This document shows positions 1-64,000 of a stretch of 64,000 nucleotides of DNA, in pieces (position 1 is the stretch's first letter; each line of letters begins with the position of its first letter). Source of the DNA: an uncultured Acetatifactor sp. (GTDB taxonomy: Bacteria > Bacillota > Clostridia > Lachnospirales > Lachnospiraceae); assembly GCA_910585615.1 (NCBI GenBank), contig CAJUFO010000003.1, forward strand, positions 18,380 to 82,379. Reading direction: 5' to 3'. The translations under genes and the position numbers were made by a program. The notes beneath the pieces were generated by a model. The model had not been told where the DNA came from and made no database searches. It worked only from the letters and a program-made list of their open reading frames with translations.

Positions 1-2
1 AG

Positions 3-506
3 TTCACCGAGGCCATATACCATCTGACCAAGAGCATGGACGGCATGCGGCCCGTGGTCTCCAATGACGGCTGGGAGCACACGCTGACGGATATCCTGAC
101 GCTCCATGACTATGAGGAGGCAGGCAGCGTATTGAAGGCGCGGTATACGGAGCAAAAGGACGAGCTCCTGACGGCGGCCATATGCCACAACGGCTTCAAG
201 ACGGCTTTGGCGGACGGCTACGGATACTGTGGGCAGCCCGTCATCATCAGCGAGTACGGCGGCATCGCTTTCGACAACAATGGCGACGGATGGGGCTACG
301 GCAATCTGGTGAAGTCCAAGGAGGATTTCATCCGCAGATTCGACGATGTCACCACTGCCATCAAGGAACTGCCCTATGTATGCGGCTACTGCTACACCCA
401 GGTGACGGACGTGCAGCAGGAGGTGAACGGCCTGATGGACGAGGAGCGCAATTTCAAGGTAGAACCGGGAGTCATCCGAGAGATCAACGAGAGGAAGGTT
501 CTCTAA
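3..506 (+). CDS. Glycoside hydrolase family 2, C-terminal part (5' end lies outside the window)
   Basis: Frame is open from position 3. Motifs RPVVSNDGWEH, PVIISEYGG (nucleophile region) and GYCYTQVTDVQQEVNGL fit the GH2 TIM barrel. Confidence 0.85.
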   Translation, partial: FTEAIYHLTKSMDGMRPVVSNDGWEHTLTDILTLHDYEEAGSVLKARYTEQKDELLTAAICHNGFKTALADGYGYCGQPVIISEYGGIAFDNNGDGWGYGNLVKSKEDFIRRFDDVTTAIKELPYVCGYCYTQVTDVQQEVNGLMDEERNFKVEPGVIREINERKVL

Positions 507-630
507 GAGTGTATGGTTTTGTTTCCTGGCTTCCGGGCAAAAAGCATTTGAGCCATATTTTTCTCTTGCCGCTTTTGTGGTATATTTAGTGAAAATTCTT
601 GCATAATGCGGATTGCGGGAGGGTATGCGG

Positions 631-2205
631 ATGATCGATACGGGCGGACAGCCCTCAAAGCTGAGAAAGGAAGAGTGGCTGAGGGAAAACCCCATCTATC
701 AGAATACGGTTGCCTGCGAAAAGAGGTTCAATCCGGACTTTTCCCTGTCCCAGCTGCATTTCCATGAATTCCTGGAAGTCAGCATCATCGCGGAGGGCAG
801 CGGCATCCATCGCATCTGGAACAGGGTCCTTACATGCAGGAAGGGCGACGTCTATGTGCTGAACGCGGGCGTGCCCCACGAGTATTTCGTGAAGGACGGG
901 GAGGAAAAGCTGGTCATCCGGAACATCCTGTTCGATGTGGAGGACTGGTTCACAGGGGATCTGGCCTTGCCGGACAGCCCCCGGTTCTGCTACGGGATTT
1001 TCGACGAGGACATCCTGTCCGCCTATGTGTCCCTGAAGGGGCGCTCCATGGAGACGGTGGAGAGGATCTATCAGGCCATCGAAAAGGAGACTGTGGAAAA
1101 GGAACCTGAGTGGATGGAAGCCGTGAAGTCCCAGCTCGTCCTGCTTTTGATTGCCATAAGGCGGCATTTGGAGAAATCCTCCACGGATTCTTCTGTCACG
1201 CCCAGGGACAGGATGGTGGTGTCCACGGCCATGCGCCTGGTGAGGGAACAGTATTTCGATAAGGAACTGACGCTGGAGAGCATAGCAGATTCCCTGTACC
1301 TGAGCAAGTCTTATCTGAGCAAGCTGTTCTGCCGTGTCACGGGGGAGCATTTTTCCGAGTATCTCCGCAGCGTCCGGCTGCAGCAGGCCTGTAGGCTGCT
1401 GCGGGACACCCAGTTGACCAATGAGCAGATTGTATACGGATGCGGCTTAAAGGACGTGCCCTCCTTCTACCAGCTGTTCAAGGCGAAGCTATCCATGACG
1501 CCCAACAGATATCGGACGGAAACGAGAAAAACCATACAAAATAAAGAAGGAAAAGGAGAACCGAACATGAGCATTTTGACAGACATTTCAGAGAACCTGC
1601 AGCGGGGCAAGGCGAAGGTGGTAAAGGAGCTGGTACAGCAGGCAGTGGATGAGGGCATTCCTGTAGAGCAGATCCTAAGCGAAGGATTGCTGGACGGCAT
1701 GGGCATCATCGGCGAGAAGTTCAAGAACAACGAGGTGTATGTGCCGGAGGTGCTTGTGGCCGCCAGGGCCATGAACATGGGGGCGCAGGTGCTCAAGCCC
1801 CTGATGGCGGAGGCAGGCGTGAAGGCCACAGGAAAGGTCTGCATCGGCACCGTACAGGGCGACCTCCACGACATCGGCAAGAACCTGGTGAAGATGATGA
1901 TGGAGGGCAAGGGGCTGGAGGTAGTGGACCTGGGTACGGACGTGGCTCCGGAGACCTATGTGCAGACTGCCATCGAGCAGGGCTGCCAGGTGATTTGCTG
2001 CTCCGCGCTGCTGACCACCACCATGGGCGTCATGGAGGAAGTGGTGAAGAAGGCGGAGGAAGCCGGTATCCGGGACAAGGTGAAGATTATGGTCGGCGGA
2101 GCGCCGGTGACGGAGGAGTACTGCCGGAAAATCGGTGCGGACAAGTATACCCCGGATGCGGCCAGCGCGGCGGATGCCGCCGTGGAGCTCTGCGCCGCCT
2201 GCTGA
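631..2205 (+). CDS. AraC-family regulator (cupin + HTH) fused in frame to a corrinoid (B12-binding) methyltransferase protein
   Basis: N-terminal LHFHEFLEVSII cupin and C-terminal AraC HTH (LESIADSLYLSKSYLSKLF...LQQACRLL...F..TPNRYR), then a B12-binding domain with DLHDIGKNLV, SALLTTT and MVGG. RBS GGGAGGG precedes ATG 631. Confidence 0.85.
   Translation: MIDTGGQPSKLRKEEWLRENPIYQNTVACEKRFNPDFSLSQLHFHEFLEVSIIAEGSGIHRIWNRVLTCRKGDVYVLNAGVPHEYFVKDGEEKLVIRNILFDVEDWFTGDLALPDSPRFCYGIFDEDILSAYVSLKGRSMETVERIYQAIEKETVEKEPEWMEAVKSQLVLLLIAIRRHLEKSSTDSSVTPRDRMVVSTAMRLVREQYFDKELTLESIADSLYLSKSYLSKLFCRVTGEHFSEYLRSVRLQQACRLLRDTQLTNEQIVYGCGLKDVPSFYQLFKAKLSMTPNRYRTETRKTIQNKEGKGEPNMSILTDISENLQRGKAKVVKELVQQAVDEGIPVEQILSEGLLDGMGIIGEKFKNNEVYVPEVLVAARAMNMGAQVLKPLMAEAGVKATGKVCIGTVQGDLHDIGKNLVKMMMEGKGLEVVDLGTDVAPETYVQTAIEQGCQVICCSALLTTTMGVMEEVVKKAEEAGIRDKVKIMVGGAPVTEEYCRKIGADKYTPDAASAADAAVELCAAC
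1567..2205 (+). CDS. Stand-alone corrinoid protein (MtaC/MttC-like) from an internal start in the same frame
   Basis: AAAGGAG RBS 8 nt upstream of ATG 1567. MSILTDISENLQRGK... looks like a typical N-terminus of a complete ~210 aa corrinoid protein. Confidence 0.7.
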   Translation: MSILTDISENLQRGKAKVVKELVQQAVDEGIPVEQILSEGLLDGMGIIGEKFKNNEVYVPEVLVAARAMNMGAQVLKPLMAEAGVKATGKVCIGTVQGDLHDIGKNLVKMMMEGKGLEVVDLGTDVAPETYVQTAIEQGCQVICCSALLTTTMGVMEEVVKKAEEAGIRDKVKIMVGGAPVTEEYCRKIGADKYTPDAASAADAAVELCAAC

Positions 2206-2305
2206 GAAAATCTGTTGCACATAGCCTGCACCCGAAAGTGGGTTTCGATTGTAGATTTTCAATCGTAGATTTTGAGTGCGAGGGAGCGGGCATGGGGGAT
2301 AATGT

Positions 2306-3340
2306 ATGAAGAGAGATATGCGAAAATGGCTGGAGGAGCTTCAGGCTGCCCCAGTGAAAAAAGCCATGCCGGTTCTGTCCTTTCCGGCGGTGCAGCTCCT
2401 GGGAATCAGCGTGAAAGAGCTGATCTCCGACAGTGACAGACAGGCGGAGGGCATGAGGCTGGTGGCGCAGCGCACGGATGCCGCGGCGGCAGTAAGCCTG
2501 ATGGACCTCTCCGTGGAGGCTGAGTGCTTCGGCTCCGCCATCCGGGTGTCGGACAGGGAGGTCCCCACCGTCGTCGGCCGAATCGTGGAGGACGAGGAGG
2601 GAGCGAAAGCCCTGGCGGTTCCCAGGGTGGGGAGCGCCAGGAGCGGGCTGTATGTGGAGGCCATCAGGAAGGCCGTGGGGCTGATTGAAGACAGACCGGT
2701 CTTCGCTGGCGCTATTGGGCCGTTCTCCCTGGCAGCCAGGCTGCTGGACGTCACGGAGATCATGATGGAGTGCTATGACGAGCCGGACATGGTGCACATA
2801 GTGATGGAGAAGGCCACGTCCTTCCTGACAGAGTACTGTAAGGCTTATAAGGAGGCAGGGGCAAACGGCATCGTCCTGGCGGAGCCGGTGACAGGCCTGC
2901 TGTCCCCTGCCCTTGCGGAGGAGTTTTCCGCGCCCTATGTGAAGCGGCTGGTGGATGCCGTGCAGGATGACTCCTTTGTCATCATCTACCATAACTGTGG
3001 GAACAATACCATCCAGATGATAGATTCCATCCTGGACACGGGGGCCGCGGCCTACCATTTCGGAAATGCCATAGACATGGCCCAGATGCTGGCCCGCATC
3101 CCGGCCGGGACAGTGGCCATGGGAAATGTGGATCCCGCAGGAGAGTTCTGCCACGGCACGCCGGAATCCATCCGCAGGGCCACGCTGCAGGTGATGGAAA
3201 ACTGCTGCCCTTATCCGAATTTCGTCATTTCCTCCGGCTGCGATATCCCGCCCATGTCGAAATGGGAGAATATCGATGCTTTCTTCGGGGCCGTGGAGGA
3301 ATACTATGAACGCCGAGGCGCACAGGGGGTATCGAGATGA
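2306..3340 (+). CDS. Uroporphyrinogen decarboxylase family methyltransferase (MtaA/CmuA-like MT2)
   Basis: DLSVEAECFG, GPFSLA, Zn-ligand IYHNCG, MGNVDP and ISSGCDIPP motifs. Confidence 0.85.
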   Translation: MKRDMRKWLEELQAAPVKKAMPVLSFPAVQLLGISVKELISDSDRQAEGMRLVAQRTDAAAAVSLMDLSVEAECFGSAIRVSDREVPTVVGRIVEDEEGAKALAVPRVGSARSGLYVEAIRKAVGLIEDRPVFAGAIGPFSLAARLLDVTEIMMECYDEPDMVHIVMEKATSFLTEYCKAYKEAGANGIVLAEPVTGLLSPALAEEFSAPYVKRLVDAVQDDSFVIIYHNCGNNTIQMIDSILDTGAAAYHFGNAIDMAQMLARIPAGTVAMGNVDPAGEFCHGTPESIRRATLQVMENCCPYPNFVISSGCDIPPMSKWENIDAFFGAVEEYYERRGAQGVSR

Positions 3341-4455
3341 CAAACAGAGAACGAGCGATGAACATCCTGCATTACCAGCCGGCAGACCGGTTCCCGGCAG
3401 TCCATTTCGGCTACTGGAGCGAGCTGCTGGAGGAGTGGGCCGGACAGGGGAAGATTTCAAGAGAGCTGGCGGAGAGCGTGGCCGACGGGAACGAAGCCGA
3501 CAAGGAGCTGGACCGCATCATTGGCTGGGACTTCGACTGGTGCCGGACAGTGGGCCCCAGGAACGGCCTCTTCCCCTCCTTTGAGTACAGGATGCTGGAG
3601 ACCCTGCCGGACGGCACCCAGCGGGTCCAGAACGAATTGGGCCTGATAGAGCGGGTGAAGCCCGGAGTGGCCTCCATCCCCTCGGAGGACGATTATGTCC
3701 TGAAGGACAGAGAAGCCTTCGAGACCCTCTATAAGCCTAAGATGCTCTATGCGCCGGAGCGGATAGACCTGGAGTATTATAAGCATTTCAACGAGACCAG
3801 GCCTATGGACGTCCCGGTGGGGCTGGCCCTGGGCAGCGTGCTGGGGGATATCCGTAACATGGTCTCCGTGGTGGGGATGAGCTATCTGATTTATGACGAG
3901 GATGAAGAGCTGTTCGCGGACATCGTGGACACCTATGCGGAAATGCAGTACCAGTGCGTGAAAACGGTTCTGGAGACCGGCGCGAAGTTCGACTTTGCCC
4001 ATTACTGGGAGGACATCTGCTTCAAGAACGGCCCTCTGCTTTCGCCCGATATCTTTGAGGAGCTCTGCGCGAAGCACTATAAGAAGAGGAACGATCTGTG
4101 CCGTCAGTACGGAATCGATATCATTTCGCTGGATTGTGACGGGGTGACGGAAAAGCTCCTGCCCACATGGTTCGAAAACGGGGTGAATACCATGTTCCCT
4201 ATCGAGGTAGGCGTGTGGGGGGATCAGTTCGAGGCCGCCCGGGGCAGGTTCGGCAAGGGTATGCTGGGCGTGGGAGGCATGGACAAGACCGCGTTCCGCA
4301 AGGACAAGGCGGCTGTGGACGCGGAGATTGAGCGCATGAAGCGGCTGGCCTCCCTGGGCGGCTTCCTTCCGTGTCCCGACCACAGGATCATGCCCGGCTC
4401 CAGTTTCGAGCTGGTGCAGTACTATGCGGAGGAAATCAAGAGGATAAAGGTATGA
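3337..4455 (+). CDS. UroD-family corrinoid methyltransferase (putative substrate-specific MT1)
   Basis: Overlaps the upstream stop (ATGA). Motifs HYWEDICFKNGPLLSP, SLDCDG, FPIEV, GVGGMDK and GGFLPCPDHRI. Confidence 0.8.
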   Translation: MTNRERAMNILHYQPADRFPAVHFGYWSELLEEWAGQGKISRELAESVADGNEADKELDRIIGWDFDWCRTVGPRNGLFPSFEYRMLETLPDGTQRVQNELGLIERVKPGVASIPSEDDYVLKDREAFETLYKPKMLYAPERIDLEYYKHFNETRPMDVPVGLALGSVLGDIRNMVSVVGMSYLIYDEDEELFADIVDTYAEMQYQCVKTVLETGAKFDFAHYWEDICFKNGPLLSPDIFEELCAKHYKKRNDLCRQYGIDIISLDCDGVTEKLLPTWFENGVNTMFPIEVGVWGDQFEAARGRFGKGMLGVGGMDKTAFRKDKAAVDAEIERMKRLASLGGFLPCPDHRIMPGSSFELVQYYAEEIKRIKV

Positions 4456-4493
4456 CCTGGGAGCCTGCCCAATGGGATCCCTAAGGAGGCTGA

Positions 4494-5070
4494 ATGGTGA
4501 AAAAAATTGCAGATACCGAAATTTTAGAGAATTTGGTGAAGAAGGCGCTGGAGCTGGGGGCGGATCATGCTGCAGCGATCCCTGTATCCAAAATCGAGAC
4601 GGATGCCGGCTTCCGGAGCCTGTGCGAGCAGAACACCTGCGGGAGATACGGCAAATGCTGGACCTGTCCACCGGACGTGGGCGACATCGATACGCTGATG
4701 AAGACCATACGCACATTCGACTACGCGGTCGTCTACCAGACCATAGGGATGCTGGAGGACAGCTATGACATAGAAGGCATGGAGGAGGCCGCGAAGAAGC
4801 ACAACCTCCTGATCCGGAGGATGGCGGAAGCGGTGAATGAGGATTCCTTTGTGCGCATCCTGCACCTGGGGGCCGGGGGATGCAATATCTGCCCGGTCTG
4901 CGCCAGGGTGGAGAACCATCCATCCCTGCCGATTTCCGGACATGGCCATATCCTCGTTGGAGGCACATGGAATCAATGTGTCCAGGCTTGCTGCGGAATG
5001 CGGGATGAAGTATATTAATGGGCAGAATACCGTTACGTATTTTGGGGCTGTGCTTTGCTCTCCCATGTAG
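4494..5070 (+). pseudogene. DUF2284 metal-binding protein, frameshifted by a 4-bp duplication
   Basis: Frame 1 carries CEQNTCGRYGKCWTCPP...GAGGCNICPVC. The C-terminus HPCRFPD..SSLEAHGINV...KYINGQNTVTYFGAVL is in another frame. CCAT is duplicated at 4916-4923. Confidence 0.8.
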
Positions 5071-5090
5071 CCTGAATGGCTGAAAAATAA

Positions 5091-5237
5091 AATACCCCGC
5101 TGCAAGCAACGGGGTATCAAGCTTGCAACGCTGCAGAGCAGAAAGTGTCCTTCGGACACTTTGGTATTTGACCCTCGCGGCATTCGCCAACTGGCCGTGC
5201 AAGCACGGCCGCTTGGCTCATTGCCCGCGGGAATAAA
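5091..5237. repeat. Multi-hairpin intergenic element (REP/PATE-like)
   Basis: Stems ATACCCCG/CGGGGTAT (5092-5117), AAAGTGTCC/GGACACTTT (5142-5162) and GGCCGTGC/GCACGGCC (5193-5210). Confidence 0.6.
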
Positions 5238-5259
5238 GAAAAGCATTCATGAGGTATTT

Positions 5260-6840
5260 ATGGCGAAAGTCAAGATAAATGGAGTTGTCTATGATGCGGG
5301 GCTGGGGGTGTTGCTGGGGGATTTATTGACCGGGCAGCGCTCCGGGGAGAACCCTGCTTTTGGCCGTCAGGGGTCTGACGGGAATTCTGGGGGCTCTTTG
5401 ATGGGGTTACCCCATGATTCTTTGATGGGGTTACCCTGCGGAGGCCATGGGCGCTGCGGGAAGTGCAGGGTGCGTGCCCATGGAGCATTGAGCCCCCTTT
5501 CGGATGCGGAGAAGCGGCTTTTGTCCCCGGAGGATATAGCCAGGGGCATCCGCCTGGCCTGCTGCACTGCCGTGGAGGGGGACTGCAGCGTTGAGCTGGA
5601 GCAGCGGGGCAGCGGACAGATCCGGACTGCGGGGGATATGCCGGATATCCGGCTGAAGCCCTCCTTCCAGACCTATGGCTTTGTGCTGGATATCGGTACG
5701 ACCACGCTGGCGGCACGGCTTTATGACGCCGACGGAAGGGTGCTGGCTGAGGGGAGCGGGCTGAACCCACAGGCAGTCTGGGGGGCCGACGTGATTTCCC
5801 GCATCGAAGCGGATCTGCGTGGCGAGGGGCACAAGCTCGCACAGGCAATCCGCGGGGCAGTGGACGGCCTGGTGAGAGAGCTCTCCGGAAAGGCGGGGAT
5901 TGCGCCGGAGGACATTGACGGGATGGCGGTGACAGGAAATACGGTGATGCTCCATCTGCTCACCGGCACCTCCACAGAGCCCCTGTCCCACGCGCCCTTT
6001 GCGGCCGGGCGGCTGTTTGGGGAGACAGTGACGGCGAAAGGCCTGGGGCTTGCCGCCCTGTGCCCGGAAACCAATGTCTATCTGGCTCCCTGTGCGGCTG
6101 CGTTCGTGGGCGCGGATCTTATCACGGCGGTTCTGGCGGGGGCTCTGTGTGATACGCCGGGCACGCGGCTGCTGGCGGACATCGGCACCAACGGCGAGAT
6201 GGCCCTATGGCATGAAGGGGCGCTGTATTGCTGTTCCACCGCTGCCGGCCCTGCTTTTGAGGGCGCGGGAATCTCCATGGGAATGGGGGGGAGCGCAGGC
6301 GCGGTGGACAGGGTGGCCGTCAAGAACGGGAAGCTGAGCGCCCATGTAATCGGAGAGGGCACCGCCCTGGGGATTTGCGGAAGCGGCGTGGTGGACGCGG
6401 TGGCATGCCTGCTGGAGACAGGCCGGATGGACGATACGGGATACCTGGAAGAGGAGAGCGCAGTGGTCTGCGAACAGGTGGTCTTCACACAGAATGACGT
6501 AAGGATGGTACAGCTTGCCAAAAGCGCTATCCATGCCGGCATCAGGACCTTGTTGCACACGGCGGGGCTGGACTGCGCCCGGGTGGAGGCGCTGCTGATT
6601 GCGGGAGGCTTCGGCAGCTATCTGGATGTAGGGAATGCGGCGAAAATCGGCCTGTTCCCGGAGGAGTTGCTGCCCTGCATCCGGGTGGTGGGCAATGCCG
6701 CCCTGAGCGGGGCGTCCATGTTGCTGTTGAATACGGATTACAGATTTGTCTGCGAAAGCTATGCGAAAGGCGCAAAGCTTGTGGAGCTGTCCTCCAACTC
6801 GTATTTCGCGGACGAATATATGGAGAGGATGCTGTTCTGA
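5260..6840 (+). CDS. Reductive activator of corrinoid proteins (RACo/RamA-like; 2Fe-2S + ASKHA ATPase)
   Basis: CGGHGRCGKC...RLAC 2Fe-2S motif, DIGTTT, DIGTNGE, TAAGPAFEGA, GICGSG and AGGFGSY. GAGGT RBS before ATG 5260. Confidence 0.9.
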   Translation: MAKVKINGVVYDAGLGVLLGDLLTGQRSGENPAFGRQGSDGNSGGSLMGLPHDSLMGLPCGGHGRCGKCRVRAHGALSPLSDAEKRLLSPEDIARGIRLACCTAVEGDCSVELEQRGSGQIRTAGDMPDIRLKPSFQTYGFVLDIGTTTLAARLYDADGRVLAEGSGLNPQAVWGADVISRIEADLRGEGHKLAQAIRGAVDGLVRELSGKAGIAPEDIDGMAVTGNTVMLHLLTGTSTEPLSHAPFAAGRLFGETVTAKGLGLAALCPETNVYLAPCAAAFVGADLITAVLAGALCDTPGTRLLADIGTNGEMALWHEGALYCCSTAAGPAFEGAGISMGMGGSAGAVDRVAVKNGKLSAHVIGEGTALGICGSGVVDAVACLLETGRMDDTGYLEEESAVVCEQVVFTQNDVRMVQLAKSAIHAGIRTLLHTAGLDCARVEALLIAGGFGSYLDVGNAAKIGLFPEELLPCIRVVGNAALSGASMLLLNTDYRFVCESYAKGAKLVELSSNSYFADEYMERMLF

Positions 6841-6941
6841 GAGAGGCATGAAATAGAGAAGGAGGTTTGAAGCAAAAAATGACGAACCCCTGGCAAGGCC
6901 ACGTATGCCAGGGGTTCGAATCTAATATCAGAATCTGGAAT

Positions 6942-8474
6942 CTATTTTCCAAGCGCCGTCTTCTGAGCCACCTCCGTCTTTTTCTCATAGCATGCAAAGG
7001 CATTCTCCACCAGCTTCCTGTCCGGCTTCGGCGTGAACAGGCTCACCACAGGCACGATCACAAGTCCCGCCAGCATGGCGATGGCGCCGCAGTTGATAGG
7101 GGACTGCATGATAGCCGGGAAGGAGCTCCTGAAGAAGATATTGGCCACCATCAGCACAGAGCTGAAGAGGAAGCATACCCAGCAGGAAGCTTTCGTCACC
7201 CGTTTGGAGTATAGCGAATACAGGAATGGCGCCAGGAAGGAACCGGCCAGCGCCCCCCAGGACACGCCCATGAGCTGTGCGATGAAGGTCACGGAGCTCT
7301 TGTACTGAATCAGGGCCAGTATGGACGAGATGGCGATGAACACCACTATCAGTATCCGCATGGAGAGCACCTGCTTCCTGTCGTCCATCTTCCGGAAACA
7401 GACCTCCTTCAGGAAATCGATGGTCAGGGTGGAGCTGGAGGCCATGACCAAAGAAGACAGCGTTGACATCGAAGCGGACAGCACCAGAATCACCACCAGG
7501 GCGATCAGCAGGGGCGACAGGCCCGAGAGCATGGTGGGGATGATGGAGTCGAATCCGTTTGCCGCCACGTCGATCTGGTCTGAGAACAGCCTGCCGAAGC
7601 CCCCCAGGAAATAGCAGCCGCCTGCCACCACCAGCGCGAACAGGGTGGAGATGATCGTCCCCTTCTTGATGGACTCCTCGTTCTTGATGGCGTAGAACTT
7701 CTGCACCATCTGGGGCAGCCCCCAGGTGCCCAGGGAGGTGAGGATCACCACGAACAGGAGGTTCAGGGGATCCGGGCCGAAGAAGGACGCGAAGGTGCCA
7801 GGAGCCGTGGAGACTGTCTCGTCCGTAATCCTGGCCAGGCCGTCCAGAGCCGCCATGAAGCCGCCCTTGCTCTTCAGCACGGCAGCGATGATCGTACTGA
7901 TGCCGAACAGCATGATGATTCCCTGGATGAAGTCATTGATGGCCGTGGCCATGTACCCTCCGGCGATGACATAGACAGCCGTCAGCACAGCCATCAGGAT
8001 GATGCAGACGGAATAATCGATGTTGAACGCCATGCCGAACAGCCGGGAGAGGCCGTTGTACAGGGACGCTGTGTAGGGGATCAGGAAGATGAAGATGATG
8101 ACGGACGCGCCGATCTTCAGGGGGCGGCTGCCGAAGCGCTCCCCGAAGAACTGAGGCATGGTGGCAGAGTCCAGGTGCTGGGTCATGATGCGGGTCCTGC
8201 GGCCCAGCACCACCCAGGCCAGCAGCGAGCCGATGACGGCGTTCCCGATGCCCGCCCATGTGGCGGCGATGCCGTACTTCCAGCCGAACTGTCCGGCGTA
8301 GCCTACGAAGACCACGGCGGAGAAATAGGAAGTGCCGTAGGCGAAGGCTGTCAGCCAGGGTCCTACGGAGCGCCCTCCCAGGACGAATCCGTTGACGTCC
8401 GTGGCGTGCTTGCGGCAGTAGAGGCCGATGGCGATCAGCACCGCGAAATAGAGTATCAGTAAGATAAGTTTCAT
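6942..8474 (-). CDS. Sodium:solute symporter (SSS family)
   Basis: About 13 hydrophobic segments; F.LGGR.VGPW.TAF, FGERFGS, GGY.A....DFIQG and SASMSTLSS motifs. Start set at ATG 8474 after the RBS. Confidence 0.9.
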   Translation of the reverse strand: MKLILLILYFAVLIAIGLYCRKHATDVNGFVLGGRSVGPWLTAFAYGTSYFSAVVFVGYAGQFGWKYGIAATWAGIGNAVIGSLLAWVVLGRRTRIMTQHLDSATMPQFFGERFGSRPLKIGASVIIFIFLIPYTASLYNGLSRLFGMAFNIDYSVCIILMAVLTAVYVIAGGYMATAINDFIQGIIMLFGISTIIAAVLKSKGGFMAALDGLARITDETVSTAPGTFASFFGPDPLNLLFVVILTSLGTWGLPQMVQKFYAIKNEESIKKGTIISTLFALVVAGGCYFLGGFGRLFSDQIDVAANGFDSIIPTMLSGLSPLLIALVVILVLSASMSTLSSLVMASSSTLTIDFLKEVCFRKMDDRKQVLSMRILIVVFIAISSILALIQYKSSVTFIAQLMGVSWGALAGSFLAPFLYSLYSKRVTKASCWVCFLFSSVLMVANIFFRSSFPAIMQSPINCGAIAMLAGLVIVPVVSLFTPKPDRKLVENAFACYEKKTEVAQKTALGK

Positions 8475-8587
8475 AGTTTCATGCCCTCTCCTTTGTCGGT
8501 TTAAAGTGCTAAAGCGAGTATAGCACAGTTTGTCAAAATATGCAAACATAATTTTTCTTATAAATATTTGGAAAAATTTTAACCAGG

Positions 8588-8616
8588 TTGACAGTTTTTC
8601 TTATCAATAATAAAAT
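8588..8616 (+). promoter_or_regulatory. Sigma-70/A promoter for the two-component operon
   Basis: TTGACA-17 nt-TAAAAT. Confidence 0.6.
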
Positions 8617-8705
8617 GGAGATACAAAAAGGATACATTTCTGTTTTTTCATAGAAACTGAGATATCACATCATAAAGTCACACCATACAGAGATGAGGGG
8701 ATATT

Positions 8706-9377
8706 ATGCTGAAGATACTGATAGCGGAGGACGAAGAGCCCATCGCCAACCTGATTAAAATGAACCTGCGCAGGGCGGGATATTCCTGTGTCTGGGCGCC
8801 GGACGGGGAGAAGGCCGCCGACCTGATGGACACCGAGAAGTTCGACCTGGTGCTGCTGGACGTGATGCTGCCGGGCATCAACGGCTATGAGCTCATGGAG
8901 TACGCCAGGAGCCTGGAGCTGCCCGTCATCTTCCTGACGGCCCTGGGAAGCACGGAGAACAAGGTGAAAGGGCTGAAGATGGGAGCCGACGACTACCTGA
9001 CCAAGCCCTTTGAAATCGTGGAGCTCCTGGCCAGGGTGGAGGCCGTGCTGCGCCGGTACCACAAGACGGAGACGCTCCTCACCGTATTCGACGTGGTGAT
9101 CGACACGGCCTCCCGGTCGGTGACCCAGAACGGGGAGCCCGTGATGCTGACCATGAAGGAGTTCGAGCTTTTGCTGCTGCTGGCCAGGAACCGCAACATA
9201 GCCCTGTACAGGGAGACCATCTACGAGAATATCTGGGGCGGCGAGTACATGGGTCAGAGCAGGACAGTGGATCTCCATATCCAGCGGCTGAAAAAGAAGC
9301 TGAACTGGGACAATGAGATTGCGGCTGTCTACAAGGTGGGATACCGGCTGGAGGGAGAGGAAAAAATTACGAAGTAG
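8706..9377 (+). CDS. OmpR-family response regulator
   Basis: LIAEDE, DLVLLDVMLPG, GADDYLTKPF, winged helix LTMKEFELL...RTVDLHIQRL. Confidence 0.95.
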   Translation: MLKILIAEDEEPIANLIKMNLRRAGYSCVWAPDGEKAADLMDTEKFDLVLLDVMLPGINGYELMEYARSLELPVIFLTALGSTENKVKGLKMGADDYLTKPFEIVELLARVEAVLRRYHKTETLLTVFDVVIDTASRSVTQNGEPVMLTMKEFELLLLLARNRNIALYRETIYENIWGGEYMGQSRTVDLHIQRLKKKLNWDNEIAAVYKVGYRLEGEEKITK

Positions 9378-9391
9378 GGGATTGGGGATAC

Positions 9392-10831
9392 ATGAGATTC
9401 GCAGATAAACTGTTTCTGGTCATGACTGCGCTTCTGACAGTGATGTTCGCGGTGTTCGGCACCTGGATGCTCTCCTCGGATTTCTCCCAGCTTCTGAACA
9501 AGGAAATCGAACAGGGCAATAACGACAGCCGCACCTTCCTCTTCCTCTTTGAGATGGGATACCAGTCCACGGAGGAATACGGGGAGGACTATGCCATCAG
9601 CAGGACGCTGAACAGCATCGCGGGCAGCGTGGAGCGGGACGGGCGGCACATGTTCGTGATACGGGAGGACGGCACGCGCTTTTATGGGGGCGAATATCTG
9701 GAGAACATGGGTTTCATGGAGGAGGTGGAGGGTCTGATAGCGAATCTGGAGACCTCGGACGACGCTGACGGCAGCATCCGCAACATGGGCATCCGGCAGA
9801 TTGAAGGCAGCTATTACATGTTTGCAATCACGAAGTCCGGCGTCTCTGATAACGATGTGTACCTGGGTATGTGCAGGGAGCTGACGGACACCTACAGCGC
9901 CAGGGGGAACCTCCTGTCCCGATACCGCATCGCGCTTCTGTGCCTGCTGTCCGCAGGCGGCGTCAGCATCTATTTACTGTCCCGCTATATTACGAGGCCG
10001 ATCCGCAGCCTGGGAAGGCTGGCCAGCAGGATTGCCGACGGGGACTACACCCTGCGCTCCCAGAACAAAAGCGGCGATGAGATCGGAGCACTGGCCCGGG
10101 ACTTCAACCGCATGGCCGACCGCCTGGTGGAGGAGATGCAGGTGAAGATACTGGAGGCCAAGCAGAAGGAGGATTTCACCGCCGCCTTTGCCCATGAATT
10201 GAAGACGCCGTTGACTTCTATTATAGGCTACGCGGACATGCTCAACTCCCTGAAGCTCTCGGAGGAGGAGTGCCACGACGCCTATTTCTACATCTACAGC
10301 CAGGGCAAGCGCCTGGAGAGCCTGTCCCACAAGCTGCTGGAGCTGGTGAGCATGGACAAGAATCCCCTTACCTTCCGTCCCATCCCCACCAAGGAGCTGG
10401 AGCAGAACCTGAGGATCACAATGCGGCCAATCTGGAAGCAGCGGGGCGTCCGGGGAAAGGTGGAGCTGGAAAAGGCTGTCATCCAGGGGGACACGGAGCT
10501 GCTCCTGTCCCTTCTGTACAATCTGATGGACAATGCGGTGAAGGCGCTGGACAAGGGGGAGCAGAGCTTCATGCTCATGAAGGGTACCTGCCTGAAGGGC
10601 TTTTACGAGATCAAGGTGGTGGACAACGGCAGGGGTATCCCGGCGGAGGAGATCAGCCGCATCACGGAAGCCTTTTACATGGTGGACAAGTCCCGTTCCA
10701 GGAAGGAGGGCGGCGCCGGCATCGGGATGGCCCTATGCCAGAAAATCATCCAGCTCCACAACGGGACGATGGTGGTGGACAGCAGGCTGGGGGAGGGGAC
10801 AGTCATCAAGGTGACTTTTCCAAGAAGATAA
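9392..10831 (+). CDS. Sensor histidine kinase (2 TM, HAMP)
   Basis: HAMP domain DEIGALARDFN, H-box AHELKTPLT, NLMDNAVK, DNGRGI and GIGMAL. Confidence 0.95.
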   Translation: MRFADKLFLVMTALLTVMFAVFGTWMLSSDFSQLLNKEIEQGNNDSRTFLFLFEMGYQSTEEYGEDYAISRTLNSIAGSVERDGRHMFVIREDGTRFYGGEYLENMGFMEEVEGLIANLETSDDADGSIRNMGIRQIEGSYYMFAITKSGVSDNDVYLGMCRELTDTYSARGNLLSRYRIALLCLLSAGGVSIYLLSRYITRPIRSLGRLASRIADGDYTLRSQNKSGDEIGALARDFNRMADRLVEEMQVKILEAKQKEDFTAAFAHELKTPLTSIIGYADMLNSLKLSEEECHDAYFYIYSQGKRLESLSHKLLELVSMDKNPLTFRPIPTKELEQNLRITMRPIWKQRGVRGKVELEKAVIQGDTELLLSLLYNLMDNAVKALDKGEQSFMLMKGTCLKGFYEIKVVDNGRGIPAEEISRITEAFYMVDKSRSRKEGGAGIGMALCQKIIQLHNGTMVVDSRLGEGTVIKVTFPRR

Positions 10832-10858
10832 GTTTCGGGAAGGGGGAACCATACGGAC

Positions 10859-11935
10859 ATGGCAGACAGGAGGAAACCGTTCCAAAAGAGGAGGGGTCTG
10901 AACCGGAGGAGACAGGTCCGGTATTACGCGGCCATTTTTTCAGTGCTCGCGCTGCTCATAGCGGCGGCTTTCTTCGCGCCCCAGATCCTCTTCCAGGTGC
11001 AGGACGCCATCCTGTGCAGGGATACCGTCCTGACGCAGCAGGAAAGCCTGAACGTGGATACCCTCAGCACCACCTACGAGAAGTCCCTGGAGAAGCGGAT
11101 GCAGAACTTCGCGGAGGGGCTGGGGGAGGGCGACACCTTCTATACCACATCCCAGAGCCTGGCCCTGACCAGTGAGGTGAGGGAATACGTCTACTCGGAC
11201 AGAGGGCTGTTCAGCAACGTGGTGAACGAATTCGCCGAGAACGGCCTGCTGCCCTGGTATATCTGGGAAGGGGATTACACCATACTTCGGTGGAAGCAGT
11301 ACGTCATCTACAGCGACGACTTCGCCAAGGGCGTGAACTTCATCCTCTGGTACGTGGAGATGCAAGACCCAAACGGGGTCATAGTCAAGCTCCTGGCAGA
11401 CGCGGAGGATGGCACGATATATGCCATCAGGACCGAGTCGAACCGCTACGACGATTCGACAGAGAGTGCGGATGTATCAATAGAGGGGAGGAACTATATC
11501 GATGAAATCTACTGGAGCGACCGCGGCCCCACACAGATATGGGGCACTCTCGCTTACTGCTACGAGTGCCTGGATGATTCTGAGATAAAGGATTTCCATA
11601 TCATGGTTGATGAATATGGATGGACAGGCAATAGCATGAACAGCGCCGCCAATGGGGAGAGCTATGGGTACGACGCGGATAAGCCGGCGGCAAGGGAGGC
11701 AATGGACAAAGAGATGCTGGCCTTCCATGAGGAATGGGGAGCGCTCCAGGAGAAGGTCCGATACTACAGGGACGGCAACGATGCCATGGGCTTCCAGCTG
11801 ACCTATGGGGAGGCCAGGCTGGACGTGCTGCTGACGATTCCGCCGATGGACGACAAATCGGTATATGTGTACGGCTATCCGGACATCAGGATAGGGATAC
11901 GCCAGATTTATGAAATGATCCCGGAATTCTCATAA
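10859..11935 (+). CDS. Membrane-anchored hypothetical protein, co-oriented with the two-component system
   Basis: 358 aa ORF with host-like codon usage: basic N-terminus, one TM segment, acidic extracellular remainder. Confidence 0.7.
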   Translation: MADRRKPFQKRRGLNRRRQVRYYAAIFSVLALLIAAAFFAPQILFQVQDAILCRDTVLTQQESLNVDTLSTTYEKSLEKRMQNFAEGLGEGDTFYTTSQSLALTSEVREYVYSDRGLFSNVVNEFAENGLLPWYIWEGDYTILRWKQYVIYSDDFAKGVNFILWYVEMQDPNGVIVKLLADAEDGTIYAIRTESNRYDDSTESADVSIEGRNYIDEIYWSDRGPTQIWGTLAYCYECLDDSEIKDFHIMVDEYGWTGNSMNSAANGESYGYDADKPAAREAMDKEMLAFHEEWGALQEKVRYYRDGNDAMGFQLTYGEARLDVLLTIPPMDDKSVYVYGYPDIRIGIRQIYEMIPEFS

Positions 11936-11978
11936 ATGTTTCCTTGTACTAATATATTTAGAAAAACAGTATGGTCAT

Positions 11979-13538
11979 ATGAGGTTTTTCGTGGATATAA
12001 GGTACAGGATTCTTTGCGGGATTCTTGCGGAGGATATTTTCCTGGGGGCAAGCGGCTTCGGAGCCGTGGACGATTTCATCGCATGGCTGGACGACCTGGT
12101 GTGGGGGCCCTGGATGCTGGCCCTGCTTTTGGGATGCGGCTGCTATCTGATGGTCCGGATGGACTTCTTCCCGGTCAAAAACCTGAGGTTCGCTTTGAAG
12201 TGCGCTCTGGGGATGGAGGAGGCGGAAGGCGTCCCGGGAAAGAGGGGCAGGGCGGCGGGCGGGGAAGAGCGGCGCGGAAGGGGGCGTTCCGGTGCAGCCG
12301 GAGCCACAGGGAAGATTTCTTCCCTGTCCTCCCTGACTACGGAGCTGGCCACCACCTTAGGGATAGGGAATATCGTGGGGGTGGCCTCGGCCATGGTGCT
12401 GGGCGGGCCCGGGGCGCTGTTCTGGATGGTGGCCACCAGCGTCATAGGGCTGGCCACAAAGCTGGCGGAGAGCATGCTGGCCGTAAAATACAGGGGCAGG
12501 AACGACAGAGGGGAGATCGCGGGGGGCCCCATGTACACCTGCCGGAACGCTTTCCCGCATAAGAGGCTTGGCAGGATGCTGGGCTTCCTCTTCGCCCTGT
12601 TCGCGGTGACGGCCTCCATCGGCATGGGGAACATGACCCAGTCCAATTCCATCGCGGATGCCCTGTGGGTGGCCTTTTCCATACCAAAGGCAAAGACGGG
12701 GCTGTACCTGACGGTGCTCACTGTGCTGGTGGTGATAGGCGGCATCGGCGTCATCGGGAAGGTGACCCAGGTGCTGGTGCCCTTCATGGGGGTCTTCTAC
12801 CTCTGCGGGGCCTTTGCCGTGATACTGGTGCACTGGCGCAATGTCCCGGTGGCGGTGGGAGGGATCCTGACGGCGGCTTTCTGCCCCCAGGCAGTGTCCG
12901 GCGGCATCTTCGGCAGCGTCACGGCCACCATGTTCCAGTCCCTGCGCTGGGGCGTCTCCCGGGGCATCTTCTCCAACGAGGCGGGGCTGGGGGCCTCCGG
13001 CATCACGGCCGCGGCGGCGGACACGGAGGATTACATAAAGCAGGGCTGCATCAGCATGACGGGGGTGTTCCTGGACACGGTGGTTGTCTGTACCATCACG
13101 GGGCTTGCCTTCGCGGCCTCCGGCGTGCTGGGGACCGTGGATGCGAACGGGAAGCCCCTGACCGGCACGGCGCTGACCCTGGCGGCCTTCCGCACCGCTC
13201 TGGGGGACTGGGGCGGGAGCTTCGTCAGCGTCTGCATCGCCCTGTTCGCCTTCGCCACAGTGATTGGCTGGGCCTATCAGGGGGAGAAGGCCTTCGAATT
13301 CCTTATGGGGGGCCGGACGAAGTACAATCTGTGGTACAGGTTCTTCTATGGGCTGGCGGCTTTTCTGGGCTGCATCTGCTCCCTGGAGACCGTGTGGAAT
13401 TTCTCGGATATCTGCAATGCCCTGATGGCAGTGCCGAACCTGATCTGCGTGCTGGCGCTGTCGGGGAAGGCCTGTAAGGAGATACGGGAGTATCCGGTGC
13501 CGGGGGAGAGGCGGGCCAGGGGTTCCCGAAATCCATAG
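11979..13538 (+). CDS. Alanine/glycine:cation symporter (AGCS/AlsT family)
   Basis: LGIGNIVGVA...GGPGALFWM, GGPM, RGIFSNEAGLG and FAFATVIGW motifs. Start codon uncertain. Confidence 0.9.
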   Translation: MRFFVDIRYRILCGILAEDIFLGASGFGAVDDFIAWLDDLVWGPWMLALLLGCGCYLMVRMDFFPVKNLRFALKCALGMEEAEGVPGKRGRAAGGEERRGRGRSGAAGATGKISSLSSLTTELATTLGIGNIVGVASAMVLGGPGALFWMVATSVIGLATKLAESMLAVKYRGRNDRGEIAGGPMYTCRNAFPHKRLGRMLGFLFALFAVTASIGMGNMTQSNSIADALWVAFSIPKAKTGLYLTVLTVLVVIGGIGVIGKVTQVLVPFMGVFYLCGAFAVILVHWRNVPVAVGGILTAAFCPQAVSGGIFGSVTATMFQSLRWGVSRGIFSNEAGLGASGITAAAADTEDYIKQGCISMTGVFLDTVVVCTITGLAFAASGVLGTVDANGKPLTGTALTLAAFRTALGDWGGSFVSVCIALFAFATVIGWAYQGEKAFEFLMGGRTKYNLWYRFFYGLAAFLGCICSLETVWNFSDICNALMAVPNLICVLALSGKACKEIREYPVPGERRARGSRNP

Positions 13539-13570
13539 GAAAGCATAGGAAAATGGATTTACGGCTGACT

Positions 13571-13603
13571 GGCGGCAGAATCACGAAAAGGCAATCTGCC
13601 GTT
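13571..13603 (-). terminator. Hairpin between the AGCS gene and a small minus-strand ORF
   Basis: GGCGGCAGA...TCTGCCGTT stem. Confidence 0.45.
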
Positions 13604-13612
13604 GTTTAAATC

Positions 13613-13663
13613 TTACATCATACATCGGTGAGGCGCTGTGAAGGTGTAGGTTTCTCTGTCCAT
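13613..13663 (-). CDS. Putative 16-aa peptide MDRETYTFTAPHRCMM
   Basis: AAGGAG RBS 9 nt upstream and a hairpin downstream; not in the ORF track. Confidence 0.3.
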   Translation of the reverse strand: MDRETYTFTAPHRCMM

Positions 13664-13679
13664 GCAGCAGCACTCCTTG

Positions 13680-13726
13680 TATAAGACTGTTGTAGTCCCT
13701 GATAACCAGACTACTACAGTCTTATA
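13680..13726. promoter_or_regulatory. 18-bp inverted repeat, operator-like
   Basis: TATAAGACTGTTGTAGTC-11 nt-GACTACTACAGTCTTATA, one mismatch. Confidence 0.55.
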
Positions 13727-13895
13727 TTAATATCATAGACAAAAAAGAATTGTGGTTGATTCAGATTCATGGTATGATGGGACCAGACAGCGCAGAAGGG
13801 CATGGATTCCCGGAAATATATGATCCTGAGGCGACGTATGGATTCATGGCGATGCGCGAGCCCGCAGAAATGCAGAAAAGAGAGGTCAACAGAAC

Positions 13896-15137
13896 ATGTC
13901 AAAGACAATCGATTATTTTTTGCAGTACGTAAAGATCGACACCCAGTCCGACGAGACCACCGGAACATCGCCCAGCACGGCGAAGCAGCATGACCTGGCG
14001 AAGCTCCTGGCCGAGCAGCTTAAGGACATAGGAGCCACGGAGATCACCTACGACAGGGAGCATTGCTATGTATACGCCACCGTCCCCGCGTCAGAGAGCT
14101 GCGAGGACGCGCCGGTGCTGGGGCTGATCGCCCATATGGATACCTCTCCCGCAGTGTCCAACGAGAATACGAAGCCCCGAATCGTGGAGAACTATGACGG
14201 CGGGGACATCGTCCTGAACCAGGCGGAGAACATCGTGTTCAAACGGGCTGATTTTCCGGAGATGGCAGAGTATGTGGGCCATGATTTGATCGTGACGGAC
14301 GGCACCACGCTCCTGGGCGGGGACGACAAGTGCGGCATCGCTGAGATCATGGCGGCCAGCGAATACCTGCTGCAGCACCCGGAGATAAAGCACGGGAAGC
14401 TGCGCATCGGCTTCACGCCGGACGAGGAGATCGGAGAGGGCACGAAGCATTTCGATGTGGAGCTGTTCGGCGCGGATTTCGCCTACACCGTGGACGGCGG
14501 CGGGTTCGGCGGCCTGCAGGCGGAGACTTTCAACGCGGCGGGGGCGAAGCTCACCGTGAACGGCCGCAGCGTCCATCCCGGCGGCGCAAAGGGCAGGATG
14601 GTCAACTCCATGCTGGTGGCCTTTGAGTTCCAGAGCCTCCTTCCGGTGTTCGACAATCCCATGTACACCGAAGGGCGGGAGGGCTTCTTCCATCTGGACA
14701 ATATCCATGGCACCGTGGACAGGACAGTGTCGGATTACATCATCCGCGACCATGACCGGAAGCTGTTCGAGCACCGGAAAGAGGTCTTTAGACAGTGCGC
14801 GGACTTCCTGAATCAGAAGTATGGGGAGGGGACCGTGGAAGTGGAGATGAAGGACAGCTATTACAATATGTGGGAAATGCTGGAGCCCCATATGCATCTC
14901 ATAGACAATGCCTCTGAAGCCATCCGGGAGCTGGGCGGAGAGCCCGTGGTGAGCCCTATCCGGGGCGGCACGGACGGCGCCAGGCTGTCCTTCCAGGGCC
15001 TTCCCTGCCCCAACCTCTGCAATGGCGCGGGCAATGGCCACAGCCGCTTCGAGTTCGCCAGCGTGCAGTATATGGAGAAGGTGACGGAGCTGCTTTTGAA
15101 GCTGGCGGAGAAATATGCCGCATTCCGGCAAATGTGA
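13896..15137 (+). CDS. pepT: Peptidase T (M20B tripeptidase)
   Basis: AHMDTSP, TDGTTLLGGDDK, FTPDEEIG, AYTVDGG, VHPG.AK and IRGGTDG motifs. Confidence 0.95.
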   Translation: MSKTIDYFLQYVKIDTQSDETTGTSPSTAKQHDLAKLLAEQLKDIGATEITYDREHCYVYATVPASESCEDAPVLGLIAHMDTSPAVSNENTKPRIVENYDGGDIVLNQAENIVFKRADFPEMAEYVGHDLIVTDGTTLLGGDDKCGIAEIMAASEYLLQHPEIKHGKLRIGFTPDEEIGEGTKHFDVELFGADFAYTVDGGGFGGLQAETFNAAGAKLTVNGRSVHPGGAKGRMVNSMLVAFEFQSLLPVFDNPMYTEGREGFFHLDNIHGTVDRTVSDYIIRDHDRKLFEHRKEVFRQCADFLNQKYGEGTVEVEMKDSYYNMWEMLEPHMHLIDNASEAIRELGGEPVVSPIRGGTDGARLSFQGLPCPNLCNGAGNGHSRFEFASVQYMEKVTELLLKLAEKYAAFRQM

Positions 15138-15194
15138 CAGCGGTAAGAAATTCTTGGAGCCCCTGGCCTGGGAGGACCGGTGCGGTAAGTGTAG

Positions 15195-15242
15195 AATGGC
15201 ATACGCGCGGCGGGAAACCTGTCCCTGCACGTATGCCGTTTT
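15195..15242 (+). terminator. Probable intrinsic terminator after pepT
   Basis: ATGGCATACG...CGTATGCCGT stem followed by a T-run. Confidence 0.5.
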
Positions 15243-15377
15243 GCCTGCCGGTGTACTCAAATATATACTTGAAATATTGAATACTTTATCAGACAAATAG
15301 GATTAGAATCGGCATCTGGCTGACAGCACATTTCGTATTGAAAAACAGATAGGATTAAAGTATAATGACAAAAGATT

Positions 15378-15773
15378 TTGCATGGAATCCCGGCAAGGGA
15401 GATTGAGAGCTGGGCAGTGCAGGGAGGGCATTCCGGGACGGACGGTATGGCGCTGGCCAGGAAGCTGCGGCAGATGGGAGATTCCGTCAGCATCATCTTC
15501 GTGACAGGCAATCCGGATTTCGCGCTGGAGGGATACGACCTGGAGGCCGTGTCCTATATCGTGAAGCCTGTGAAAAGGCAGAGACTGTGGGCTGCGCTGG
15601 ACAGGGCCAGGGAGCGCATCGTCCACAGGGCGGCAATCATCGTGGGACGGATAGGGGAGCGGGGCAGTCATGAGGAGCTTCTGGCAAGGCAGGGGCAGTA
15701 CGCCGGGATGTGGCATGCCCAGGCAAAGTATTATGTGGAGCAGGAGCCCGGGGTTCCCGTAAATTCATTCTGA
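15378..15773 (+). pseudogene. Chimeric remnant: LytTR-type receiver fragment joined to an ABC-transporter C-terminal tail
   Basis: GTDGMALARKLR...IIFVTG..DFALEGYDLEAVSYIVKP (receiver lacking its N-terminal acidic residues), followed by GRIGERGSHEELLARQGQYAGMWHAQAKYY. Confidence 0.65.
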
Positions 15774-15843
15774 AGAAGGAGCCGGACTTCCTCCTGCGTA
15801 TTGGCCGCGCAGGAGGAAGCCCGGCTTCTCTGGCATATAGGGC

Positions 15844-15896
15844 TTGACAAAAGGATGACACAGTGTTATATTTTAATAGTCAACATTATGTCATAC
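15844..15896 (+). promoter_or_regulatory. Promoter with two palindromic operator-like sites
   Basis: TTGACA-17 nt-TATATT with extended TG; overlapping ATGACA-cag-TGTTAT and downstream CAACA-tta-TGTCAT. Confidence 0.6.
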
Positions 15897-15913
15897 ATAA
15901 AGGAGGGCAAAAT

Positions 15914-16297
15914 ATGGCGCAACAGATATCCGATGCCGAGCTTGAAATCATGAAAATCGTGTGGGCAAACCCCGAGGAGGTGACTCTGTTCTCCTATATC
16001 ATGGAGGGGCTGGCGGCCAGGGGCAAGCACTGTCAGAAGAACACACTGATCGTGCTGCTGTCGAGGCTGATGAACAAGGGCTTTCTCGGCGCCAGGAAAA
16101 TCGGACGCCGCAACGAATATACCGCGCTTGTCTCCGAGGCGGAGTACCAGACGGCGCAGACGAAGAACTTCCTGGATAAAATCTATGAGGGGAGCGCCAA
16201 AGGCCTGGTCTCCAACCTGATTTTGGGCGACCTGCTAGCAGAGGAGGAATACGAAGAACTGAAAAGGCTGCTGGAGGAAGGGAGAGGACGATCATGA
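15914..16297 (+). CDS. BlaI/MecI/CopY family repressor
   Basis: ISDAELEIMKIVW...LLSRLMNKGFL...Y.ALVS....F....Y.GSAKGLV; GGAGG RBS. Confidence 0.9.
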   Translation: MAQQISDAELEIMKIVWANPEEVTLFSYIMEGLAARGKHCQKNTLIVLLSRLMNKGFLGARKIGRRNEYTALVSEAEYQTAQTKNFLDKIYEGSAKGLVSNLILGDLLAEEEYEELKRLLEEGRGRS

Positions 16298-18441
16298 ACC
16301 AGATTTTGAAACTCTTCCTGTCCATGTCTTTTTCCGGCAGTCTGCTCATATTGTTCCTGCTTTTGGGAAAAAGATTCCTGAAAGACAAAATCAATCGACA
16401 GTGGCAGTATTACATCTGGGCCGTTGTGGTTTTGCGGCTGCTGCTCCCTTTCGGGCCGGAGGCAAGCCTGCTGGGAAGAACCTATCAGGCTGTGGACCGT
16501 GCCGTCGCCCGGACCGTCCCGCTGCGGCAACAGTCCCTGCCGGATGCTCCGGAAAGCGTTCCGGCCCCTGCCGCGGGGAGAGGAACGGATAATGTGCATG
16601 GGGACAGCCCGGCAGGCGATTTTGCAGCGTTCCACCCGTTTCAGGACATTGGGACGCTGCTGATGGACCACATCTGGCTGGTCTGGCTGATGGCCGCGCT
16701 GGGGCTGATGATACGAAAGGCGACCATCTACCAGGGCTTTATACGGTATATCAAAGCCGGTTCCGTCCCTGTTTCTGATATGGAAATGCTGGACCGGCTT
16801 TCCATGGCGGCGGAGCAGGCATCCGTAAAAAGGCCCATTGATTTATGGGTCAATCCACTGGTCTCTTCTCCGTTGCTGATCGGTTTTTTCCGTCCATGTA
16901 TCGTACTGCCAGGTACAGATGTTTCTGAAAAGAATTTTCAGTACATCCTCATGCATGAGCTGACGCACTATAGGCGGCGGGATATGTTCTACAAATGGCT
17001 GGTGCAGTTTACGGTCTGTCTGCACTGGTTCAACCCGCTTGTCCATCTGATGGGCCGGGAGATTACAAGAGCGTGCGAATTTTCCTGCGATGAAGCTGTC
17101 CTGGCCAGAATGGGATACGAAAACGCACAGGATTATGGGCAGACCCTGCTGGACGCCATGGCGGCGGTCTGGAGATACCGGGAAAACCCGGGAGCCGTCA
17201 CGTTAAGCGAAAACAAACGGCTGTTGAAAGAGAGGTTGAGCGCTATCGTGAATTTCAGGGAGAAGTCAAAGGCGATGCGGTTTCTGACGGGGGCGCTGAC
17301 GCTGTTGGTGATATCCGGGGCGGCTTTCATCGGCGTTTATCCCGTTGTCCAGGCAGGCAGTCCCGAGGGCGGCAATCCGGCGGCATATGATTCACAGGCA
17401 GTCAGTCCCCGGGCGGAAAAGGGCGGGCAGGGGGACATGGATGGGGTCGGCATCCAGTATTCTCAGATGGCGGAGAAGGGCTATGAAGCGTACAGCCTGC
17501 CGTTGTTTCAATTGGCGTTCTGCAGGCTGGACGAGGCGGAACAGGGCGAGTGGCTGGACAGGATTTACGCGGATGGGGAGATCGCGTTCATGGGGGCCGC
17601 TGTCGCTGTGGCGGAGGAGGACTGCGCCGCAATCCGGAATTTGGCAGAGCGGATATATGAGGATGGGGAGATTGCTTTTTTCTCCGTGCTGGCACCGCAC
17701 ATGAGCGAGGAGACATTGCTGGCCTGGCTGGACAGGGCCCTGGAGGACGGGGACATATCTTTCCAGTCCGTCCTGTTTGATGCCCTGGATCGGGACGAGG
17801 AATATGACGAGCTGAAGGAAGCGCAGGAGGAAGCATGGGACGAAGCGCAGGCGGCGGAATACCGGGCGGCAGGCGTTACAATGGACGGAAAGGATTATTA
17901 CTACCGGGAGCAGCTTGTGGACATCTTTTTGGATATGCGCCCCGGCAAAGCCTTTTACACGCTGAGTATGAATCCGGAGGGAACCGTCAATATCAGGATC
18001 CTGCGCAATGATGAGAATGAAATCACAGGCGTTGCCTATATGACGGAGGCGGAAGTGGCGGAGCTGCTGGGAGAGAGCGGGGAGGATTCGGACGATGAAG
18101 CCGATGCGGAAACCATCCCTGTGGATTTGGATACCATAGCGGCCGGGGAGTCTGTCTGCCTGGGGGAATACACGCTGGCCTTTGGGGACCGGATCAGGTA
18201 TGATATTTTAGCGGAGACAGGAACGGGAATGACAGTCTTCTTCGACAGGGGCGAGAAGAACACGGTATACTGGGCCGCGCACAATCTGCGGCAGGAGGAT
18301 GAACCGCTGAAATGTAGCGCGGAGTTTACCGTTGAGCCTCCGATAAAGCCCGGAACTTTTAAACTGTACATCCAGGCCACGTACGACACGCTGGAGGAGG
18401 TGAAAGGCAGTATTTCCATTGTGCCGGCAGACGCGTCCTGA
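16294..18441 (+). CDS. BlaR1-like M56 metallopeptidase with an uncharacterised C-terminal region
   Basis: N-terminal TM segments, SPLLIGFFRP, HELTHYRRRD zinc motif, HWFNPL and CEFSCDE. Confidence 0.9.
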   Translation: MNQILKLFLSMSFSGSLLILFLLLGKRFLKDKINRQWQYYIWAVVVLRLLLPFGPEASLLGRTYQAVDRAVARTVPLRQQSLPDAPESVPAPAAGRGTDNVHGDSPAGDFAAFHPFQDIGTLLMDHIWLVWLMAALGLMIRKATIYQGFIRYIKAGSVPVSDMEMLDRLSMAAEQASVKRPIDLWVNPLVSSPLLIGFFRPCIVLPGTDVSEKNFQYILMHELTHYRRRDMFYKWLVQFTVCLHWFNPLVHLMGREITRACEFSCDEAVLARMGYENAQDYGQTLLDAMAAVWRYRENPGAVTLSENKRLLKERLSAIVNFREKSKAMRFLTGALTLLVISGAAFIGVYPVVQAGSPEGGNPAAYDSQAVSPRAEKGGQGDMDGVGIQYSQMAEKGYEAYSLPLFQLAFCRLDEAEQGEWLDRIYADGEIAFMGAAVAVAEEDCAAIRNLAERIYEDGEIAFFSVLAPHMSEETLLAWLDRALEDGDISFQSVLFDALDRDEEYDELKEAQEEAWDEAQAAEYRAAGVTMDGKDYYYREQLVDIFLDMRPGKAFYTLSMNPEGTVNIRILRNDENEITGVAYMTEAEVAELLGESGEDSDDEADAETIPVDLDTIAAGESVCLGEYTLAFGDRIRYDILAETGTGMTVFFDRGEKNTVYWAAHNLRQEDEPLKCSAEFTVEPPIKPGTFKLYIQATYDTLEEVKGSISIVPADAS

Positions 18442-18478
18442 GTTATATGTAAGACTATCTGTAATAGCCGTCATAAAA

Positions 18479-18512
18479 GAAGCCGCCCAGTGGGATTTCC
18501 CGGGGCGGCTTC
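18479..18512 (+). terminator. Intrinsic terminator-like hairpin
   Basis: GAAGCCGCCC...GGGCGGCTTC stem. Confidence 0.55.
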
Positions 18513-18654
18513 CGGGTTTGTTTTTGAAATTGTGGTTTTTGAAATTGTATGCAGATTATCATTGTAATGGCTCGGATAATCCGTTATACTAGGAAATACA
18601 GAGGACGGATGGATGGCGAGGTTCCGGGCAGGGATTTTGCGGAAGGAGGCGCTT

Positions 18655-19207
18655 ATGGAATGGAATAATAGCATTCCACGGACAGTGGGTATCGGGATAC
18701 AGGATTTCGCAAAGGTGGTCACAAACAATTCTGATCCGGGAGGGCAGCCCGAAGCTCAAGACAGTGATGGAAGGGCTGTTGCAGGGAAGGACTTTCCGTA
18801 CCCTGCTTGACGAGCAGGTTGTGTTCAGTGAGCTGAATCAGGGTGAGGAGGCGGTTTGGAGCCTGCTGCTCGCCAGCGGATATTTAAAAGCAGTACAGGC
18901 GGAGTTCAACACGGAATGCCTGGAGATGGAGTACGAGCTGAAGCTGACCAACCTGGAAATCCGCATCATGTTCCTGCATATGATCAGGGGGTGGTTCGGA
19001 GGCTGCCGCATGGAGCACAATGCCTTTCTGCAGGCGCTGCTTTCCGAGCCAAAGGAGACTTTGGAGGACGCCGTCAGGTCGGCCTTGCAGCAGATTGAGG
19101 AGAAGCAGTATGAGACGGCTCTGCTAAGCAGAGGGATAGCGCCGGAACGAATCAGGAAATACGGCTTCGCCTTTGAGGGGAGCAGTGTGCTGATTGGGAA
19201 AGGGTAA
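18655..19207 (+). pseudogene. AAA-ATPase-like / PD-(D/E)XK_9 protein with internal deletions
   Basis: AAGGAGG RBS and VGIGIQDFAK N-terminus jump (with frameshift) to DEQVVF...AVWSLLLASGYLK, then jump to ALQQIEEKQY...RKYGFAFEG. The ATPase core and nuclease catalytic motifs are missing. Confidence 0.8.
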
Positions 19208-19210
19208 TCA

Positions 19211-19282
19211 GAAAAAGACAACCTGGCTATGCAGAGAGTGATTGAGAGGCTCGGCTTTACCAGGTGTGGACTTGATATATGA
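19211..19282 (+). pseudogene. GNAT acetyltransferase C-terminal remnant
   Basis: Translates EKDNLAMQRVIERLGFTRCG, the N-x-x-M...GF...G GNAT tail; no start codon. Confidence 0.5.
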
Positions 19283-19320
19283 AAGGAAGTGAAAAGTCGG
19301 GCCGCCCCGCCCGCTGAGGA

Positions 19321-19884
19321 ATGCTGGATATCGTACAGGATAAAATCAGGATAAGAACCATGGCTTCCGATGATGCCGTTGTGCTGCTCAAATGGATGAC
19401 GGATATGCGCGTGCTGGAGTTCTATGAGGGGAGAGACAAGAGATATACGCCGGAACTGATACAGGAAGATTTTTTTAGGCGTGATGAAGAAGGTGACGGA
19501 AATGTGATAAAAGCCATACTGGAATACGATGGCAAGCCCATTGGATATGGGCAGATATATAGCATCACAGGTGAAGCCTACGAAGAATACGGATATGAGA
19601 ACCGAAATGAGACCGTATACGGCATCGACCAGTTCATCGGGGAGCCAGATTATTGGAACAGAGGAATCGGGACGGAGTACCTGAAGCTTGTCCTGAAGTT
19701 CCTGCGGGAAGAAAAGCGGGCTGATGCCGTCATCTTGGATCCACATCAGGATAACGCCAGGGCAATCAGATGTTATCAAAAGGCCGGTTTCCGCATCATA
19801 AAAAGCTTGCCGGAGCATGAGCTGCACGAAGGGAAGATGAGAGACTGTTATTTGATGGAGTATCGCTATGAGGACAAGGCATAA
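19321..19884 (+). CDS. Aminoglycoside 6'-N-acetyltransferase, AAC(6')-Ie/Im subfamily homolog
   Basis: VLEFYEGRDKRYT, PIGYGQIY, YGIDQFIGEPDYWNRGIGTEY, AVILDPHQDNARAIRCYQKAGFRII and LPEHELHEGK..DCYLMEYRY match the AAC(6')-Ie domain as I recall it. Confidence 0.85.
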   Translation: MLDIVQDKIRIRTMASDDAVVLLKWMTDMRVLEFYEGRDKRYTPELIQEDFFRRDEEGDGNVIKAILEYDGKPIGYGQIYSITGEAYEEYGYENRNETVYGIDQFIGEPDYWNRGIGTEYLKLVLKFLREEKRADAVILDPHQDNARAIRCYQKAGFRIIKSLPEHELHEGKMRDCYLMEYRYEDKA

Positions 19885-20017
19885 GGATGTGGAGGAAGTA
19901 CGTTTCATCATAGAGGGCAGCTTTGAGCATTTACATGTCGATAACATCCGGTTTATGGGCCATGGGAATGACTGTGATGCATATGAGATAAACGGCAGTA
20001 TGATATTTAAATTTCCA
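19883..20017 (+). pseudogene. APH(2'')-like phosphotransferase N-terminal stub
   Basis: KDVEEVRFIIEGSFEHLHVDNIRFMGHGNDCDAYEINGSMIFKFP resembles the APH(2'') N-lobe start (G.G.D..AY..N...IFK); truncated after about 45 codons. Confidence 0.7.
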
Positions 20018-20457
20018 AATATTGATTGGGATGAGGTTGAGCAGTATTTAAACAATATGTTGGAGAATTTGTAGAAATTGCTGAAAGCAAAGAAATCATA
20101 TACATAGGCAATGATCTTCCTGATGAATACACAGGTTCCAATTATACGGCAAAGTTGAAAGGTGCTCTTGCAAAGGCAAAAGCAAATGCCACACAAGGAA
20201 TTCCTGAAATCATAGAAATTGCCGAAAATAAGCGATTTCGGGAGAATCTAGCGAAAAAGCATGATAAAAATGCCAGGTTTGGATGGTATCGGTATGATTC
20301 TCGTTTTGCCCTTCCGATTTTTGATGACGATGGAGAGGTTTTGCGTTATAATGTGTTCTATGTGGAGATTGTCATAAGACATGCAGAGGATAGGAAGTTG
20401 TATTTATATGACATCATAAACATAAAAAAAGAAACGAGTACCCCGCTTGAGCAATAA
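20018..20457 (+). pseudogene. 5'-truncated, frameshifted conserved hypothetical gene (possibly LPD3-like)
   Basis: IDWDEVEQYL, then a frameshift near 20050 to KQYVGEFVEIAESKEIIYIGNDLPDEYTGS...KAKANATQGIPE...GWYRYDSRFALP...YLYDIINIKKETSTP. AT-rich. Family name is from memory. Confidence 0.6.
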
Positions 20458-20525
20458 AGCTGTACGGTTAAAAACTCATTTCTTTCTTTAATTATATGAC
20501 AACTAAGGGAGAATGTCAAGAAAAA

Positions 20526-21992
20526 ATGTATAATGAAATTGATTTCGATAAAATAGATATAGCTTTATGCCCGCCGATAGAGGAGCCCGCTAGGCAATAC
20601 TACTTCATGGCGAAATGCCGCAAATGGGTAAGCGCTTTTACACAGAAAAACGGTCGTCCGCCCAAAGCCTGTGTGACTACCTTCGGTTGCCAGATGAACG
20701 CCCGGGACTCCGAGAAGCTCATGGGCATCCTGGAGGTCATAGGTTATGTCCCTACCGACAGCGAGCAGGCGGACTTCGTCATCTACAACACCTGCACCGT
20801 CCGCGACAACGCCAATCAGCGCGTTTACGGCAGATTAGGAGAGCTGAACCGCTACAAAAAGCAGAACCCCCAAATGAGGATAGCCCTCTGCGGCTGCATG
20901 ATGCAGGAGCCCACGGTCATCGAAAAACTGAAGAAAAGCTATTCCTTCATAGACCTGATCTTCGGCACCCACAATATCTATAAATTTGCCGAGCTCCTCT
21001 GGGCATCCTTCGAGACGGAGGGCATGCTGATTGACATCTGGGGGGAAACGGATAAAATCGTAGAAGACCTGCCGGTAGAGCGCAAATACCCCTTCAAGTC
21101 CGGCATAAACATCATGTTCGGCTGCAACAATTTCTGCAGCTACTGCATCGTCCCCTACGTAAGAGGCCGGGAGCGCAGTAGGCAGCCCAGGGAGATTCTC
21201 CGCGAGATAGAGCGCCTGGTGGCGGACGGCGTGGTGGAGGTGATGCTCCTGGGCCAGAACGTGAATTCCTACGGAAAAAATCTGAAGGAGCCCGTCACCT
21301 TCGCCCAGCTTTTGCGGGAGGTGGAGAAGATAGAGGGCCTGCGGCGCATCCGCTTCATGACCTCCCACCCCAAGGACCTGTCGGAGGAGCTGATAGAGGT
21401 CATGAAGCAGTCGAAGAAAATCTGCCGCCACCTCCACCTGCCCCTGCAGTCCGGCTCCACCCGCATCCTGCAGCAGATGAACAGGCGCTACACCAAAGAG
21501 CAGTACCTGGAGCTGGCGGAGCGCATCCGCAGGGAGATACCGGATATCGCCATCACCACGGACATCATCGTGGGCTTCCCGGGGGAGACGCCGGAGGATC
21601 TGGAGGAGACCCTTGACGTGGTGCGCAGGGTGAAATACGACAATGCCTTTACCTTCATCTATTCCAAGCGCACAGGCACCCCCGCGGCGGCCATGGAGAA
21701 CCAGGTGCCCCCGGAGCAGGTGAAGGAAGGCTTCGACAGGCTCCTGAAGCTGGTGCAGGAGACTGCCAGGGAGCAGGTGGCGAAATACCAGGGGCAGGTC
21801 ATGGAGGCGCTGATCGAGGAAGTCAACGAGAGCGACGCATCCTTGGTCACCGGCAGGCTGTCCAACAACACCATCGTCCATTTGCCCGGGGACGCTTCCT
21901 TGATTGGGAAAATCGTACCGGTTTCGTTAGATGAATGCCATGGATTTTATTATATTGGGCATTGCATTTTGGACGAAACAGGTGCAGAATAG
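20526..21992 (+). CDS. miaB: tRNA-2-methylthio-N6-dimethylallyladenosine synthase
   Basis: TFGCQMN, NTCTVR, radical SAM GCNNFCSYCIVPYVRG, TTDIIVGFPGET and a C-terminal TRAM domain. Confidence 0.95.
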   Translation: MYNEIDFDKIDIALCPPIEEPARQYYFMAKCRKWVSAFTQKNGRPPKACVTTFGCQMNARDSEKLMGILEVIGYVPTDSEQADFVIYNTCTVRDNANQRVYGRLGELNRYKKQNPQMRIALCGCMMQEPTVIEKLKKSYSFIDLIFGTHNIYKFAELLWASFETEGMLIDIWGETDKIVEDLPVERKYPFKSGINIMFGCNNFCSYCIVPYVRGRERSRQPREILREIERLVADGVVEVMLLGQNVNSYGKNLKEPVTFAQLLREVEKIEGLRRIRFMTSHPKDLSEELIEVMKQSKKICRHLHLPLQSGSTRILQQMNRRYTKEQYLELAERIRREIPDIAITTDIIVGFPGETPEDLEETLDVVRRVKYDNAFTFIYSKRTGTPAAAMENQVPPEQVKEGFDRLLKLVQETAREQVAKYQGQVMEALIEEVNESDASLVTGRLSNNTIVHLPGDASLIGKIVPVSLDECHGFYYIGHCILDETGAE

Positions 21993-22018
21993 AATAAACT
22001 GGAAAGTACAGGGACGGG

Positions 22019-22783
22019 ATGGAGATGACGGGACAGTTTGCAAGGACTCAGCTTCTGCTGGGAGAAGTGGCGATGGAGCGGCTGCGCAGGTCGAGAGTGG
22101 CCGTGTTCGGCATAGGCGGCGTGGGCGGGCATGTATGCGAGGCCCTTGCCCGCAGCGGCATCGGGGCATTTGACCTGGTGGATGACGACAGGGTAAGCCT
22201 GACGAACCTGAACCGGCAGATCATCGCTACCACGAGCACCATTGGACGCTGCAAGGTGGACGTGATGCGGGAGCGCATCCTGGACATCAATCCGGAGGCA
22301 GAGGTTCGGGTATATCAATGCTTCTTCCTGCCGGAAAACGCCGCATCCTTTCCCTTCGAGGAATACGACTATGTAGTAGACGCGGTGGACACCGTCACCG
22401 CCAAGCTGGCGCTGGTCATGCGCGCAAAGGAAATCGGCATCCCCATCATCAGCAGCATGGGAGCCGGGAACAAGCTGGATGCCACCGCTTTCCGCGTGGC
22501 GGATATCTACGACACAAAGGTCTGCCCCCTGGCGAAGGTCATGCGCCGGGAGCTGAAGAAGCGGGGCGTGGAGAGCCTGAAAGTGGTATACTCGGAGGAG
22601 GTTCCCGTCAGCCCCGATGGAAACGCGATGGAAGCTTTGAGAGACGGCGAAAACCCGGCAGATACCCTGAACCGGGACGCAAGACGGCGCAGCATCCCCG
22701 GAAGCGTCGCCTTTGTACCCTCCGTGGCGGGGCTGATCATCGCGGGCGAGGTGATAAAGGATTTGTCAATGAAGCCGTTGTAG
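22019..22783 (+). CDS. tcdA: ThiF/E1-family tRNA threonylcarbamoyladenosine dehydratase
   Basis: VFGIGGVGG, DDDRVSLTNLNRQ, DAVDTVTAK, SSMGAGNKLD and PGSVAFVPSVAG. Confidence 0.85.
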   Translation: MEMTGQFARTQLLLGEVAMERLRRSRVAVFGIGGVGGHVCEALARSGIGAFDLVDDDRVSLTNLNRQIIATTSTIGRCKVDVMRERILDINPEAEVRVYQCFFLPENAASFPFEEYDYVVDAVDTVTAKLALVMRAKEIGIPIISSMGAGNKLDATAFRVADIYDTKVCPLAKVMRRELKKRGVESLKVVYSEEVPVSPDGNAMEALRDGENPADTLNRDARRRSIPGSVAFVPSVAGLIIAGEVIKDLSMKPL

Positions 22784-22798
22784 AAAGGAAGCTACAAT

Positions 22799-23101
22799 AT
22801 GAATGACAATGTATTTACACTAAATGATATTGTGAGCCTGGTAAAACCAATCGTAGAAAAGTATGGTGTGGAAGAGATGTACCTATTCGGATCTTATGCA
22901 AGGGGAGATGCTGATAAAGACAGTGATTTAGATTTTCTCGTATTTGGTGGCGCGAATTTTAAGCTTACTATGATTTTTGCGCTTGCAGAAGAACTGCGCG
23001 AGGTACTGAAAAAGGAAGTGGATGTCTTTGAAATTAGCGAAATCAATAGGGACAGCGATTTTTATCATACCATCATGAAAGAGAGGCTGCTTGTGGCATG
23101 A
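22799..23101 (+). CDS. Minimal nucleotidyltransferase (MNT antitoxin-like)
   Basis: YLFGSYARGDADKDSDLDF...EVDV motif; AT-rich. Confidence 0.9.
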   Translation: MNDNVFTLNDIVSLVKPIVEKYGVEEMYLFGSYARGDADKDSDLDFLVFGGANFKLTMIFALAEELREVLKKEVDVFEISEINRDSDFYHTIMKERLLVA

Positions 23102-23166
23102 AGTATTCGGATCAACAGCGCGTTCAGAAGATATATAGGTTGTCTTTGAAGAATTGCCTGTTTTGA
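23098..23166 (+). pseudogene. Probable stub of a HEPN/DUF86 partner gene
   Basis: ATGA overlap with the MNT stop. MKYSDQQRVQKIY resembles clostridial DUF86 N-termini; stops after 22 codons. Confidence 0.5.
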
Positions 23167-23274
23167 TAGGCCAATTAAAAAAACTCGTATGAATATTTAG
23201 TCTGGCGTCCAAGGCAGAGATTTTGCCAGGATGAACGAAACGAGAACATTCCATGCAGGACAAGGAGATACCCC

Positions 23275-24384
23275 ATGAAAGTAGTATTGCGGAATCTGAC
23301 GAAAAAGTTCCCCAGCCGGGACAAAAAGAACAAGACGGACGTGGTCGCCGTCAGCAACTTCAATTTTGAGATTCCGGATGGCAAGCTCATCGGATTGCTT
23401 GGCCCCTCCGGCTGCGGCAAGAGCACTACGCTGAACCTGATCAGCGGCCTGGAGAAGCCCACGGAGGGCCAGGTCTTCTTTGGGGAGGACGATGTCACCA
23501 ACCTGCCGCCGGAGCACAGGGGCATCGGCCTGGTGTTCCAGAACTACGCCCTGTACCCTCACCTGACCGTCAGGCAGAACATCCTCTTTCCCCTGGAGAA
23601 CCTGAAAGGCAAGGACAAGCTCTCCAAGGAAGAAATGCTGGAAAAAGCTACAGAAGCCGCAAAGCTGGTACAGATCGACGAGCTCATGGAGCGCAAGCCC
23701 GGAGAACTCTCCGGGGGCCAGCAGCAGCGTGTGGCAATCGCCAGGGCTCTGGTGAAGCGCCCCAAAGTGCTCCTCCTGGACGAGCCCCTCTCCAACCTGG
23801 ACGCCCGCCTGCGGCTTCAGACCAGGGAAGAAATCAAGCGGATCCAGAAAGAGACCGAAATCACCACCATCTTCGTCACCCATGACCAGGAGGAGGCCAT
23901 GAGCATATCTGACATAATCGTAGTCATGAAGGACGGCACGGTACAGCAGATTGGCAGGCCCCAGGAGGTCTACGACAATCCGGCGAACCTGTTCGTGGCG
24001 AAATTCCTGGGGACTCCGCCCGTCAATATTTTCCAGGGACAGGTGAAGGACGGTCAGCTCGTCCTTGGCGGGGATGCCGTCCTGCCGGTAAAGGGAGCGC
24101 CGGACGGCCCTGTCCTCGCAGGCATCCGGCCCGAGGGCTTCCTGCTGCGCAAAAGCGGAGCCTTTCGGTGCCAGCTCGACAGTGTAGAGGTCATGGGGCG
24201 GGATATCAGCGTAGTGGCCTCTAACAAGGCTGCCATGTCGCCTATGATTCGGGCCATCATAGGCTCTGAAAATCTGGCGGAGGTATCTGTGGATGCCAGC
24301 CAGGTCAGCTTTGACCTGAAGCCGAACAAGGTGCTCCTCTTCGATAGGGAGACGGAAGAACGATTGCATTTTAACACAAAATAG
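23275..24384 (+). CDS. Carbohydrate ABC transporter ATP-binding subunit (MalK-like)
   Basis: [39 protein letters not shown] and a TOBE tail. Confidence 0.95.
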
Positions 24385-24401
24385 CTGATGAGGGTGCGGA
24401 C

Positions 24402-25307
24402 ATGATTAAATGGAAATCCTGTTTCAACAATATAAAGGGCTGGCTGTACCTCCTGCCGGCAATCCTTTTTCTCGGCTTTTTTATGGTATATCCACTGATA
24501 GACGTATTCGTCTATTCCTTTGAGGAGGGCTACAATTCCGCGTCCCAGACCTATTTCGGCATGGGAACCTATAACTATTCCTATGTCCTCCACGACCCCT
24601 ATTTCCTGCAGGCCCTGAAGAACACCTTCCTGCTGGTGATCATCACAGTGCCCCTGTCCACGGGAATCGCCCTGCTGATTTCCGTGGGGCTGAATTCCAT
24701 AAAACCCCTGCGGAACCTTTTACAGACCATCTATTTCCTGCCCTATGTGACAAACACCCTGGCAGTGGGCCTGGTATTCATGATTCTGTTCAAGAAGACC
24801 GCCTATTCCGACGGTCTGGTGAACCTGCTCATCCAGTGGTTCGGCGGGGAATCTGTGGACTTCATCGACGGGCCCTACTGGGCGAAGATGTTCGTGCTGT
24901 GCCTTTATACCATTTGGGTGGTGATGCCTTTCAAGATTCTGATTCTCACCAGCGCGCTGGCTTCCGTCAACCAAGACTATTACAAAGCCGCGAAAGTGGA
25001 CGGAACATCGAAATTCCGTACATTCATGCGCATCACGCTGCCCATGATATCGCCTATGATCTTCTACCTGGTCATCACGGGCTTCATCGGGGCCTTCAAG
25101 GCGTACAGCGATGCCGTGGCACTGTTCGGCACGAACCTGAACGCGGCGGGGATGAATACCATAGTGGGTTATGTCTACGACATGCTGTACGGGGACAGCG
25201 GCGGCTATCCGTCCTACGCCTCCGCGGCGGCCATCATCCTGTTCGCCATCGTCCTCACCATTACCTGCATCAACCTGCTGATCAGCAGGAAGAACATGCA
25301 TTATTGA
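24402..25307 (+). CDS. Carbohydrate ABC permease
   Basis: Six TM segments; EAA-like loop YKAAKVDGTS. Confidence 0.92.
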   Translation: MIKWKSCFNNIKGWLYLLPAILFLGFFMVYPLIDVFVYSFEEGYNSASQTYFGMGTYNYSYVLHDPYFLQALKNTFLLVIITVPLSTGIALLISVGLNSIKPLRNLLQTIYFLPYVTNTLAVGLVFMILFKKTAYSDGLVNLLIQWFGGESVDFIDGPYWAKMFVLCLYTIWVVMPFKILILTSALASVNQDYYKAAKVDGTSKFRTFMRITLPMISPMIFYLVITGFIGAFKAYSDAVALFGTNLNAAGMNTIVGYVYDMLYGDSGGYPSYASAAAIILFAIVLTITCINLLISRKNMHY

Positions 25308-25337
25308 TTCCTTTTCGGAGGAGAGGAGGAGCATCCC

Positions 25338-26225
25338 ATGAAAGAAGCGCATCCGGGAGAAGCAAGATATTCCAAGATAGAACAGACAGCCGAAAGGCGC
25401 AGTACGGCGGCCAGAGCCGTTACATATTTCTTCCTGATTCTATGGGCCGTCATCGTGCTGTTCCCCTTTTACTGGATGATACTGACATCCTTGAAGAGCT
25501 ACGGCGCATATAACTCGGAAAGCATCCCGAAATTCTTCACCCTGTCGCCGACGCTGCAAAATTATGTGGATGCCTTTACGGCGGTTCCTCTTGCACGTTA
25601 TTTCGCAAATACGGTCATCTTCACCCTGCTGACCACGGCTGTCATGATCGTGGTAATCACCCTGGCGGCCTTCGCCTTTGCCAGGCTGGAGTTCCGGGGG
25701 CGGAATGGGGCTTTCCTCCTGTTCCTGTCCCTGATGATGATTCCGGGCGAGCTGGTAATCATCACCAATTTCGTGACCATCACCAATCTGGACATGCGCA
25801 ATACCTTTCAGGGACTGATACTGCCCTCCGTCACATCGGTCTTCTACATCTATCTGCTGAAGGAGAATTTCGAGCAGGTGCCGGACAGCCTGTACAAGGC
25901 GGCCAAGGTGGACGGCACCTCGGACATGAAGTATCTGCTGAAGGTCCTGGTGCCCATATCCAGGCCCACGCTGATTACCGTGACGATTCTGAAGGTGATT
26001 GAATGCTGGAATTCCTATGTGTGGCCCAGGCTGATTACGGATGACGAGAACTACTATCTGGTGTCCAACGGAATCCAGGAGATCCGGGAGAACGGCTTCG
26101 GCCGGGAGAACATCCCGGCCATGATGGCAGCGGTGGTGGTGATCTCCCTGCCATTGATCGGGCTGTTCCTGATTTTCCACAAGAAGATCATGGCGGGCGT
26201 GTCAAGGGGAGGGACCAAGGGATGA
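25338..26225 (+). CDS. Carbohydrate ABC permease
   Basis: FARLEFRG, LYKAAKVDG and WNSYVWP. Confidence 0.92.
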   Translation: MKEAHPGEARYSKIEQTAERRSTAARAVTYFFLILWAVIVLFPFYWMILTSLKSYGAYNSESIPKFFTLSPTLQNYVDAFTAVPLARYFANTVIFTLLTTAVMIVVITLAAFAFARLEFRGRNGAFLLFLSLMMIPGELVIITNFVTITNLDMRNTFQGLILPSVTSVFYIYLLKENFEQVPDSLYKAAKVDGTSDMKYLLKVLVPISRPTLITVTILKVIECWNSYVWPRLITDDENYYLVSNGIQEIRENGFGRENIPAMMAAVVVISLPLIGLFLIFHKKIMAGVSRGGTKG

Positions 26226-28018
26226 AGGACGAGGAGATGAGGAGCCAAGGCGCGGCGGGCCGGAGGGCAGAAGCCCGGGAAGCGAGCAGCCAGGGCGCGG
26301 CGGGACAGAGGATGGAAGCCCGGAAGCGCAGGAACCGAAGAGCGGAAGCACGAAAAGTCAGAAACCAAAGCAGGGTGGATTGGCGGATGGAAAGGCCGGA
26401 ACAGGGAAGGAGTCGGCGCTGCGCCCGCCCGCTTCTGGCGGCGCTGGCGGCCCTCATGGTCTGCATGCTCCTGCTCACCGGCTGCCACGGCTCCAGGGGG
26501 CTGGACGCTTTCGTCATGCCGGAGAGCTTTGACATGGCGGCAGAGCACGAAATCACCTTCTGGGCCAAGAACGACACCAACAAGACCCAGACCGCCATCT
26601 ATGAACAGGCCATCGCGGATTTCGAGAAGCTGTACCCGAACATCCATGTGAACCTGCGTCTGTATACGGATTATGGGAAAATCTATAACGATGTGATAAC
26701 GAACATCGCCACCCATACCACGCCCAATGTGTGCATCACCTATCCGGACCACATCGCCACATATCTCACCGGCGTCAACCAGGTCGTCCCGCTGGAGGAG
26801 CTGTTCGGCGATGAAAGGTACGGCCTGGGCGGCAGCGAAGTGAAGTACGACTCCCCCGGGAAGGACGAAATCATACCCCAATACCTGGAGGAGTGCGCGT
26901 TCGGCGGCCATTATTACGCCATCCCCTACATGCGTTCCACTGAAAGCTGCTATATCAACAAGACTTATGTGGAAAAGCTGGGCTTTCAGATGCCGGATGC
27001 CCTGACATGGGATTTCGTTTGGGAGGTGTCCGAGGCCGCAATGGCCATGGACGGGGAGGGCAACTTCCTGGTGAACGGCCAGAAAGTGCTGATTCCCTTC
27101 ATCTATAAGTCTACGGACAACATGATGATACAGCAGATCAGGCAGAAGGGCATCGGATACTCCACCGAGGAAGGGGAGATTCTGCTTTTCTCCGATGCCA
27201 CCAAAGAGCTGCTGGAGACCATAGCGGAGCATACCCGGACCGGGGCCTTCTCCACCTTCAAGGTTTCCAGCTACCCGGCCAACTTCCTGAACGCGGGACA
27301 GTGCATCTTCGCCATCGACTCCACCGCTGGCGCCACCTGGATGGGATGCGACGCCCCCCTGATAGACATCAGCCCCGACAAGCTGGTGGAATTCGAGACG
27401 GAGGTCCTGCCCATCCCCCAGTTCGACCCAGCGAACCCCCAGATGATATCCCAAGGCCCCTCGGTGTGCGTCTTTAATAAGGAGGATCCTCAGGAGGTGC
27501 TGGCTTCCTGGCTGTTCGCCCAGTATCTGCTGACCGACGAAGTGCAGATTGCCTATGCCCAGACGGAAGGGTACGTGCCCGTGACCACCAAGGCCAGGCA
27601 GTCGCAGGCGTATCAGGACTATCTCTCCAGAAGCGGCGAGGACAATGCCCTCCACTACGATGTCAAGATCAAGGCCACGAAGCTCCTGCTGGAGAACGTG
27701 GATCACACCTTCGTCACGCCGGTGTTCAACGGCTCCGCCTCCCTGCGGGACGCCGCGGGCCAGCTGATTGAGGAGACGGTGAAATCCATCCGCCGCTCCC
27801 AGACAGTGGACGATGCGTACTACGGGAAGCTTTACGAGGATTTGAACGCGCGCTACCATCTGGATCAACTGTCTCGACAGGACGGCTCCGCCCAGAAGGA
27901 GAAAGCCGACCTGGGGCCGCTTCCCAGGCCTGCCATACTGCTTCTGGCCGGACTGGCCGTAGCCTGGGCGCTGATGCTTTTCTATGTACTTTTTGAAAAA
28001 ACAAAGCAAAGGAAATGA
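26222..28018 (+). CDS. ABC solute-binding lipoprotein (family 1) with a C-terminal TM segment
   Basis: Lipobox LLLTGC, SBP fold motifs (YAIPYMRSTE..Y.NK, ISQGPS) and a hydrophobic C-terminus. True start may lie downstream of the repetitive N-terminus. Confidence 0.85.
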   Translation: MKDEEMRSQGAAGRRAEAREASSQGAAGQRMEARKRRNRRAEARKVRNQSRVDWRMERPEQGRSRRCARPLLAALAALMVCMLLLTGCHGSRGLDAFVMPESFDMAAEHEITFWAKNDTNKTQTAIYEQAIADFEKLYPNIHVNLRLYTDYGKIYNDVITNIATHTTPNVCITYPDHIATYLTGVNQVVPLEELFGDERYGLGGSEVKYDSPGKDEIIPQYLEECAFGGHYYAIPYMRSTESCYINKTYVEKLGFQMPDALTWDFVWEVSEAAMAMDGEGNFLVNGQKVLIPFIYKSTDNMMIQQIRQKGIGYSTEEGEILLFSDATKELLETIAEHTRTGAFSTFKVSSYPANFLNAGQCIFAIDSTAGATWMGCDAPLIDISPDKLVEFETEVLPIPQFDPANPQMISQGPSVCVFNKEDPQEVLASWLFAQYLLTDEVQIAYAQTEGYVPVTTKARQSQAYQDYLSRSGEDNALHYDVKIKATKLLLENVDHTFVTPVFNGSASLRDAAGQLIEETVKSIRRSQTVDDAYYGKLYEDLNARYHLDQLSRQDGSAQKEKADLGPLPRPAILLLAGLAVAWALMLFYVLFEKTKQRK

Positions 28019-28111
28019 CATGCCGATAATACGCCATGGCCATGTCCCCGGTTAAAATCCCGGCGGATGTCCATGCTATTACTATAAATTCATTAAAGGA
28101 GGAAATCGATT

Positions 28112-29692
28112 ATGATTACCTGGAAAAATCTGGACACTGCGTCCGCATATCAGGAGCTGCTGAACGTGGCACCTGTAGACCTGAAAGAGGCAATGACAGG
28201 AGAGGGCGGTGCGGAGCGCGTGAAGAAGTACAGCGTTCCCATGGCGGCCGGGCTGGCATTCAACTATGCGGCGAAGCAGGTGGACGACAAGGCTCTGGAG
28301 GCTTTCACGAAGCTGGCGGCGGAGATGCAGCTGGCGGAGAAGTTCGAAGCTCTCTATAATGGCGAAGTGATCAATACCGGCGAGAAGCGCATGGTGCTCC
28401 ACCATCTGACGAGAGGGCAGCTGGGGGAGGCTGTTGTGGCTGACGGCGTGGACAAGCGCGGCTTCTATGTGGAGCAGCAGAAAAAGATAGCGGAGCTGGC
28501 GAACAAAGTCCACAGCGGCGAGATCACCAATGCCGCAGGGGAGAAATTCACCACGGTAGTCCAGATCGGCATCGGCGGCAGCGACCTGGGCCCCCGGGCC
28601 ATGTACCTGGCCCTGGAGAACTGGGCCAAGGTGAACGATACCTTCAAGATGGAAGCCCGGTTCATCAGCAACGTGGATCCCGACGACGCGGCGGCGGTGC
28701 TGAACACCATCGACGTGGCCCATTCCATTTTCGTGCTGGTATCCAAATCCGGCACCACCCTGGAGACCTTGACTAACGAGTCCTTCGTGAAGAATTCGCT
28801 GAAGAACGCGGGGCTGGATCCCTCCAGGCATATGATCGCCGTCACCAGCGAAACCTCCCCCCTGGCCAAGAGCGACGACTATCTGGCGGCGTTCTTCATG
28901 GACGACTACATCGGCGGCCGGTTCTCCTCCACCTCCGGCGTAGGCGGAGCGGTTCTGTCCCTGGCTTTCGGCCCGGAGGTATTCGCCCGGTTCCTGGAGG
29001 GCGCGGCAGAAGAAGACAAACTTGCCTGCAATAGGGACATCCTGAAGAACCCTGCCATGCTGGATGCCCTGATCGGCGTCTACGAGCGCAATGCATTGGG
29101 CTATCAGAATACGGCGGTGCTGCCTTATTCCCAGGCCCTGAGCCGCTTCCCGGCCCATCTGCAGCAGCTCGACATGGAGTCCAACGGAAAATCCGTGAAC
29201 CGCTTCGGCGAGCCCGTGAGCTACCCCACAGGCCCCGTCATCTTCGGCGAGCCCGGCACCAACGGCCAGCATTCCTTCTACCAGCTCCTGCACCAGGGCA
29301 CGGACATCATCCCCCTGCAGTTCGTGGGCTTTCGGAAGAACCAGATGGAGCGGGACGTGGTGATCCAGGACAGCACCAGCCAGCAGAAGCTCTGTGCCAA
29401 CGTGGCGGCCCAGATTGTGGCCTTCGCCTGCGGCAAGGCTGACGAGAACCGCAACAAGAACTTTGAAGGCGGACGCCCCTCCAGTATCATCGTGGGCGAC
29501 CGGCTCACCCCTGAGGCCCTGGGTGCGTTGTTGTCCCATTTCGAGAACAAGGTCATGTACCAGGGCTTCGTCTGGAACATCAACAGCTTCGACCAGGAGG
29601 GTGTGCAGCTGGGCAAGGTCCTGGCCAAGAAGGTGCTGGCCCACGACACGGAAGGCGCGCTGAAGGCATACAGCGACCTGCTGGATATCTGA
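28112..29692 (+). CDS. pgi: Glucose-6-phosphate isomerase
   Basis: GIGGSDLGP, SKSGTTLET, GGRFS, QQLDMESNGK, GTNGQHSFYQLLHQG and FDQEGVQLGK. Confidence 0.97.
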   Translation: MITWKNLDTASAYQELLNVAPVDLKEAMTGEGGAERVKKYSVPMAAGLAFNYAAKQVDDKALEAFTKLAAEMQLAEKFEALYNGEVINTGEKRMVLHHLTRGQLGEAVVADGVDKRGFYVEQQKKIAELANKVHSGEITNAAGEKFTTVVQIGIGGSDLGPRAMYLALENWAKVNDTFKMEARFISNVDPDDAAAVLNTIDVAHSIFVLVSKSGTTLETLTNESFVKNSLKNAGLDPSRHMIAVTSETSPLAKSDDYLAAFFMDDYIGGRFSSTSGVGGAVLSLAFGPEVFARFLEGAAEEDKLACNRDILKNPAMLDALIGVYERNALGYQNTAVLPYSQALSRFPAHLQQLDMESNGKSVNRFGEPVSYPTGPVIFGEPGTNGQHSFYQLLHQGTDIIPLQFVGFRKNQMERDVVIQDSTSQQKLCANVAAQIVAFACGKADENRNKNFEGGRPSSIIVGDRLTPEALGALLSHFENKVMYQGFVWNINSFDQEGVQLGKVLAKKVLAHDTEGALKAYSDLLDI

Positions 29693-29903
29693 CCGTATTG
29701 ACAGGAAACTGCCGCTTTTGTATGCGATAACTATCACTTTTTACTATTGATTTATTGGAAAATTCTTGTATAATAATCTTCGATGTATTGAGAATGGAAG
29801 AAGGACAGAGCCTTTTTCCGTCAATAATACGCAGGAGGGACGTTCCGGAAAACGGATACCCCCGGGGAAGCCGGGCATGCGCCTTCCGAAAGAGGAGGAT
29901 AAC

Positions 29904-30644
29904 ATGAAAAAAATCACATCGTTACTATTGGCGGCAGTTTTGGCAGTTGCCTGTGCAGGCTGCGGCTCCAAAGGGGGCGACACGGATGCCAAGTCCGAGG
30001 GCGTCATGACCTACGCGGAGTATGACAGCGCGGCGCTGGAATCCGAGGTGGTCATCGAGGCCTATGTCCAGGCGAAGCAGTCCTGGTGGGATAACAAGGC
30101 CACCGTCTACGCCCAGGACAAGGAGGGCGGCTACTTCATCTACAACATGGCCTGCTCTGAGGAGGACTACGCGAAGCTCACCACCGGAACCAAAATCAAG
30201 GTCACAGGCTACAAGACAGAGTGGTCCGGCGAGGTGGAGATTGCCGAGGGCGCTACCTTTGAAATCGGAGAGGGGAATTACGTAGCTTCCGCGGAGGATG
30301 TCACCTCCCTGCTGGGAAGCGATGACCTGATCAAGCACCAGAACAAGTTCGTGGCATTCAAGGGCATGACCGTGGAGGCCAGCAAGGATGCGGACGGCAA
30401 TGACGCGGCATTCCTTTACAACTGGGACGGTTCCGGCCAGGAGGGCGACGACCTGTACTTCAATGTCTCCCTGAACGGCAATACATATACCTTCACCGTG
30501 GAGTCCTATCTGTGCGACAGCAGCACCGAGGTCTACAAGGCGGTGCAGGCCCTGAACATCGGGGACAAAATCGACATGGAGGGCTTCCTGTACTGGTACG
30601 AGGGCGTGAATCCCCACATCACTTCTGTGAAGGCGGCAAAATAG
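29904..30644 (+). CDS. Uncharacterised lipoprotein with two putative OB-fold-like repeats
   Basis: GGAGG RBS, signal peptide with lipobox CAGC, and two beta-rich units each ending G.KI.V/M.G. Confidence 0.8.
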   Translation: MKKITSLLLAAVLAVACAGCGSKGGDTDAKSEGVMTYAEYDSAALESEVVIEAYVQAKQSWWDNKATVYAQDKEGGYFIYNMACSEEDYAKLTTGTKIKVTGYKTEWSGEVEIAEGATFEIGEGNYVASAEDVTSLLGSDDLIKHQNKFVAFKGMTVEASKDADGNDAAFLYNWDGSGQEGDDLYFNVSLNGNTYTFTVESYLCDSSTEVYKAVQALNIGDKIDMEGFLYWYEGVNPHITSVKAAK

Positions 30645-30673
30645 CCGGACAAGACAGCAGAATATTCCTAAAA

Positions 30674-30715
30674 ACAGCCGGTCAGCGGATTTCGTTGAAC
30701 CGGCTGTCTTTTTTT
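30674..30715 (+). terminator. Intrinsic terminator
   Basis: ACAGCCGG...CCGGCTGT stem followed by T7. Confidence 0.8.
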
Positions 30716-30736
30716 ACGAATTTTGGAAAAAAGGTG

Positions 30737-30765
30737 TTGACATTCCCCGCAGATGTGCTTATACT
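30737..30765 (+). promoter_or_regulatory. Sigma-70/A promoter
   Basis: TTGACA-17 nt-TATACT. Confidence 0.75.
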
Positions 30766-30806
30766 AGACAATAGTCTGAAAACAAATTTATGGAAAGGAG
30801 GCAGTC

Positions 30807-30893
30807 GTGATGACGTTCAGAGTTGGAAATTTGCAGACAGCATTACAGGAAAACAGAATCAGGAAATTGTCTCCCGGGAATATAGTAGATTGA
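30807..30893 (+). CDS. Putative 28-aa leader peptide (M)MTFRVGNLQTALQENRIRKLSPGNIVD
   Basis: AAAGGAGG RBS right after the promoter, then GTG/ATG; followed by hairpins and a terminator. Confidence 0.55.
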   Translation: MMTFRVGNLQTALQENRIRKLSPGNIVD

Positions 30894-30942
30894 GTTTATC
30901 AATGCATTATGTTTTGTGACCAGAACAAAACGCGTGGAATAG

Positions 30943-30986
30943 ACCATGGCTGCCTGCTATCTGCCTGCAGGTATCATGGTTTTTTT
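30943..30986 (+). terminator. Attenuator-type terminator upstream of the ABC operon
   Basis: ACCATGGCTGCCTGC...GCAGGTATCATGGT stem followed by T7, about 50 nt before the ABC start codon. Confidence 0.7.
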
Positions 30987-31033
30987 GCGTCCGGGGCTGG
31001 TCTGTACGGGAGCGGAGACGGGAGGAGAGTGGA

Positions 31034-33373
31034 ATGAAGTTACCGAAAAGTTTTGTCAGCATAGCCGGGAAGTATGGCGTAAAGCAGGAGGATGTCATCT
31101 TTGCGGCCATGGCTGACTTTGATATGGAATACCGGTTCGCGGATACCATCGTGGCCCTCACGAAGGAGAAGCTGCTGGTGGCCGCCTACCCTTACCAGGA
31201 AAGAACGGAGAAGGGGAGGGCCGTGGAATACCACTTCGGCGGGTACGGCGGATGGCAGTTGAACGAGGAGGCCGCCCTGACGGAGGAGCCCGCGCTGCAG
31301 ATTTACGAACTGGACAAGGTGGAGAAGATGGAGGTGCTGCGCCAGGTGGCCACAGGCGTGCTGATGGCGGAAATCGACGGCGTGGAGCGGAACCTATGCC
31401 ATTTCTCCAATACCAGGATGGGAACCTTCCTGAAGGTATGCAGCATCTTCGGGAAGCTGAAGAAGGCGGAGGAAATCACCGGGGAGGATCTGAACGTGGA
31501 GAAAGGAAAGGAGTGCTGCCCCAAGTGCGGCATGATCTATCCTGACCAGGAGCGGAAGGTCTGCCCCAAGTGCATGGACAAGAAGTCCATCCTGTTCCGG
31601 GTGCTGTCCTATTTTAAGCCTTATATGAAATATCTGGTCATCATGGTCCTGTGCTATATCGGCTCGGCGGTGCTGAACCTGGTGTGGCCGTACCTAAGCG
31701 GAACCATCCTGTACGATCAGGTGCTGGCCCGCAACGAGGAGTTCCTGGCGCTGCTGCATCTGCCGGCCGGACGCTTCGTGACCGCATTGACCGTGTTGGT
31801 CATCTCCATGATCGTCACAAAGGTGATTCTCCAGGGGCTGGCCGTGCTCCAGGGCGTGCTGGCCGCGCGGATTGCACCGTCGGTGGTGGCTACGCTGAAG
31901 AGCCAGGTGTTCTCCTCCATGGGGCGGCTGTCCATCAGCTTCTATTCCAAGAGGCAGACCGGCGGCCTGATGACCCGGGTGTCCGACGACGCGGAGGAGA
32001 TTTCCGGCTTCCTGATAGACGGCATCCCGAATTTCTTCGTCAATGTGGGGACCATACTGGCTACGATTGTCATCATGTTCCTGCTGGATCCCCTGCTTGC
32101 GCTGATGTCCGTCATCCTGATGCCGGTGCTGGTGGTGATCAGCTACCGGATGATGCCCCATCTGTGGCATTATTACGGGAAGCGGCACCGGGCCAACCGC
32201 CGCCTGAAGGGGCAGATGAACGAGAACTTCACGGGAGCCCGGGTGGTGAAGGCCTTTGGCCAGCAGGAGCAGGAGATGACCCGCTTCAAGAAGAACAACG
32301 GCAAGGTGCGCACGGCAGAGATGGACCTTGCCCGGTATGACAACAAATTCTATGCGCTGTACCGCTCCGTGGAGGATACCATCAGCTTCCTGGTGTGGGC
32401 CGTGGGCGGCGCTATGATCATCGGCGGCGCGGACATCGAGCTGGGGCTGCTGATCACGTTTTCCGGCTATGTGGGACAGCTCCAGTGGCCCCTGGACTTT
32501 TTCTCCCGGGCCATCCGCTGGTACACCCAGTGCATGAACTCCGCCCAGCGCATGTTCGAGATCATCGACGCGGTGCCGGAGGTGAAGGAGGTGCCGGATC
32601 CCCTGCGGCCCGGGGAGCTGCGGGGCGAGATCGAGCTGCGGAACGTGACCTTCGGCTATGAGGCCCACAAGCCTATCCTGAAGGATATCAGCTTCCATGT
32701 GGAGGCGGGGGAGGTGTTCGGCATCGTGGGGCGCTCCGGCGCCGGCAAGTCCACGCTGGTGAACCTGATCTCCAGGCTCTATGATACCCAGGAAGGGGAG
32801 GTGCTGGTGGACGGGGTCAACGTGAAGCGCTACGGCTTCCAGGAGCTGCGCAGGAATGTGGCCATGGTATCCCAGGAGACCTACATCTTCATGGGCACGG
32901 TGGCGGAGAACATCGCCTACGCCAGGCCGGACGCTACCAGGGAGGAGATTATCCACGCGGCGGTACAGGCCAATGCCCATGACTTCATCTGCAAGATGCC
33001 GGAGGGGTACGATACCCTGCTGGGTTCCTCCAGCCGCTCGCTTTCGGGAGGTGAAAAGCAGCGGATCTCCATCGCCAGGGCCATCCTGGCGGATCCGAAG
33101 ATACTGATTCTGGACGAGGCCACCTCCGCGGTGGATACGGAGACGGAGCTGGCCATCCAGAAATCCCTGGAGAAGCTGGAGAAGGGCAGGACGGTGCTGT
33201 CCATCGCCCACAGGCTCTCCACCCTGCGAAACGCCACCCATCTGATCGTGCTAGACGACGGGAGGCTTACGGAGTCGGGCACCCATGAGGAGCTGCTGGC
33301 GAAGAAGGGAACATTCTATAAGCTGAGCGAGCTGCAGACCAAAGCGCTGGCCATGCGGGGGATTGAAGTGTGA
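31034..33373 (+). CDS. ABC exporter (TMD+NBD) with a ~170-aa N-terminal extension ending in CPKC...CPKC
   Basis: GRSGAGKS, LSGGEKQR, ILDEATS and AHRL. Confidence 0.92.
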   Translation: MKLPKSFVSIAGKYGVKQEDVIFAAMADFDMEYRFADTIVALTKEKLLVAAYPYQERTEKGRAVEYHFGGYGGWQLNEEAALTEEPALQIYELDKVEKMEVLRQVATGVLMAEIDGVERNLCHFSNTRMGTFLKVCSIFGKLKKAEEITGEDLNVEKGKECCPKCGMIYPDQERKVCPKCMDKKSILFRVLSYFKPYMKYLVIMVLCYIGSAVLNLVWPYLSGTILYDQVLARNEEFLALLHLPAGRFVTALTVLVISMIVTKVILQGLAVLQGVLAARIAPSVVATLKSQVFSSMGRLSISFYSKRQTGGLMTRVSDDAEEISGFLIDGIPNFFVNVGTILATIVIMFLLDPLLALMSVILMPVLVVISYRMMPHLWHYYGKRHRANRRLKGQMNENFTGARVVKAFGQQEQEMTRFKKNNGKVRTAEMDLARYDNKFYALYRSVEDTISFLVWAVGGAMIIGGADIELGLLITFSGYVGQLQWPLDFFSRAIRWYTQCMNSAQRMFEIIDAVPEVKEVPDPLRPGELRGEIELRNVTFGYEAHKPILKDISFHVEAGEVFGIVGRSGAGKSTLVNLISRLYDTQEGEVLVDGVNVKRYGFQELRRNVAMVSQETYIFMGTVAENIAYARPDATREEIIHAAVQANAHDFICKMPEGYDTLLGSSSRSLSGGEKQRISIARAILADPKILILDEATSAVDTETELAIQKSLEKLEKGRTVLSIAHRLSTLRNATHLIVLDDGRLTESGTHEELLAKKGTFYKLSELQTKALAMRGIEV

Positions 33374-33490
33374 GAAGAAGTTCTAGGGTGTCAAAGTACG
33401 CCACCCAAGAACTTCTAGGCTCGGCTTGCGAACAAGTTCGCTTTGCTCGCCGGTTCTCACAGGTCAGAATGCCCAAAGTGCGGGCATTCT
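33369..33490. repeat. Cloverleaf-like palindromic intergenic element
   Basis: Outer TGTGAGAA/TTCTCACA stem; inner AGAAGTTCT.GGGTG/CACCC.AGAACTTCT, GCGAAC-AA-GTTCGC and AGAATGCCC/GGGCATTCT. Confidence 0.6.
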
Positions 33491-33566
33491 TCCAGGATTG
33501 CACCAGCTTGCTGAAACTGAAATATAGGCGCTCTAAGCTTTGGGGTGCAGAAAGGGACGGATATTT

Positions 33567-34184
33567 ATGGAAGGACAGGAAAATAACAGACAAGACCTAT
33601 TAGATCTCCAGGAATTTGACGAGGAGGCTCTGAAGAAGGAATCGGAGGAGCTTCTGGAGATGCATTTCCTCACGGGGGAGAACGCCAGGTTCCGCAGGAC
33701 GGAGGGCGGATTTGTGGCGTTGACGGTAAAGGAAGCAGGGGAAGAGAAGCATTCCGAAACCGAAGCAGGCACCAGGGAATACGACCGTGTGGGCGTGTAT
33801 CTGACATTCCCGCTGACAAACCCGGAGGAATTCATCTCCATCCGGGAGGCGGACGAGAAGGCGAAGGAGATCGGCATCATCGAGAAACTCTCCCAGCTTG
33901 AGAAAGACCAGCAGGAGATGCTGCGGGAGCAGATCAAGCTCCGCTATTTCAGGCCCGTCATCACCAAGGTGCTGGACGTGAAGGACGAGTACGGATACGC
34001 CTACTGGAATGTAGTCACCACCTTTGGGGCCTGCCGCTTTACCACCCAGATGAGTGGTGATGCCGTGATTCATCTGAGCGACTCCAGGTTGTTGGTGACG
34101 GACATCGACGGAAACCGGTATGAGATTCCCGATTTCTACCAGTTGGGCGTCATGGAGCGCAAGAAGCTGGATCTCTTCATATAA
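33567..34184 (+). CDS. DUF1854-family protein
   Basis: FPLTNPEEFISIRE...EIGIIE.L..L....LRYFRP.I..V..V..EYG..YW.V.T..G...F...D.DGNRYEIPD...L...LDLFI. Confidence 0.8.
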   Translation: MEGQENNRQDLLDLQEFDEEALKKESEELLEMHFLTGENARFRRTEGGFVALTVKEAGEEKHSETEAGTREYDRVGVYLTFPLTNPEEFISIREADEKAKEIGIIEKLSQLEKDQQEMLREQIKLRYFRPVITKVLDVKDEYGYAYWNVVTTFGACRFTTQMSGDAVIHLSDSRLLVTDIDGNRYEIPDFYQLGVMERKKLDLFI

Positions 34185-34310
34185 GTATCAGGAACTGTTG
34201 AGTAAGGTTTCTTGCGCATCCAGGACATGAAACGGCCAGCTGCGCTGGCTATGGGAAAATTTACGGATGGCCCGGCTGATTTCGGGCCATGGAAAGGCAT
34301 GTAGGATTTT

Positions 34311-36533
34311 ATGAAACTTTTGTATACATTGACGGGATCCCAACGGGAGGCCCTGGGGCTGGAAGCCGGGGAAGAGGTGCTGTACTGTGTGCCTGTAGAC
34401 CTGGAATTCGACAGCCGGAGGATGCAGGCCAGGGAGGCTTACGCCGGGACGATTTTCCTGGTGGTGACAGGGACGCGTTTCCTGGTGCTGCAGGGGGATG
34501 AGCTCTCCGCACAGTTTCCGCTGGCGGAATGCGAGAAGATTAAGTGCGAGCATCAGGTACACAGCGGCATTGTCATCGTGACGAAAAAGGACGGCCAGGT
34601 CATCTGCGCGGCGCGCTTTTCCATGCGGCACATCGTCCGCGTGGCCTATCTGGCAAGAGGGGCACAGTCCGTCATCGAGTCCCTTGGGACAGGGGAGAAG
34701 CCGGAGCAGGTGGTGAGCCTGGAATATGAGAAATACTGCGAGAAATGCGGCCGGGCCCTCCCCGGCACCAGCAAATGCCCCTACTGCGAGGGCAAGGCGG
34801 ACATTTTGAAGAAATTCATGGCCCTCTGCGGGGAATATGTGGGGAAGCTGCTGCTGATCTCCCTGCTGATGGCCCTGATCTCCGCCATGAACATGGCCAT
34901 ACCTCTGGTACAGCGTGAATTCATTGACGGCACGCTGTCTACCGGGGACGGCGGCTGGCGGGAGCTGTGGATCTTCATCGGCATCACCTTTGCCATGCTC
35001 ATCGGCCGCATCCTGCTGGATGTGTACCGCTACTGGCAGTGCGTGTCCCTGGGGAGCGCCCTGAGCATGAGCCTGCGGCGCAAGCTCTACTATAAGATAC
35101 AGTCCCTCTCCCTGTCCTTCATCAACAACAGGAAGCCGGGAGAGCTGCTCAACCGCGTCTCCCGGGACACCAACCAGATCCGCGGCTTCATGGAAGAGGT
35201 GTTCGGAGACATGTTCTCCACGCTGCTGACCATGGTGGTGTCCCTGATTGTGATGTTCATGATCAGCTGGAAGATGACGCTGCTGTCCACCCTTTTCATC
35301 ATTATCGTGTTCGTGGTGACCAAGGCTTTCTGGCACCATATCCACAGCATCTACCACAAGCAGTGGCTGAAGTCGGACGATTTGGCCAGCAGCCTGCAGG
35401 ACATCATCTCCGGCATGCGGGTGGTGAAGTCCTTTGGAAAAGAGGAGAGGGAGGCAGCCCGCTTTCAGAAGAAGACGGAGGAGTATGCTGACATCAGCAG
35501 GCGCAACGAGACCTTCTGGGCCATCTTTTTCCCCATACTGACCTTCCTGCTGGGGGCGGGGTCATACATCGCCGTGTATTTCGGCGGCATTGATGTGCTG
35601 AACGGAGACATGAGCCTGGGTGAGCTGGTGCAGTTCGTCACCTACTGCGGGTATCTCTTCGGGCCGCTGAGCTGGATGACCCACCTTCCCAGGATGGTCA
35701 TGCAGATGATCACCAGCCTGAACCGCATCTACGACGTGCTGGACGAGGAGCCTGTCATCAAGGACAAAGAGGACAGCAAGGAATTCCTGATCGAGGGCGC
35801 CTTCGACTTCCAGCGGGTGTCCTTCGGCTACCACACCTATGAGCCGGTGCTGGAGAACATCAGCTTCCAGGTGAAACCCGGGGAGATGATCGGGCTGGTG
35901 GGCGCTTCCGGCACGGGGAAATCCACTTTAATCAACCTGATCATGCGGCTGTATGATGTGGATCAGGGAAAGATTACGCTGGACGGCGTGGACCTGCGGG
36001 ACGTGAAGGCCGAGAGCCTGCATTCCCAGATCGGCGTGGTGCTCCAGGAGACCTTCCTGTTCTCCGGCAGCATCCTAGCCAACATCCGCTTCGCCAGACA
36101 GGACGCCACCATGGCGGAGGTCATCCAAGCGGCCAAGGCGGCCAATGCCCATGACTTCATCTGCAAGACGCCGGACGGCTACAACACCTACGTGGGAGAG
36201 CACGGCTACAACCTCTCCGGCGGAGAGCGGCAGAGAATCGCCATCGCCAGGGCCATCCTGAACAACCCAAGGCTGTTGATTCTGGACGAGGCCACCTCGG
36301 CCCTGGACACGGAGAGCGAGTTCCTGATCCAGCAGGCCCTTGACCGGCTGGTGAAGGGGAGGACGACCTTTGCCATCGCCCACAGATTGTCCACTCTGCG
36401 GAATGCCGACAGGCTCGTGGTAATCGATAAGCACGGCATCGCGGAGATTGGGACGCACAATGAGCTGCTGGAGAAGAAAGGGATTTACTACGGGCTGGTG
36501 ACGGCCCAGCTGAAGATGGCGGAAGGGAAGTAG
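34311..36533 (+). CDS. ABC exporter (TMD+NBD) with an N-terminal extension ending in CEKC...CPYC
   Basis: GASGTGKS, LSGGERQR, ILDEATS and AHRL. Confidence 0.92.
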   Translation: MKLLYTLTGSQREALGLEAGEEVLYCVPVDLEFDSRRMQAREAYAGTIFLVVTGTRFLVLQGDELSAQFPLAECEKIKCEHQVHSGIVIVTKKDGQVICAARFSMRHIVRVAYLARGAQSVIESLGTGEKPEQVVSLEYEKYCEKCGRALPGTSKCPYCEGKADILKKFMALCGEYVGKLLLISLLMALISAMNMAIPLVQREFIDGTLSTGDGGWRELWIFIGITFAMLIGRILLDVYRYWQCVSLGSALSMSLRRKLYYKIQSLSLSFINNRKPGELLNRVSRDTNQIRGFMEEVFGDMFSTLLTMVVSLIVMFMISWKMTLLSTLFIIIVFVVTKAFWHHIHSIYHKQWLKSDDLASSLQDIISGMRVVKSFGKEEREAARFQKKTEEYADISRRNETFWAIFFPILTFLLGAGSYIAVYFGGIDVLNGDMSLGELVQFVTYCGYLFGPLSWMTHLPRMVMQMITSLNRIYDVLDEEPVIKDKEDSKEFLIEGAFDFQRVSFGYHTYEPVLENISFQVKPGEMIGLVGASGTGKSTLINLIMRLYDVDQGKITLDGVDLRDVKAESLHSQIGVVLQETFLFSGSILANIRFARQDATMAEVIQAAKAANAHDFICKTPDGYNTYVGEHGYNLSGGERQRIAIARAILNNPRLLILDEATSALDTESEFLIQQALDRLVKGRTTFAIAHRLSTLRNADRLVVIDKHGIAEIGTHNELLEKKGIYYGLVTAQLKMAEGK

Positions 36534-36743
36534 GATAAATTTCGGGCAGATTTGGGGGCATTCTTTCGAGACGGGAGGATATGTCCCCATATTTCGTTGT
36601 GATAAAGCGCCGTTTCATTCCATTTTGCTATAGGACATAGCTGCCATGCCGATAATACAAAGAGAACTTTCCAATGGGAAAAGAACAGGCTGTACGCCAG
36701 CCACGCTTACCAACATAAATCAAGCCTTTTTGCCCGGAAATGA

Positions 36744-36772
36744 TTGCAATCGGTCCCGGGATATTATATACT
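36744..36772 (+). promoter_or_regulatory. Sigma-70/A promoter
   Basis: TTGCAA-17 nt-TATACT. Confidence 0.55.
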
Positions 36773-36823
36773 TACACTATCATTTCCCGCATGACGGGAT
36801 TACCGATGGAAAGGAGATTTCAG

Positions 36824-37891
36824 ATGTTCGACTTATCCACACTGTGTCAGGTGGTTGACATTAAATCACGCTCCATCAGCCCGGAGAATTATACCGGAGA
36901 GCCGGGGAAGGGCGGCATGTGCCCGCCGGAGCAGGGAATCGCCAGCCATGCGTGCAGGGATCTGGGCATGGGCTGGAAGGTGAATCCCTGCGTCCGCATC
37001 GAAGGCGGGAGCATCTTTGAGATGGCCGATATCCAGGGCCCGGGTATGATCCGTCATATCTGGCTGACGCCTCAGGGGCGCTGGAGGGATTTGATCCTGC
37101 GCATCTATTGGGACGATCAGGCCCATCCTTCCGTGGAATGCCCGGTGGGCGACTTCTTCTGCATGGGATGGAACGAGTATTCCCAGATCAGTTCCATGGC
37201 TGTCTGCGTGAATCCGGGCAGCGCCTTCAACTGCTACTGGCAGATGCCCTTTCTGACCAGGTGCCGCATCACCCTGGAGAACCTTGCGGACAAGGAGACC
37301 ATCGTGTATTACCAGGTTGACTATACCCTCCAGACGCTGCCGGACACCATCGCCTATTTCCATGCCCAGTTCCACCGGACAAACCCCCTGCCCTACAAGG
37401 AGGTCTATACCATCGTGGACGGAATCCGGGGCAAGGGCCAATACGTCGGCACCTACATGGCCTGGGGCGTGAACAACAGCAACTGGTGGGGCGAGGGAGA
37501 AATCAAGTTCTATATGGATGGCGACAGGGACTATCCCACCATCTGCGGCACGGGCACCGAGGATTATTTCTGCGGCTCCTACAATTTCGAAGACCCTCTG
37601 ACCCATGACAGATACGCGGCATTCTCCACGCCTTATACAGGGCTGCAGGTGCTGGCGCCCGATAAGCTGTACCGCAGCCAGTTCCGCTTCGGCATGTACC
37701 GCTGGCATATTCCGGATCCCATCTATTTCGACAGCAGCCTAAAGGTGACTATACAGGCCCTGGGATGGAGGAGCGAAGGGCGCTATCTGCCTCTACAGGA
37801 CGATATCGCCTCCGTGGCCTACTGGTATCAGACCCTGCCCACGGTGGAATTCCCGCCTCTTCCGGACAGGGATTATCTGGAAATCATCTGA
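36824..37891 (+). CDS. DUF2961 / glycoside hydrolase family 172 protein
   Basis: SRSISPENYTGEPGKGG, GPGMIRHIWLT, CPVGDFF, WWGEGEIKFYMDGD and GTGTEDYF; AAGGAG RBS. Confidence 0.88.
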   Translation: MFDLSTLCQVVDIKSRSISPENYTGEPGKGGMCPPEQGIASHACRDLGMGWKVNPCVRIEGGSIFEMADIQGPGMIRHIWLTPQGRWRDLILRIYWDDQAHPSVECPVGDFFCMGWNEYSQISSMAVCVNPGSAFNCYWQMPFLTRCRITLENLADKETIVYYQVDYTLQTLPDTIAYFHAQFHRTNPLPYKEVYTIVDGIRGKGQYVGTYMAWGVNNSNWWGEGEIKFYMDGDRDYPTICGTGTEDYFCGSYNFEDPLTHDRYAAFSTPYTGLQVLAPDKLYRSQFRFGMYRWHIPDPIYFDSSLKVTIQALGWRSEGRYLPLQDDIASVAYWYQTLPTVEFPPLPDRDYLEII

Positions 37892-38026
37892 ACGCGCATG
37901 ACTATGTTGGAAAGACATGTATGGAAAGGCATCCGGTTTCAGTAAAGCCGGCTGCCTTTCCTGTCAGCAGATTTGGTCCGGTTACAGGACTGATAGGCCC
38001 GGAAGCGCCGCATGGCTCTGGCGCGG

Positions 38027-38068
38027 AAAAAGGCTGACCGGAAACGGTATCTCCAGTCAGCCCTTTTT
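38027..38068. terminator. Bidirectional terminator between convergent genes
   Basis: AAAAAGGCTGAC...GTCAGCCCTTTTT. Confidence 0.7.
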
Positions 38069-38074
38069 CGGCGT

Positions 38075-38557
38075 TTATGCCAGTTTTTGAAGTCTTTCGC
38101 TATGTTCCATGATAATCGCCTTCATGATTTCGTTGTCAGCCTGTAGGGCCTCGTACCCTTCCGTTGAATCTTTATACCTCTCATAGGTTGAGAGATAGCA
38201 GGATTCAATCGTGTTCAGGCGCAGCATTATCACATTTTCCTGGAACAATTTTATCTTGTGTATTTCGGCTTCCAAGCTTGCTTTTACGGCTTGAAGTTCA
38301 GCCCAAAGAGCCTGCATTTCAGCTTGCAGCTCAGCCCTGAGAGCCTGCATTTCAGCCAACAGCTCGGCTTTAAGGGCCTGCATTTCAGCCAGCAGCTCGG
38401 CTTTAAGGGCCTGCATTTCAGCCAGCAGCTCTGTCTTAACGGACTGTACATCGCTTTTCAAGGATTGTATTTCATTTTTTATCGGTTGTATCTCTGCTTT
38501 CAGCTTCACATCCAATAACTGTGAAATTGCCAGCAAATCGTCCTGTGTCAACGCCAT
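38075..38557 (-). CDS. Coiled-coil hypothetical protein with 11-aa repeats
   Basis: GGAGG RBS; MALTQDDLLAISQLLD...(AELLAEMQALK)n...RLNTIESCYLSTY. Confidence 0.75.
   Translation of the reverse strand: MALTQDDLLAISQLLDVKLKAEIQPIKNEIQSLKSDVQSVKTELLAEMQALKAELLAEMQALKAELLAEMQALRAELQAEMQALWAELQAVKASLEAEIHKIKLFQENVIMLRLNTIESCYLSTYERYKDSTEGYEALQADNEIMKAIIMEHSERLQKLA
38290..38440 (-). repeat. 33-bp in-frame tandem repeat (four or more copies)
   Basis: GCCTGCATTTCAGC recurs at 38310, 38343, 38376 and 38409. Confidence 0.9.
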
Positions 38558-38773
38558 AATCAGAAACCTCCTTTCAAAGACTACCTCCAGCATATCACAT
38601 GAAAGGTAGATTGTCACGGTTTATTTTCAGGTTTTCTAAAATTCCGACTTTATTCGACAAACGATAAACCAGCCCTCAGATGCCATCACTTTCACAAACC
38701 CCTTTCATTTTCCCCGGCGGAATGGTATAATGTCTTTGCCAATCCCTTAAATATAAGAAAGGAAACGAAGAAT

Positions 38774-40204
38774 ATGAAGGTAAAAGCAAGCAAATATCTG
38801 CACGATATAAAGCCGATCCTGCTCCGCCTGCGGGACAGGCTGCTGGAGGAGTTCCCATACGCCTCCATACTGGCCACCGACTCCCAGGCAAAGCAGTATT
38901 CCGTATCCAGGACCGCCACGAACATCGGCATGGTGGGCCTGTGGTCCGGCAGGGGATTTGTAGTGAAGGTCTACGACGGCTCCGGCTACGGAGAGTATTC
39001 CTTCAATGAGATTTCCGAGGACCAGGTGGAGGAAATCGTTGCGAAGGTAAAGGGCGACCTCATCCCCATGTCCGGGCATCTCCCAGAGGGCGTGGAGCGC
39101 AGCGTCTATGCCATGCTGGAGGATGAGCCTCTGGTGTTCGCTGACAGCACGGAATACGAAATCGACCCGGCGGAATACGGCGACGAGAAAATCATCAGGG
39201 AGCTGACGCGGATCAGCGAGACGGGCAGAGCGCACGACGAGAGGATCCTGGACTGTGGGGCGTTCCTGAATTATCAGAAATACAGCAAGCTCTTCCTGTC
39301 CAGGAACCGGGACATGGAGCAGAACGTGCTCTGGACGGCAGGTGGCTTCAGCGTCATGGCATCCAGGGGACAGGAGATTAAGAGAAGCTATAAGGGCTTC
39401 TCCAATCTGGGCGGAGCGGAGCTTCTGGAACGGATGCGGGACGGCGTGCGGGACGCGGCGAAGGTGACGCTGGAGCTTCTGGAGAGCGAGACCATCACGC
39501 CCGGCGAGTACGACTGTATCTGCACGCCGGAGGCCACTGGCATGATCGTGCACGAGGCCTTCGGCCACGGCGTGGAGATGGACATGTTCGTGAAGAAGCG
39601 GGCGCTGGCGGAGCAGTTCGTGGGCAAGCAGGTGGCCTCGGAGCTGGTCACCATGCATGACGGGGCCAGCGCGGCGAAAGAAGTGGCCACCTATTTCTTC
39701 GACGATGAGGGCGTTCTGGCGAAAGACACGGTCGTCATCGACAGGGGCATCTTAAAGGCCGGCATCAGCGATGCCCAGTCCGCCATGCACCTGGGCACGG
39801 TTCCCACAGGCAACGGCAGGCGGGAGAGCTATCAGCGCAAGGCCTACACCAGGATGACCAACACCTTCTTCCAGGGCGGGACGGACAAGCTGGATGACAT
39901 GATTGCCTCCATCTCCTACGGCTTCCTGCTGGAAGAGCCCTCCAGCGGCATGGAGGACCCCAAGAACTGGGGCATCCAGTGCATGGTCAGCATCGCCAGG
40001 GAAATCCGGGACGGGAAGCTCACCGGGAAGATCTTCTCCCCCGTGGTGCTCACAGGCTATGTGCCGGATCTCCTGAAATCCATCAGCATGGTATCGGAGA
40101 AGGTGGAGCTGGGCGGCGGAGGCATGTGCGGCAAGGGCTACAAGGAGTGGGTGAAGGTGTCCGACGGTGGCCCCTACATTAAGGCAAGGATACGGCTGGG
40201 CTGA
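38774..40204 (+). CDS. tldD: TldD-family metalloprotease
   Basis: GMIVHEAFGHGVE zinc motif, FDDEGV, TGNGRRESY and RMTNT. Confidence 0.88.
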   Translation: MKVKASKYLHDIKPILLRLRDRLLEEFPYASILATDSQAKQYSVSRTATNIGMVGLWSGRGFVVKVYDGSGYGEYSFNEISEDQVEEIVAKVKGDLIPMSGHLPEGVERSVYAMLEDEPLVFADSTEYEIDPAEYGDEKIIRELTRISETGRAHDERILDCGAFLNYQKYSKLFLSRNRDMEQNVLWTAGGFSVMASRGQEIKRSYKGFSNLGGAELLERMRDGVRDAAKVTLELLESETITPGEYDCICTPEATGMIVHEAFGHGVEMDMFVKKRALAEQFVGKQVASELVTMHDGASAAKEVATYFFDDEGVLAKDTVVIDRGILKAGISDAQSAMHLGTVPTGNGRRESYQRKAYTRMTNTFFQGGTDKLDDMIASISYGFLLEEPSSGMEDPKNWGIQCMVSIAREIRDGKLTGKIFSPVVLTGYVPDLLKSISMVSEKVELGGGGMCGKGYKEWVKVSDGGPYIKARIRLG

Positions 40205-40350
40205 ATGCAGTGTACAGCGATTTTCTGAGCGGTCAAAAAACGCCCACCAGGAAAATCTATGCTCACGAGCGATGATATTTGCCGCAAGGTCCCCATTGAC
40301 TTTCGCTCGCGAGTCGGGCTGCTTGGCAGATTTTGATGATTGTCGGGCGG
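40205..40350. repeat. Palindrome-rich intergenic element between the tldD and tldE-like genes
   Basis: GATTTTC/GAAAATC (40219-40257), GCTC-AC-GAGC, GAGCGA/TCGCTC (40267-40308) and CTCGCGAG. Confidence 0.45.
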
Positions 40351-40379
40351 CATGTTGGATAGTATTGGAGGAGGTAACA

Positions 40380-41690
40380 ATGACAGAAAAAGTGCATTTT
40401 ATAGAAAAAATATTGTCGGCTCTGGAAAAGAGCGGCGTGGCGCTGTATCAGATTACGGAGACCAGGGAGGAGTCCGCGGAGTTGTTCTTCATCCGCAGGG
40501 CCCTGGACATGCAGCGCCAGAAGGAAATCCGCCAGGCGGCGGTGACGGTGTACAGGGAGTTTTCCGAGGGTGAGGACCGTTACCTGGGCTCTGCGGCGGT
40601 ACAGGTACAGGACAGCTTCACGGAGGAGCAGCTGGAGCAGATGTTCCGGGACGCCCTGTATGCCGCGGGATTCGTAAAGAATCCTTACTATGAGCTGTAC
40701 CATGGGACAGGGGAGCCTTCCCCGCAGGTTCTGGAGAAGGCGAAACATCTTTCGGACAGATCCCTGGCGGAGGTGGCGGGCTGCTTTGCGGACGCCCTGT
40801 TCGCGGAGGATACGGAGAAGGATGTGTTCCTGAACTCCGCAGAAATCTTCGCTACCAGGACCACATGCCATATCGTGAACGCAAAGGGCGTGGACGTATC
40901 CTACTGCAAGGGCAGGGTAACGGGCGAGTTCGTGGCCCAGTGCACCGCGGGACAGGATGTGGAGACCTATGAGGATTTCGCCTATGATGACATGGACACC
41001 CAGGCCCTGCGCAGGAAGGTGCGGGATACCCTTGAGATGACCCGTGCCAGGGCACAGGCAGTGACGGCTCCACCCGCCGGGGAATACCGCGTGATTCTCT
41101 CCGGATCCTATGTGAAGGAGATCTTCAGCTATTATGTAATGCGCTCCGACATGTCCATGGTCTACCCCAAATATTCCACCTTCCGGCCCGGCTGCGACGT
41201 ACAGGACGGGGAAGTGGAAAAAGACCGGATCAACCTGACCCTGAAAGCCACCGTGCCTTACAGCCCGGAGGGCATTCCCATGCGGGACAGGGAGCTGGTG
41301 AAGGAGGGGGAGCTCAAGCTGCTCCACGGCGGCAACCGCTTCGCGTATTATCTGGAGCAGGAGCCCACGGGAAACTACAGCAGCTACCAGGCTCCCGCGG
41401 GGCAGGTGTCCCTGGAGGAGATGCGGCAGGCCCCCTGCCTGGAAATCGTGAATTTCTCCGACTTCCAGATGGATTCCTACAGCGGGCATTTCGGCGGCGA
41501 GATAAGGCTGGCTTTCCTGTATGACGGGGAGAAGAGGATTCCGGTCACAGGCGGCTCCATCAACGGCAGCATCCTGGAGGCTCAGAAGAACCTGATTTTT
41601 TCCAGGGAGACCCAGGTGGACAAAGAATTTGAAGGCCCGGCTGCCGTCTGCCTGACAGGGGTGAAAGTGGCTGGCAGCACAGAGGAATAG
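40380..41690 (+). CDS. TldE/PmbA-family protein
   Basis: Lacks HExxxH; has the PmbA C-terminal fold (PYSPEGIP, SGHFGGEIRL, PVTGGSINGS). GGAGG RBS. Confidence 0.8.
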   Translation: MTEKVHFIEKILSALEKSGVALYQITETREESAELFFIRRALDMQRQKEIRQAAVTVYREFSEGEDRYLGSAAVQVQDSFTEEQLEQMFRDALYAAGFVKNPYYELYHGTGEPSPQVLEKAKHLSDRSLAEVAGCFADALFAEDTEKDVFLNSAEIFATRTTCHIVNAKGVDVSYCKGRVTGEFVAQCTAGQDVETYEDFAYDDMDTQALRRKVRDTLEMTRARAQAVTAPPAGEYRVILSGSYVKEIFSYYVMRSDMSMVYPKYSTFRPGCDVQDGEVEKDRINLTLKATVPYSPEGIPMRDRELVKEGELKLLHGGNRFAYYLEQEPTGNYSSYQAPAGQVSLEEMRQAPCLEIVNFSDFQMDSYSGHFGGEIRLAFLYDGEKRIPVTGGSINGSILEAQKNLIFSRETQVDKEFEGPAAVCLTGVKVAGSTEE

Positions 41691-41730
41691 GCCCTGTGGG
41701 CAACAGGCTGGGATCATTACGCCACATAGT

Positions 41731-41763
41731 TTCAGGGGAGGAAAGCCATTTTCCTCCCCTGAA
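41731..41763. terminator. Perfect 14-bp hairpin after the tld pair
   Basis: TTCAGGGGAGGAAA/TTTCCTCCCCTGAA. Confidence 0.55.
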
Positions 41764-41809
41764 CGCCGGAGAGCAGGAGGGTGAAGAGCAGAGGGAGGAT
41801 GGCAGCTTT

Positions 41810-42493
41810 ATGGAGCGCTTGCTGATCATAGAAGACGATGCGGACAACAATCAGATGATAAAGGAATACCTGGAGGCCCAGGGCTATGCCTGTACCCAGG
41901 CCTACTCCGGCAGCGAGGGGAGGCTCCTGTTCTCCATGGAGAGATTCGACCTGGTGTTATTGGACTTGATGCTGCCCGGGGTGACGGGGGAGGAACTGGT
42001 GAAGCAGTTCGCCGGGAAGGCACCTGTCATCGTGCTGTCGGCCAAGAGCGGGCTGGACAGCAAGGTGAAGGTATTGTCCGATGGGGCGGAGGACTATATC
42101 TGCAAGCCCTTCGAGCTGCGGGAGCTCCTGGTGCGGATCCAGGTGCAGCTGCGCAGACGGGAGCGGGGAGCGGATTCCGGGGACAGGCCTCCGGAGGGGC
42201 GGGTCTACACCTACCGGGAATGGACGCTGCACCCGGACAGGCAGGAGATGACTGCCGCAGGGATGCCGATCCTGCTGACGCGGCATGAGTTCCTGATATT
42301 AGAGCTGCTGATCCGGAATCCCAAGAGGGTATTCTCCAAGCAGATGATTTATGAGTACGCCTGGGGGGAGGAATACCTGGCTGAGGACAAGACCATCAAT
42401 GTCCACATCAGCAATATCCGCGCGAAGCTGAAGGAGAGCGGTACGGACAGCTATATCCAGACCGTCTGGGGGATGGGCTTCAAGCTGAGCTGA
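41810..42493 (+). CDS. OmpR-family response regulator
   Basis: IIEDD, DLMLPG, GAEDYICKPF, LTRHEFLIL and TINVHISNIR. Confidence 0.95.
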   Translation: MERLLIIEDDADNNQMIKEYLEAQGYACTQAYSGSEGRLLFSMERFDLVLLDLMLPGVTGEELVKQFAGKAPVIVLSAKSGLDSKVKVLSDGAEDYICKPFELRELLVRIQVQLRRRERGADSGDRPPEGRVYTYREWTLHPDRQEMTAAGMPILLTRHEFLILELLIRNPKRVFSKQMIYEYAWGEEYLAEDKTINVHISNIRAKLKESGTDSYIQTVWGMGFKLS

Positions 42494-42495
42494 AA

Positions 42496-42520
42496 CTTTA
42501 CCCTTTCTTAACTCTTTCTG
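42496..42520 (+). promoter_or_regulatory. 11-bp direct repeats, candidate response-regulator binding site
   Basis: CTTTACCCTTT / CTTAACTCTTT / CTGA, upstream of the ABC ATPase gene. Confidence 0.45.
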
Positions 42521-42582
42521 AGCGCTTTTTGAAATCTTATGGTTCAGAATAGAGGGCAGATCAGGAAAGGAGAGTTTCAGGA

Positions 42583-43530
42583 ATGGCAAAAGAAAAGGAA
42601 AAGCTGGCCGTAGAGACCCTGTCGCTGACCAAGTCCTACAACGGGAAAGCGGTAGTGAAACACCTGAGCATGCAGGTGAGGCAGGGAGCCATCTACGGAT
42701 TCATCGGAAGGAACGGAGCCGGGAAGTCCACCACGCTGAAGATGCTCTGCGGGCTGGCGAAGCCCACGGAGGGGGAAATCAGGCTCTTCGGGAAGCCGGC
42801 GGAGGATTCTTACATGGCCAGGCGGCTGGGGTGCCTGATAGAGTCCACGGGCCTCTACCCTAACATGACCGCCAGTCAGAACATGATGATGAAAGCCAAA
42901 TGCATGGGGCTGACAGACGAAAAGAGCGTGGACAGGGCGCTGGCCTCCACAGGGCTTGCGGACACGGGGAGCAAGAAGGCGCGCTATTTTTCCATGGGCA
43001 TGAAGCAGCGGCTGGGAATCGGCCTTGCGCTGCTGGGGAATCCGGATCTGTTGATTCTGGATGAGCCGATCAACGGCCTGGACCCGGAGGGCACCAGGGA
43101 GGTCCGCGAGCTTCTGCTTGCGCTTTCACAGGAGGGAAAGACTCTCATTATCAGCTCCCACATCCTGGGAGAGCTGAGCAAGATAGCCACCCATTACGGC
43201 ATCATCAAGGAGGGGAACCTGGTAGAGCAGATTGACAGGGAGACATTGGAGGGCAACTGCAGGGATTATTTCCAGATAGAGGTGGATGACAGCAAACGCG
43301 CGCTGCCGCTGATTCTGGAGCATGCCCCGCAGATGCAGGCAGAGGTCATGGACGATAGGATAATACGCCTCTATGACCTGAAGGACGGCGCATGGCTGAA
43401 CCACCTTCTCATCGAAAACCGGGTACAGGTCTATTCCTCCGGATTCCATCACATGGATCTGGAAGAGTATTTTCTGAACCGAATGGACAATCTGGCGGAA
43501 GGCAGGAAGGGAGGCGAGGAGCATGTTTAA
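42583..43530 (+). CDS. ABC transporter ATP-binding protein (BcrA/lantibiotic-immunity type)
   Basis: GRNGAGKS, FSMGMKQRLGI, LDEPINGLDP and ISSHILGE. Confidence 0.92.
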   Translation: MAKEKEKLAVETLSLTKSYNGKAVVKHLSMQVRQGAIYGFIGRNGAGKSTTLKMLCGLAKPTEGEIRLFGKPAEDSYMARRLGCLIESTGLYPNMTASQNMMMKAKCMGLTDEKSVDRALASTGLADTGSKKARYFSMGMKQRLGIGLALLGNPDLLILDEPINGLDPEGTREVRELLLALSQEGKTLIISSHILGELSKIATHYGIIKEGNLVEQIDRETLEGNCRDYFQIEVDDSKRALPLILEHAPQMQAEVMDDRIIRLYDLKDGAWLNHLLIENRVQVYSSGFHHMDLEEYFLNRMDNLAEGRKGGEEHV

Positions 43531-44329
43531 TCTGCTGTGCATGGACTTATATCGTATCAAAAGGAGCAAGTTTGCTTATGTATGCTTTGGGTGCCTCCTG
43601 GGGGTCATTTTCTTAAGCTACCTGATGGTCTGGCTGATGGCTACGCCCAAGGGGCAGGAGACCGCGCTGAAGCTGGGGATGCTGCCGCTCAACGAGCTGG
43701 AGGAGGGCAGGGCCCTGCTGGCGGAGGCGGATGTCCTGGCGATGTTCCGGGAAAGCGGCATGGACGGCGGGATGTACAGCCTCATCTTCGGCGTTGCGGT
43801 GGCATTGCTGGTATGCGGGGATTATCAGGGAGGCTTCATGAAGAACATCATGAGCCTGCACAGGCAGCGCCAGGTCTATATCGGCAGCAAGCTGATGGCG
43901 GCGGGCATCCTGAATTTCCTGTATCTGGCGCTCGGCTTCGCGTTCAATATGCTGATGAATCAGCTATTCCAGCATATGGTCCCCGCATCCGACTGGAGGG
44001 CCACCCTGTTCTATCTGGGATGGGCCTGGGTGCTGACCACGGGCTTCGCCGCTTTGATCATCCTGCTCTGCGTGCTGAGCCGGAGCACTACCATAGGTGT
44101 ACTGGGGGCCGTGTTTGGCGGCAGCGGCCTGATTGTGATGCTGCTCCACAGTATCACCAGCCAGTTCCATCTGGGCGGCTGGGTGGAGTATACCATCTAT
44201 TATAATCTGACCTATGGACCCTCCTCCTATGCGTCTGTGAGAGACCTGAGAGGGGCGGCTGTGGGGCTTGCGTTCCTGGCGCTTTACTCTGCCGCGTCAG
44301 TGGTGGCCGTCAGGAAGCGCGATATCTGA
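43523..44329 (+). CDS. ABC-2 type permease
   Basis: Six TM segments with a GDYQGGFMKN motif. Confidence 0.85.
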   Translation: MFNLLCMDLYRIKRSKFAYVCFGCLLGVIFLSYLMVWLMATPKGQETALKLGMLPLNELEEGRALLAEADVLAMFRESGMDGGMYSLIFGVAVALLVCGDYQGGFMKNIMSLHRQRQVYIGSKLMAAGILNFLYLALGFAFNMLMNQLFQHMVPASDWRATLFYLGWAWVLTTGFAALIILLCVLSRSTTIGVLGAVFGGSGLIVMLLHSITSQFHLGGWVEYTIYYNLTYGPSSYASVRDLRGAAVGLAFLALYSAASVVAVRKRDI

Positions 44330-44401
44330 GGCTGAGAAGGAAAGAAAGCCGAGGACAGAGAAAGAAGGCTGAGGCCGAGGAAGGAAAGGGCAAGGGGTGA
44401 C

Positions 44402-45292
44402 ATGGAGATTATTCTGGCGGTTGTCTGCGTGCTGTGTCTCTGTCTGGGGTTCGCATGTATCCGTTACAGGGCTGAGCTGAAATCCCTCTACCGGCAGCTG
44501 GAGGAAGTGGCGGCGGGGAGCCATATAGAGCTGACACTGAACAGCCGCTGCAAGCCCCTGCTGGGCCTCTGCCGGATGCTGAACCATGTCCTGCAGGCCA
44601 GGGACAGGGACTATCTTCAGTACGACCAGGCCGAGAAGCGGCTCAAACAGGACATCACCAGCCTGGCCCACGATATCCGGACGCCCCTCACTGGGGCGTT
44701 CGGGTACGTCCAACTGGCCCAGGAGTGCGCAGACACCGAAAAGCGGCAGCATTACCTGGATGCCGTGGAGAGGCGGCTGCGGGAGCTGGAGGACATGCTG
44801 GAGGAATTGTTCCTGTATACAAAGGTCACTGGCGAGGATTTCCGCCTGTCCCCGGAGAGCCTCCAGGTGCTGCCCCTCCTGGGGGAATGCCTGCTTGGCC
44901 TGTATGCCAGGTTCCAGGAAGCGGGCACGGCCCCCGCAGTGAGCTTCGAGACGGAAGACTTCAGGGTCATGGCAGACCAGGAGGCCCTGCGGCGGGTGTT
45001 CCTGAATCTGATTACAAACGCACTGGTGCACGGCACGGGCGATATTTCCATTCTCCAGACAGGGAACCGGATAGCCTTCGAAAATCCCATACCGGAGGGG
45101 AACCCGCCAAATCCGGAACAGCTCTTCGACAGATTCTATAAAAGCGACCCCGCCCGACGGAAGGGCTCCTCCGGCCTGGGGCTGTTCATTGTCCGGGAGC
45201 TGATGCGGAAGATGGGCGGAGAGACCGGGGCGCAGCTGGAGGAAGGAAAGCTGCGAATCACGTTGTATTTCCCTGAAGACCTATCCTTGTAA
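44402..45292 (+). CDS. Intramembrane-sensing histidine kinase
   Basis: Short N-terminal TM, AHDIRTPLT, NLITNAL, FDRFYK and SGLGL. Confidence 0.92.
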   Translation: MEIILAVVCVLCLCLGFACIRYRAELKSLYRQLEEVAAGSHIELTLNSRCKPLLGLCRMLNHVLQARDRDYLQYDQAEKRLKQDITSLAHDIRTPLTGAFGYVQLAQECADTEKRQHYLDAVERRLRELEDMLEELFLYTKVTGEDFRLSPESLQVLPLLGECLLGLYARFQEAGTAPAVSFETEDFRVMADQEALRRVFLNLITNALVHGTGDISILQTGNRIAFENPIPEGNPPNPEQLFDRFYKSDPARRKGSSGLGLFIVRELMRKMGGETGAQLEEGKLRITLYFPEDLSL

Positions 45293-45387
45293 TCAAATGG
45301 GCCACGCAAAAAAGCATACTATAATGCAATGCCTGCCATGGACAGGAACGCTGTTAAAGGGACGCTTTCGCAATTGAAGACATCCCT

Positions 45388-45777
45388 CTACAACCAGCTC
45401 CTCTCCACATTCTCCTTCAACGAACAGAACATCCCGCAGAATAGCTCCCGCGTCTGCCGTATGATATCCAAAGCAATCGCCTTATTATAGGAATGGGCCA
45501 CATTGTTCCGCGCCTGCAGCGCTGCCAGCCATACATCCTCGTCTATTATCATGGATGCCTGAAATGCGGTTTTGATAATCAGCTTTGGCGACCCGGTGGA
45601 GGCCCCCTCATAGCCATGCAGCTCCAATATCTCCTTCATCATTTTCCATGCCTGCTCAAAACATATCTCATATAATCCGACCAATCCAGTCATTGTCACA
45701 TTGTCATAGGGCTCATGGTAATGCTCGATATCCATAAGGTTATTCAGAGCCGCACAAAAGTTCTCATATTTTCTCAT
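45388..45777 (-). CDS. HI0074-family (HEPN-like) nucleotidyltransferase substrate-binding protein
   Basis: YEICFEQAWKMMK, SPKLIIKTAF and ARNNVAHSY (R-X4-H); AT-rich. Confidence 0.88.
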   Translation of the reverse strand: MRKYENFCAALNNLMDIEHYHEPYDNVTMTGLVGLYEICFEQAWKMMKEILELHGYEGASTGSPKLIIKTAFQASMIIDEDVWLAALQARNNVAHSYNKAIALDIIRQTRELFCGMFCSLKENVERSWL

Positions 45778-46057
45778 ATAAAACCTTCCCTTCCTTTTCA
45801 ATCGAGGACATGAGCTCATCATGCACAGGTCGATTGAGATTTACGATATCGAATTTCAGCAATGTCGAAGTTTCTTCTTCCACATCCAGCGCAAACCTTG
45901 CTATATCCCCGCCCATGACTGCCAAATCGATGTCGCTAGTCCGTTTGTAGTCGCCCCGCGCTCTGGAGCCGAACAGGATTATTCTCTGTATATGATATTT
46001 ATGTGCCAAATCAAGGATTTCTGCTATGACCGAGGATCTGATTCCGGTTCCGTCCAC
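45764..46057 (-). CDS. Minimal nucleotidyltransferase (MNT)
   Basis: ILFGSRARGDYKRTSDIDLAV...KFDIV. GTG start follows AGAAAGGG; overlaps the partner gene. Confidence 0.88.
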   Translation of the reverse strand: MDGTGIRSSVIAEILDLAHKYHIQRIILFGSRARGDYKRTSDIDLAVMGGDIARFALDVEEETSTLLKFDIVNLNRPVHDELMSSIEKEGKVLYEKI

Positions 46058-46255
46058 AATGATTCCCTTTCTGCTATTCTCGTTTTGCAATAAGCATAGG
46101 CTGCTATGGTTACTTTAACATGGAAGCGGTTTTTTCACAACCATAAATTGCAGGAATCGCCTGATTTATAGCTGCACAAAGACGCGCCCCGCCCCACCCG
46201 CCGAAAGCCCACAAAATTTTTGTTGAAATTTTATCCTAAAAACTGTAAAAAACAG

Positions 46256-46283
46256 TTGACGCACAGAAGTTTTATGATATAAT
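46256..46283 (+). promoter_or_regulatory. rpsU promoter
   Basis: TTGACG-16 nt-TATAAT with extended TG. Confidence 0.7.
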
Positions 46284-46371
46284 AAAACTTGTGTATGGGC
46301 TATATGCGATACATAAAAAATAACCCAATCAGTCATGTTGCTTGAGGGACTGAAGGGAGGGTCGGGTGGAC

Positions 46372-46548
46372 ATGTCGAACGTAATCGTAAAAGAGAACGA
46401 AACATTGGACAGCGCATTGCGCCGTTTCAAGAGAAGTTGTGCGAAAGCTGGAATCCAGCAGGAGATTCGCAAGCGCGAGCATTACGAGAAGCCAAGCGTC
46501 AGACGTAAGAAGAAGTCTGAAGCTGCCAGGAAGCGCAAATATAATTAA
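46372..46548 (+). CDS. rpsU: 30S ribosomal protein S21
   Basis: [43 protein letters not shown]. Confidence 0.98.
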
Positions 46549-46555
46549 CCAGCTT

Positions 46556-46586
46556 ATCCCCAGCCCCTTAAAGGCTGGGGATTTCG
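46556..46586 (+). terminator. rpsU terminator
   Basis: ATCCCCAGCC...GGCTGGGGAT stem followed by T residues. Confidence 0.6.
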
Positions 46587-46692
46587 TGTCCGGGGTATCC
46601 TGCCCGCCGCTATTTCTGAGCCACAGGCATATATTCGGCTGCATCTTCATATTCTAGTGACAAAGATATGGAATATGGAGTGTGGCATTTTT

Positions 46693-47853
46693 ATGTTAAG
46701 AAAGAAGACTTTTGTGGCAGCCGTTCTGTCGCTTATGCTTTTCTTGACCACAGGACGGCCCGTAAGCGCCAATGTGGCGGTCTCTTCCCCATCCGTCATT
46801 CTGATAGAGAGCTCTACCGGCGAGGTGATTTACGAGCTGGACGCCACGGAGCGGAGGAGCCCTGCCAGCATTACGAAAATCATGACGCTCCTGCTCACCT
46901 TCGAAGCCATCGACAGCGGCAAGATAAGCCTGACAGACCAGGTAATCACCAGCGAGCATGCCAGTTCCATGGGTGGATCCCAGGTGTATCTGGCAGAAGG
47001 AGAGACCCAGACCCTGGACACCATGATCAAATGCATCGCTGTCTCCTCCGGAAATGACGCCAGCGTGGCGGTGGCGGAGCATATAGCGGGAAGCGAGGAG
47101 GCTTTCGTGGCCCTGATGAACGAGAAGGCCGCGGAACTGGGCATGGCGGACACGCATTTCGAGGACTGCTGCGGCTTAAGCGACTCAGACAACCACTATA
47201 CCTCCGCAAAGGACGTGGCAATCATGTCCAGGGAGCTGACCGTGAAGTATCCGGACATCTTCCACTATACCACCATCTGGATGGAGGACATCACCCATGA
47301 GACCAGGCAGGGCACGTCGTACTTTACCTTGAGCAGCACCAACAAGCTGCTGAAGCAGTACCAGTGGACCACCGGGTTGAAGACAGGATCCACCTCAAAG
47401 GCGAAGTACTGCATCTCCGCCACGGCATCCAAGGACGGCATCGACCTGATTGCGGTGGTGATGGGCGCGCCGGATTACAAGGCGCGCTTTGGGGACGCGC
47501 AGGCCCTACTCACCTACGGCTTCAGTGTGTGCAAGCTGTACATAGACGAAAACCAGGAGCCCCTTTCTCCTCTGCCCGTGGAGGGCGGCGTATCGGAGGA
47601 GGCGGGAATCGCTTATCAGGGAGAATTCCGTTTCCTGGATACAGCAGGCAGCGACCTGGAGGCGGTGGAGAAGGTACTGGAACTGCCGGAAGCGGTGCAG
47701 GCTCCCGTGGAAAAGGGGACGGAGGCCGGCAGGGCGCGCTATATGCTGAATGGCACGGAAATCGGCAGCACTCCCATCCTGTATGCGGAGGATGTGGAAA
47801 AGGCCAGCTATCCAGATTATCTGAGAAAAATATTTGGCTTTTTCCTTTTGTGA
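46693..47853 (+). CDS. D-alanyl-D-alanine carboxypeptidase (S11, DacF-like)
   Basis: PASITKIMT (SxxK), SGN and GLKTGST. Confidence 0.93.
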   Translation: MLRKKTFVAAVLSLMLFLTTGRPVSANVAVSSPSVILIESSTGEVIYELDATERRSPASITKIMTLLLTFEAIDSGKISLTDQVITSEHASSMGGSQVYLAEGETQTLDTMIKCIAVSSGNDASVAVAEHIAGSEEAFVALMNEKAAELGMADTHFEDCCGLSDSDNHYTSAKDVAIMSRELTVKYPDIFHYTTIWMEDITHETRQGTSYFTLSSTNKLLKQYQWTTGLKTGSTSKAKYCISATASKDGIDLIAVVMGAPDYKARFGDAQALLTYGFSVCKLYIDENQEPLSPLPVEGGVSEEAGIAYQGEFRFLDTAGSDLEAVEKVLELPEAVQAPVEKGTEAGRARYMLNGTEIGSTPILYAEDVEKASYPDYLRKIFGFFLL

Positions 47854-47962
47854 TATGCTATAATGTTCTAGACTCCGGTCTTTGGAGACTAAGGCCGGAG
47901 GGATGGAGAAAGGGCGGAAGGGCAATTCTTCATCCCTCCGGCGGATTCAGGAAAGGGAATAC

Positions 47963-48838
47963 ATGACGGACATCTTGTTCACCATCATCGTGGCAGCGGC
48001 ACTGGTGCTGTTCTGGGTGATGCTATATGACACGAACCGCTTTGTGGTCAGGAACCATGTGGTGACAGACCTCCGAATCAGGCGCGGATGCAGGGCAGTG
48101 CTCCTGACGGATCTGCACAATAAATGTTACGGAAAAGGGAACGAAAGGCTTCTTGCGGCGATTCGCGGCCAGAAGCCGGATTTCATATTGATTGCCGGCG
48201 ATCTTCTGACTGCCAATGCCAAGACGCCGCTTGATCCTGTGCTGCAGCTCCTGGAAAAGCTGGTCGAAATGTGCCCCGTCTACTACGCCAATGGGAACCA
48301 TGAGCAGCGACTGCGGGAACACACCGAATACTATGGGAACATGGCGGAGCAGTATAGGGTGGCCCTGAAGAGAATCGGCATAGAGCCCATGGTGAACAGC
48401 CATGTGAATCTGCCGGAGCTTGGCCTCGCCGTTTATGGGGCCGAACTTGATATGGAATATTATAAGCGCTTCCACATTGGGCATATGCCGCCGGACTATC
48501 TGCCGCGTATTCTGGGACAGGCCTCCAAGGATATGTACACCGTGCTGCTGGCCCACAATCCGGATTATTTTCCACAGTACGCCGCATGGGGGGCCGATTT
48601 GACGCTCTCCGGCCATGTGCATGGGGGCGTGGCCCGGGTGCCGTTTTGGGGCAAGGGGGTGCTTGCGCCCTCCTGGCATGTTTTCCCGAAATATGACGGC
48701 GGCGTCTTCAAAGAAGGAGATGCGTTCATGGTTCTGAGCAGAGGGCTGGGGAGCCATACCATTCCCGTAAGGGTCTTCAACCCCGGAGAACTGTGGGTAG
48801 TAGACTTCCGGCCTGGGGAAACGGATGTTCTTTCTTGA
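47963..48838 (+). CDS. Metallophosphoesterase (YkuE-like)
   Basis: TDLH, AGD, GNHE, LAHNP, LSGHVHGG and SRGLG. Confidence 0.92.
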   Translation: MTDILFTIIVAAALVLFWVMLYDTNRFVVRNHVVTDLRIRRGCRAVLLTDLHNKCYGKGNERLLAAIRGQKPDFILIAGDLLTANAKTPLDPVLQLLEKLVEMCPVYYANGNHEQRLREHTEYYGNMAEQYRVALKRIGIEPMVNSHVNLPELGLAVYGAELDMEYYKRFHIGHMPPDYLPRILGQASKDMYTVLLAHNPDYFPQYAAWGADLTLSGHVHGGVARVPFWGKGVLAPSWHVFPKYDGGVFKEGDAFMVLSRGLGSHTIPVRVFNPGELWVVDFRPGETDVLS

Positions 48839-48909
48839 AAAGCCGCGGTAAAAGCGTTAAAATGATGTCCTGGGCCGTGTGTAGAGAAAGGGCCCTGAGT
48901 GAGGAGACA

Positions 48910-49662
48910 ATGGCGATACCGATAAAGCTGGAAGCTTTCGAAGGCCCGCTTGACCTTCTGCTTCATCTGATAGAAAAGAATAAGATTGACATCTATGATA
49001 TCCCCATCGTGGAAATCACGGCGCAGTATCTGGACTACATCAGGCAGATGGAGACCAACGACATGAACGTGATGAGCGAGTTCCTGGTGATGGCGGCTAC
49101 CCTGATTGACATCAAGTGCAGGATGCTGCTGCCCAAGGAAGTGGACGAGGAGGGCGAGGAGGAAGACCCCAGGGCCGAGCTGGTGCAGAAGCTATTGGAG
49201 TACAAGCTCTATAAATATATGTCCCTGGAGCTGCGGGACCGCCAGGTGGACGCGGCCAAGAACCTGTACCGGGAGCAGAAGCTTCCGCCGGAGGTGGCAT
49301 TGTACAAGCCTCCGCTGGACTACGACCAGCTTATAGGAGATATGACGCTGAGCCGTCTGCATGAGATCTTCAAGACGATTATCCGCCGTCAGGAGGAGAA
49401 AATCGACCCCATCCGGAGCCGCTACGGCAATATCGAAAAGGAGGAGATCGATATGGACGTGAAGCTCCTCTATGTGGAGGCCTACGCCCGGGAACACAGA
49501 CATTTCAGCTTCCGGAGGCTCCTGGAGAAGCAGGCCAGCAAGATGGAGATCATCGTCACCTTCCTGATCGTCCTGGAGCTGATGAAGACGGGACGGATTT
49601 CCATCAATCAGGAAAATCTTTTTGACGATATCATGATAACGTGGATGCCGGTTCCGGCCTAG
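48910..49662 (+). CDS. scpA: Segregation and condensation protein A
   Basis: FEGPLDLLLHLI...DIPI and EIIVTFLIVLELMK. Confidence 0.96.
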   Translation: MAIPIKLEAFEGPLDLLLHLIEKNKIDIYDIPIVEITAQYLDYIRQMETNDMNVMSEFLVMAATLIDIKCRMLLPKEVDEEGEEEDPRAELVQKLLEYKLYKYMSLELRDRQVDAAKNLYREQKLPPEVALYKPPLDYDQLIGDMTLSRLHEIFKTIIRRQEEKIDPIRSRYGNIEKEEIDMDVKLLYVEAYAREHRHFSFRRLLEKQASKMEIIVTFLIVLELMKTGRISINQENLFDDIMITWMPVPA

Positions 49663-49743
49663 CCGGGGCGGAGGATTTCGCCCGTGTGGCGCAGGTCCCT
49701 GCAGGGCATCCGGCAATGTCCGGGACAGGAAGGAGCGGCGGGA

Positions 49744-50313
49744 ATGAAGAGGAAGAGAGCGGAAGCGGTCATCGAGGCGGTGCTGTTCACCATGGGGGAA
49801 TCCGTGGAGATCGGCCGCCTGGCCGATGTGATAGAAGAGGACGTGAAGACGTTGACGGATATCCTGAAAGGCATGGAGGAGCGCTATGCCAGGGAAGACA
49901 GGGGCATCACGCTGGTGCGGTTCGAGGATTCCGTCCAGCTGTGCACCAAGGAGGACATGTACGAATATCTGGTGAAGATCGCCAAGGTGCCGAAGAAGAT
50001 GAGCCTCACCGATACGGTGCTGGAGACCCTCTCCATCATCGCCTACAAGCAGCCCGTGACCAGGGCGGAGATAGAGCGGGTGCGGGGCGTAAACTGCGAT
50101 CATGCCATCAACAAGCTGCTGGAATACGACCTGATCGCGGAGCTGGGAAGGCTGGACGCGCCGGGCAGGCCCCTGCTCTTCGGCACCACGGAACAGTTCC
50201 TGCGCTGCTTCGGCGTGGGGAAGCTGGAGGAGCTGCCGGAGCTGAACCCTGTCCAGATAGAGGAGTTCAAGCAGCAGGCCGAGGCCGAGGTGCAGCTCCA
50301 GCTGGATGTCTGA
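49744..50313 (+). CDS. scpB: Segregation and condensation protein B
   Basis: IEAVLF, LETLSIIAYKQPVTRAEIERVRGVN and GRPLLFGTT. Confidence 0.96.
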   Translation: MKRKRAEAVIEAVLFTMGESVEIGRLADVIEEDVKTLTDILKGMEERYAREDRGITLVRFEDSVQLCTKEDMYEYLVKIAKVPKKMSLTDTVLETLSIIAYKQPVTRAEIERVRGVNCDHAINKLLEYDLIAELGRLDAPGRPLLFGTTEQFLRCFGVGKLEELPELNPVQIEEFKQQAEAEVQLQLDV

Positions 50314-50389
50314 GATTGGGCCATGCCTACAAACATAAAACGGAAACAAAGCCTCATATATTATTAAAAATCCCATTGGAAGTAAGACC

Positions 50390-51763
50390 ATGAAAATGCG
50401 GATGAAGAAAATAATAGGGGGCTTTTTCTGCGCCTGCTGCCTGCTGCTCTCAGACATGGGCCTTCGGGCGGACGCGGCGGAGGGCGCCCCCGGGGAGCTG
50501 TACGCCACCGCCGCGGTCCTGATGGACGCCGATTCCGGGCGGGTGCTCTACGGCAAGAACGAGGAGGCCGTCATGGCCATGGCCAGCACGACGAAGATCA
50601 TGACCTGCATCCTGGTCCTGGAGAACGCCTCCCCCGATGACACCCTCACCGTGTCCGCCTATGCCGCCAGCATGCCCAAGGTCAAGTTGTACATACAAAA
50701 GGGGGAGCAGTATACCGTCCACGACCTGCTGCACTCCCTGATGCTGGAGTCCCATAACGACACGGCGGTGGCCCTGGCCGAATACATAGGCAAGCAGCAT
50801 CTGCCGGAGCAGCTTCGGGAAAAGGACACCGCCGAATATACGGCGGAGGAGAGCAAGGCGGCCGTGGCGGCCTTCGCTGCCCTGATGAACAGGAAGGCGG
50901 CAGAGCTGGGCTGTGAGGACACCTGGTTCATCACGCCCAACGGCCTGGACGCCACCGAGACGCTTAGACTTGCGGACGGCAGCACGGTGCAGAAGGAGCA
51001 CTGCACCACGGCCAGGGAGCTGGCCAGGATTCTGGCATACTGCATCAGGCAGTCGCCCAAGAGGCAGGAGTTCCTGGACATCACAAGGGCCCCGAGCTAC
51101 GGCTTTTCCGCCAATGGGCGCAGCTTCTCCTGCACCAACCACAATGCCTTCCTCACCATGATGGACGGGGCCCTCACCGGGAAGACCGGCTTCACCAACA
51201 AGGCCGGATACTGCTACGTGGGCGCGCTGGAGCGGGACGGCAGGACCTTCGTGGTGGCGCTACTGGCCTGCGGCTGGCCGAACAACAAGGGATATAAATG
51301 GACGGATACTCGCAAGCTCATGCAGTACGGCATCGACAATTATTTTTACAGGAGCTTTTCCGACCAGGGAGTGGCCTTTGACGAAAGCAGGCTGAAGCCC
51401 ATTCCCGTGCAGAACGGTCGGACGGATCTCCTGAACGCCATAGCCTACACGGACGTAGTGATTTCCGGAAGGACAGAGGGCCAGAATGGCGGCCCCGGCC
51501 AGGGCGAAGCGGCTGCAGAAGAGGGCGGCGGGGGCCTGGACGGGCTGCTCCTGCGCCCGAACGAGAAGATTCAGGTAAGGTACAGCATGAAGGACTCCCT
51601 GACAGCCCCTGTGGAGGCGGGGAGCGTAGTGGGGAAGGTGGAATATATGGTGGACGGCATCCTGTATAAGCAGGAGAGCATCGTCACCGAGGACGCGGTG
51701 GAGGCCATCGACCTTAGATGGTGCGCCGAGCAGATCTGGCGGCGTTTTCTGTGCACAGGATAA
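50390..51763 (+). CDS. D-alanyl-D-alanine carboxypeptidase (S11, DacB-like)
   Basis: MASTTKIMT, SHND, TPNGLD and GKTGFT. Confidence 0.92.
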   Translation: MKMRMKKIIGGFFCACCLLLSDMGLRADAAEGAPGELYATAAVLMDADSGRVLYGKNEEAVMAMASTTKIMTCILVLENASPDDTLTVSAYAASMPKVKLYIQKGEQYTVHDLLHSLMLESHNDTAVALAEYIGKQHLPEQLREKDTAEYTAEESKAAVAAFAALMNRKAAELGCEDTWFITPNGLDATETLRLADGSTVQKEHCTTARELARILAYCIRQSPKRQEFLDITRAPSYGFSANGRSFSCTNHNAFLTMMDGALTGKTGFTNKAGYCYVGALERDGRTFVVALLACGWPNNKGYKWTDTRKLMQYGIDNYFYRSFSDQGVAFDESRLKPIPVQNGRTDLLNAIAYTDVVISGRTEGQNGGPGQGEAAAEEGGGGLDGLLLRPNEKIQVRYSMKDSLTAPVEAGSVVGKVEYMVDGILYKQESIVTEDAVEAIDLRWCAEQIWRRFLCTG

Positions 51764-51786
51764 TCTCCGTAATGCTCCGTGAGTTA

Positions 51787-51817
51787 TCTCCTGGCCCGCT
51801 CCGTCGCGGGCAGGAGA
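51787..51817. repeat. REP-like palindrome
   Basis: TCTCCTG(G)CCCGC-TCCGTC-GCGGGCAGGAGA. Confidence 0.55.
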
Positions 51818-51824
51818 GTCTGCG

Positions 51825-51950
51825 ATGCTGAAGGCCCATGCTAATCCGAACAGCACTTCCGACCTAGTGGTGCGGGTGACAGGATATTCCGCTTTCTTCT
51901 CTTCTCTGTTGCCGAATACAGGTAACAGACCATGGACAGGAGCCGGCCCT
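51825..51950 (+). pseudogene. Glycyl-radical enzyme C-terminal remnant
   Basis: LKAHANP...DLVVRVTGYSAFFSSL (RVxGY motif, Gly codon at 51882-51884), followed by a frameshift and an in-frame stop in the expected PEYRQQ.VDR tail. Confidence 0.7.
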
Positions 51951-52237
51951 GACAAGTCCCAGGGCCTCGAACTTACGTCCGTCTGGCTTGACGACGATTC
52001 TATCGTCTATATGGATGCCAGGGTCATGCGAGGCCTGCCTGCGGACAAAGGACGATAGGATTTCAGGGCCTTTTGGGGAAAGCCTTTTTTCAGGTGTCTG
52101 GTGAGGCGCTCTACGTAATTGACTTTTTGGGGCTTTTCATGGAGCTGGTCCAGAAAGGATTCCTTATATTTTTTTGGTTTTTGGTTAATCAGTACCTCTA
52201 ATCCGTATTCATGTGGATAAAGCTGCGGAAACTCAAG

Positions 52238-52277
52238 GAAATTCATGCTTGCCTGTCACCTCATTATGATATATAAT
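52238..52277 (+). repeat. Left 40-bp direct repeat (copy of the zapA promoter)
   Basis: GAAATTCATGCTTGCCTGTCACCTCATTATGATATATAAT; 38/40 identical to 61446-61485; contains TTGCCT-17 nt-TATAAT. Confidence 0.9.
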
Positions 52278-52456
52278 CAAAAAAATCGAGGCTGTAAAGA
52301 TTGTGGCGTTAGCTTCTGAAGGTGGGACGTTCTATAATTACCAGAAAGGACTCGCGGAGGCACTGACTATAGCTATGTGGGAATCCGGGAAGCACAAGGC
52401 CGGTGTGGGGGTGCGGACAGGAATAGGTGGGGACAATTATGGCATGTGCAGGTAAA

Positions 52457-54094
52457 ATGAAGGAACTGGCAAATTCCGTTGTCACGAAAATCACCCTGCT
52501 CATCATAGGGATTGTGTTCCCCATGAATATTTTGCTGATAGTGGTTACGAAAAATTCCATAGACACCATTACAAGCCAGACCATTACTGCAAATGAGAAT
52601 ATGCTGAACAACTACCAGATGCAGATTGATAAGGACATGGAGGCCATAGACAGGTTCCTCTACAGCATGACCAAAGACGGAACCCATTTCCTGCGCCTGA
52701 CGCAGGCCAAGGGGGAGGATGAGAAGAAGCTGACCAGGTACAACCTAAACAATGAATTCGGGAATCTGCTCTATCTGTATGACAGGGCAGGAGGGGTATT
52801 CTGTGTGAAAGAGGAGGAGATTCTGCTCCATGTGAGAAGCTCTCTTTTGATGGAGGAAGAAGTACTGCAATCTTATCTTGCTGCGGCAGAGCATCTGGAA
52901 ACGGCACGGCAGTGGACCATTCTGCAGATCGGGGACAGGCAGTATCTGGTTCATGTCTTCAAACAGAACAATGCCTATGTAGGCGCTCTGATATTTGTGG
53001 AGTATGTGGTGGGGGAACTGGAGGCCTTGATAGAGTACAGGGATAAGCAGGTATATCTGATGCCAGAGCAGGCAGCCTGCCAGAAGGATACAGAACTTGG
53101 CATTTATTCCAGCTCCAGACTGAACCAGACGGGAATCTGTTTTTCCGTGATTCTAAAGCGGAGTGAAATACTGGAAAATCTGCCTATGTTGCAAAAGCTG
53201 AATTATTACCTCGCCATTGTATTGCTTTTTTCCGTGCCCCTGCTCTTGGTCATGCTGTACAAGATTTTGATTCAGCCGCTTCAGAGAATTAACCGTGCCT
53301 TGGACAGCATCCAGGATGAATCTATGGACTACCGGATTCGGGCCTGTAAGACTTCGGCGGAATTCGACCATATTAACCAGGCATTCAACCTGATGATGAA
53401 CAGAATCGTCTACCTAAAGATACAGAACTATGAGCAGATGATGGAGAAGCACCAGGTGGAGACCACAAATATGCTGTTGCAGGTGAGGCCTCATTTCTTG
53501 CTGAATGCCTTCCATCTAATCTATAACTTGGCGCAGATGGAAGATTACGTGGGAGTACAGAAGATGGCTGCATGTCTGACTACGTATTACCGGGAAGGGG
53601 TGCGGGAGAAGGTGGACTTCAGGACGGTGGGGGCCGAGATGGCCTTTGTGGAAAATTACCTGGAGATTGCGCGGATGCGGTATCCGGACTGTTTCGAAGT
53701 GGAGGAACAGATAGAGGACAGCGTCAGGGAAAAAAATATTCCTGTCATGCTGATTTATACCTTTGTGGAGAATGCCATATCCCACCTGGTGAGTTTCGGC
53801 AGCTTCCTTACCATCCGTATACAAGTTATCTGGCGGAACGGAAAAATATGGATTGAGGTGTGTGATGACGGGGAGGGAATCCCGGAGGACATCCTGGAGC
53901 AGATCAACCGTGGAGATGTCATTGTAAAGAACGGGGAACAACATATCGGATATTGGAATTGTAGGAAACGCCTTGCCATGCTCTATGGCAAGGAGGCCGT
54001 GCTGGCGGTGGAATCTGTCCGGTCGCAGGGGACCAGGGTCCGGATTGAGCTTCCGAATCAGACGGAGTATGCAGATACAGGAGGACATGTATGA
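52457..54094 (+). CDS. YesM-like sensor histidine kinase (HAMP, His_kinase)
   Basis: LQVRPHFLLNAF, ENAISH, DDGEGIP and HIGYWN. Alternative GTG start at 52427. Confidence 0.9.
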   Translation: MKELANSVVTKITLLIIGIVFPMNILLIVVTKNSIDTITSQTITANENMLNNYQMQIDKDMEAIDRFLYSMTKDGTHFLRLTQAKGEDEKKLTRYNLNNEFGNLLYLYDRAGGVFCVKEEEILLHVRSSLLMEEEVLQSYLAAAEHLETARQWTILQIGDRQYLVHVFKQNNAYVGALIFVEYVVGELEALIEYRDKQVYLMPEQAACQKDTELGIYSSSRLNQTGICFSVILKRSEILENLPMLQKLNYYLAIVLLFSVPLLLVMLYKILIQPLQRINRALDSIQDESMDYRIRACKTSAEFDHINQAFNLMMNRIVYLKIQNYEQMMEKHQVETTNMLLQVRPHFLLNAFHLIYNLAQMEDYVGVQKMAACLTTYYREGVREKVDFRTVGAEMAFVENYLEIARMRYPDCFEVEEQIEDSVREKNIPVMLIYTFVENAISHLVSFGSFLTIRIQVIWRNGKIWIEVCDDGEGIPEDILEQINRGDVIVKNGEQHIGYWNCRKRLAMLYGKEAVLAVESVRSQGTRVRIELPNQTEYADTGGHV

Positions 54095-54900
54095 AGCTGC
54101 TGCTGGTAGATGATGAACCCATATCCATGAACCAGATAATCCAGGGGGTGGACTGGGCTTCCTGCAATGTCAATGCGGTCTACATTGCGTACAATGCCAG
54201 GGAGGCCAGGGAAATCTGCGCCAGAGAGCAGATACACATCCTGTTGTGTGACATTGAGATGCCAGGGGAAAACGGGATAGAGCTGGTGCGCCATGTCAGG
54301 GAACAGTACCCAGAGATTGTCTGTCTCTTTCTCACCTGCCATGCGGATTTTGCATATGCCAGGGAGGCCGTCCGCTTAGGCTGCAGCGAGTATTTTGTAA
54401 AGCCGGCTCCCTATGAGGAGATTGCCCGGACCCTTCTTCGGATATCCAGGGAAATCCGGGATGCGGAGGAATACAGACAGCTGGTCATCTATGGCAGACA
54501 ATGGGTGGCCAGCAAAAAAGAGGAAATTGTTGCTGGGACTACCAGAAAGATGGAACCGGCTGAAATCGTGGAGAAGGTAGAGCGCATGGTGTTGGAGCAT
54601 CTGTCTGGAGAAATCTATGTGGAGAAAATCGCAGGAGAGATTTTCCTGTCTCCAGACCATCTGAACCGCATCTTCAAAAAGGAGAAGGGCATCTCCATTA
54701 ATAAATTCATCATCGGGGAGCGGATGAAGATGGCGGCCCGTATGCTCCGGGAGACGGATGTGACGGCCTACATGATTGCAGAGGCTGTCGGTTATGCAAA
54801 TTACCCGAATTTTGTGAATATGTTTAAGAAATTTTACGGGATTTCCCCTATGGGATATAAAGAACAGATGGAAAAAGGAAAAAATGTCGGAAATGAATAA
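54091..54900 (+). CDS. YesN-like response regulator with an AraC HTH
   Basis: LLVDDE, CDIEMPG, FLTCHADF.YA..A and the AraC HTH LSPDHLNRIFKKE...FKKFYGISP. Confidence 0.93.
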   Translation: MKLLLVDDEPISMNQIIQGVDWASCNVNAVYIAYNAREAREICAREQIHILLCDIEMPGENGIELVRHVREQYPEIVCLFLTCHADFAYAREAVRLGCSEYFVKPAPYEEIARTLLRISREIRDAEEYRQLVIYGRQWVASKKEEIVAGTTRKMEPAEIVEKVERMVLEHLSGEIYVEKIAGEIFLSPDHLNRIFKKEKGISINKFIIGERMKMAARMLRETDVTAYMIAEAVGYANYPNFVNMFKKFYGISPMGYKEQMEKGKNVGNE

Positions 54901-55046
54901 GCAGATAACGGATAGGGATATGGTAAAATTGCCATGTCCCTTTTATGATGGAGGTGTAACAGTAAAACTCCATATGCACGGGTATACTAGATGACGGCAA
55001 ATCTTCATGCATCTTGTATATGGATTGGAAAAACGGAGGATGAACA

Positions 55047-56630
55047 ATGAGAAAACGGTGGTTTGCAATGTGTCTGGCCGGGATGATGACCGTGATGACG
55101 GCGCTCACTGGCTGTGGGACGGATGGGGGAAAGGAGGAATCTGATTCCGCGCAGCAAAGCAGTGCGGAAACCGGACAGAGCAGCGAAGAAAGCCAGGAAG
55201 ACGTATCGGATACCGATGCCGGAGAGGAACCTTTTGAGATGGTAATGTCATATATCCATCCGGGTACCATCCCAAAAGATCTGCAGATGGTGGAAGATGC
55301 TTTGAACGAGATTACCATACCTGAGATCAATGTAAAGGTCACATTATATCCCATCTCTATCGGGGAACACCAGTCTAAGTACAACATGATGATCTCTTCC
55401 GGGGAAAAACTGGATTTGATTTGCGTCCTGTTTGACGGAGGCCCGGGCATCTATGTGAACAAGGGACAACTTCTGGAACTGGATGAATTGTTTGAAAAGT
55501 ACGGTGCGGATGTGGAGGCTGCCGAGGGCGTTGCCATGGCGGGAGGATATTTCAATGGCAAACTGTATGCCATTCCTGATGAGGAATTTATGGGAAGACG
55601 CTATGGATTTGTAGGAAGGCAGGATATCCTGGACAAGTATGAATTTGACGAATATGAGGATGCCACATATGAAGATCTGGATGCTTTCTTTGCCAGAGTG
55701 AAGGCGGGGGAAGGGGAGGATTTCTATATCTTCAACAATGTGGGCGGTGTCAGTACCATTGGCAATTTCATGCTGACAGATAAGCTTGGGGCCTCCACTG
55801 CCTCGGGAGTATTGATGAATGGCGGCAGGGATGACACCCAGATTACAAACCTGTATGCCACAGAGGAATATAAGGAACATCTGAAATGGATGCGGAAATG
55901 GTACGAGGCAGGATATTTCCCAAAGGACTGCATCACCATGACAGACAGCCAGGTGGATCTGATGCGGTCGGGGCATTACCTAGGATGCTTTAACTCTGTG
56001 AGCCCCATTATGGATTCCCTCTGTACCCAGGACTATGGGTACTTAATGAAGTCAATCTATATCACGGATATCTATGCGGCGACAGAGCTTTACCAGATTT
56101 CCCAGTGGGGTCTGCCAATTACCTGCGAGAATCCAGAGAAGACCATGGAATTTGTGAATCTCATGTTCAAGGATGTGAATGTGGCAAATCTTCTGCGGTA
56201 TGGCATTGAGGATGTCCACTGGGTGAAGACGGACAAGGAAGGAATCATCACTTTCCCGGAAGGGCTGGATGCCAATACCTGCGGGTATGTGAATACTCTG
56301 GGACTGTATGGAGACAAGAGCCGGATTTATCAGTGGGAACCTGCTGAGCCAGAAATTTTCGAAGACCTGAGGGAATATAATGCCCAGATTCTGAACAGTG
56401 CAGATAAGCAGTCCAAAGCTCTGGGATATTGTTTCAATACAGAGCCGGTACAGGCAGAATATGCGGCAGTTTCCACAGTAGTGGGCCAGTACGTGCCTGC
56501 CTTAGAAACAGGGAGCGTGAATCCGGATGTAGTGCTTCCGGAATTCCTGGAGGCTCTGGAGGCAGCGGGAATCCAGGAATGTATCGCGGAGAATCAGAAG
56601 CAGCTGAATCAGTGGCTGGAGGCAAGATAA
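55047..56630 (+). CDS. Sugar ABC substrate-binding lipoprotein (DUF3502-type)
   Basis: Lipobox ALTGC, ISSGEKLDL, NLLRYGIEDVHW and the C-terminal L..AG...IAE.QKQLN.W tail. Confidence 0.9.
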   Translation: MRKRWFAMCLAGMMTVMTALTGCGTDGGKEESDSAQQSSAETGQSSEESQEDVSDTDAGEEPFEMVMSYIHPGTIPKDLQMVEDALNEITIPEINVKVTLYPISIGEHQSKYNMMISSGEKLDLICVLFDGGPGIYVNKGQLLELDELFEKYGADVEAAEGVAMAGGYFNGKLYAIPDEEFMGRRYGFVGRQDILDKYEFDEYEDATYEDLDAFFARVKAGEGEDFYIFNNVGGVSTIGNFMLTDKLGASTASGVLMNGGRDDTQITNLYATEEYKEHLKWMRKWYEAGYFPKDCITMTDSQVDLMRSGHYLGCFNSVSPIMDSLCTQDYGYLMKSIYITDIYAATELYQISQWGLPITCENPEKTMEFVNLMFKDVNVANLLRYGIEDVHWVKTDKEGIITFPEGLDANTCGYVNTLGLYGDKSRIYQWEPAEPEIFEDLREYNAQILNSADKQSKALGYCFNTEPVQAEYAAVSTVVGQYVPALETGSVNPDVVLPEFLEALEAAGIQECIAENQKQLNQWLEAR

Positions 56631-56730
56631 GGAATCATCCAGAGAGTAGCGTCTGACGGTGCCTAAAAAAGAAGTTCAGGGGTGTTGCAGGCTGTACCTG
56701 TAATCCCCCTGGCCCGGGAGGGAGGAATCA

Positions 56731-57636
56731 TTGAAGAGAATCAGGAAATACATACCTTTGTACATTATGGCAATTCCAGGGCTGGCCTATCTGGTAGTCA
56801 ACAATTATCTGCCCATGTTCGGCCTGGTGATTGCCTTTAAAAAGCTGGATTTCAGGCTGGGAATCTGGGACAGCCCCTGGGCCGGACTCCAGAATTTCAG
56901 CTTTCTGTTTCGGACAAAAGATGCCTTTATCATCACACGGAACACCATCCTTTATAATGCTGCGTTTATAGTGGTGGGTACAGTGCTGGCAATAGCCATT
57001 GCCATATTGCTCAATGAAATCAGAAGCAGACTGGCTTCCAGGCTCTATCAAAGCATTCTTCTGATACCATATCTGATGAGCTGGGTTGTGGTAGGATACC
57101 TGGCGTTTGCGTTCCTGTCCTCTGATACAGGTTATCTGAACAAGGCCCTTTTAAGGCCCCTAGGCCTTCAGGAAGTCTCATGGTATATGGAGAAGAAATA
57201 CTGGCCATTTATCCTCATCCTTGTGAATCAGTGGAAAAATATCGGTTTTACTATGGTAGTATACCTGGCCAGTATTGTAGGAATCAATAAGGAATATTTT
57301 GAGGCAGCCCGGATTGATGGGGCGGGCAAGTGGAAGCAGGTGCGGTATATTACACTGCCGCTTCTGAAACCCACAGTAATCACTCTGACCCTGCTCAATA
57401 TCGGTCGTATTTTCTATTCGGATTTCGGGCTGTTCTATCAGGTTCCCCGTAATTCGGGGATGCTCTATGATGTCACCAGGACCATAGACGTGTATGTCTA
57501 CAATGCCCTGATGAAGAATACGGATTATGCCATGGCCTCCGCCGCCAGCTTCTATCAGTCGGTGGTGGGATTTGTACTGATTATAGGGGCGAATCTGGTA
57601 ATCCGGAAAGTAAACAGAGAGAACGCTCTGTTCTAG
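56731..57636 (+). CDS. Sugar ABC permease (LplB-like)
   Basis: YLPMFGLVIAFK, EAARIDGA and DFGLFYQVP; TTG start after GGAGG. Confidence 0.92.
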   Translation: MKRIRKYIPLYIMAIPGLAYLVVNNYLPMFGLVIAFKKLDFRLGIWDSPWAGLQNFSFLFRTKDAFIITRNTILYNAAFIVVGTVLAIAIAILLNEIRSRLASRLYQSILLIPYLMSWVVVGYLAFAFLSSDTGYLNKALLRPLGLQEVSWYMEKKYWPFILILVNQWKNIGFTMVVYLASIVGINKEYFEAARIDGAGKWKQVRYITLPLLKPTVITLTLLNIGRIFYSDFGLFYQVPRNSGMLYDVTRTIDVYVYNALMKNTDYAMASAASFYQSVVGFVLIIGANLVIRKVNRENALF

Positions 57637-57655
57637 GAAGGGAGGTATCGCGGGA

Positions 57656-58555
57656 ATGTATACACGACAAGACAAGATAGCAGAAAGAATAGCCCATGTG
57701 GTCCTGGCGCTGGCATCCGCCTTGGCATTGCTGCCTTTTCTGCTGCTGGTGATGGCTTCTTTTACGGACAATAGCGTGGCAGTGGTGGAGGGCTACCGCT
57801 TTTTCCCGAAAAAATACAGCCTGGAGGCCTACGCCTACATTCTCCAGGAGTGGACAACCATAGGACGTGCCTATGGGGTAACAATCTTCGTGACGGTAGC
57901 GGGAACTGCCGTGAGCCTGTGTATCTCCTCCATGCTGGCCTATGTGCTGTCCCGGCGGGATCTGCCCGGTGGGAGGATATTGAATTTCCTAGTGGTATTT
58001 ACCATGCTGTTTAACGGTGGAATCGTATCCAGCTATTTCCTGTATACCAATGTGTTCCATATCAAGAATACCATTTTTGCACTGCTGGTACCAGGGCTGC
58101 TGATGGGAGCTTTTAACCTGGTCCTCATGAGGAATTACTTTACCACCAATATCCCGGAGGCCTTGACGGAAGCGGCCAGGATAGACGGGGCCTCAGAGTG
58201 GACTGCATTTGCCAGGGTAGTCATGCCGCTTTCCATGCCCATCCTAGCCACCATAGGGCTGATGACAGCCATCGGATACTGGAATGACTGGACCAATGGG
58301 TTATATTATCTGGATGATCGGAATGGCAGCCACTTATATAGCATACAGAATGTACTGAATCGGATGAATGAGAATATCAGTTTCCTGGCCAATAATTCTT
58401 CCCAGATGGGAGGGGTGATGCAGACGGGCAACCTGCCCACCACGACCATGCGCATGGCTATCGCGGTGGTGGGAATTCTCCCTATCCTGGCGGCATATCC
58501 CTTTTTCCAGAAGTATTTTGTGAAGGGGATTATCATAGGATCTGTGAAGGGATGA
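57656..58555 (+). CDS. Sugar ABC permease (LplC-like)
   Basis: TMLFNGGIV, EAARIDGAS, YWNDW and YPFFQKYFVKGI..GSVKG. Confidence 0.92.
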   Translation: MYTRQDKIAERIAHVVLALASALALLPFLLLVMASFTDNSVAVVEGYRFFPKKYSLEAYAYILQEWTTIGRAYGVTIFVTVAGTAVSLCISSMLAYVLSRRDLPGGRILNFLVVFTMLFNGGIVSSYFLYTNVFHIKNTIFALLVPGLLMGAFNLVLMRNYFTTNIPEALTEAARIDGASEWTAFARVVMPLSMPILATIGLMTAIGYWNDWTNGLYYLDDRNGSHLYSIQNVLNRMNENISFLANNSSQMGGVMQTGNLPTTTMRMAIAVVGILPILAAYPFFQKYFVKGIIIGSVKG

Positions 58556-58603
58556 AAAAGGGCAGGTAGGGATGCCTTTTGGGGACATGTGCGGAGGTAT
58601 GAT

Positions 58604-61360
58604 ATGGAATATGGCAGTAGAAGGAACCGGCTTCTGGAGGTGCTATCGGGAAAGGCAGAGAATTATCTGTATCCGCTGTTCTGGCAGCATGGGGACCAGA
58701 AGGAGGTTCTGGAAGAATATGTGGAGAAAATCAAGGAAAGCGGTTGTGGGGCTTTCTGTGTGGAGTCCAGGCCCCATCCGGACTTCCTGGGGGAAGGCTG
58801 GTGGCGTGACCTGGGGATTCTCCTTGGGAAGGCAGAGGAGCTTGGCATGAAGGTGTGGATTCTGGATGATTCCCATTTTCCCACAGGATATGCAGGTGGC
58901 AGAGTAAAAGAAGCGCCGGAGAACCTGCGGCAGTGGTTCCTGAGACACCGGGAGATGGACATTCCCGGGCCAGTGGACGGGAAAATTGCCATAGGGCCGT
59001 TCTCGGGCGAGCGGCAGGGGATAGTAGGAGACGGCGAGCAGCTAGTATCTGCTGTATTGGTAAAGCGGTGCGGCGGGAAGGATTTCGCCTCTGATGGGAG
59101 ATTCTGGAATCTGACCGGACAGGTGAGGGACGGATGGCTTCTTTTGAAACTGCCCAAAGGACAGTACAGGCTTTATGTAATTGTCCGGTGCAGAGGGGAG
59201 GAGGGGCCTTTTGCGGACTATATAGACATGACAAATCCGGAATCAGTCAAGATACTGCTTGCGGAGACTTATGAAAAGCACTATCAGCATTTCGGCCATG
59301 AATTTGGCAGGACAATCACCGGATTTTTCTCGGATGAGCCGGGTTTCTACAATTCGGACCACTGGAGCGGGTATTCCTTCCGCTGCCAGATTGGCGCCGA
59401 TATGCGCATCCCTTGGAACCCCTATATCAGCCAGGCTTTCCAGGAGAAGCTGAAAAAAGAAAAGATACTCAAAAAGGCCCTGGTCTATCTGCCGAAAGGG
59501 GATGTCCCCGGGAGCATTGGAAGTAAAGAAGAATCCAGGATGCAGGCGCTTCTGCCCTGCCTGTGGTTTCCCTGCGGAGGGTATACCGAGGAAATCCGGG
59601 CAGCCTATATGGATGTCCTGACTACTCTTTACCAGGAAAATTTTACCGGGCAGCTGGCGGCATGGTGCAGACAGCATGGCGTGGAATATGTGGGGCATGT
59701 GATTGAGGACAATAACGCGCATTGCAGGCTGGGATCTGGACCAGGACACTATTTCCGTGCTGTGGGTGGCCAGGATATAGCAGGAATTGATGTGGTGTTA
59801 CAGCAGGTACTTCCCGGGCAGGACTACCTGCAATTCGGCATGTCTTCCAGAGGCGTACAGGATGGAGCTTTCCAGCACTACGGACTGGGAAAGCTGGGCG
59901 CTTCCCTGGCGCACCAGGCACTTCACACCAGGGGACGGGCAATGTGCGAGATTTATGGGGCCTATGGGTGGGCGGAGGGGATTGGACGGATGAAATGGCT
60001 GGCAGACCATATGCTGGTGCGGGGAATCAACCTGTTTGTACCCCATGCCTTTTCGGAGAAAGCTTTTCCGGATCCGGATTGTCCCCCTCATTTTTATGCA
60101 CATGGCCACAATCCCCAATACCCATACATAAAGGAACTGTTTCCTTATATGAACAGGATGTGCCATCTGCTAAGCGGCGGGAAGCCGATGATTCGTGTAG
60201 GCGTCCTGTACCATGGGGAGTCGGAATGGCTTGGCAGGAGCGTATATTTCCATACCATCGGGCAGGTTCTGATGCAGCATCAGATTGACTATGACGTGGT
60301 CTGGATGGATCAGCTGGAGCATGCGGTGGCTGAAAACGGGGTAATCAAATCCGGTCTGCTGGAGATTACTTGTCTGTTGATTCCCCTGGCGGACCGGTAT
60401 CCGGACAAAGTTAAAGTTTATGTGGCAGACTGTGCTCAAAAAGGCGTACAGGTGTATCAGGTGCTGGATGAACTGCCCGGGAACAGCAGGGAGGGAGAGT
60501 TGTGGGACTTCTCTGACGACAGGGAGGGGGAGCGGCTGATAAACTGTATCCAGATAGGCCTGGATCAGTTGGCGGATACCTTATACGCAAAAGCAGGGGA
60601 ACTGCACTTGGAGGCAGAAGGACAGGAGGATGCCGCAAAATGGCTCAGGTATTACCACTATATCATGGAGGACGGAAGGCATTGTTACATGCTGTTCCAG
60701 GAGTCCATGACAGAGGGCATATGCGGTTGGGCGAGACTGCCGGTGATGGAGTGCCTGAAACGCTACGACGGCATGGCAAACAGGCTGTACCAGGTCTCCT
60801 GCCATGGGGAGAGATTCTTCTTAAAGCTGTTTCCAGGGGAGGCGGCGGTATACCTGGCTGGTCGTCCGGATTCCGTTTCCGCACAGGAGGAACACGAAAG
60901 TACCTACAGGAATATGGACGCAGCCATACAGGCAGACTTGGGGACATGGCAGACCCCTGACTGTATAGTCAGGATTTCCCTGGCAGAGTACAGGAATCCA
61001 GAGACATTTTATATGGTGGAGGATGTGGAGAATGCGCTTCTCTCACAGACACACAGTATCCCTCTCGATTTCTCCGGGATGATTCGCTATGAGACAGAGT
61101 GGGATATGACAGGGGAGGAACTGGGAATCCTCCATCTGGGGCAGTGCAGGGAGGCCGCCAGGGTATGGGTCAACGGCAGGGACGTGGGAGTGCGTATGGG
61201 ATACCCCTACTATTATGAGATGGCAGATGCCTGGGTACCTGGCAGGAACCGGATTCGGGTAGAGGTGCCCACCACTCTGGCCCATGCCCTGTGTGACTGC
61301 TTTTCCAGGAATATGGTGGTAGTTTCCGAAGGGCTGGACGGTCCTATGCAATTCAAATAG
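58604..61360 (+). CDS. Glycoside hydrolase, GH106-like (putative alpha-L-rhamnosidase)
   Basis: YPLFWQHG, VESRPH, WILDDSHFPTG, GFFSDEP, AMCEIYGAYGW, DHMLVRGIN..VPHAF and a C-terminal beta-sandwich. Confidence 0.7.
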   Translation: MEYGSRRNRLLEVLSGKAENYLYPLFWQHGDQKEVLEEYVEKIKESGCGAFCVESRPHPDFLGEGWWRDLGILLGKAEELGMKVWILDDSHFPTGYAGGRVKEAPENLRQWFLRHREMDIPGPVDGKIAIGPFSGERQGIVGDGEQLVSAVLVKRCGGKDFASDGRFWNLTGQVRDGWLLLKLPKGQYRLYVIVRCRGEEGPFADYIDMTNPESVKILLAETYEKHYQHFGHEFGRTITGFFSDEPGFYNSDHWSGYSFRCQIGADMRIPWNPYISQAFQEKLKKEKILKKALVYLPKGDVPGSIGSKEESRMQALLPCLWFPCGGYTEEIRAAYMDVLTTLYQENFTGQLAAWCRQHGVEYVGHVIEDNNAHCRLGSGPGHYFRAVGGQDIAGIDVVLQQVLPGQDYLQFGMSSRGVQDGAFQHYGLGKLGASLAHQALHTRGRAMCEIYGAYGWAEGIGRMKWLADHMLVRGINLFVPHAFSEKAFPDPDCPPHFYAHGHNPQYPYIKELFPYMNRMCHLLSGGKPMIRVGVLYHGESEWLGRSVYFHTIGQVLMQHQIDYDVVWMDQLEHAVAENGVIKSGLLEITCLLIPLADRYPDKVKVYVADCAQKGVQVYQVLDELPGNSREGELWDFSDDREGERLINCIQIGLDQLADTLYAKAGELHLEAEGQEDAAKWLRYYHYIMEDGRHCYMLFQESMTEGICGWARLPVMECLKRYDGMANRLYQVSCHGERFFLKLFPGEAAVYLAGRPDSVSAQEEHESTYRNMDAAIQADLGTWQTPDCIVRISLAEYRNPETFYMVEDVENALLSQTHSIPLDFSGMIRYETEWDMTGEELGILHLGQCREAARVWVNGRDVGVRMGYPYYYEMADAWVPGRNRIRVEVPTTLAHALCDCFSRNMVVVSEGLDGPMQFK

Positions 61361-61445
61361 AACATATACCAGCCCAAGGGGAGATACAGCTATTTTCGCT
61401 ATTCTGGCTTTTCCCCTTTCCGAAAGTAAATTGGCACTGCCACCC

Positions 61446-61485
61446 GAAATTAATGCTTGCCTGTCACCCCATTATGATATATAAT
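61446..61485 (+). promoter_or_regulatory. zapA promoter / right 40-bp direct repeat
   Basis: GAAATTAATGCTTGCCTGTCACCCCATTATGATATATAAT, 46 nt upstream of the zapA ATG. Confidence 0.85.
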
Positions 61486-61531
61486 ATGGATGGACAAAAG
61501 GGAAACATATTTTCACAAAAGGGGTGGGGGC

Positions 61532-61939
61532 ATGGCTTCGTCTTCCAAGACAGATACAGAGGTAATCATCGGCGGCAAGGTATTCACTCTGAGCGGTTAC
61601 GAAAGTGAAGAGTATTTACAAAAGGTAGCGTCCTATATCAACAACAAGATAAACGAGTACAGCAAGCTGGACGGGTTCAAGAGGCAGCCTGCGGATACCC
61701 AGGGGGTGCTGCTCCAGCTGAACATCGCCGATGACTATTTCAAGGCGAAGAAGCAGATATCCGCCCTGGAGGAGGACCTGGCGGCCAAGGACAAGGAGCT
61801 GTACGACCTGCGGCATGAGCTGATATCCACCCAGATTAAGCTGGAGGGCGTGGAGGAGCAGGTAAAGGCGCTCCAGAAGGCCCAGAACGAGGGCGAGAAA
61901 GAAATCGTGCGGCTGGAAACAGAGTTAAAGAAAAAGTAA
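61532..61939 (+). CDS. zapA: Cell division protein ZapA
   Basis: VIIGGKVFTLSGYESEEYLQKVASYIN...LNIADDYFK plus a coiled-coil tail. Confidence 0.9.
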   Translation: MASSSKTDTEVIIGGKVFTLSGYESEEYLQKVASYINNKINEYSKLDGFKRQPADTQGVLLQLNIADDYFKAKKQISALEEDLAAKDKELYDLRHELISTQIKLEGVEEQVKALQKAQNEGEKEIVRLETELKKK

Positions 61940-61941
61940 TA

Positions 61942-61973
61942 GGGGGCTGTCCGAATCCCGGACAGCTTCTTTC
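61942..61973 (+). terminator. Terminator-like hairpin after zapA
   Basis: GGGCTGTCCG...CGGACAGCTT stem followed by TCTTTC. Confidence 0.5.
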
Positions 61974-62014
61974 ATTATAGGTTGCCATAGGCTGCTGATG
62001 CAGGGGAGTTTTTT

Positions 62015-64000
62015 ATGGAAAAGAATGACAGAGTCGAACTGCTTTCGCCCGCCGGGAACGCGGCCGGGTTCTACGGGGCTGTCCATGCGGGCGCGGATGC
62101 CGTCTATCTGGCTGGAAACCAGTTCGGGGCCAGGGCCTACGCCGAGAATTTTGCCACAGAGGAGCTTCTGGAGTGCATCCGCTACGGACATCTCCTCGGG
62201 CGGAAAATCTATCTCACTGTGAACACGCTGCTGAAGAATCAGGAGATGAAGCAACTCCATGATTACCTGGCCCCCTTTTACGAAGCCGGGCTGGATGCGG
62301 TGATTGTTCAGGACTTAGGGGTCTTGCGCTTTATCCGGGAACATTTCCCCGGGCTGAAGCTCCATGTGAGCACGCAGATGACCATCTGCTCCCGCTGGGG
62401 AGCCTCTCTGCTGAAAGACATGGGCGCAATCCGCATCGTCCCCGCCAGGGAGTTGGGCCTGGAGGAGCTTATAACCATGAGGAAGGATTCCGGCATCCAG
62501 GTGGAGGCATTCGTCCATGGCGCCATGTGCTACTGCTATTCGGGACAATGCCTGTTCAGCAGCATCCTGGGGGGACGCAGCGGCAACAGAGGCCGCTGCG
62601 CCCAGCCCTGCCGTCTGCCCTATACGATAAGCGATGGGACAGGCTGCAAGGAATGTTATCCGCTGAGCCTGAAGGATATGTGCACTGTCGGGCATATCCC
62701 CCGGCTGATAGAGGCGGGCATCGATTCCTTCAAGATAGAAGGACGCATGAAGCGGCCGGAGTATACCGCCGGTGTGACGTATATCTATAGACGCTGCATC
62801 GACAATTATTATGCGCTGAGGAGCAGGATGGGGCCTCGGGAGGCCGCGGAAGCCTACGGCGTCAGCGAGGAAGACAGGAGGGCGCTGGCTTCCCTTTATG
62901 TGCGGGACGGCCTTCAGGACGGCTACTATTTCAGGCGTAACGGCCGGGATATGGTCAGCATCGACAGCCCCGCCTACCGCGAGAGCGATGAGCAGGCGCT
63001 GTCCCGGATACGGGAGAGATACCTGAATGCCCATTTGAAGCTGCCTGTGACGGTCAGGGCCTTTTTCCATGTGGGCAGGCCTGCGAAGGTAATTCTGGAA
63101 ACGGAATGCCCCTCTTCCATGGGACGTCTGTCTGCCGGGGCGGAGGGCGAGCCTGTGACACAGGCCATGAAGCAGCCCATCACAGAGGAAAATGTCCGAA
63201 AGCAGCTCTGCCGGCTGGGGGACAGCGCCTTTTACGCGGCCGGGGTCGAGGTTTCCATGGATCAGGACAGCTTCTACCCGCTGAAGCAGATCAATGAGCT
63301 GCGCAGGATGGCCGTGGCGCAGCTGGAGCGGGAAATCCTCCGGGCAAGAGGTTATCGGGAGAACGGACAGGGGGAAAGGACGGAGGAGGGCATGGCGGAA
63401 AAAATTGCCATGGCGGAAAAAATTGCCACGGCGGAAGAATGCACCACGGAATCGTCTTCGGATGCCGAACCGTCGAGCAGCAAGTCCGGAGACCCCTCTC
63501 CCCACAGCTATGCTTTCTATATCCGCACTGTGGGGCAGCTGAAGGCGCTGGGAGAATGGATTGGCGCAAATCCTCTGAATCGTCCCTGGCGAATCTATGT
63601 GGACGGCGACCTGCTCGCAGAGAGATGGACCGAGACAGCGGACCTTTGCCAGGGGCTTTCCGGCAGCGGGGCGCTGTTCGCGGCGCTTCCCTATATCCTG
63701 CGGGAGACGGACGGGGGATATCTGGAGGAATTGTATGAAAAAGTGAAGGAAAGCTGTCTTTTCCAAGGCTTCCTGGTCCGCTCCATGGATGGGCTGGGCT
63801 TTCTGCGGGAGAAGAAGAGCATTCCCAGGGAGAGGCTGCGTCCCACGGAAGGAGCCGCCCTGTCTGTCAGGACGGACGCAGGTGTCTACGTGTGGAACGA
63901 TTCCGCCCTGGAGGAGCTGTCCGGCCTGGCGGAGGGCTTTTGTCTGCCTTATGAGCTGAACGCCTCCGCCCAGAGGCATCTCTGCCAGGAGCTTCGTCAA
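62015..64000 (+). CDS. U32-family protein with DUF3656 region (RlhA-like), runs off the window
   Basis: ELLSPAGN...GADAVY...FGARA, HVSTQM, CYCYSGQC..SS..GGRSGNRGRCAQPCR and KIEGRMKRPEY. Absent from the ORF track because the stop lies outside the window. Confidence 0.92.
   Translation, partial: MEKNDRVELLSPAGNAAGFYGAVHAGADAVYLAGNQFGARAYAENFATEELLECIRYGHLLGRKIYLTVNTLLKNQEMKQLHDYLAPFYEAGLDAVIVQDLGVLRFIREHFPGLKLHVSTQMTICSRWGASLLKDMGAIRIVPARELGLEELITMRKDSGIQVEAFVHGAMCYCYSGQCLFSSILGGRSGNRGRCAQPCRLPYTISDGTGCKECYPLSLKDMCTVGHIPRLIEAGIDSFKIEGRMKRPEYTAGVTYIYRRCIDNYYALRSRMGPREAAEAYGVSEEDRRALASLYVRDGLQDGYYFRRNGRDMVSIDSPAYRESDEQALSRIRERYLNAHLKLPVTVRAFFHVGRPAKVILETECPSSMGRLSAGAEGEPVTQAMKQPITEENVRKQLCRLGDSAFYAAGVEVSMDQDSFYPLKQINELRRMAVAQLEREILRARGYRENGQGERTEEGMAEKIAMAEKIATAEECTTESSSDAEPSSSKSGDPSPHSYAFYIRTVGQLKALGEWIGANPLNRPWRIYVDGDLLAERWTETADLCQGLSGSGALFAALPYILRETDGGYLEELYEKVKESCLFQGFLVRSMDGLGFLREKKSIPRERLRPTEGAALSVRTDAGVYVWNDSALEELSGLAEGFCLPYELNASAQRHLCQELRQ

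Follow-up and report, generated by a model that had tools for sequence, protein, structure and literature searches.

The interval between dacB and zapA in this uncultured mouse-gut Lachnospiraceae lineage is a recombinase-free hotspot of gene turnover that retains datable scars of a former occupant, and it now holds a six-gene sugar cassette bounded by two 40-bp copies of the core promoter of zapA. The repeat seems to be what ordinary recombination in such a hotspot left behind rather than a novel type of attachment site; the data do not suggest a site-specific origin and, on present evidence, no new mobility mechanism is revealed. That the cassette came in as hotspot cargo by general recombination and that the left copy drives its regulator pair, taken as one account, we hold to be moderately likely. 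If the left copy is active, this would be a clear natural case of an acquired promoter-less operon gaining expression, its promoter having been copied from a core neighbour, a cell-division gene that is nonetheless left with its own. The features of the window, by which we mean the whole stretch of 64,000 nucleotides analysed, are collected in Table 1.

Table 1. Features in and around the dacB-zapA interval, in positions of the window
Feature	Position	Strand	Evidence or remark
dacB-like S11 D-Ala-D-Ala carboxypeptidase, left core flank	50390..51763	+	Pfam Peptidase_S11 (E 5e-43) and PBP5_C
Scar of AraC-type response-regulator gene, 56 bp	51769..51824	.	85.7% identity to L033 1981-2036
Scar of a PFL-like glycyl radical enzyme (GRE) gene, 3'-terminal 128 bp	51826..51952	+	Runs to the stop codon
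Fragment F1, truncated gene (79-aa ORF 52007-52246)	52006..52241	-	Abuts P(L), 4-nt overlap GAAA
P(L), left copy of the zapA core promoter (predicted)	52238..52277	+	TTGCCT-17-TATAAT
Linker from P(L) to the shared cassette, 84 bp	52278..52361	.	No homology to L019, the zapA leader or relatives
Shared six-gene cassette, delimited against L019	52362..61412	+	88-89% nucleotide identity to L019 1403/1422-10444/10459
YesM-like sensor histidine kinase	52439..54094	+	Pfam His_kinase, HATPase_c, HAMP; start as on public contigs
YesN-like response regulator, AraC-type HTH	54091..54900	+	Pfam Response_reg, HTH_18
Terminator-like hairpin after the regulator pair	54914..54941	+	12-pair stem, then T run; 0.2 expected from shuffles
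Extracellular solute-binding protein, LplA-like	55047..56630	+	SBP_bac_8 and DUF3502
ABC sugar permease 1	56731..57636	+	BPD_transp_1; sub-threshold GlcT/UgpA-type matches
ABC sugar permease 2	57656..58555	+	BPD_transp_1; sub-threshold GlcU/MalG-type matches
Putative glycoside hydrolase, 918 aa	58604..61360	+	Partial or sub-threshold matches only
Linker from cassette end to P(R), 33 bp	61413..61445	.	L019 homology stops near 61412
P(R), right copy, resident zapA promoter (predicted)	61446..61485	+	40/40 match to the L016 copy
zapA	61532..61939	+	Pfam ZapA (E 9e-21)

The repeat pair and the zapA promoter

The left copy, GAAATTCATGCTTGCCTGTCACCTCATTATGATATATAAT, and the right copy, GAAATTAATGCTTGCCTGTCACCCCATTATGATATATAAT, form a direct repeat identical at 38 of 40 positions, with mismatches at repeat positions 7 and 24 and longest perfect runs of 16 nt. 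No other site in the 64 kb matches the 40-mer with three mismatches or fewer, and 100 dinucleotide-preserving shuffles gave no match at all; rescan and shuffles thus confirm the repeat that an earlier note on this DNA had described, each copy carrying the hexamers listed above. In the promoter scan both copies, whose last bases are those of the -10 hexamer, agree with the consensus at 10 of 12 positions, a combination of hexamers, spacing (within 16-18 nt) and conservation upstream of a gene that corresponds to a sigma-70-type promoter. P(R) ends 46 nt before the zapA ATG (61532), while from the end of P(L) to the start called for the leading cassette gene (52439) the distance is 161 nt, which is the arrangement first described. 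The kinase encoded there is a sensor histidine kinase and not a sugar kinase. P(L) has two private changes, A7C and C24T, both outside the hexamers and both found in all nine other contigs of the lineage.

Scanned for the exact pattern, 185,579 species genomes and the JGI metagenomes had the 40-mer upstream of zapA only, as a single copy each, in four GTDB species genomes and in seven of eight metagenome loci, the sole other context being the extra left copy in the window's lineage. The expectation that it would not occur at many unrelated promoters is therefore borne out, and the 40-mer is the conserved predicted promoter of zapA, not a regulon motif. Cassette-free relatives have, as anticipated, one copy each: the site is empty in L016 and L030, with about 42 bp from dacB to the single 40-mer, and a single copy is also found in L015 and in the lineage B loci. 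In the distant relative L016 the 40-mer is identical to P(R) at every position despite flanks of only about 79% identity, and P(R) is therefore under strong constraint. Homology to relatives begins exactly at 61446 in every comparison, and to its right the distribution of mismatches against lineages B and C does not locate a recombination breakpoint. The identical ZapA protein is indexed in 888 blocks of a public collection.

A reading of the repeat as a chance match, a motif common to a regulon or an artefact of assembly has practically no probability left and is already refuted, because the shuffles leave no match to be expected, zapA-linked contexts are the only ones in both large collections, and both junctions recur in nine other assembled contigs (public MAGs and assembled metagenomes, some of them sharing a sample), with all sampled words of the stretch present in 14 DNA runs.

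Turnover between dacB and zapA

The dacB-like gene adjoins scpA-scpB in all lineages, and between it and zapA we found four contents: an empty site (L016, L030); a GRE gene followed by 28 bp and the 40-mer (L015); the GRE gene together with a gene for a 735-aa protein (L001 and others); and the scars plus cassette of the window. Core genes thus flank variable accessory content, and only in the window's lineage is the 40-mer duplicated. The 735-aa protein shows no relationship to the cassette's large protein.

The two scars identify the former occupant. The region of L033 matched by the first lies in a minus-strand gene with Response_reg and HTH_18 domains, and in relatives such a gene follows dacB; the second matches the 3'-terminal 128 bp of the GRE gene at 78-82% identity in L001, L014, L015 and L017, and its 77-aa ORF gives a weak Gly_radical match just under the Pfam cut-off. 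Both stand in the ancestral order. A simple insertion into an empty site, as envisaged in the earlier note, does not agree with these remnants of the GRE locus, which indicate that an older locus was replaced instead. In an informal comparison with L033, identity along dacB is mosaic, 96.7% and then 99.4%, and it falls abruptly to 85.7% only 8 bp past the gene.

The left junction as a whole is a patchwork of short unrelated segments of 56, 128, 53, 236, 40 and 84 bp, in which P(L) is a 40-bp island in a non-ancestral context, with fragment F1 on one side and the 84-bp linker on the other. F1 is 90-92% identical in nucleotides to L018, whose 102-aa homologue adjoins a Phd/YoeB pair; it is absent from this locus in all relatives, and among 5.8 billion protein sequences it is represented by only two clusters (one other homologue), with no family assigned. 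On its left side P(L) begins just where the block shared by all lineages begins, which fits an insertion-duplication. Alignments for an ancestral spacer upstream of either copy, against lineages B and C and the empty-site spacers, were insignificant (p 0.09-0.88), apart from one nominal match, the 8-nt GCGGAAAC (p 0.05). No terminator-like site was found in 61200-62100, no tRNA near the junctions and no Rfam match to a riboswitch or leader RNA.

Transposon target-site duplications typically measure 2-15 bp. A transposon that left such a duplication was considered and rejected, since the duplication here measures 40 bp, no transposase domain was detected and there are no terminal inverted repeats, the longest inverted match between the ends being 7 nt, at chance level; short duplications at the cassette ends were likewise limited to 7-nt matches at chance level. 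The toxin-antitoxin island elsewhere in the window (about 45280-46225) has no flanking repeats.

The sugar cassette

The cassette is accessory, acquired DNA. The GC content between the repeats is 50.3% (52278-61445) against 56-57.5% outside, none of the six cassette genes encodes an integrase or transposase domain, and neither the interval nor the DNA beside it carries a recombinase gene, so the description of a lower-GC interval devoid of such genes stands. A sensor kinase, an AraC-type regulator, a binding protein and two permeases give it the regulatory and carbohydrate-transport components of a gram-positive polysaccharide utilisation locus (gpPUL). The 918-aa protein had no Pfam match above threshold and no PDB sequence match; its C-terminus resembles a rhamnosidase-type jelly roll only below the cut-off (E 2e-10 and 4e-7), and it matches GH106 at E 0.047.

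The same cassette, at 88-89% nucleotide identity, lies between lgt and mraZ in L019, and its gene order recurs at a third site in L020-L023. The L019 cassette has neither the 40-mer nor a flanking repeat (the longest family shown being 29 nt at 66-79%), and between lgt and the kinase gene there is no promoter-like and no terminator-like site. Since the cassette thus seemingly lacks a 5' promoter of its own, P(L) is a plausible promoter for it, and the proposal that the cassette gained a host promoter while zapA kept its own holds as a prediction.

Predicted activity and probable origin of the left promoter copy

Starting from the observed repeat, promoter identity, scars and cargos, we infer both a route of recombination and an active P(L). 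In the window's lineage the older GRE locus has disappeared, with the two short scars as its remains, and the six-gene cassette today lies immediately upstream of zapA. General recombination probably created the second copy while joining the cassette to the locus, the duplicate covering the ancestral zapA promoter from where the conserved block begins upstream as far as the -10 hexamer. This could have happened through a single crossover (Campbell-type) or a one-sided-homology integration with a donor that already carried the cassette and a zapA promoter, or through a short templated patch from the nearby promoter. P(L) would now be a constitutive sigma-70-type promoter driving the kinase and regulator pair up to the terminator-like hairpin, and expression of the transporter and glycosidase genes would in turn require the regulator; zapA retains P(R) intact. 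The duplicated promoter core has probably been kept because it drives an otherwise promoter-less pair. Counting against this account, no donor lineage with the cassette and a zapA promoter but lacking the left copy was found, 40 bp with perfect runs of 16 nt is short for a RecA-dependent crossover, and the shared start nucleotide and a left end lying exactly at the -10 are not predicted by it unless selection is invoked.

The two halves of this account, activity and route, each have a competitor. It is unlikely, though not negligibly so, that the left copy is a neutral recombination scar and that the regulator pair is transcribed from elsewhere or by read-through. Such a view would accommodate the distance between P(L) and the start codon, a promoter activity that is predicted from sequence, and the L019 pair, which has no promoter-like site and is presumably read through from lgt; moreover, purifying selection on P(L) cannot be demonstrated from just two substitutions. 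However, P(L) is preceded only by gene scars and an oppositely oriented fragment, so that little read-through is expected, and a terminator-like hairpin (51724-51741) overlaps the dacB end. Ahead of the kinase start, too, P(L) has no strong promoter-like match beside it, the one other (9/12) overlapping the start codon itself; its hexamers and 17-nt spacing are intact in 9/9 other contigs of the lineage; and the cassette is transcribed in vivo, at a low level, in the mouse-gut metatranscriptome X14 (assembled contigs that give neither ends nor direction). As to the route, a slightly better but still low chance is given to the left copy having been templated within the genome, or copied ectopically, from the resident promoter, at or after the arrival of the cassette, by replicative template switching or a short gene-conversion-like patch; its spread would then be due to its turning on a cassette that had been silent. 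The patchwork of the left junction, the GAAA microhomology at the joint of F1 and P(L), the ancestral T at repeat position 33 in both copies (G in lineages B and C) and the L019 cassette with no promoter-like site of its own all agree with it, but the beginning of the tract must then coincide with that of the conserved block to the nucleotide by mere chance, and the 64 kb hold no comparable short templated copies. On present data it is indistinguishable from the single-crossover route.

The more striking proposal of the earlier note, that a promoter serves as the attachment site of a mobile cargo, fared less well. Recombinase-less cis-mobilisable elements and integrative elements flanked by att repeats are known, and some elements, on entering a gene, rebuild its 5' end or promoter, e.g., SXT at prfC. 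By analogy, the 40-mer could be the attachment site at which a recombinase acting in trans integrated the unit, leaving attL and attR and the ability to excise. In its favour, direct repeats lie at both ends of lower-GC accessory DNA, unoccupied sites in relatives have a single copy, and three junctions fall within 3 nt of one position, namely F1 (A-left), the cassette tail (A-right) and the 2.3-kb insertion with the 735-aa gene in lineage B. Nevertheless, we regard this model as quite improbable. Within the 64 kb, no cognate recombinase is encoded in the interval or beside it, the lgt/mraZ cassette has neither repeats nor 40-mer, and the GRE operon and the 735-aa gene lack a second copy, the best candidate for a degenerate promoter copy at the latter in lineage B being insignificant (p = 0.09). 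The 84-bp and 33-bp linkers part the repeats from the cassette as L019 defines it. Other cargos at the same 40-mer, which the earlier note proposed looking for, are absent from the genome and metagenome scans, where no third context occurs. Clean excision through the repeats finds no counterpart either: in assembled contigs, from which rare variants are dropped, a joint of 52277 to 61485 was absent from four runs, the empty-site joint being ...ACTCAAG, the 40-mer and ATGGATGG, and the left flank of P(L) was combined with the right flank of P(R) in 0 of 9. A related and marginally less probable idea is that the upstream edge of the zapA promoter block is a true site-specific insertion point, at which some mechanism of the host or acting in trans, so far unrecognised, could insert cargo and duplicate the promoter, so that cargo and essential neighbour would both stay expressed.

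Among known systems, the YesMN and LplABC-type systems of B. subtilis are counterparts of the cassette. It shares with them, and with the gpPULs described for Lachnospiraceae (Sheridan et al. 2016, PMC5320581), a regulator pair, a DUF3502-type ABC importer and a large putative glycosidase in one orientation, and differs in an enzyme with no family above threshold and in lacking an ATPase gene. Its boundaries resemble those of att-flanked elements in that repeats bound accessory DNA, the empty site is single-copy and the target keeps a functional upstream region, unlike them in that a recombinase, signs of excision and a second cargo are all lacking and the cassette occurs elsewhere without repeats. 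In keeping with our preferred account, general recombination in a hotspot, is insertion-duplication or homology-facilitated illegitimate recombination, in which single-crossover integration is documented to duplicate a homologous segment around the insert (PMC3240628): here too a duplicated shared segment flanks the insert and a dedicated recombinase is unnecessary, although the documented duplications measure 109-950 bp as against 40 bp coinciding exactly with a promoter core, and no donor molecule was found here. Hotspots of horizontal transfer between core genes that lack mobile-element genes are also known (Oliveira, Touchon and Rocha 2017, PMC5635113), and the present locus resembles them, with dacB and zapA bracketing four contents and neither integrase nor transposase; the mosaic identity along dacB would fit recombination in the flanks. 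It differs from them, however, in a cargo bounded by a 40-bp duplicate of the neighbour's promoter, which double crossover in the flanks does not yield.

The zapA promoter repeat and the genes it encloses

The direct repeat reported in the earlier note was confirmed in the window, both in position and in identity: the left copy, P(L), and the right copy, P(R), which is the resident zapA promoter, agree at 38 of 40 positions and differ at position 7 (C on the left, A on the right) and position 24 (T and C, respectively). These are the only two copies, as no further match with up to three mismatches to this 40-mer occurs in the 64 kb, and none arose in 100 dinucleotide-preserving shuffles. The promoter scan likewise bore out that both copies carry TTGCCT-17-TATAAT (10 of 12 consensus positions) and that each repeat stops with the final base of the -10 hexamer, which leaves 46 nt to the zapA ATG on the right and 161 nt to the start of the first cassette gene on the left. 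The interval is indeed lower in GC (50.3% between the copies, 56–57.5% outside) and was found to hold no integrase or transposase, as had been noted, nor any tRNA, Rfam family or terminal inverted repeat. An assembly artefact was ruled out by the recurrence of both junctions in nine other assembled contigs and by 14 DNA runs, labelled mostly as mouse or gut metagenomes, that contain all sampled words of the stretch.

Six genes, all on the plus strand, form the sugar-utilisation cassette between dacB and zapA; the product of the last has no sequence match in the PDB, and no terminator-like site separates this gene from P(R).

Features of the dacB–zapA interval in the window
Feature	Position	Strand	Description
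dacB	50390-51763		S11 D-Ala-D-Ala carboxypeptidase; left core flank scpA-scpB-dacB
Response-regulator gene scar	51769-51824		56 bp, starting 8 bp past dacB; 85.7% identical to L033, a related locus
GRE scar	51826-51952		last 128 bp of a glycyl radical enzyme (GRE) gene, to its stop codon; 78-82% identity
53-bp segment			between GRE scar and F1
F1	52006-52241	-	236-bp gene fragment
P(L)	52238-52277		left repeat copy
Linker			84 bp, right of P(L); no match to any compared sequence
Gene 1	from 52439	+	YesM-like sensor histidine kinase
Gene 2		+	YesN-like response regulator, AraC-type HTH
Hairpin	54914-54941		terminator-like, 3' of the kinase–regulator pair
Gene 3		+	DUF3502 solute-binding protein
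Genes 4 and 5		+	two ABC permeases
Gene 6		+	918-aa protein; rhamnosidase/GH106-like signals, all sub-threshold
P(R)	61446-61485		right repeat copy
zapA	from 61532		

Elsewhere in the window, a low-GC island (45–50%) of about 950 bp at 45280–46225, between a HisKA kinase gene and rpsU, holds two minus-strand genes whose domains (NTP_transf_2/Polbeta and NTase_sub_bind) recall an MNT/HEPN toxin–antitoxin pair; the island has no flanking repeats, and the sister lineage L032 lacks it, with about 37 bp in its place. At 38262–38459, five to six tandem 33-nt units (64–82% identical, patterned AGCTCAGCC..GCCTGCATTTCAGCC) are probably translated from one strand as an 11-residue repeat. The paralogous stretches 32695–33235 and 35867–36407 (71–80% identity, 3172 bp apart) resemble a pair of neighbouring ABC-transporter genes from a single family.

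The interval in related lineages

Exact-pattern scans for the 40-mer core returned four loci from 185,579 species genomes and eight from JGI metagenomes. Of the five flank contexts in total, four place it directly before zapA and the remaining one is P(L). By these contexts the 40-mer is the conserved zapA promoter block and not the regulon motif that the earlier note had considered, as neither scan found it at an unrelated promoter.

Genes for an identical ZapA protein stand in two distinct contexts, and across the related lineages the dacB–zapA interval takes four content states. It is empty in L016 and L030 (dacB, about 42 bp, one 40-mer, zapA), whose flanks are about 79% identical to the window, yet whose 40-mer matches P(R) at 40/40 positions. 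In L015 the end of a PFL-like GRE gene is followed by 28 bp and a single 40-mer. Lineage B (L001, L014, L017, L024–L028 and L031, with L014 and L017 titled uncultured Acetatifactor sp.) has genes for a binding protein, two permeases, a PLP enzyme, an activase and the GRE, plus one 735-aa gene, upstream of a single 40-mer, and the lineage B-type loci L032 and L033 carry a convergent AraC-type response-regulator gene directly 3' of dacB. The fourth state, scars plus cassette, is that of the window's lineage, the cassette being present in 22/22 contigs read with an identical DacB. Cassette-free relatives thus hold a single 40-mer, as the earlier note had expected, and homology to relatives on the right side starts exactly at 61446 in every comparison.

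In L001 (8–7582), the lineage B operon pairs a sugar-type binding protein and two permeases with a Cys/Met-metabolism PLP enzyme, a radical-SAM activase and a PFL-like GRE, with the AraC-type response regulator beside dacB; the window's GRE scar gives weak matches to CutC/HpsG-type models. The 735-aa gene, of no Pfam family and with its own TTGACG-17-TATGAT promoter-like site, fills a 2.3-kb segment (L001 7583–9913) inserted after the spacer that follows the GRE gene and 3 nt before the zapA promoter block; compared with L015, this insertion involved neither duplication nor deletion.

The left junction and the cassette at other sites

The window's lineage formerly had the GRE locus and has since lost it. 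F1 belongs to a family of two clusters among 5.8 billion proteins, and its sole homologue (L018 222–1166; 102 aa, 63% identity) lies beside a Phd/YoeB toxin–antitoxin pair on a 1.4-kb metagenome contig; F1 meets P(L) in a 4-nt overlap, GAAA. Since F1 and the linker are unrelated neighbours, and the spacers that lineages B and C have 5' of the promoter survive at neither P(L) nor P(R), P(L) is on sequence grounds a 40-bp island of zapA promoter among unrelated pieces, not the ancestral promoter context. Its private A-to-C change at position 7 creates the ATG (52244–52246) of a 79-aa minus-strand ORF over F1, which is probably an accident of the junction, as the L018 homologue starts seven codons further upstream.

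The same six genes, led by a kinase 89% identical in protein, occur in L019 between lgt and mraZ, aligning with window 52362/52383 to 61397/61412 at 88–89% nucleotide identity. There the cassette starts 2–3 nt past the lgt stop codon, and the stretch from lgt to the kinase gene contains nothing resembling a promoter or a terminator. At the other end of the cassette come a terminator, the mraZ promoter and mraZ-rsmH-ftsL-PBP. Neither a flanking repeat nor the 40-mer accompanies the cassette at this site. A third site holds the same gene order in a more distant version (kinase identity 48%). The 40-mer is thus no part of the cassette, which moves between sites without leaving repeats and whose 5' end appears to lack a promoter. 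At both known sites (window 61361–61531; L019 10409–10735) the cassette directly follows a cell-envelope gene (dacB; lgt) and comes just before the promoter of a cell-division gene (zapA; mraZ of the dcw cluster), which may be coincidence; the two promoter regions share no sequence similarity.

Of the two promoter-like matches 5' of the kinase gene, only P(L) is strong; the other (9/12) overlaps the kinase start codon. Upstream of P(L) lie only scars and an opposing fragment. Together with the promoter-less 5' end in L019 and low-level transcription of the cassette in a mouse-gut metatranscriptome, this suggests that P(L) would drive the kinase–regulator pair constitutively, as far as the hairpin, and that the transporter and enzyme genes would answer to the regulator. 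As the earlier note held, zapA keeps its own, untouched promoter, P(R) (zero changes relative to L016), and the cassette would have gained a host promoter in P(L). Given the lack of a terminator before P(R), zapA may also receive read-through from the cassette.

Origin of the repeat and comparison with known systems

The earlier note took the promoter for an attachment site used by a mobile, cleanly excisable cargo, a model under which one expects a recombinase, repeats flanking this cassette at its other sites or other cargo at dacB–zapA, and excision products. The interval and its flanks hold no recombinase gene, the L019 cassette and the other cargo at dacB–zapA are without such repeats, and no excision joint appeared in the assembled contigs; the model is not supported. 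P(L) ends exactly at the -10 hexamer, and three independent junctions (F1/P(L), cassette tail/P(R) and the lineage B insertion, 3 nt upstream) fall no more than 3 nt from where the promoter block begins on its left. Selection for intact promoters could account for the lack of junctions inside the block, but not for the absence of spare bases, so a site-specific process at this edge keeps a small probability.

General recombination could have produced the repeat by either of two routes, neither of which would need a dedicated enzyme. Single-crossover integration, seen experimentally to duplicate the shared segment around an insert (PMC3240628), or integration by one-sided homology, could have brought in DNA already carrying the cassette upstream of a zapA promoter, which would explain why the repeat starts where inter-lineage homology starts; no donor lineage was found. 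Alternatively, the nearby promoter might have been copied at a microhomology junction as a short templated or ectopic tract. The ancestral T at position 33 in both copies (G in lineages B and C), the unchanged P(R) and the two private changes of P(L), both outside the hexamers and present in all nine other contigs of the lineage, fit either route.

Hotspots without mobile-element genes, whose content changes through recombination in the core genes on either side, are a documented class (PMC5635113), and the dacB–zapA locus fits it; the fall in identity to L033 from 99.4% over the last 534 bp of dacB to 85.7% just 8 bp past the gene agrees with such recombination. The promoter duplicate is a neat and possibly adaptive detail of a process whose class is already known. 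The cassette is laid out as PMC5320581 defines a Gram-positive polysaccharide utilisation locus, with the 918-aa protein as its candidate enzyme, and the feature is best classed as cargo of a hotspot, a putative locus of this type, with a junctional duplicate of its neighbour's promoter.
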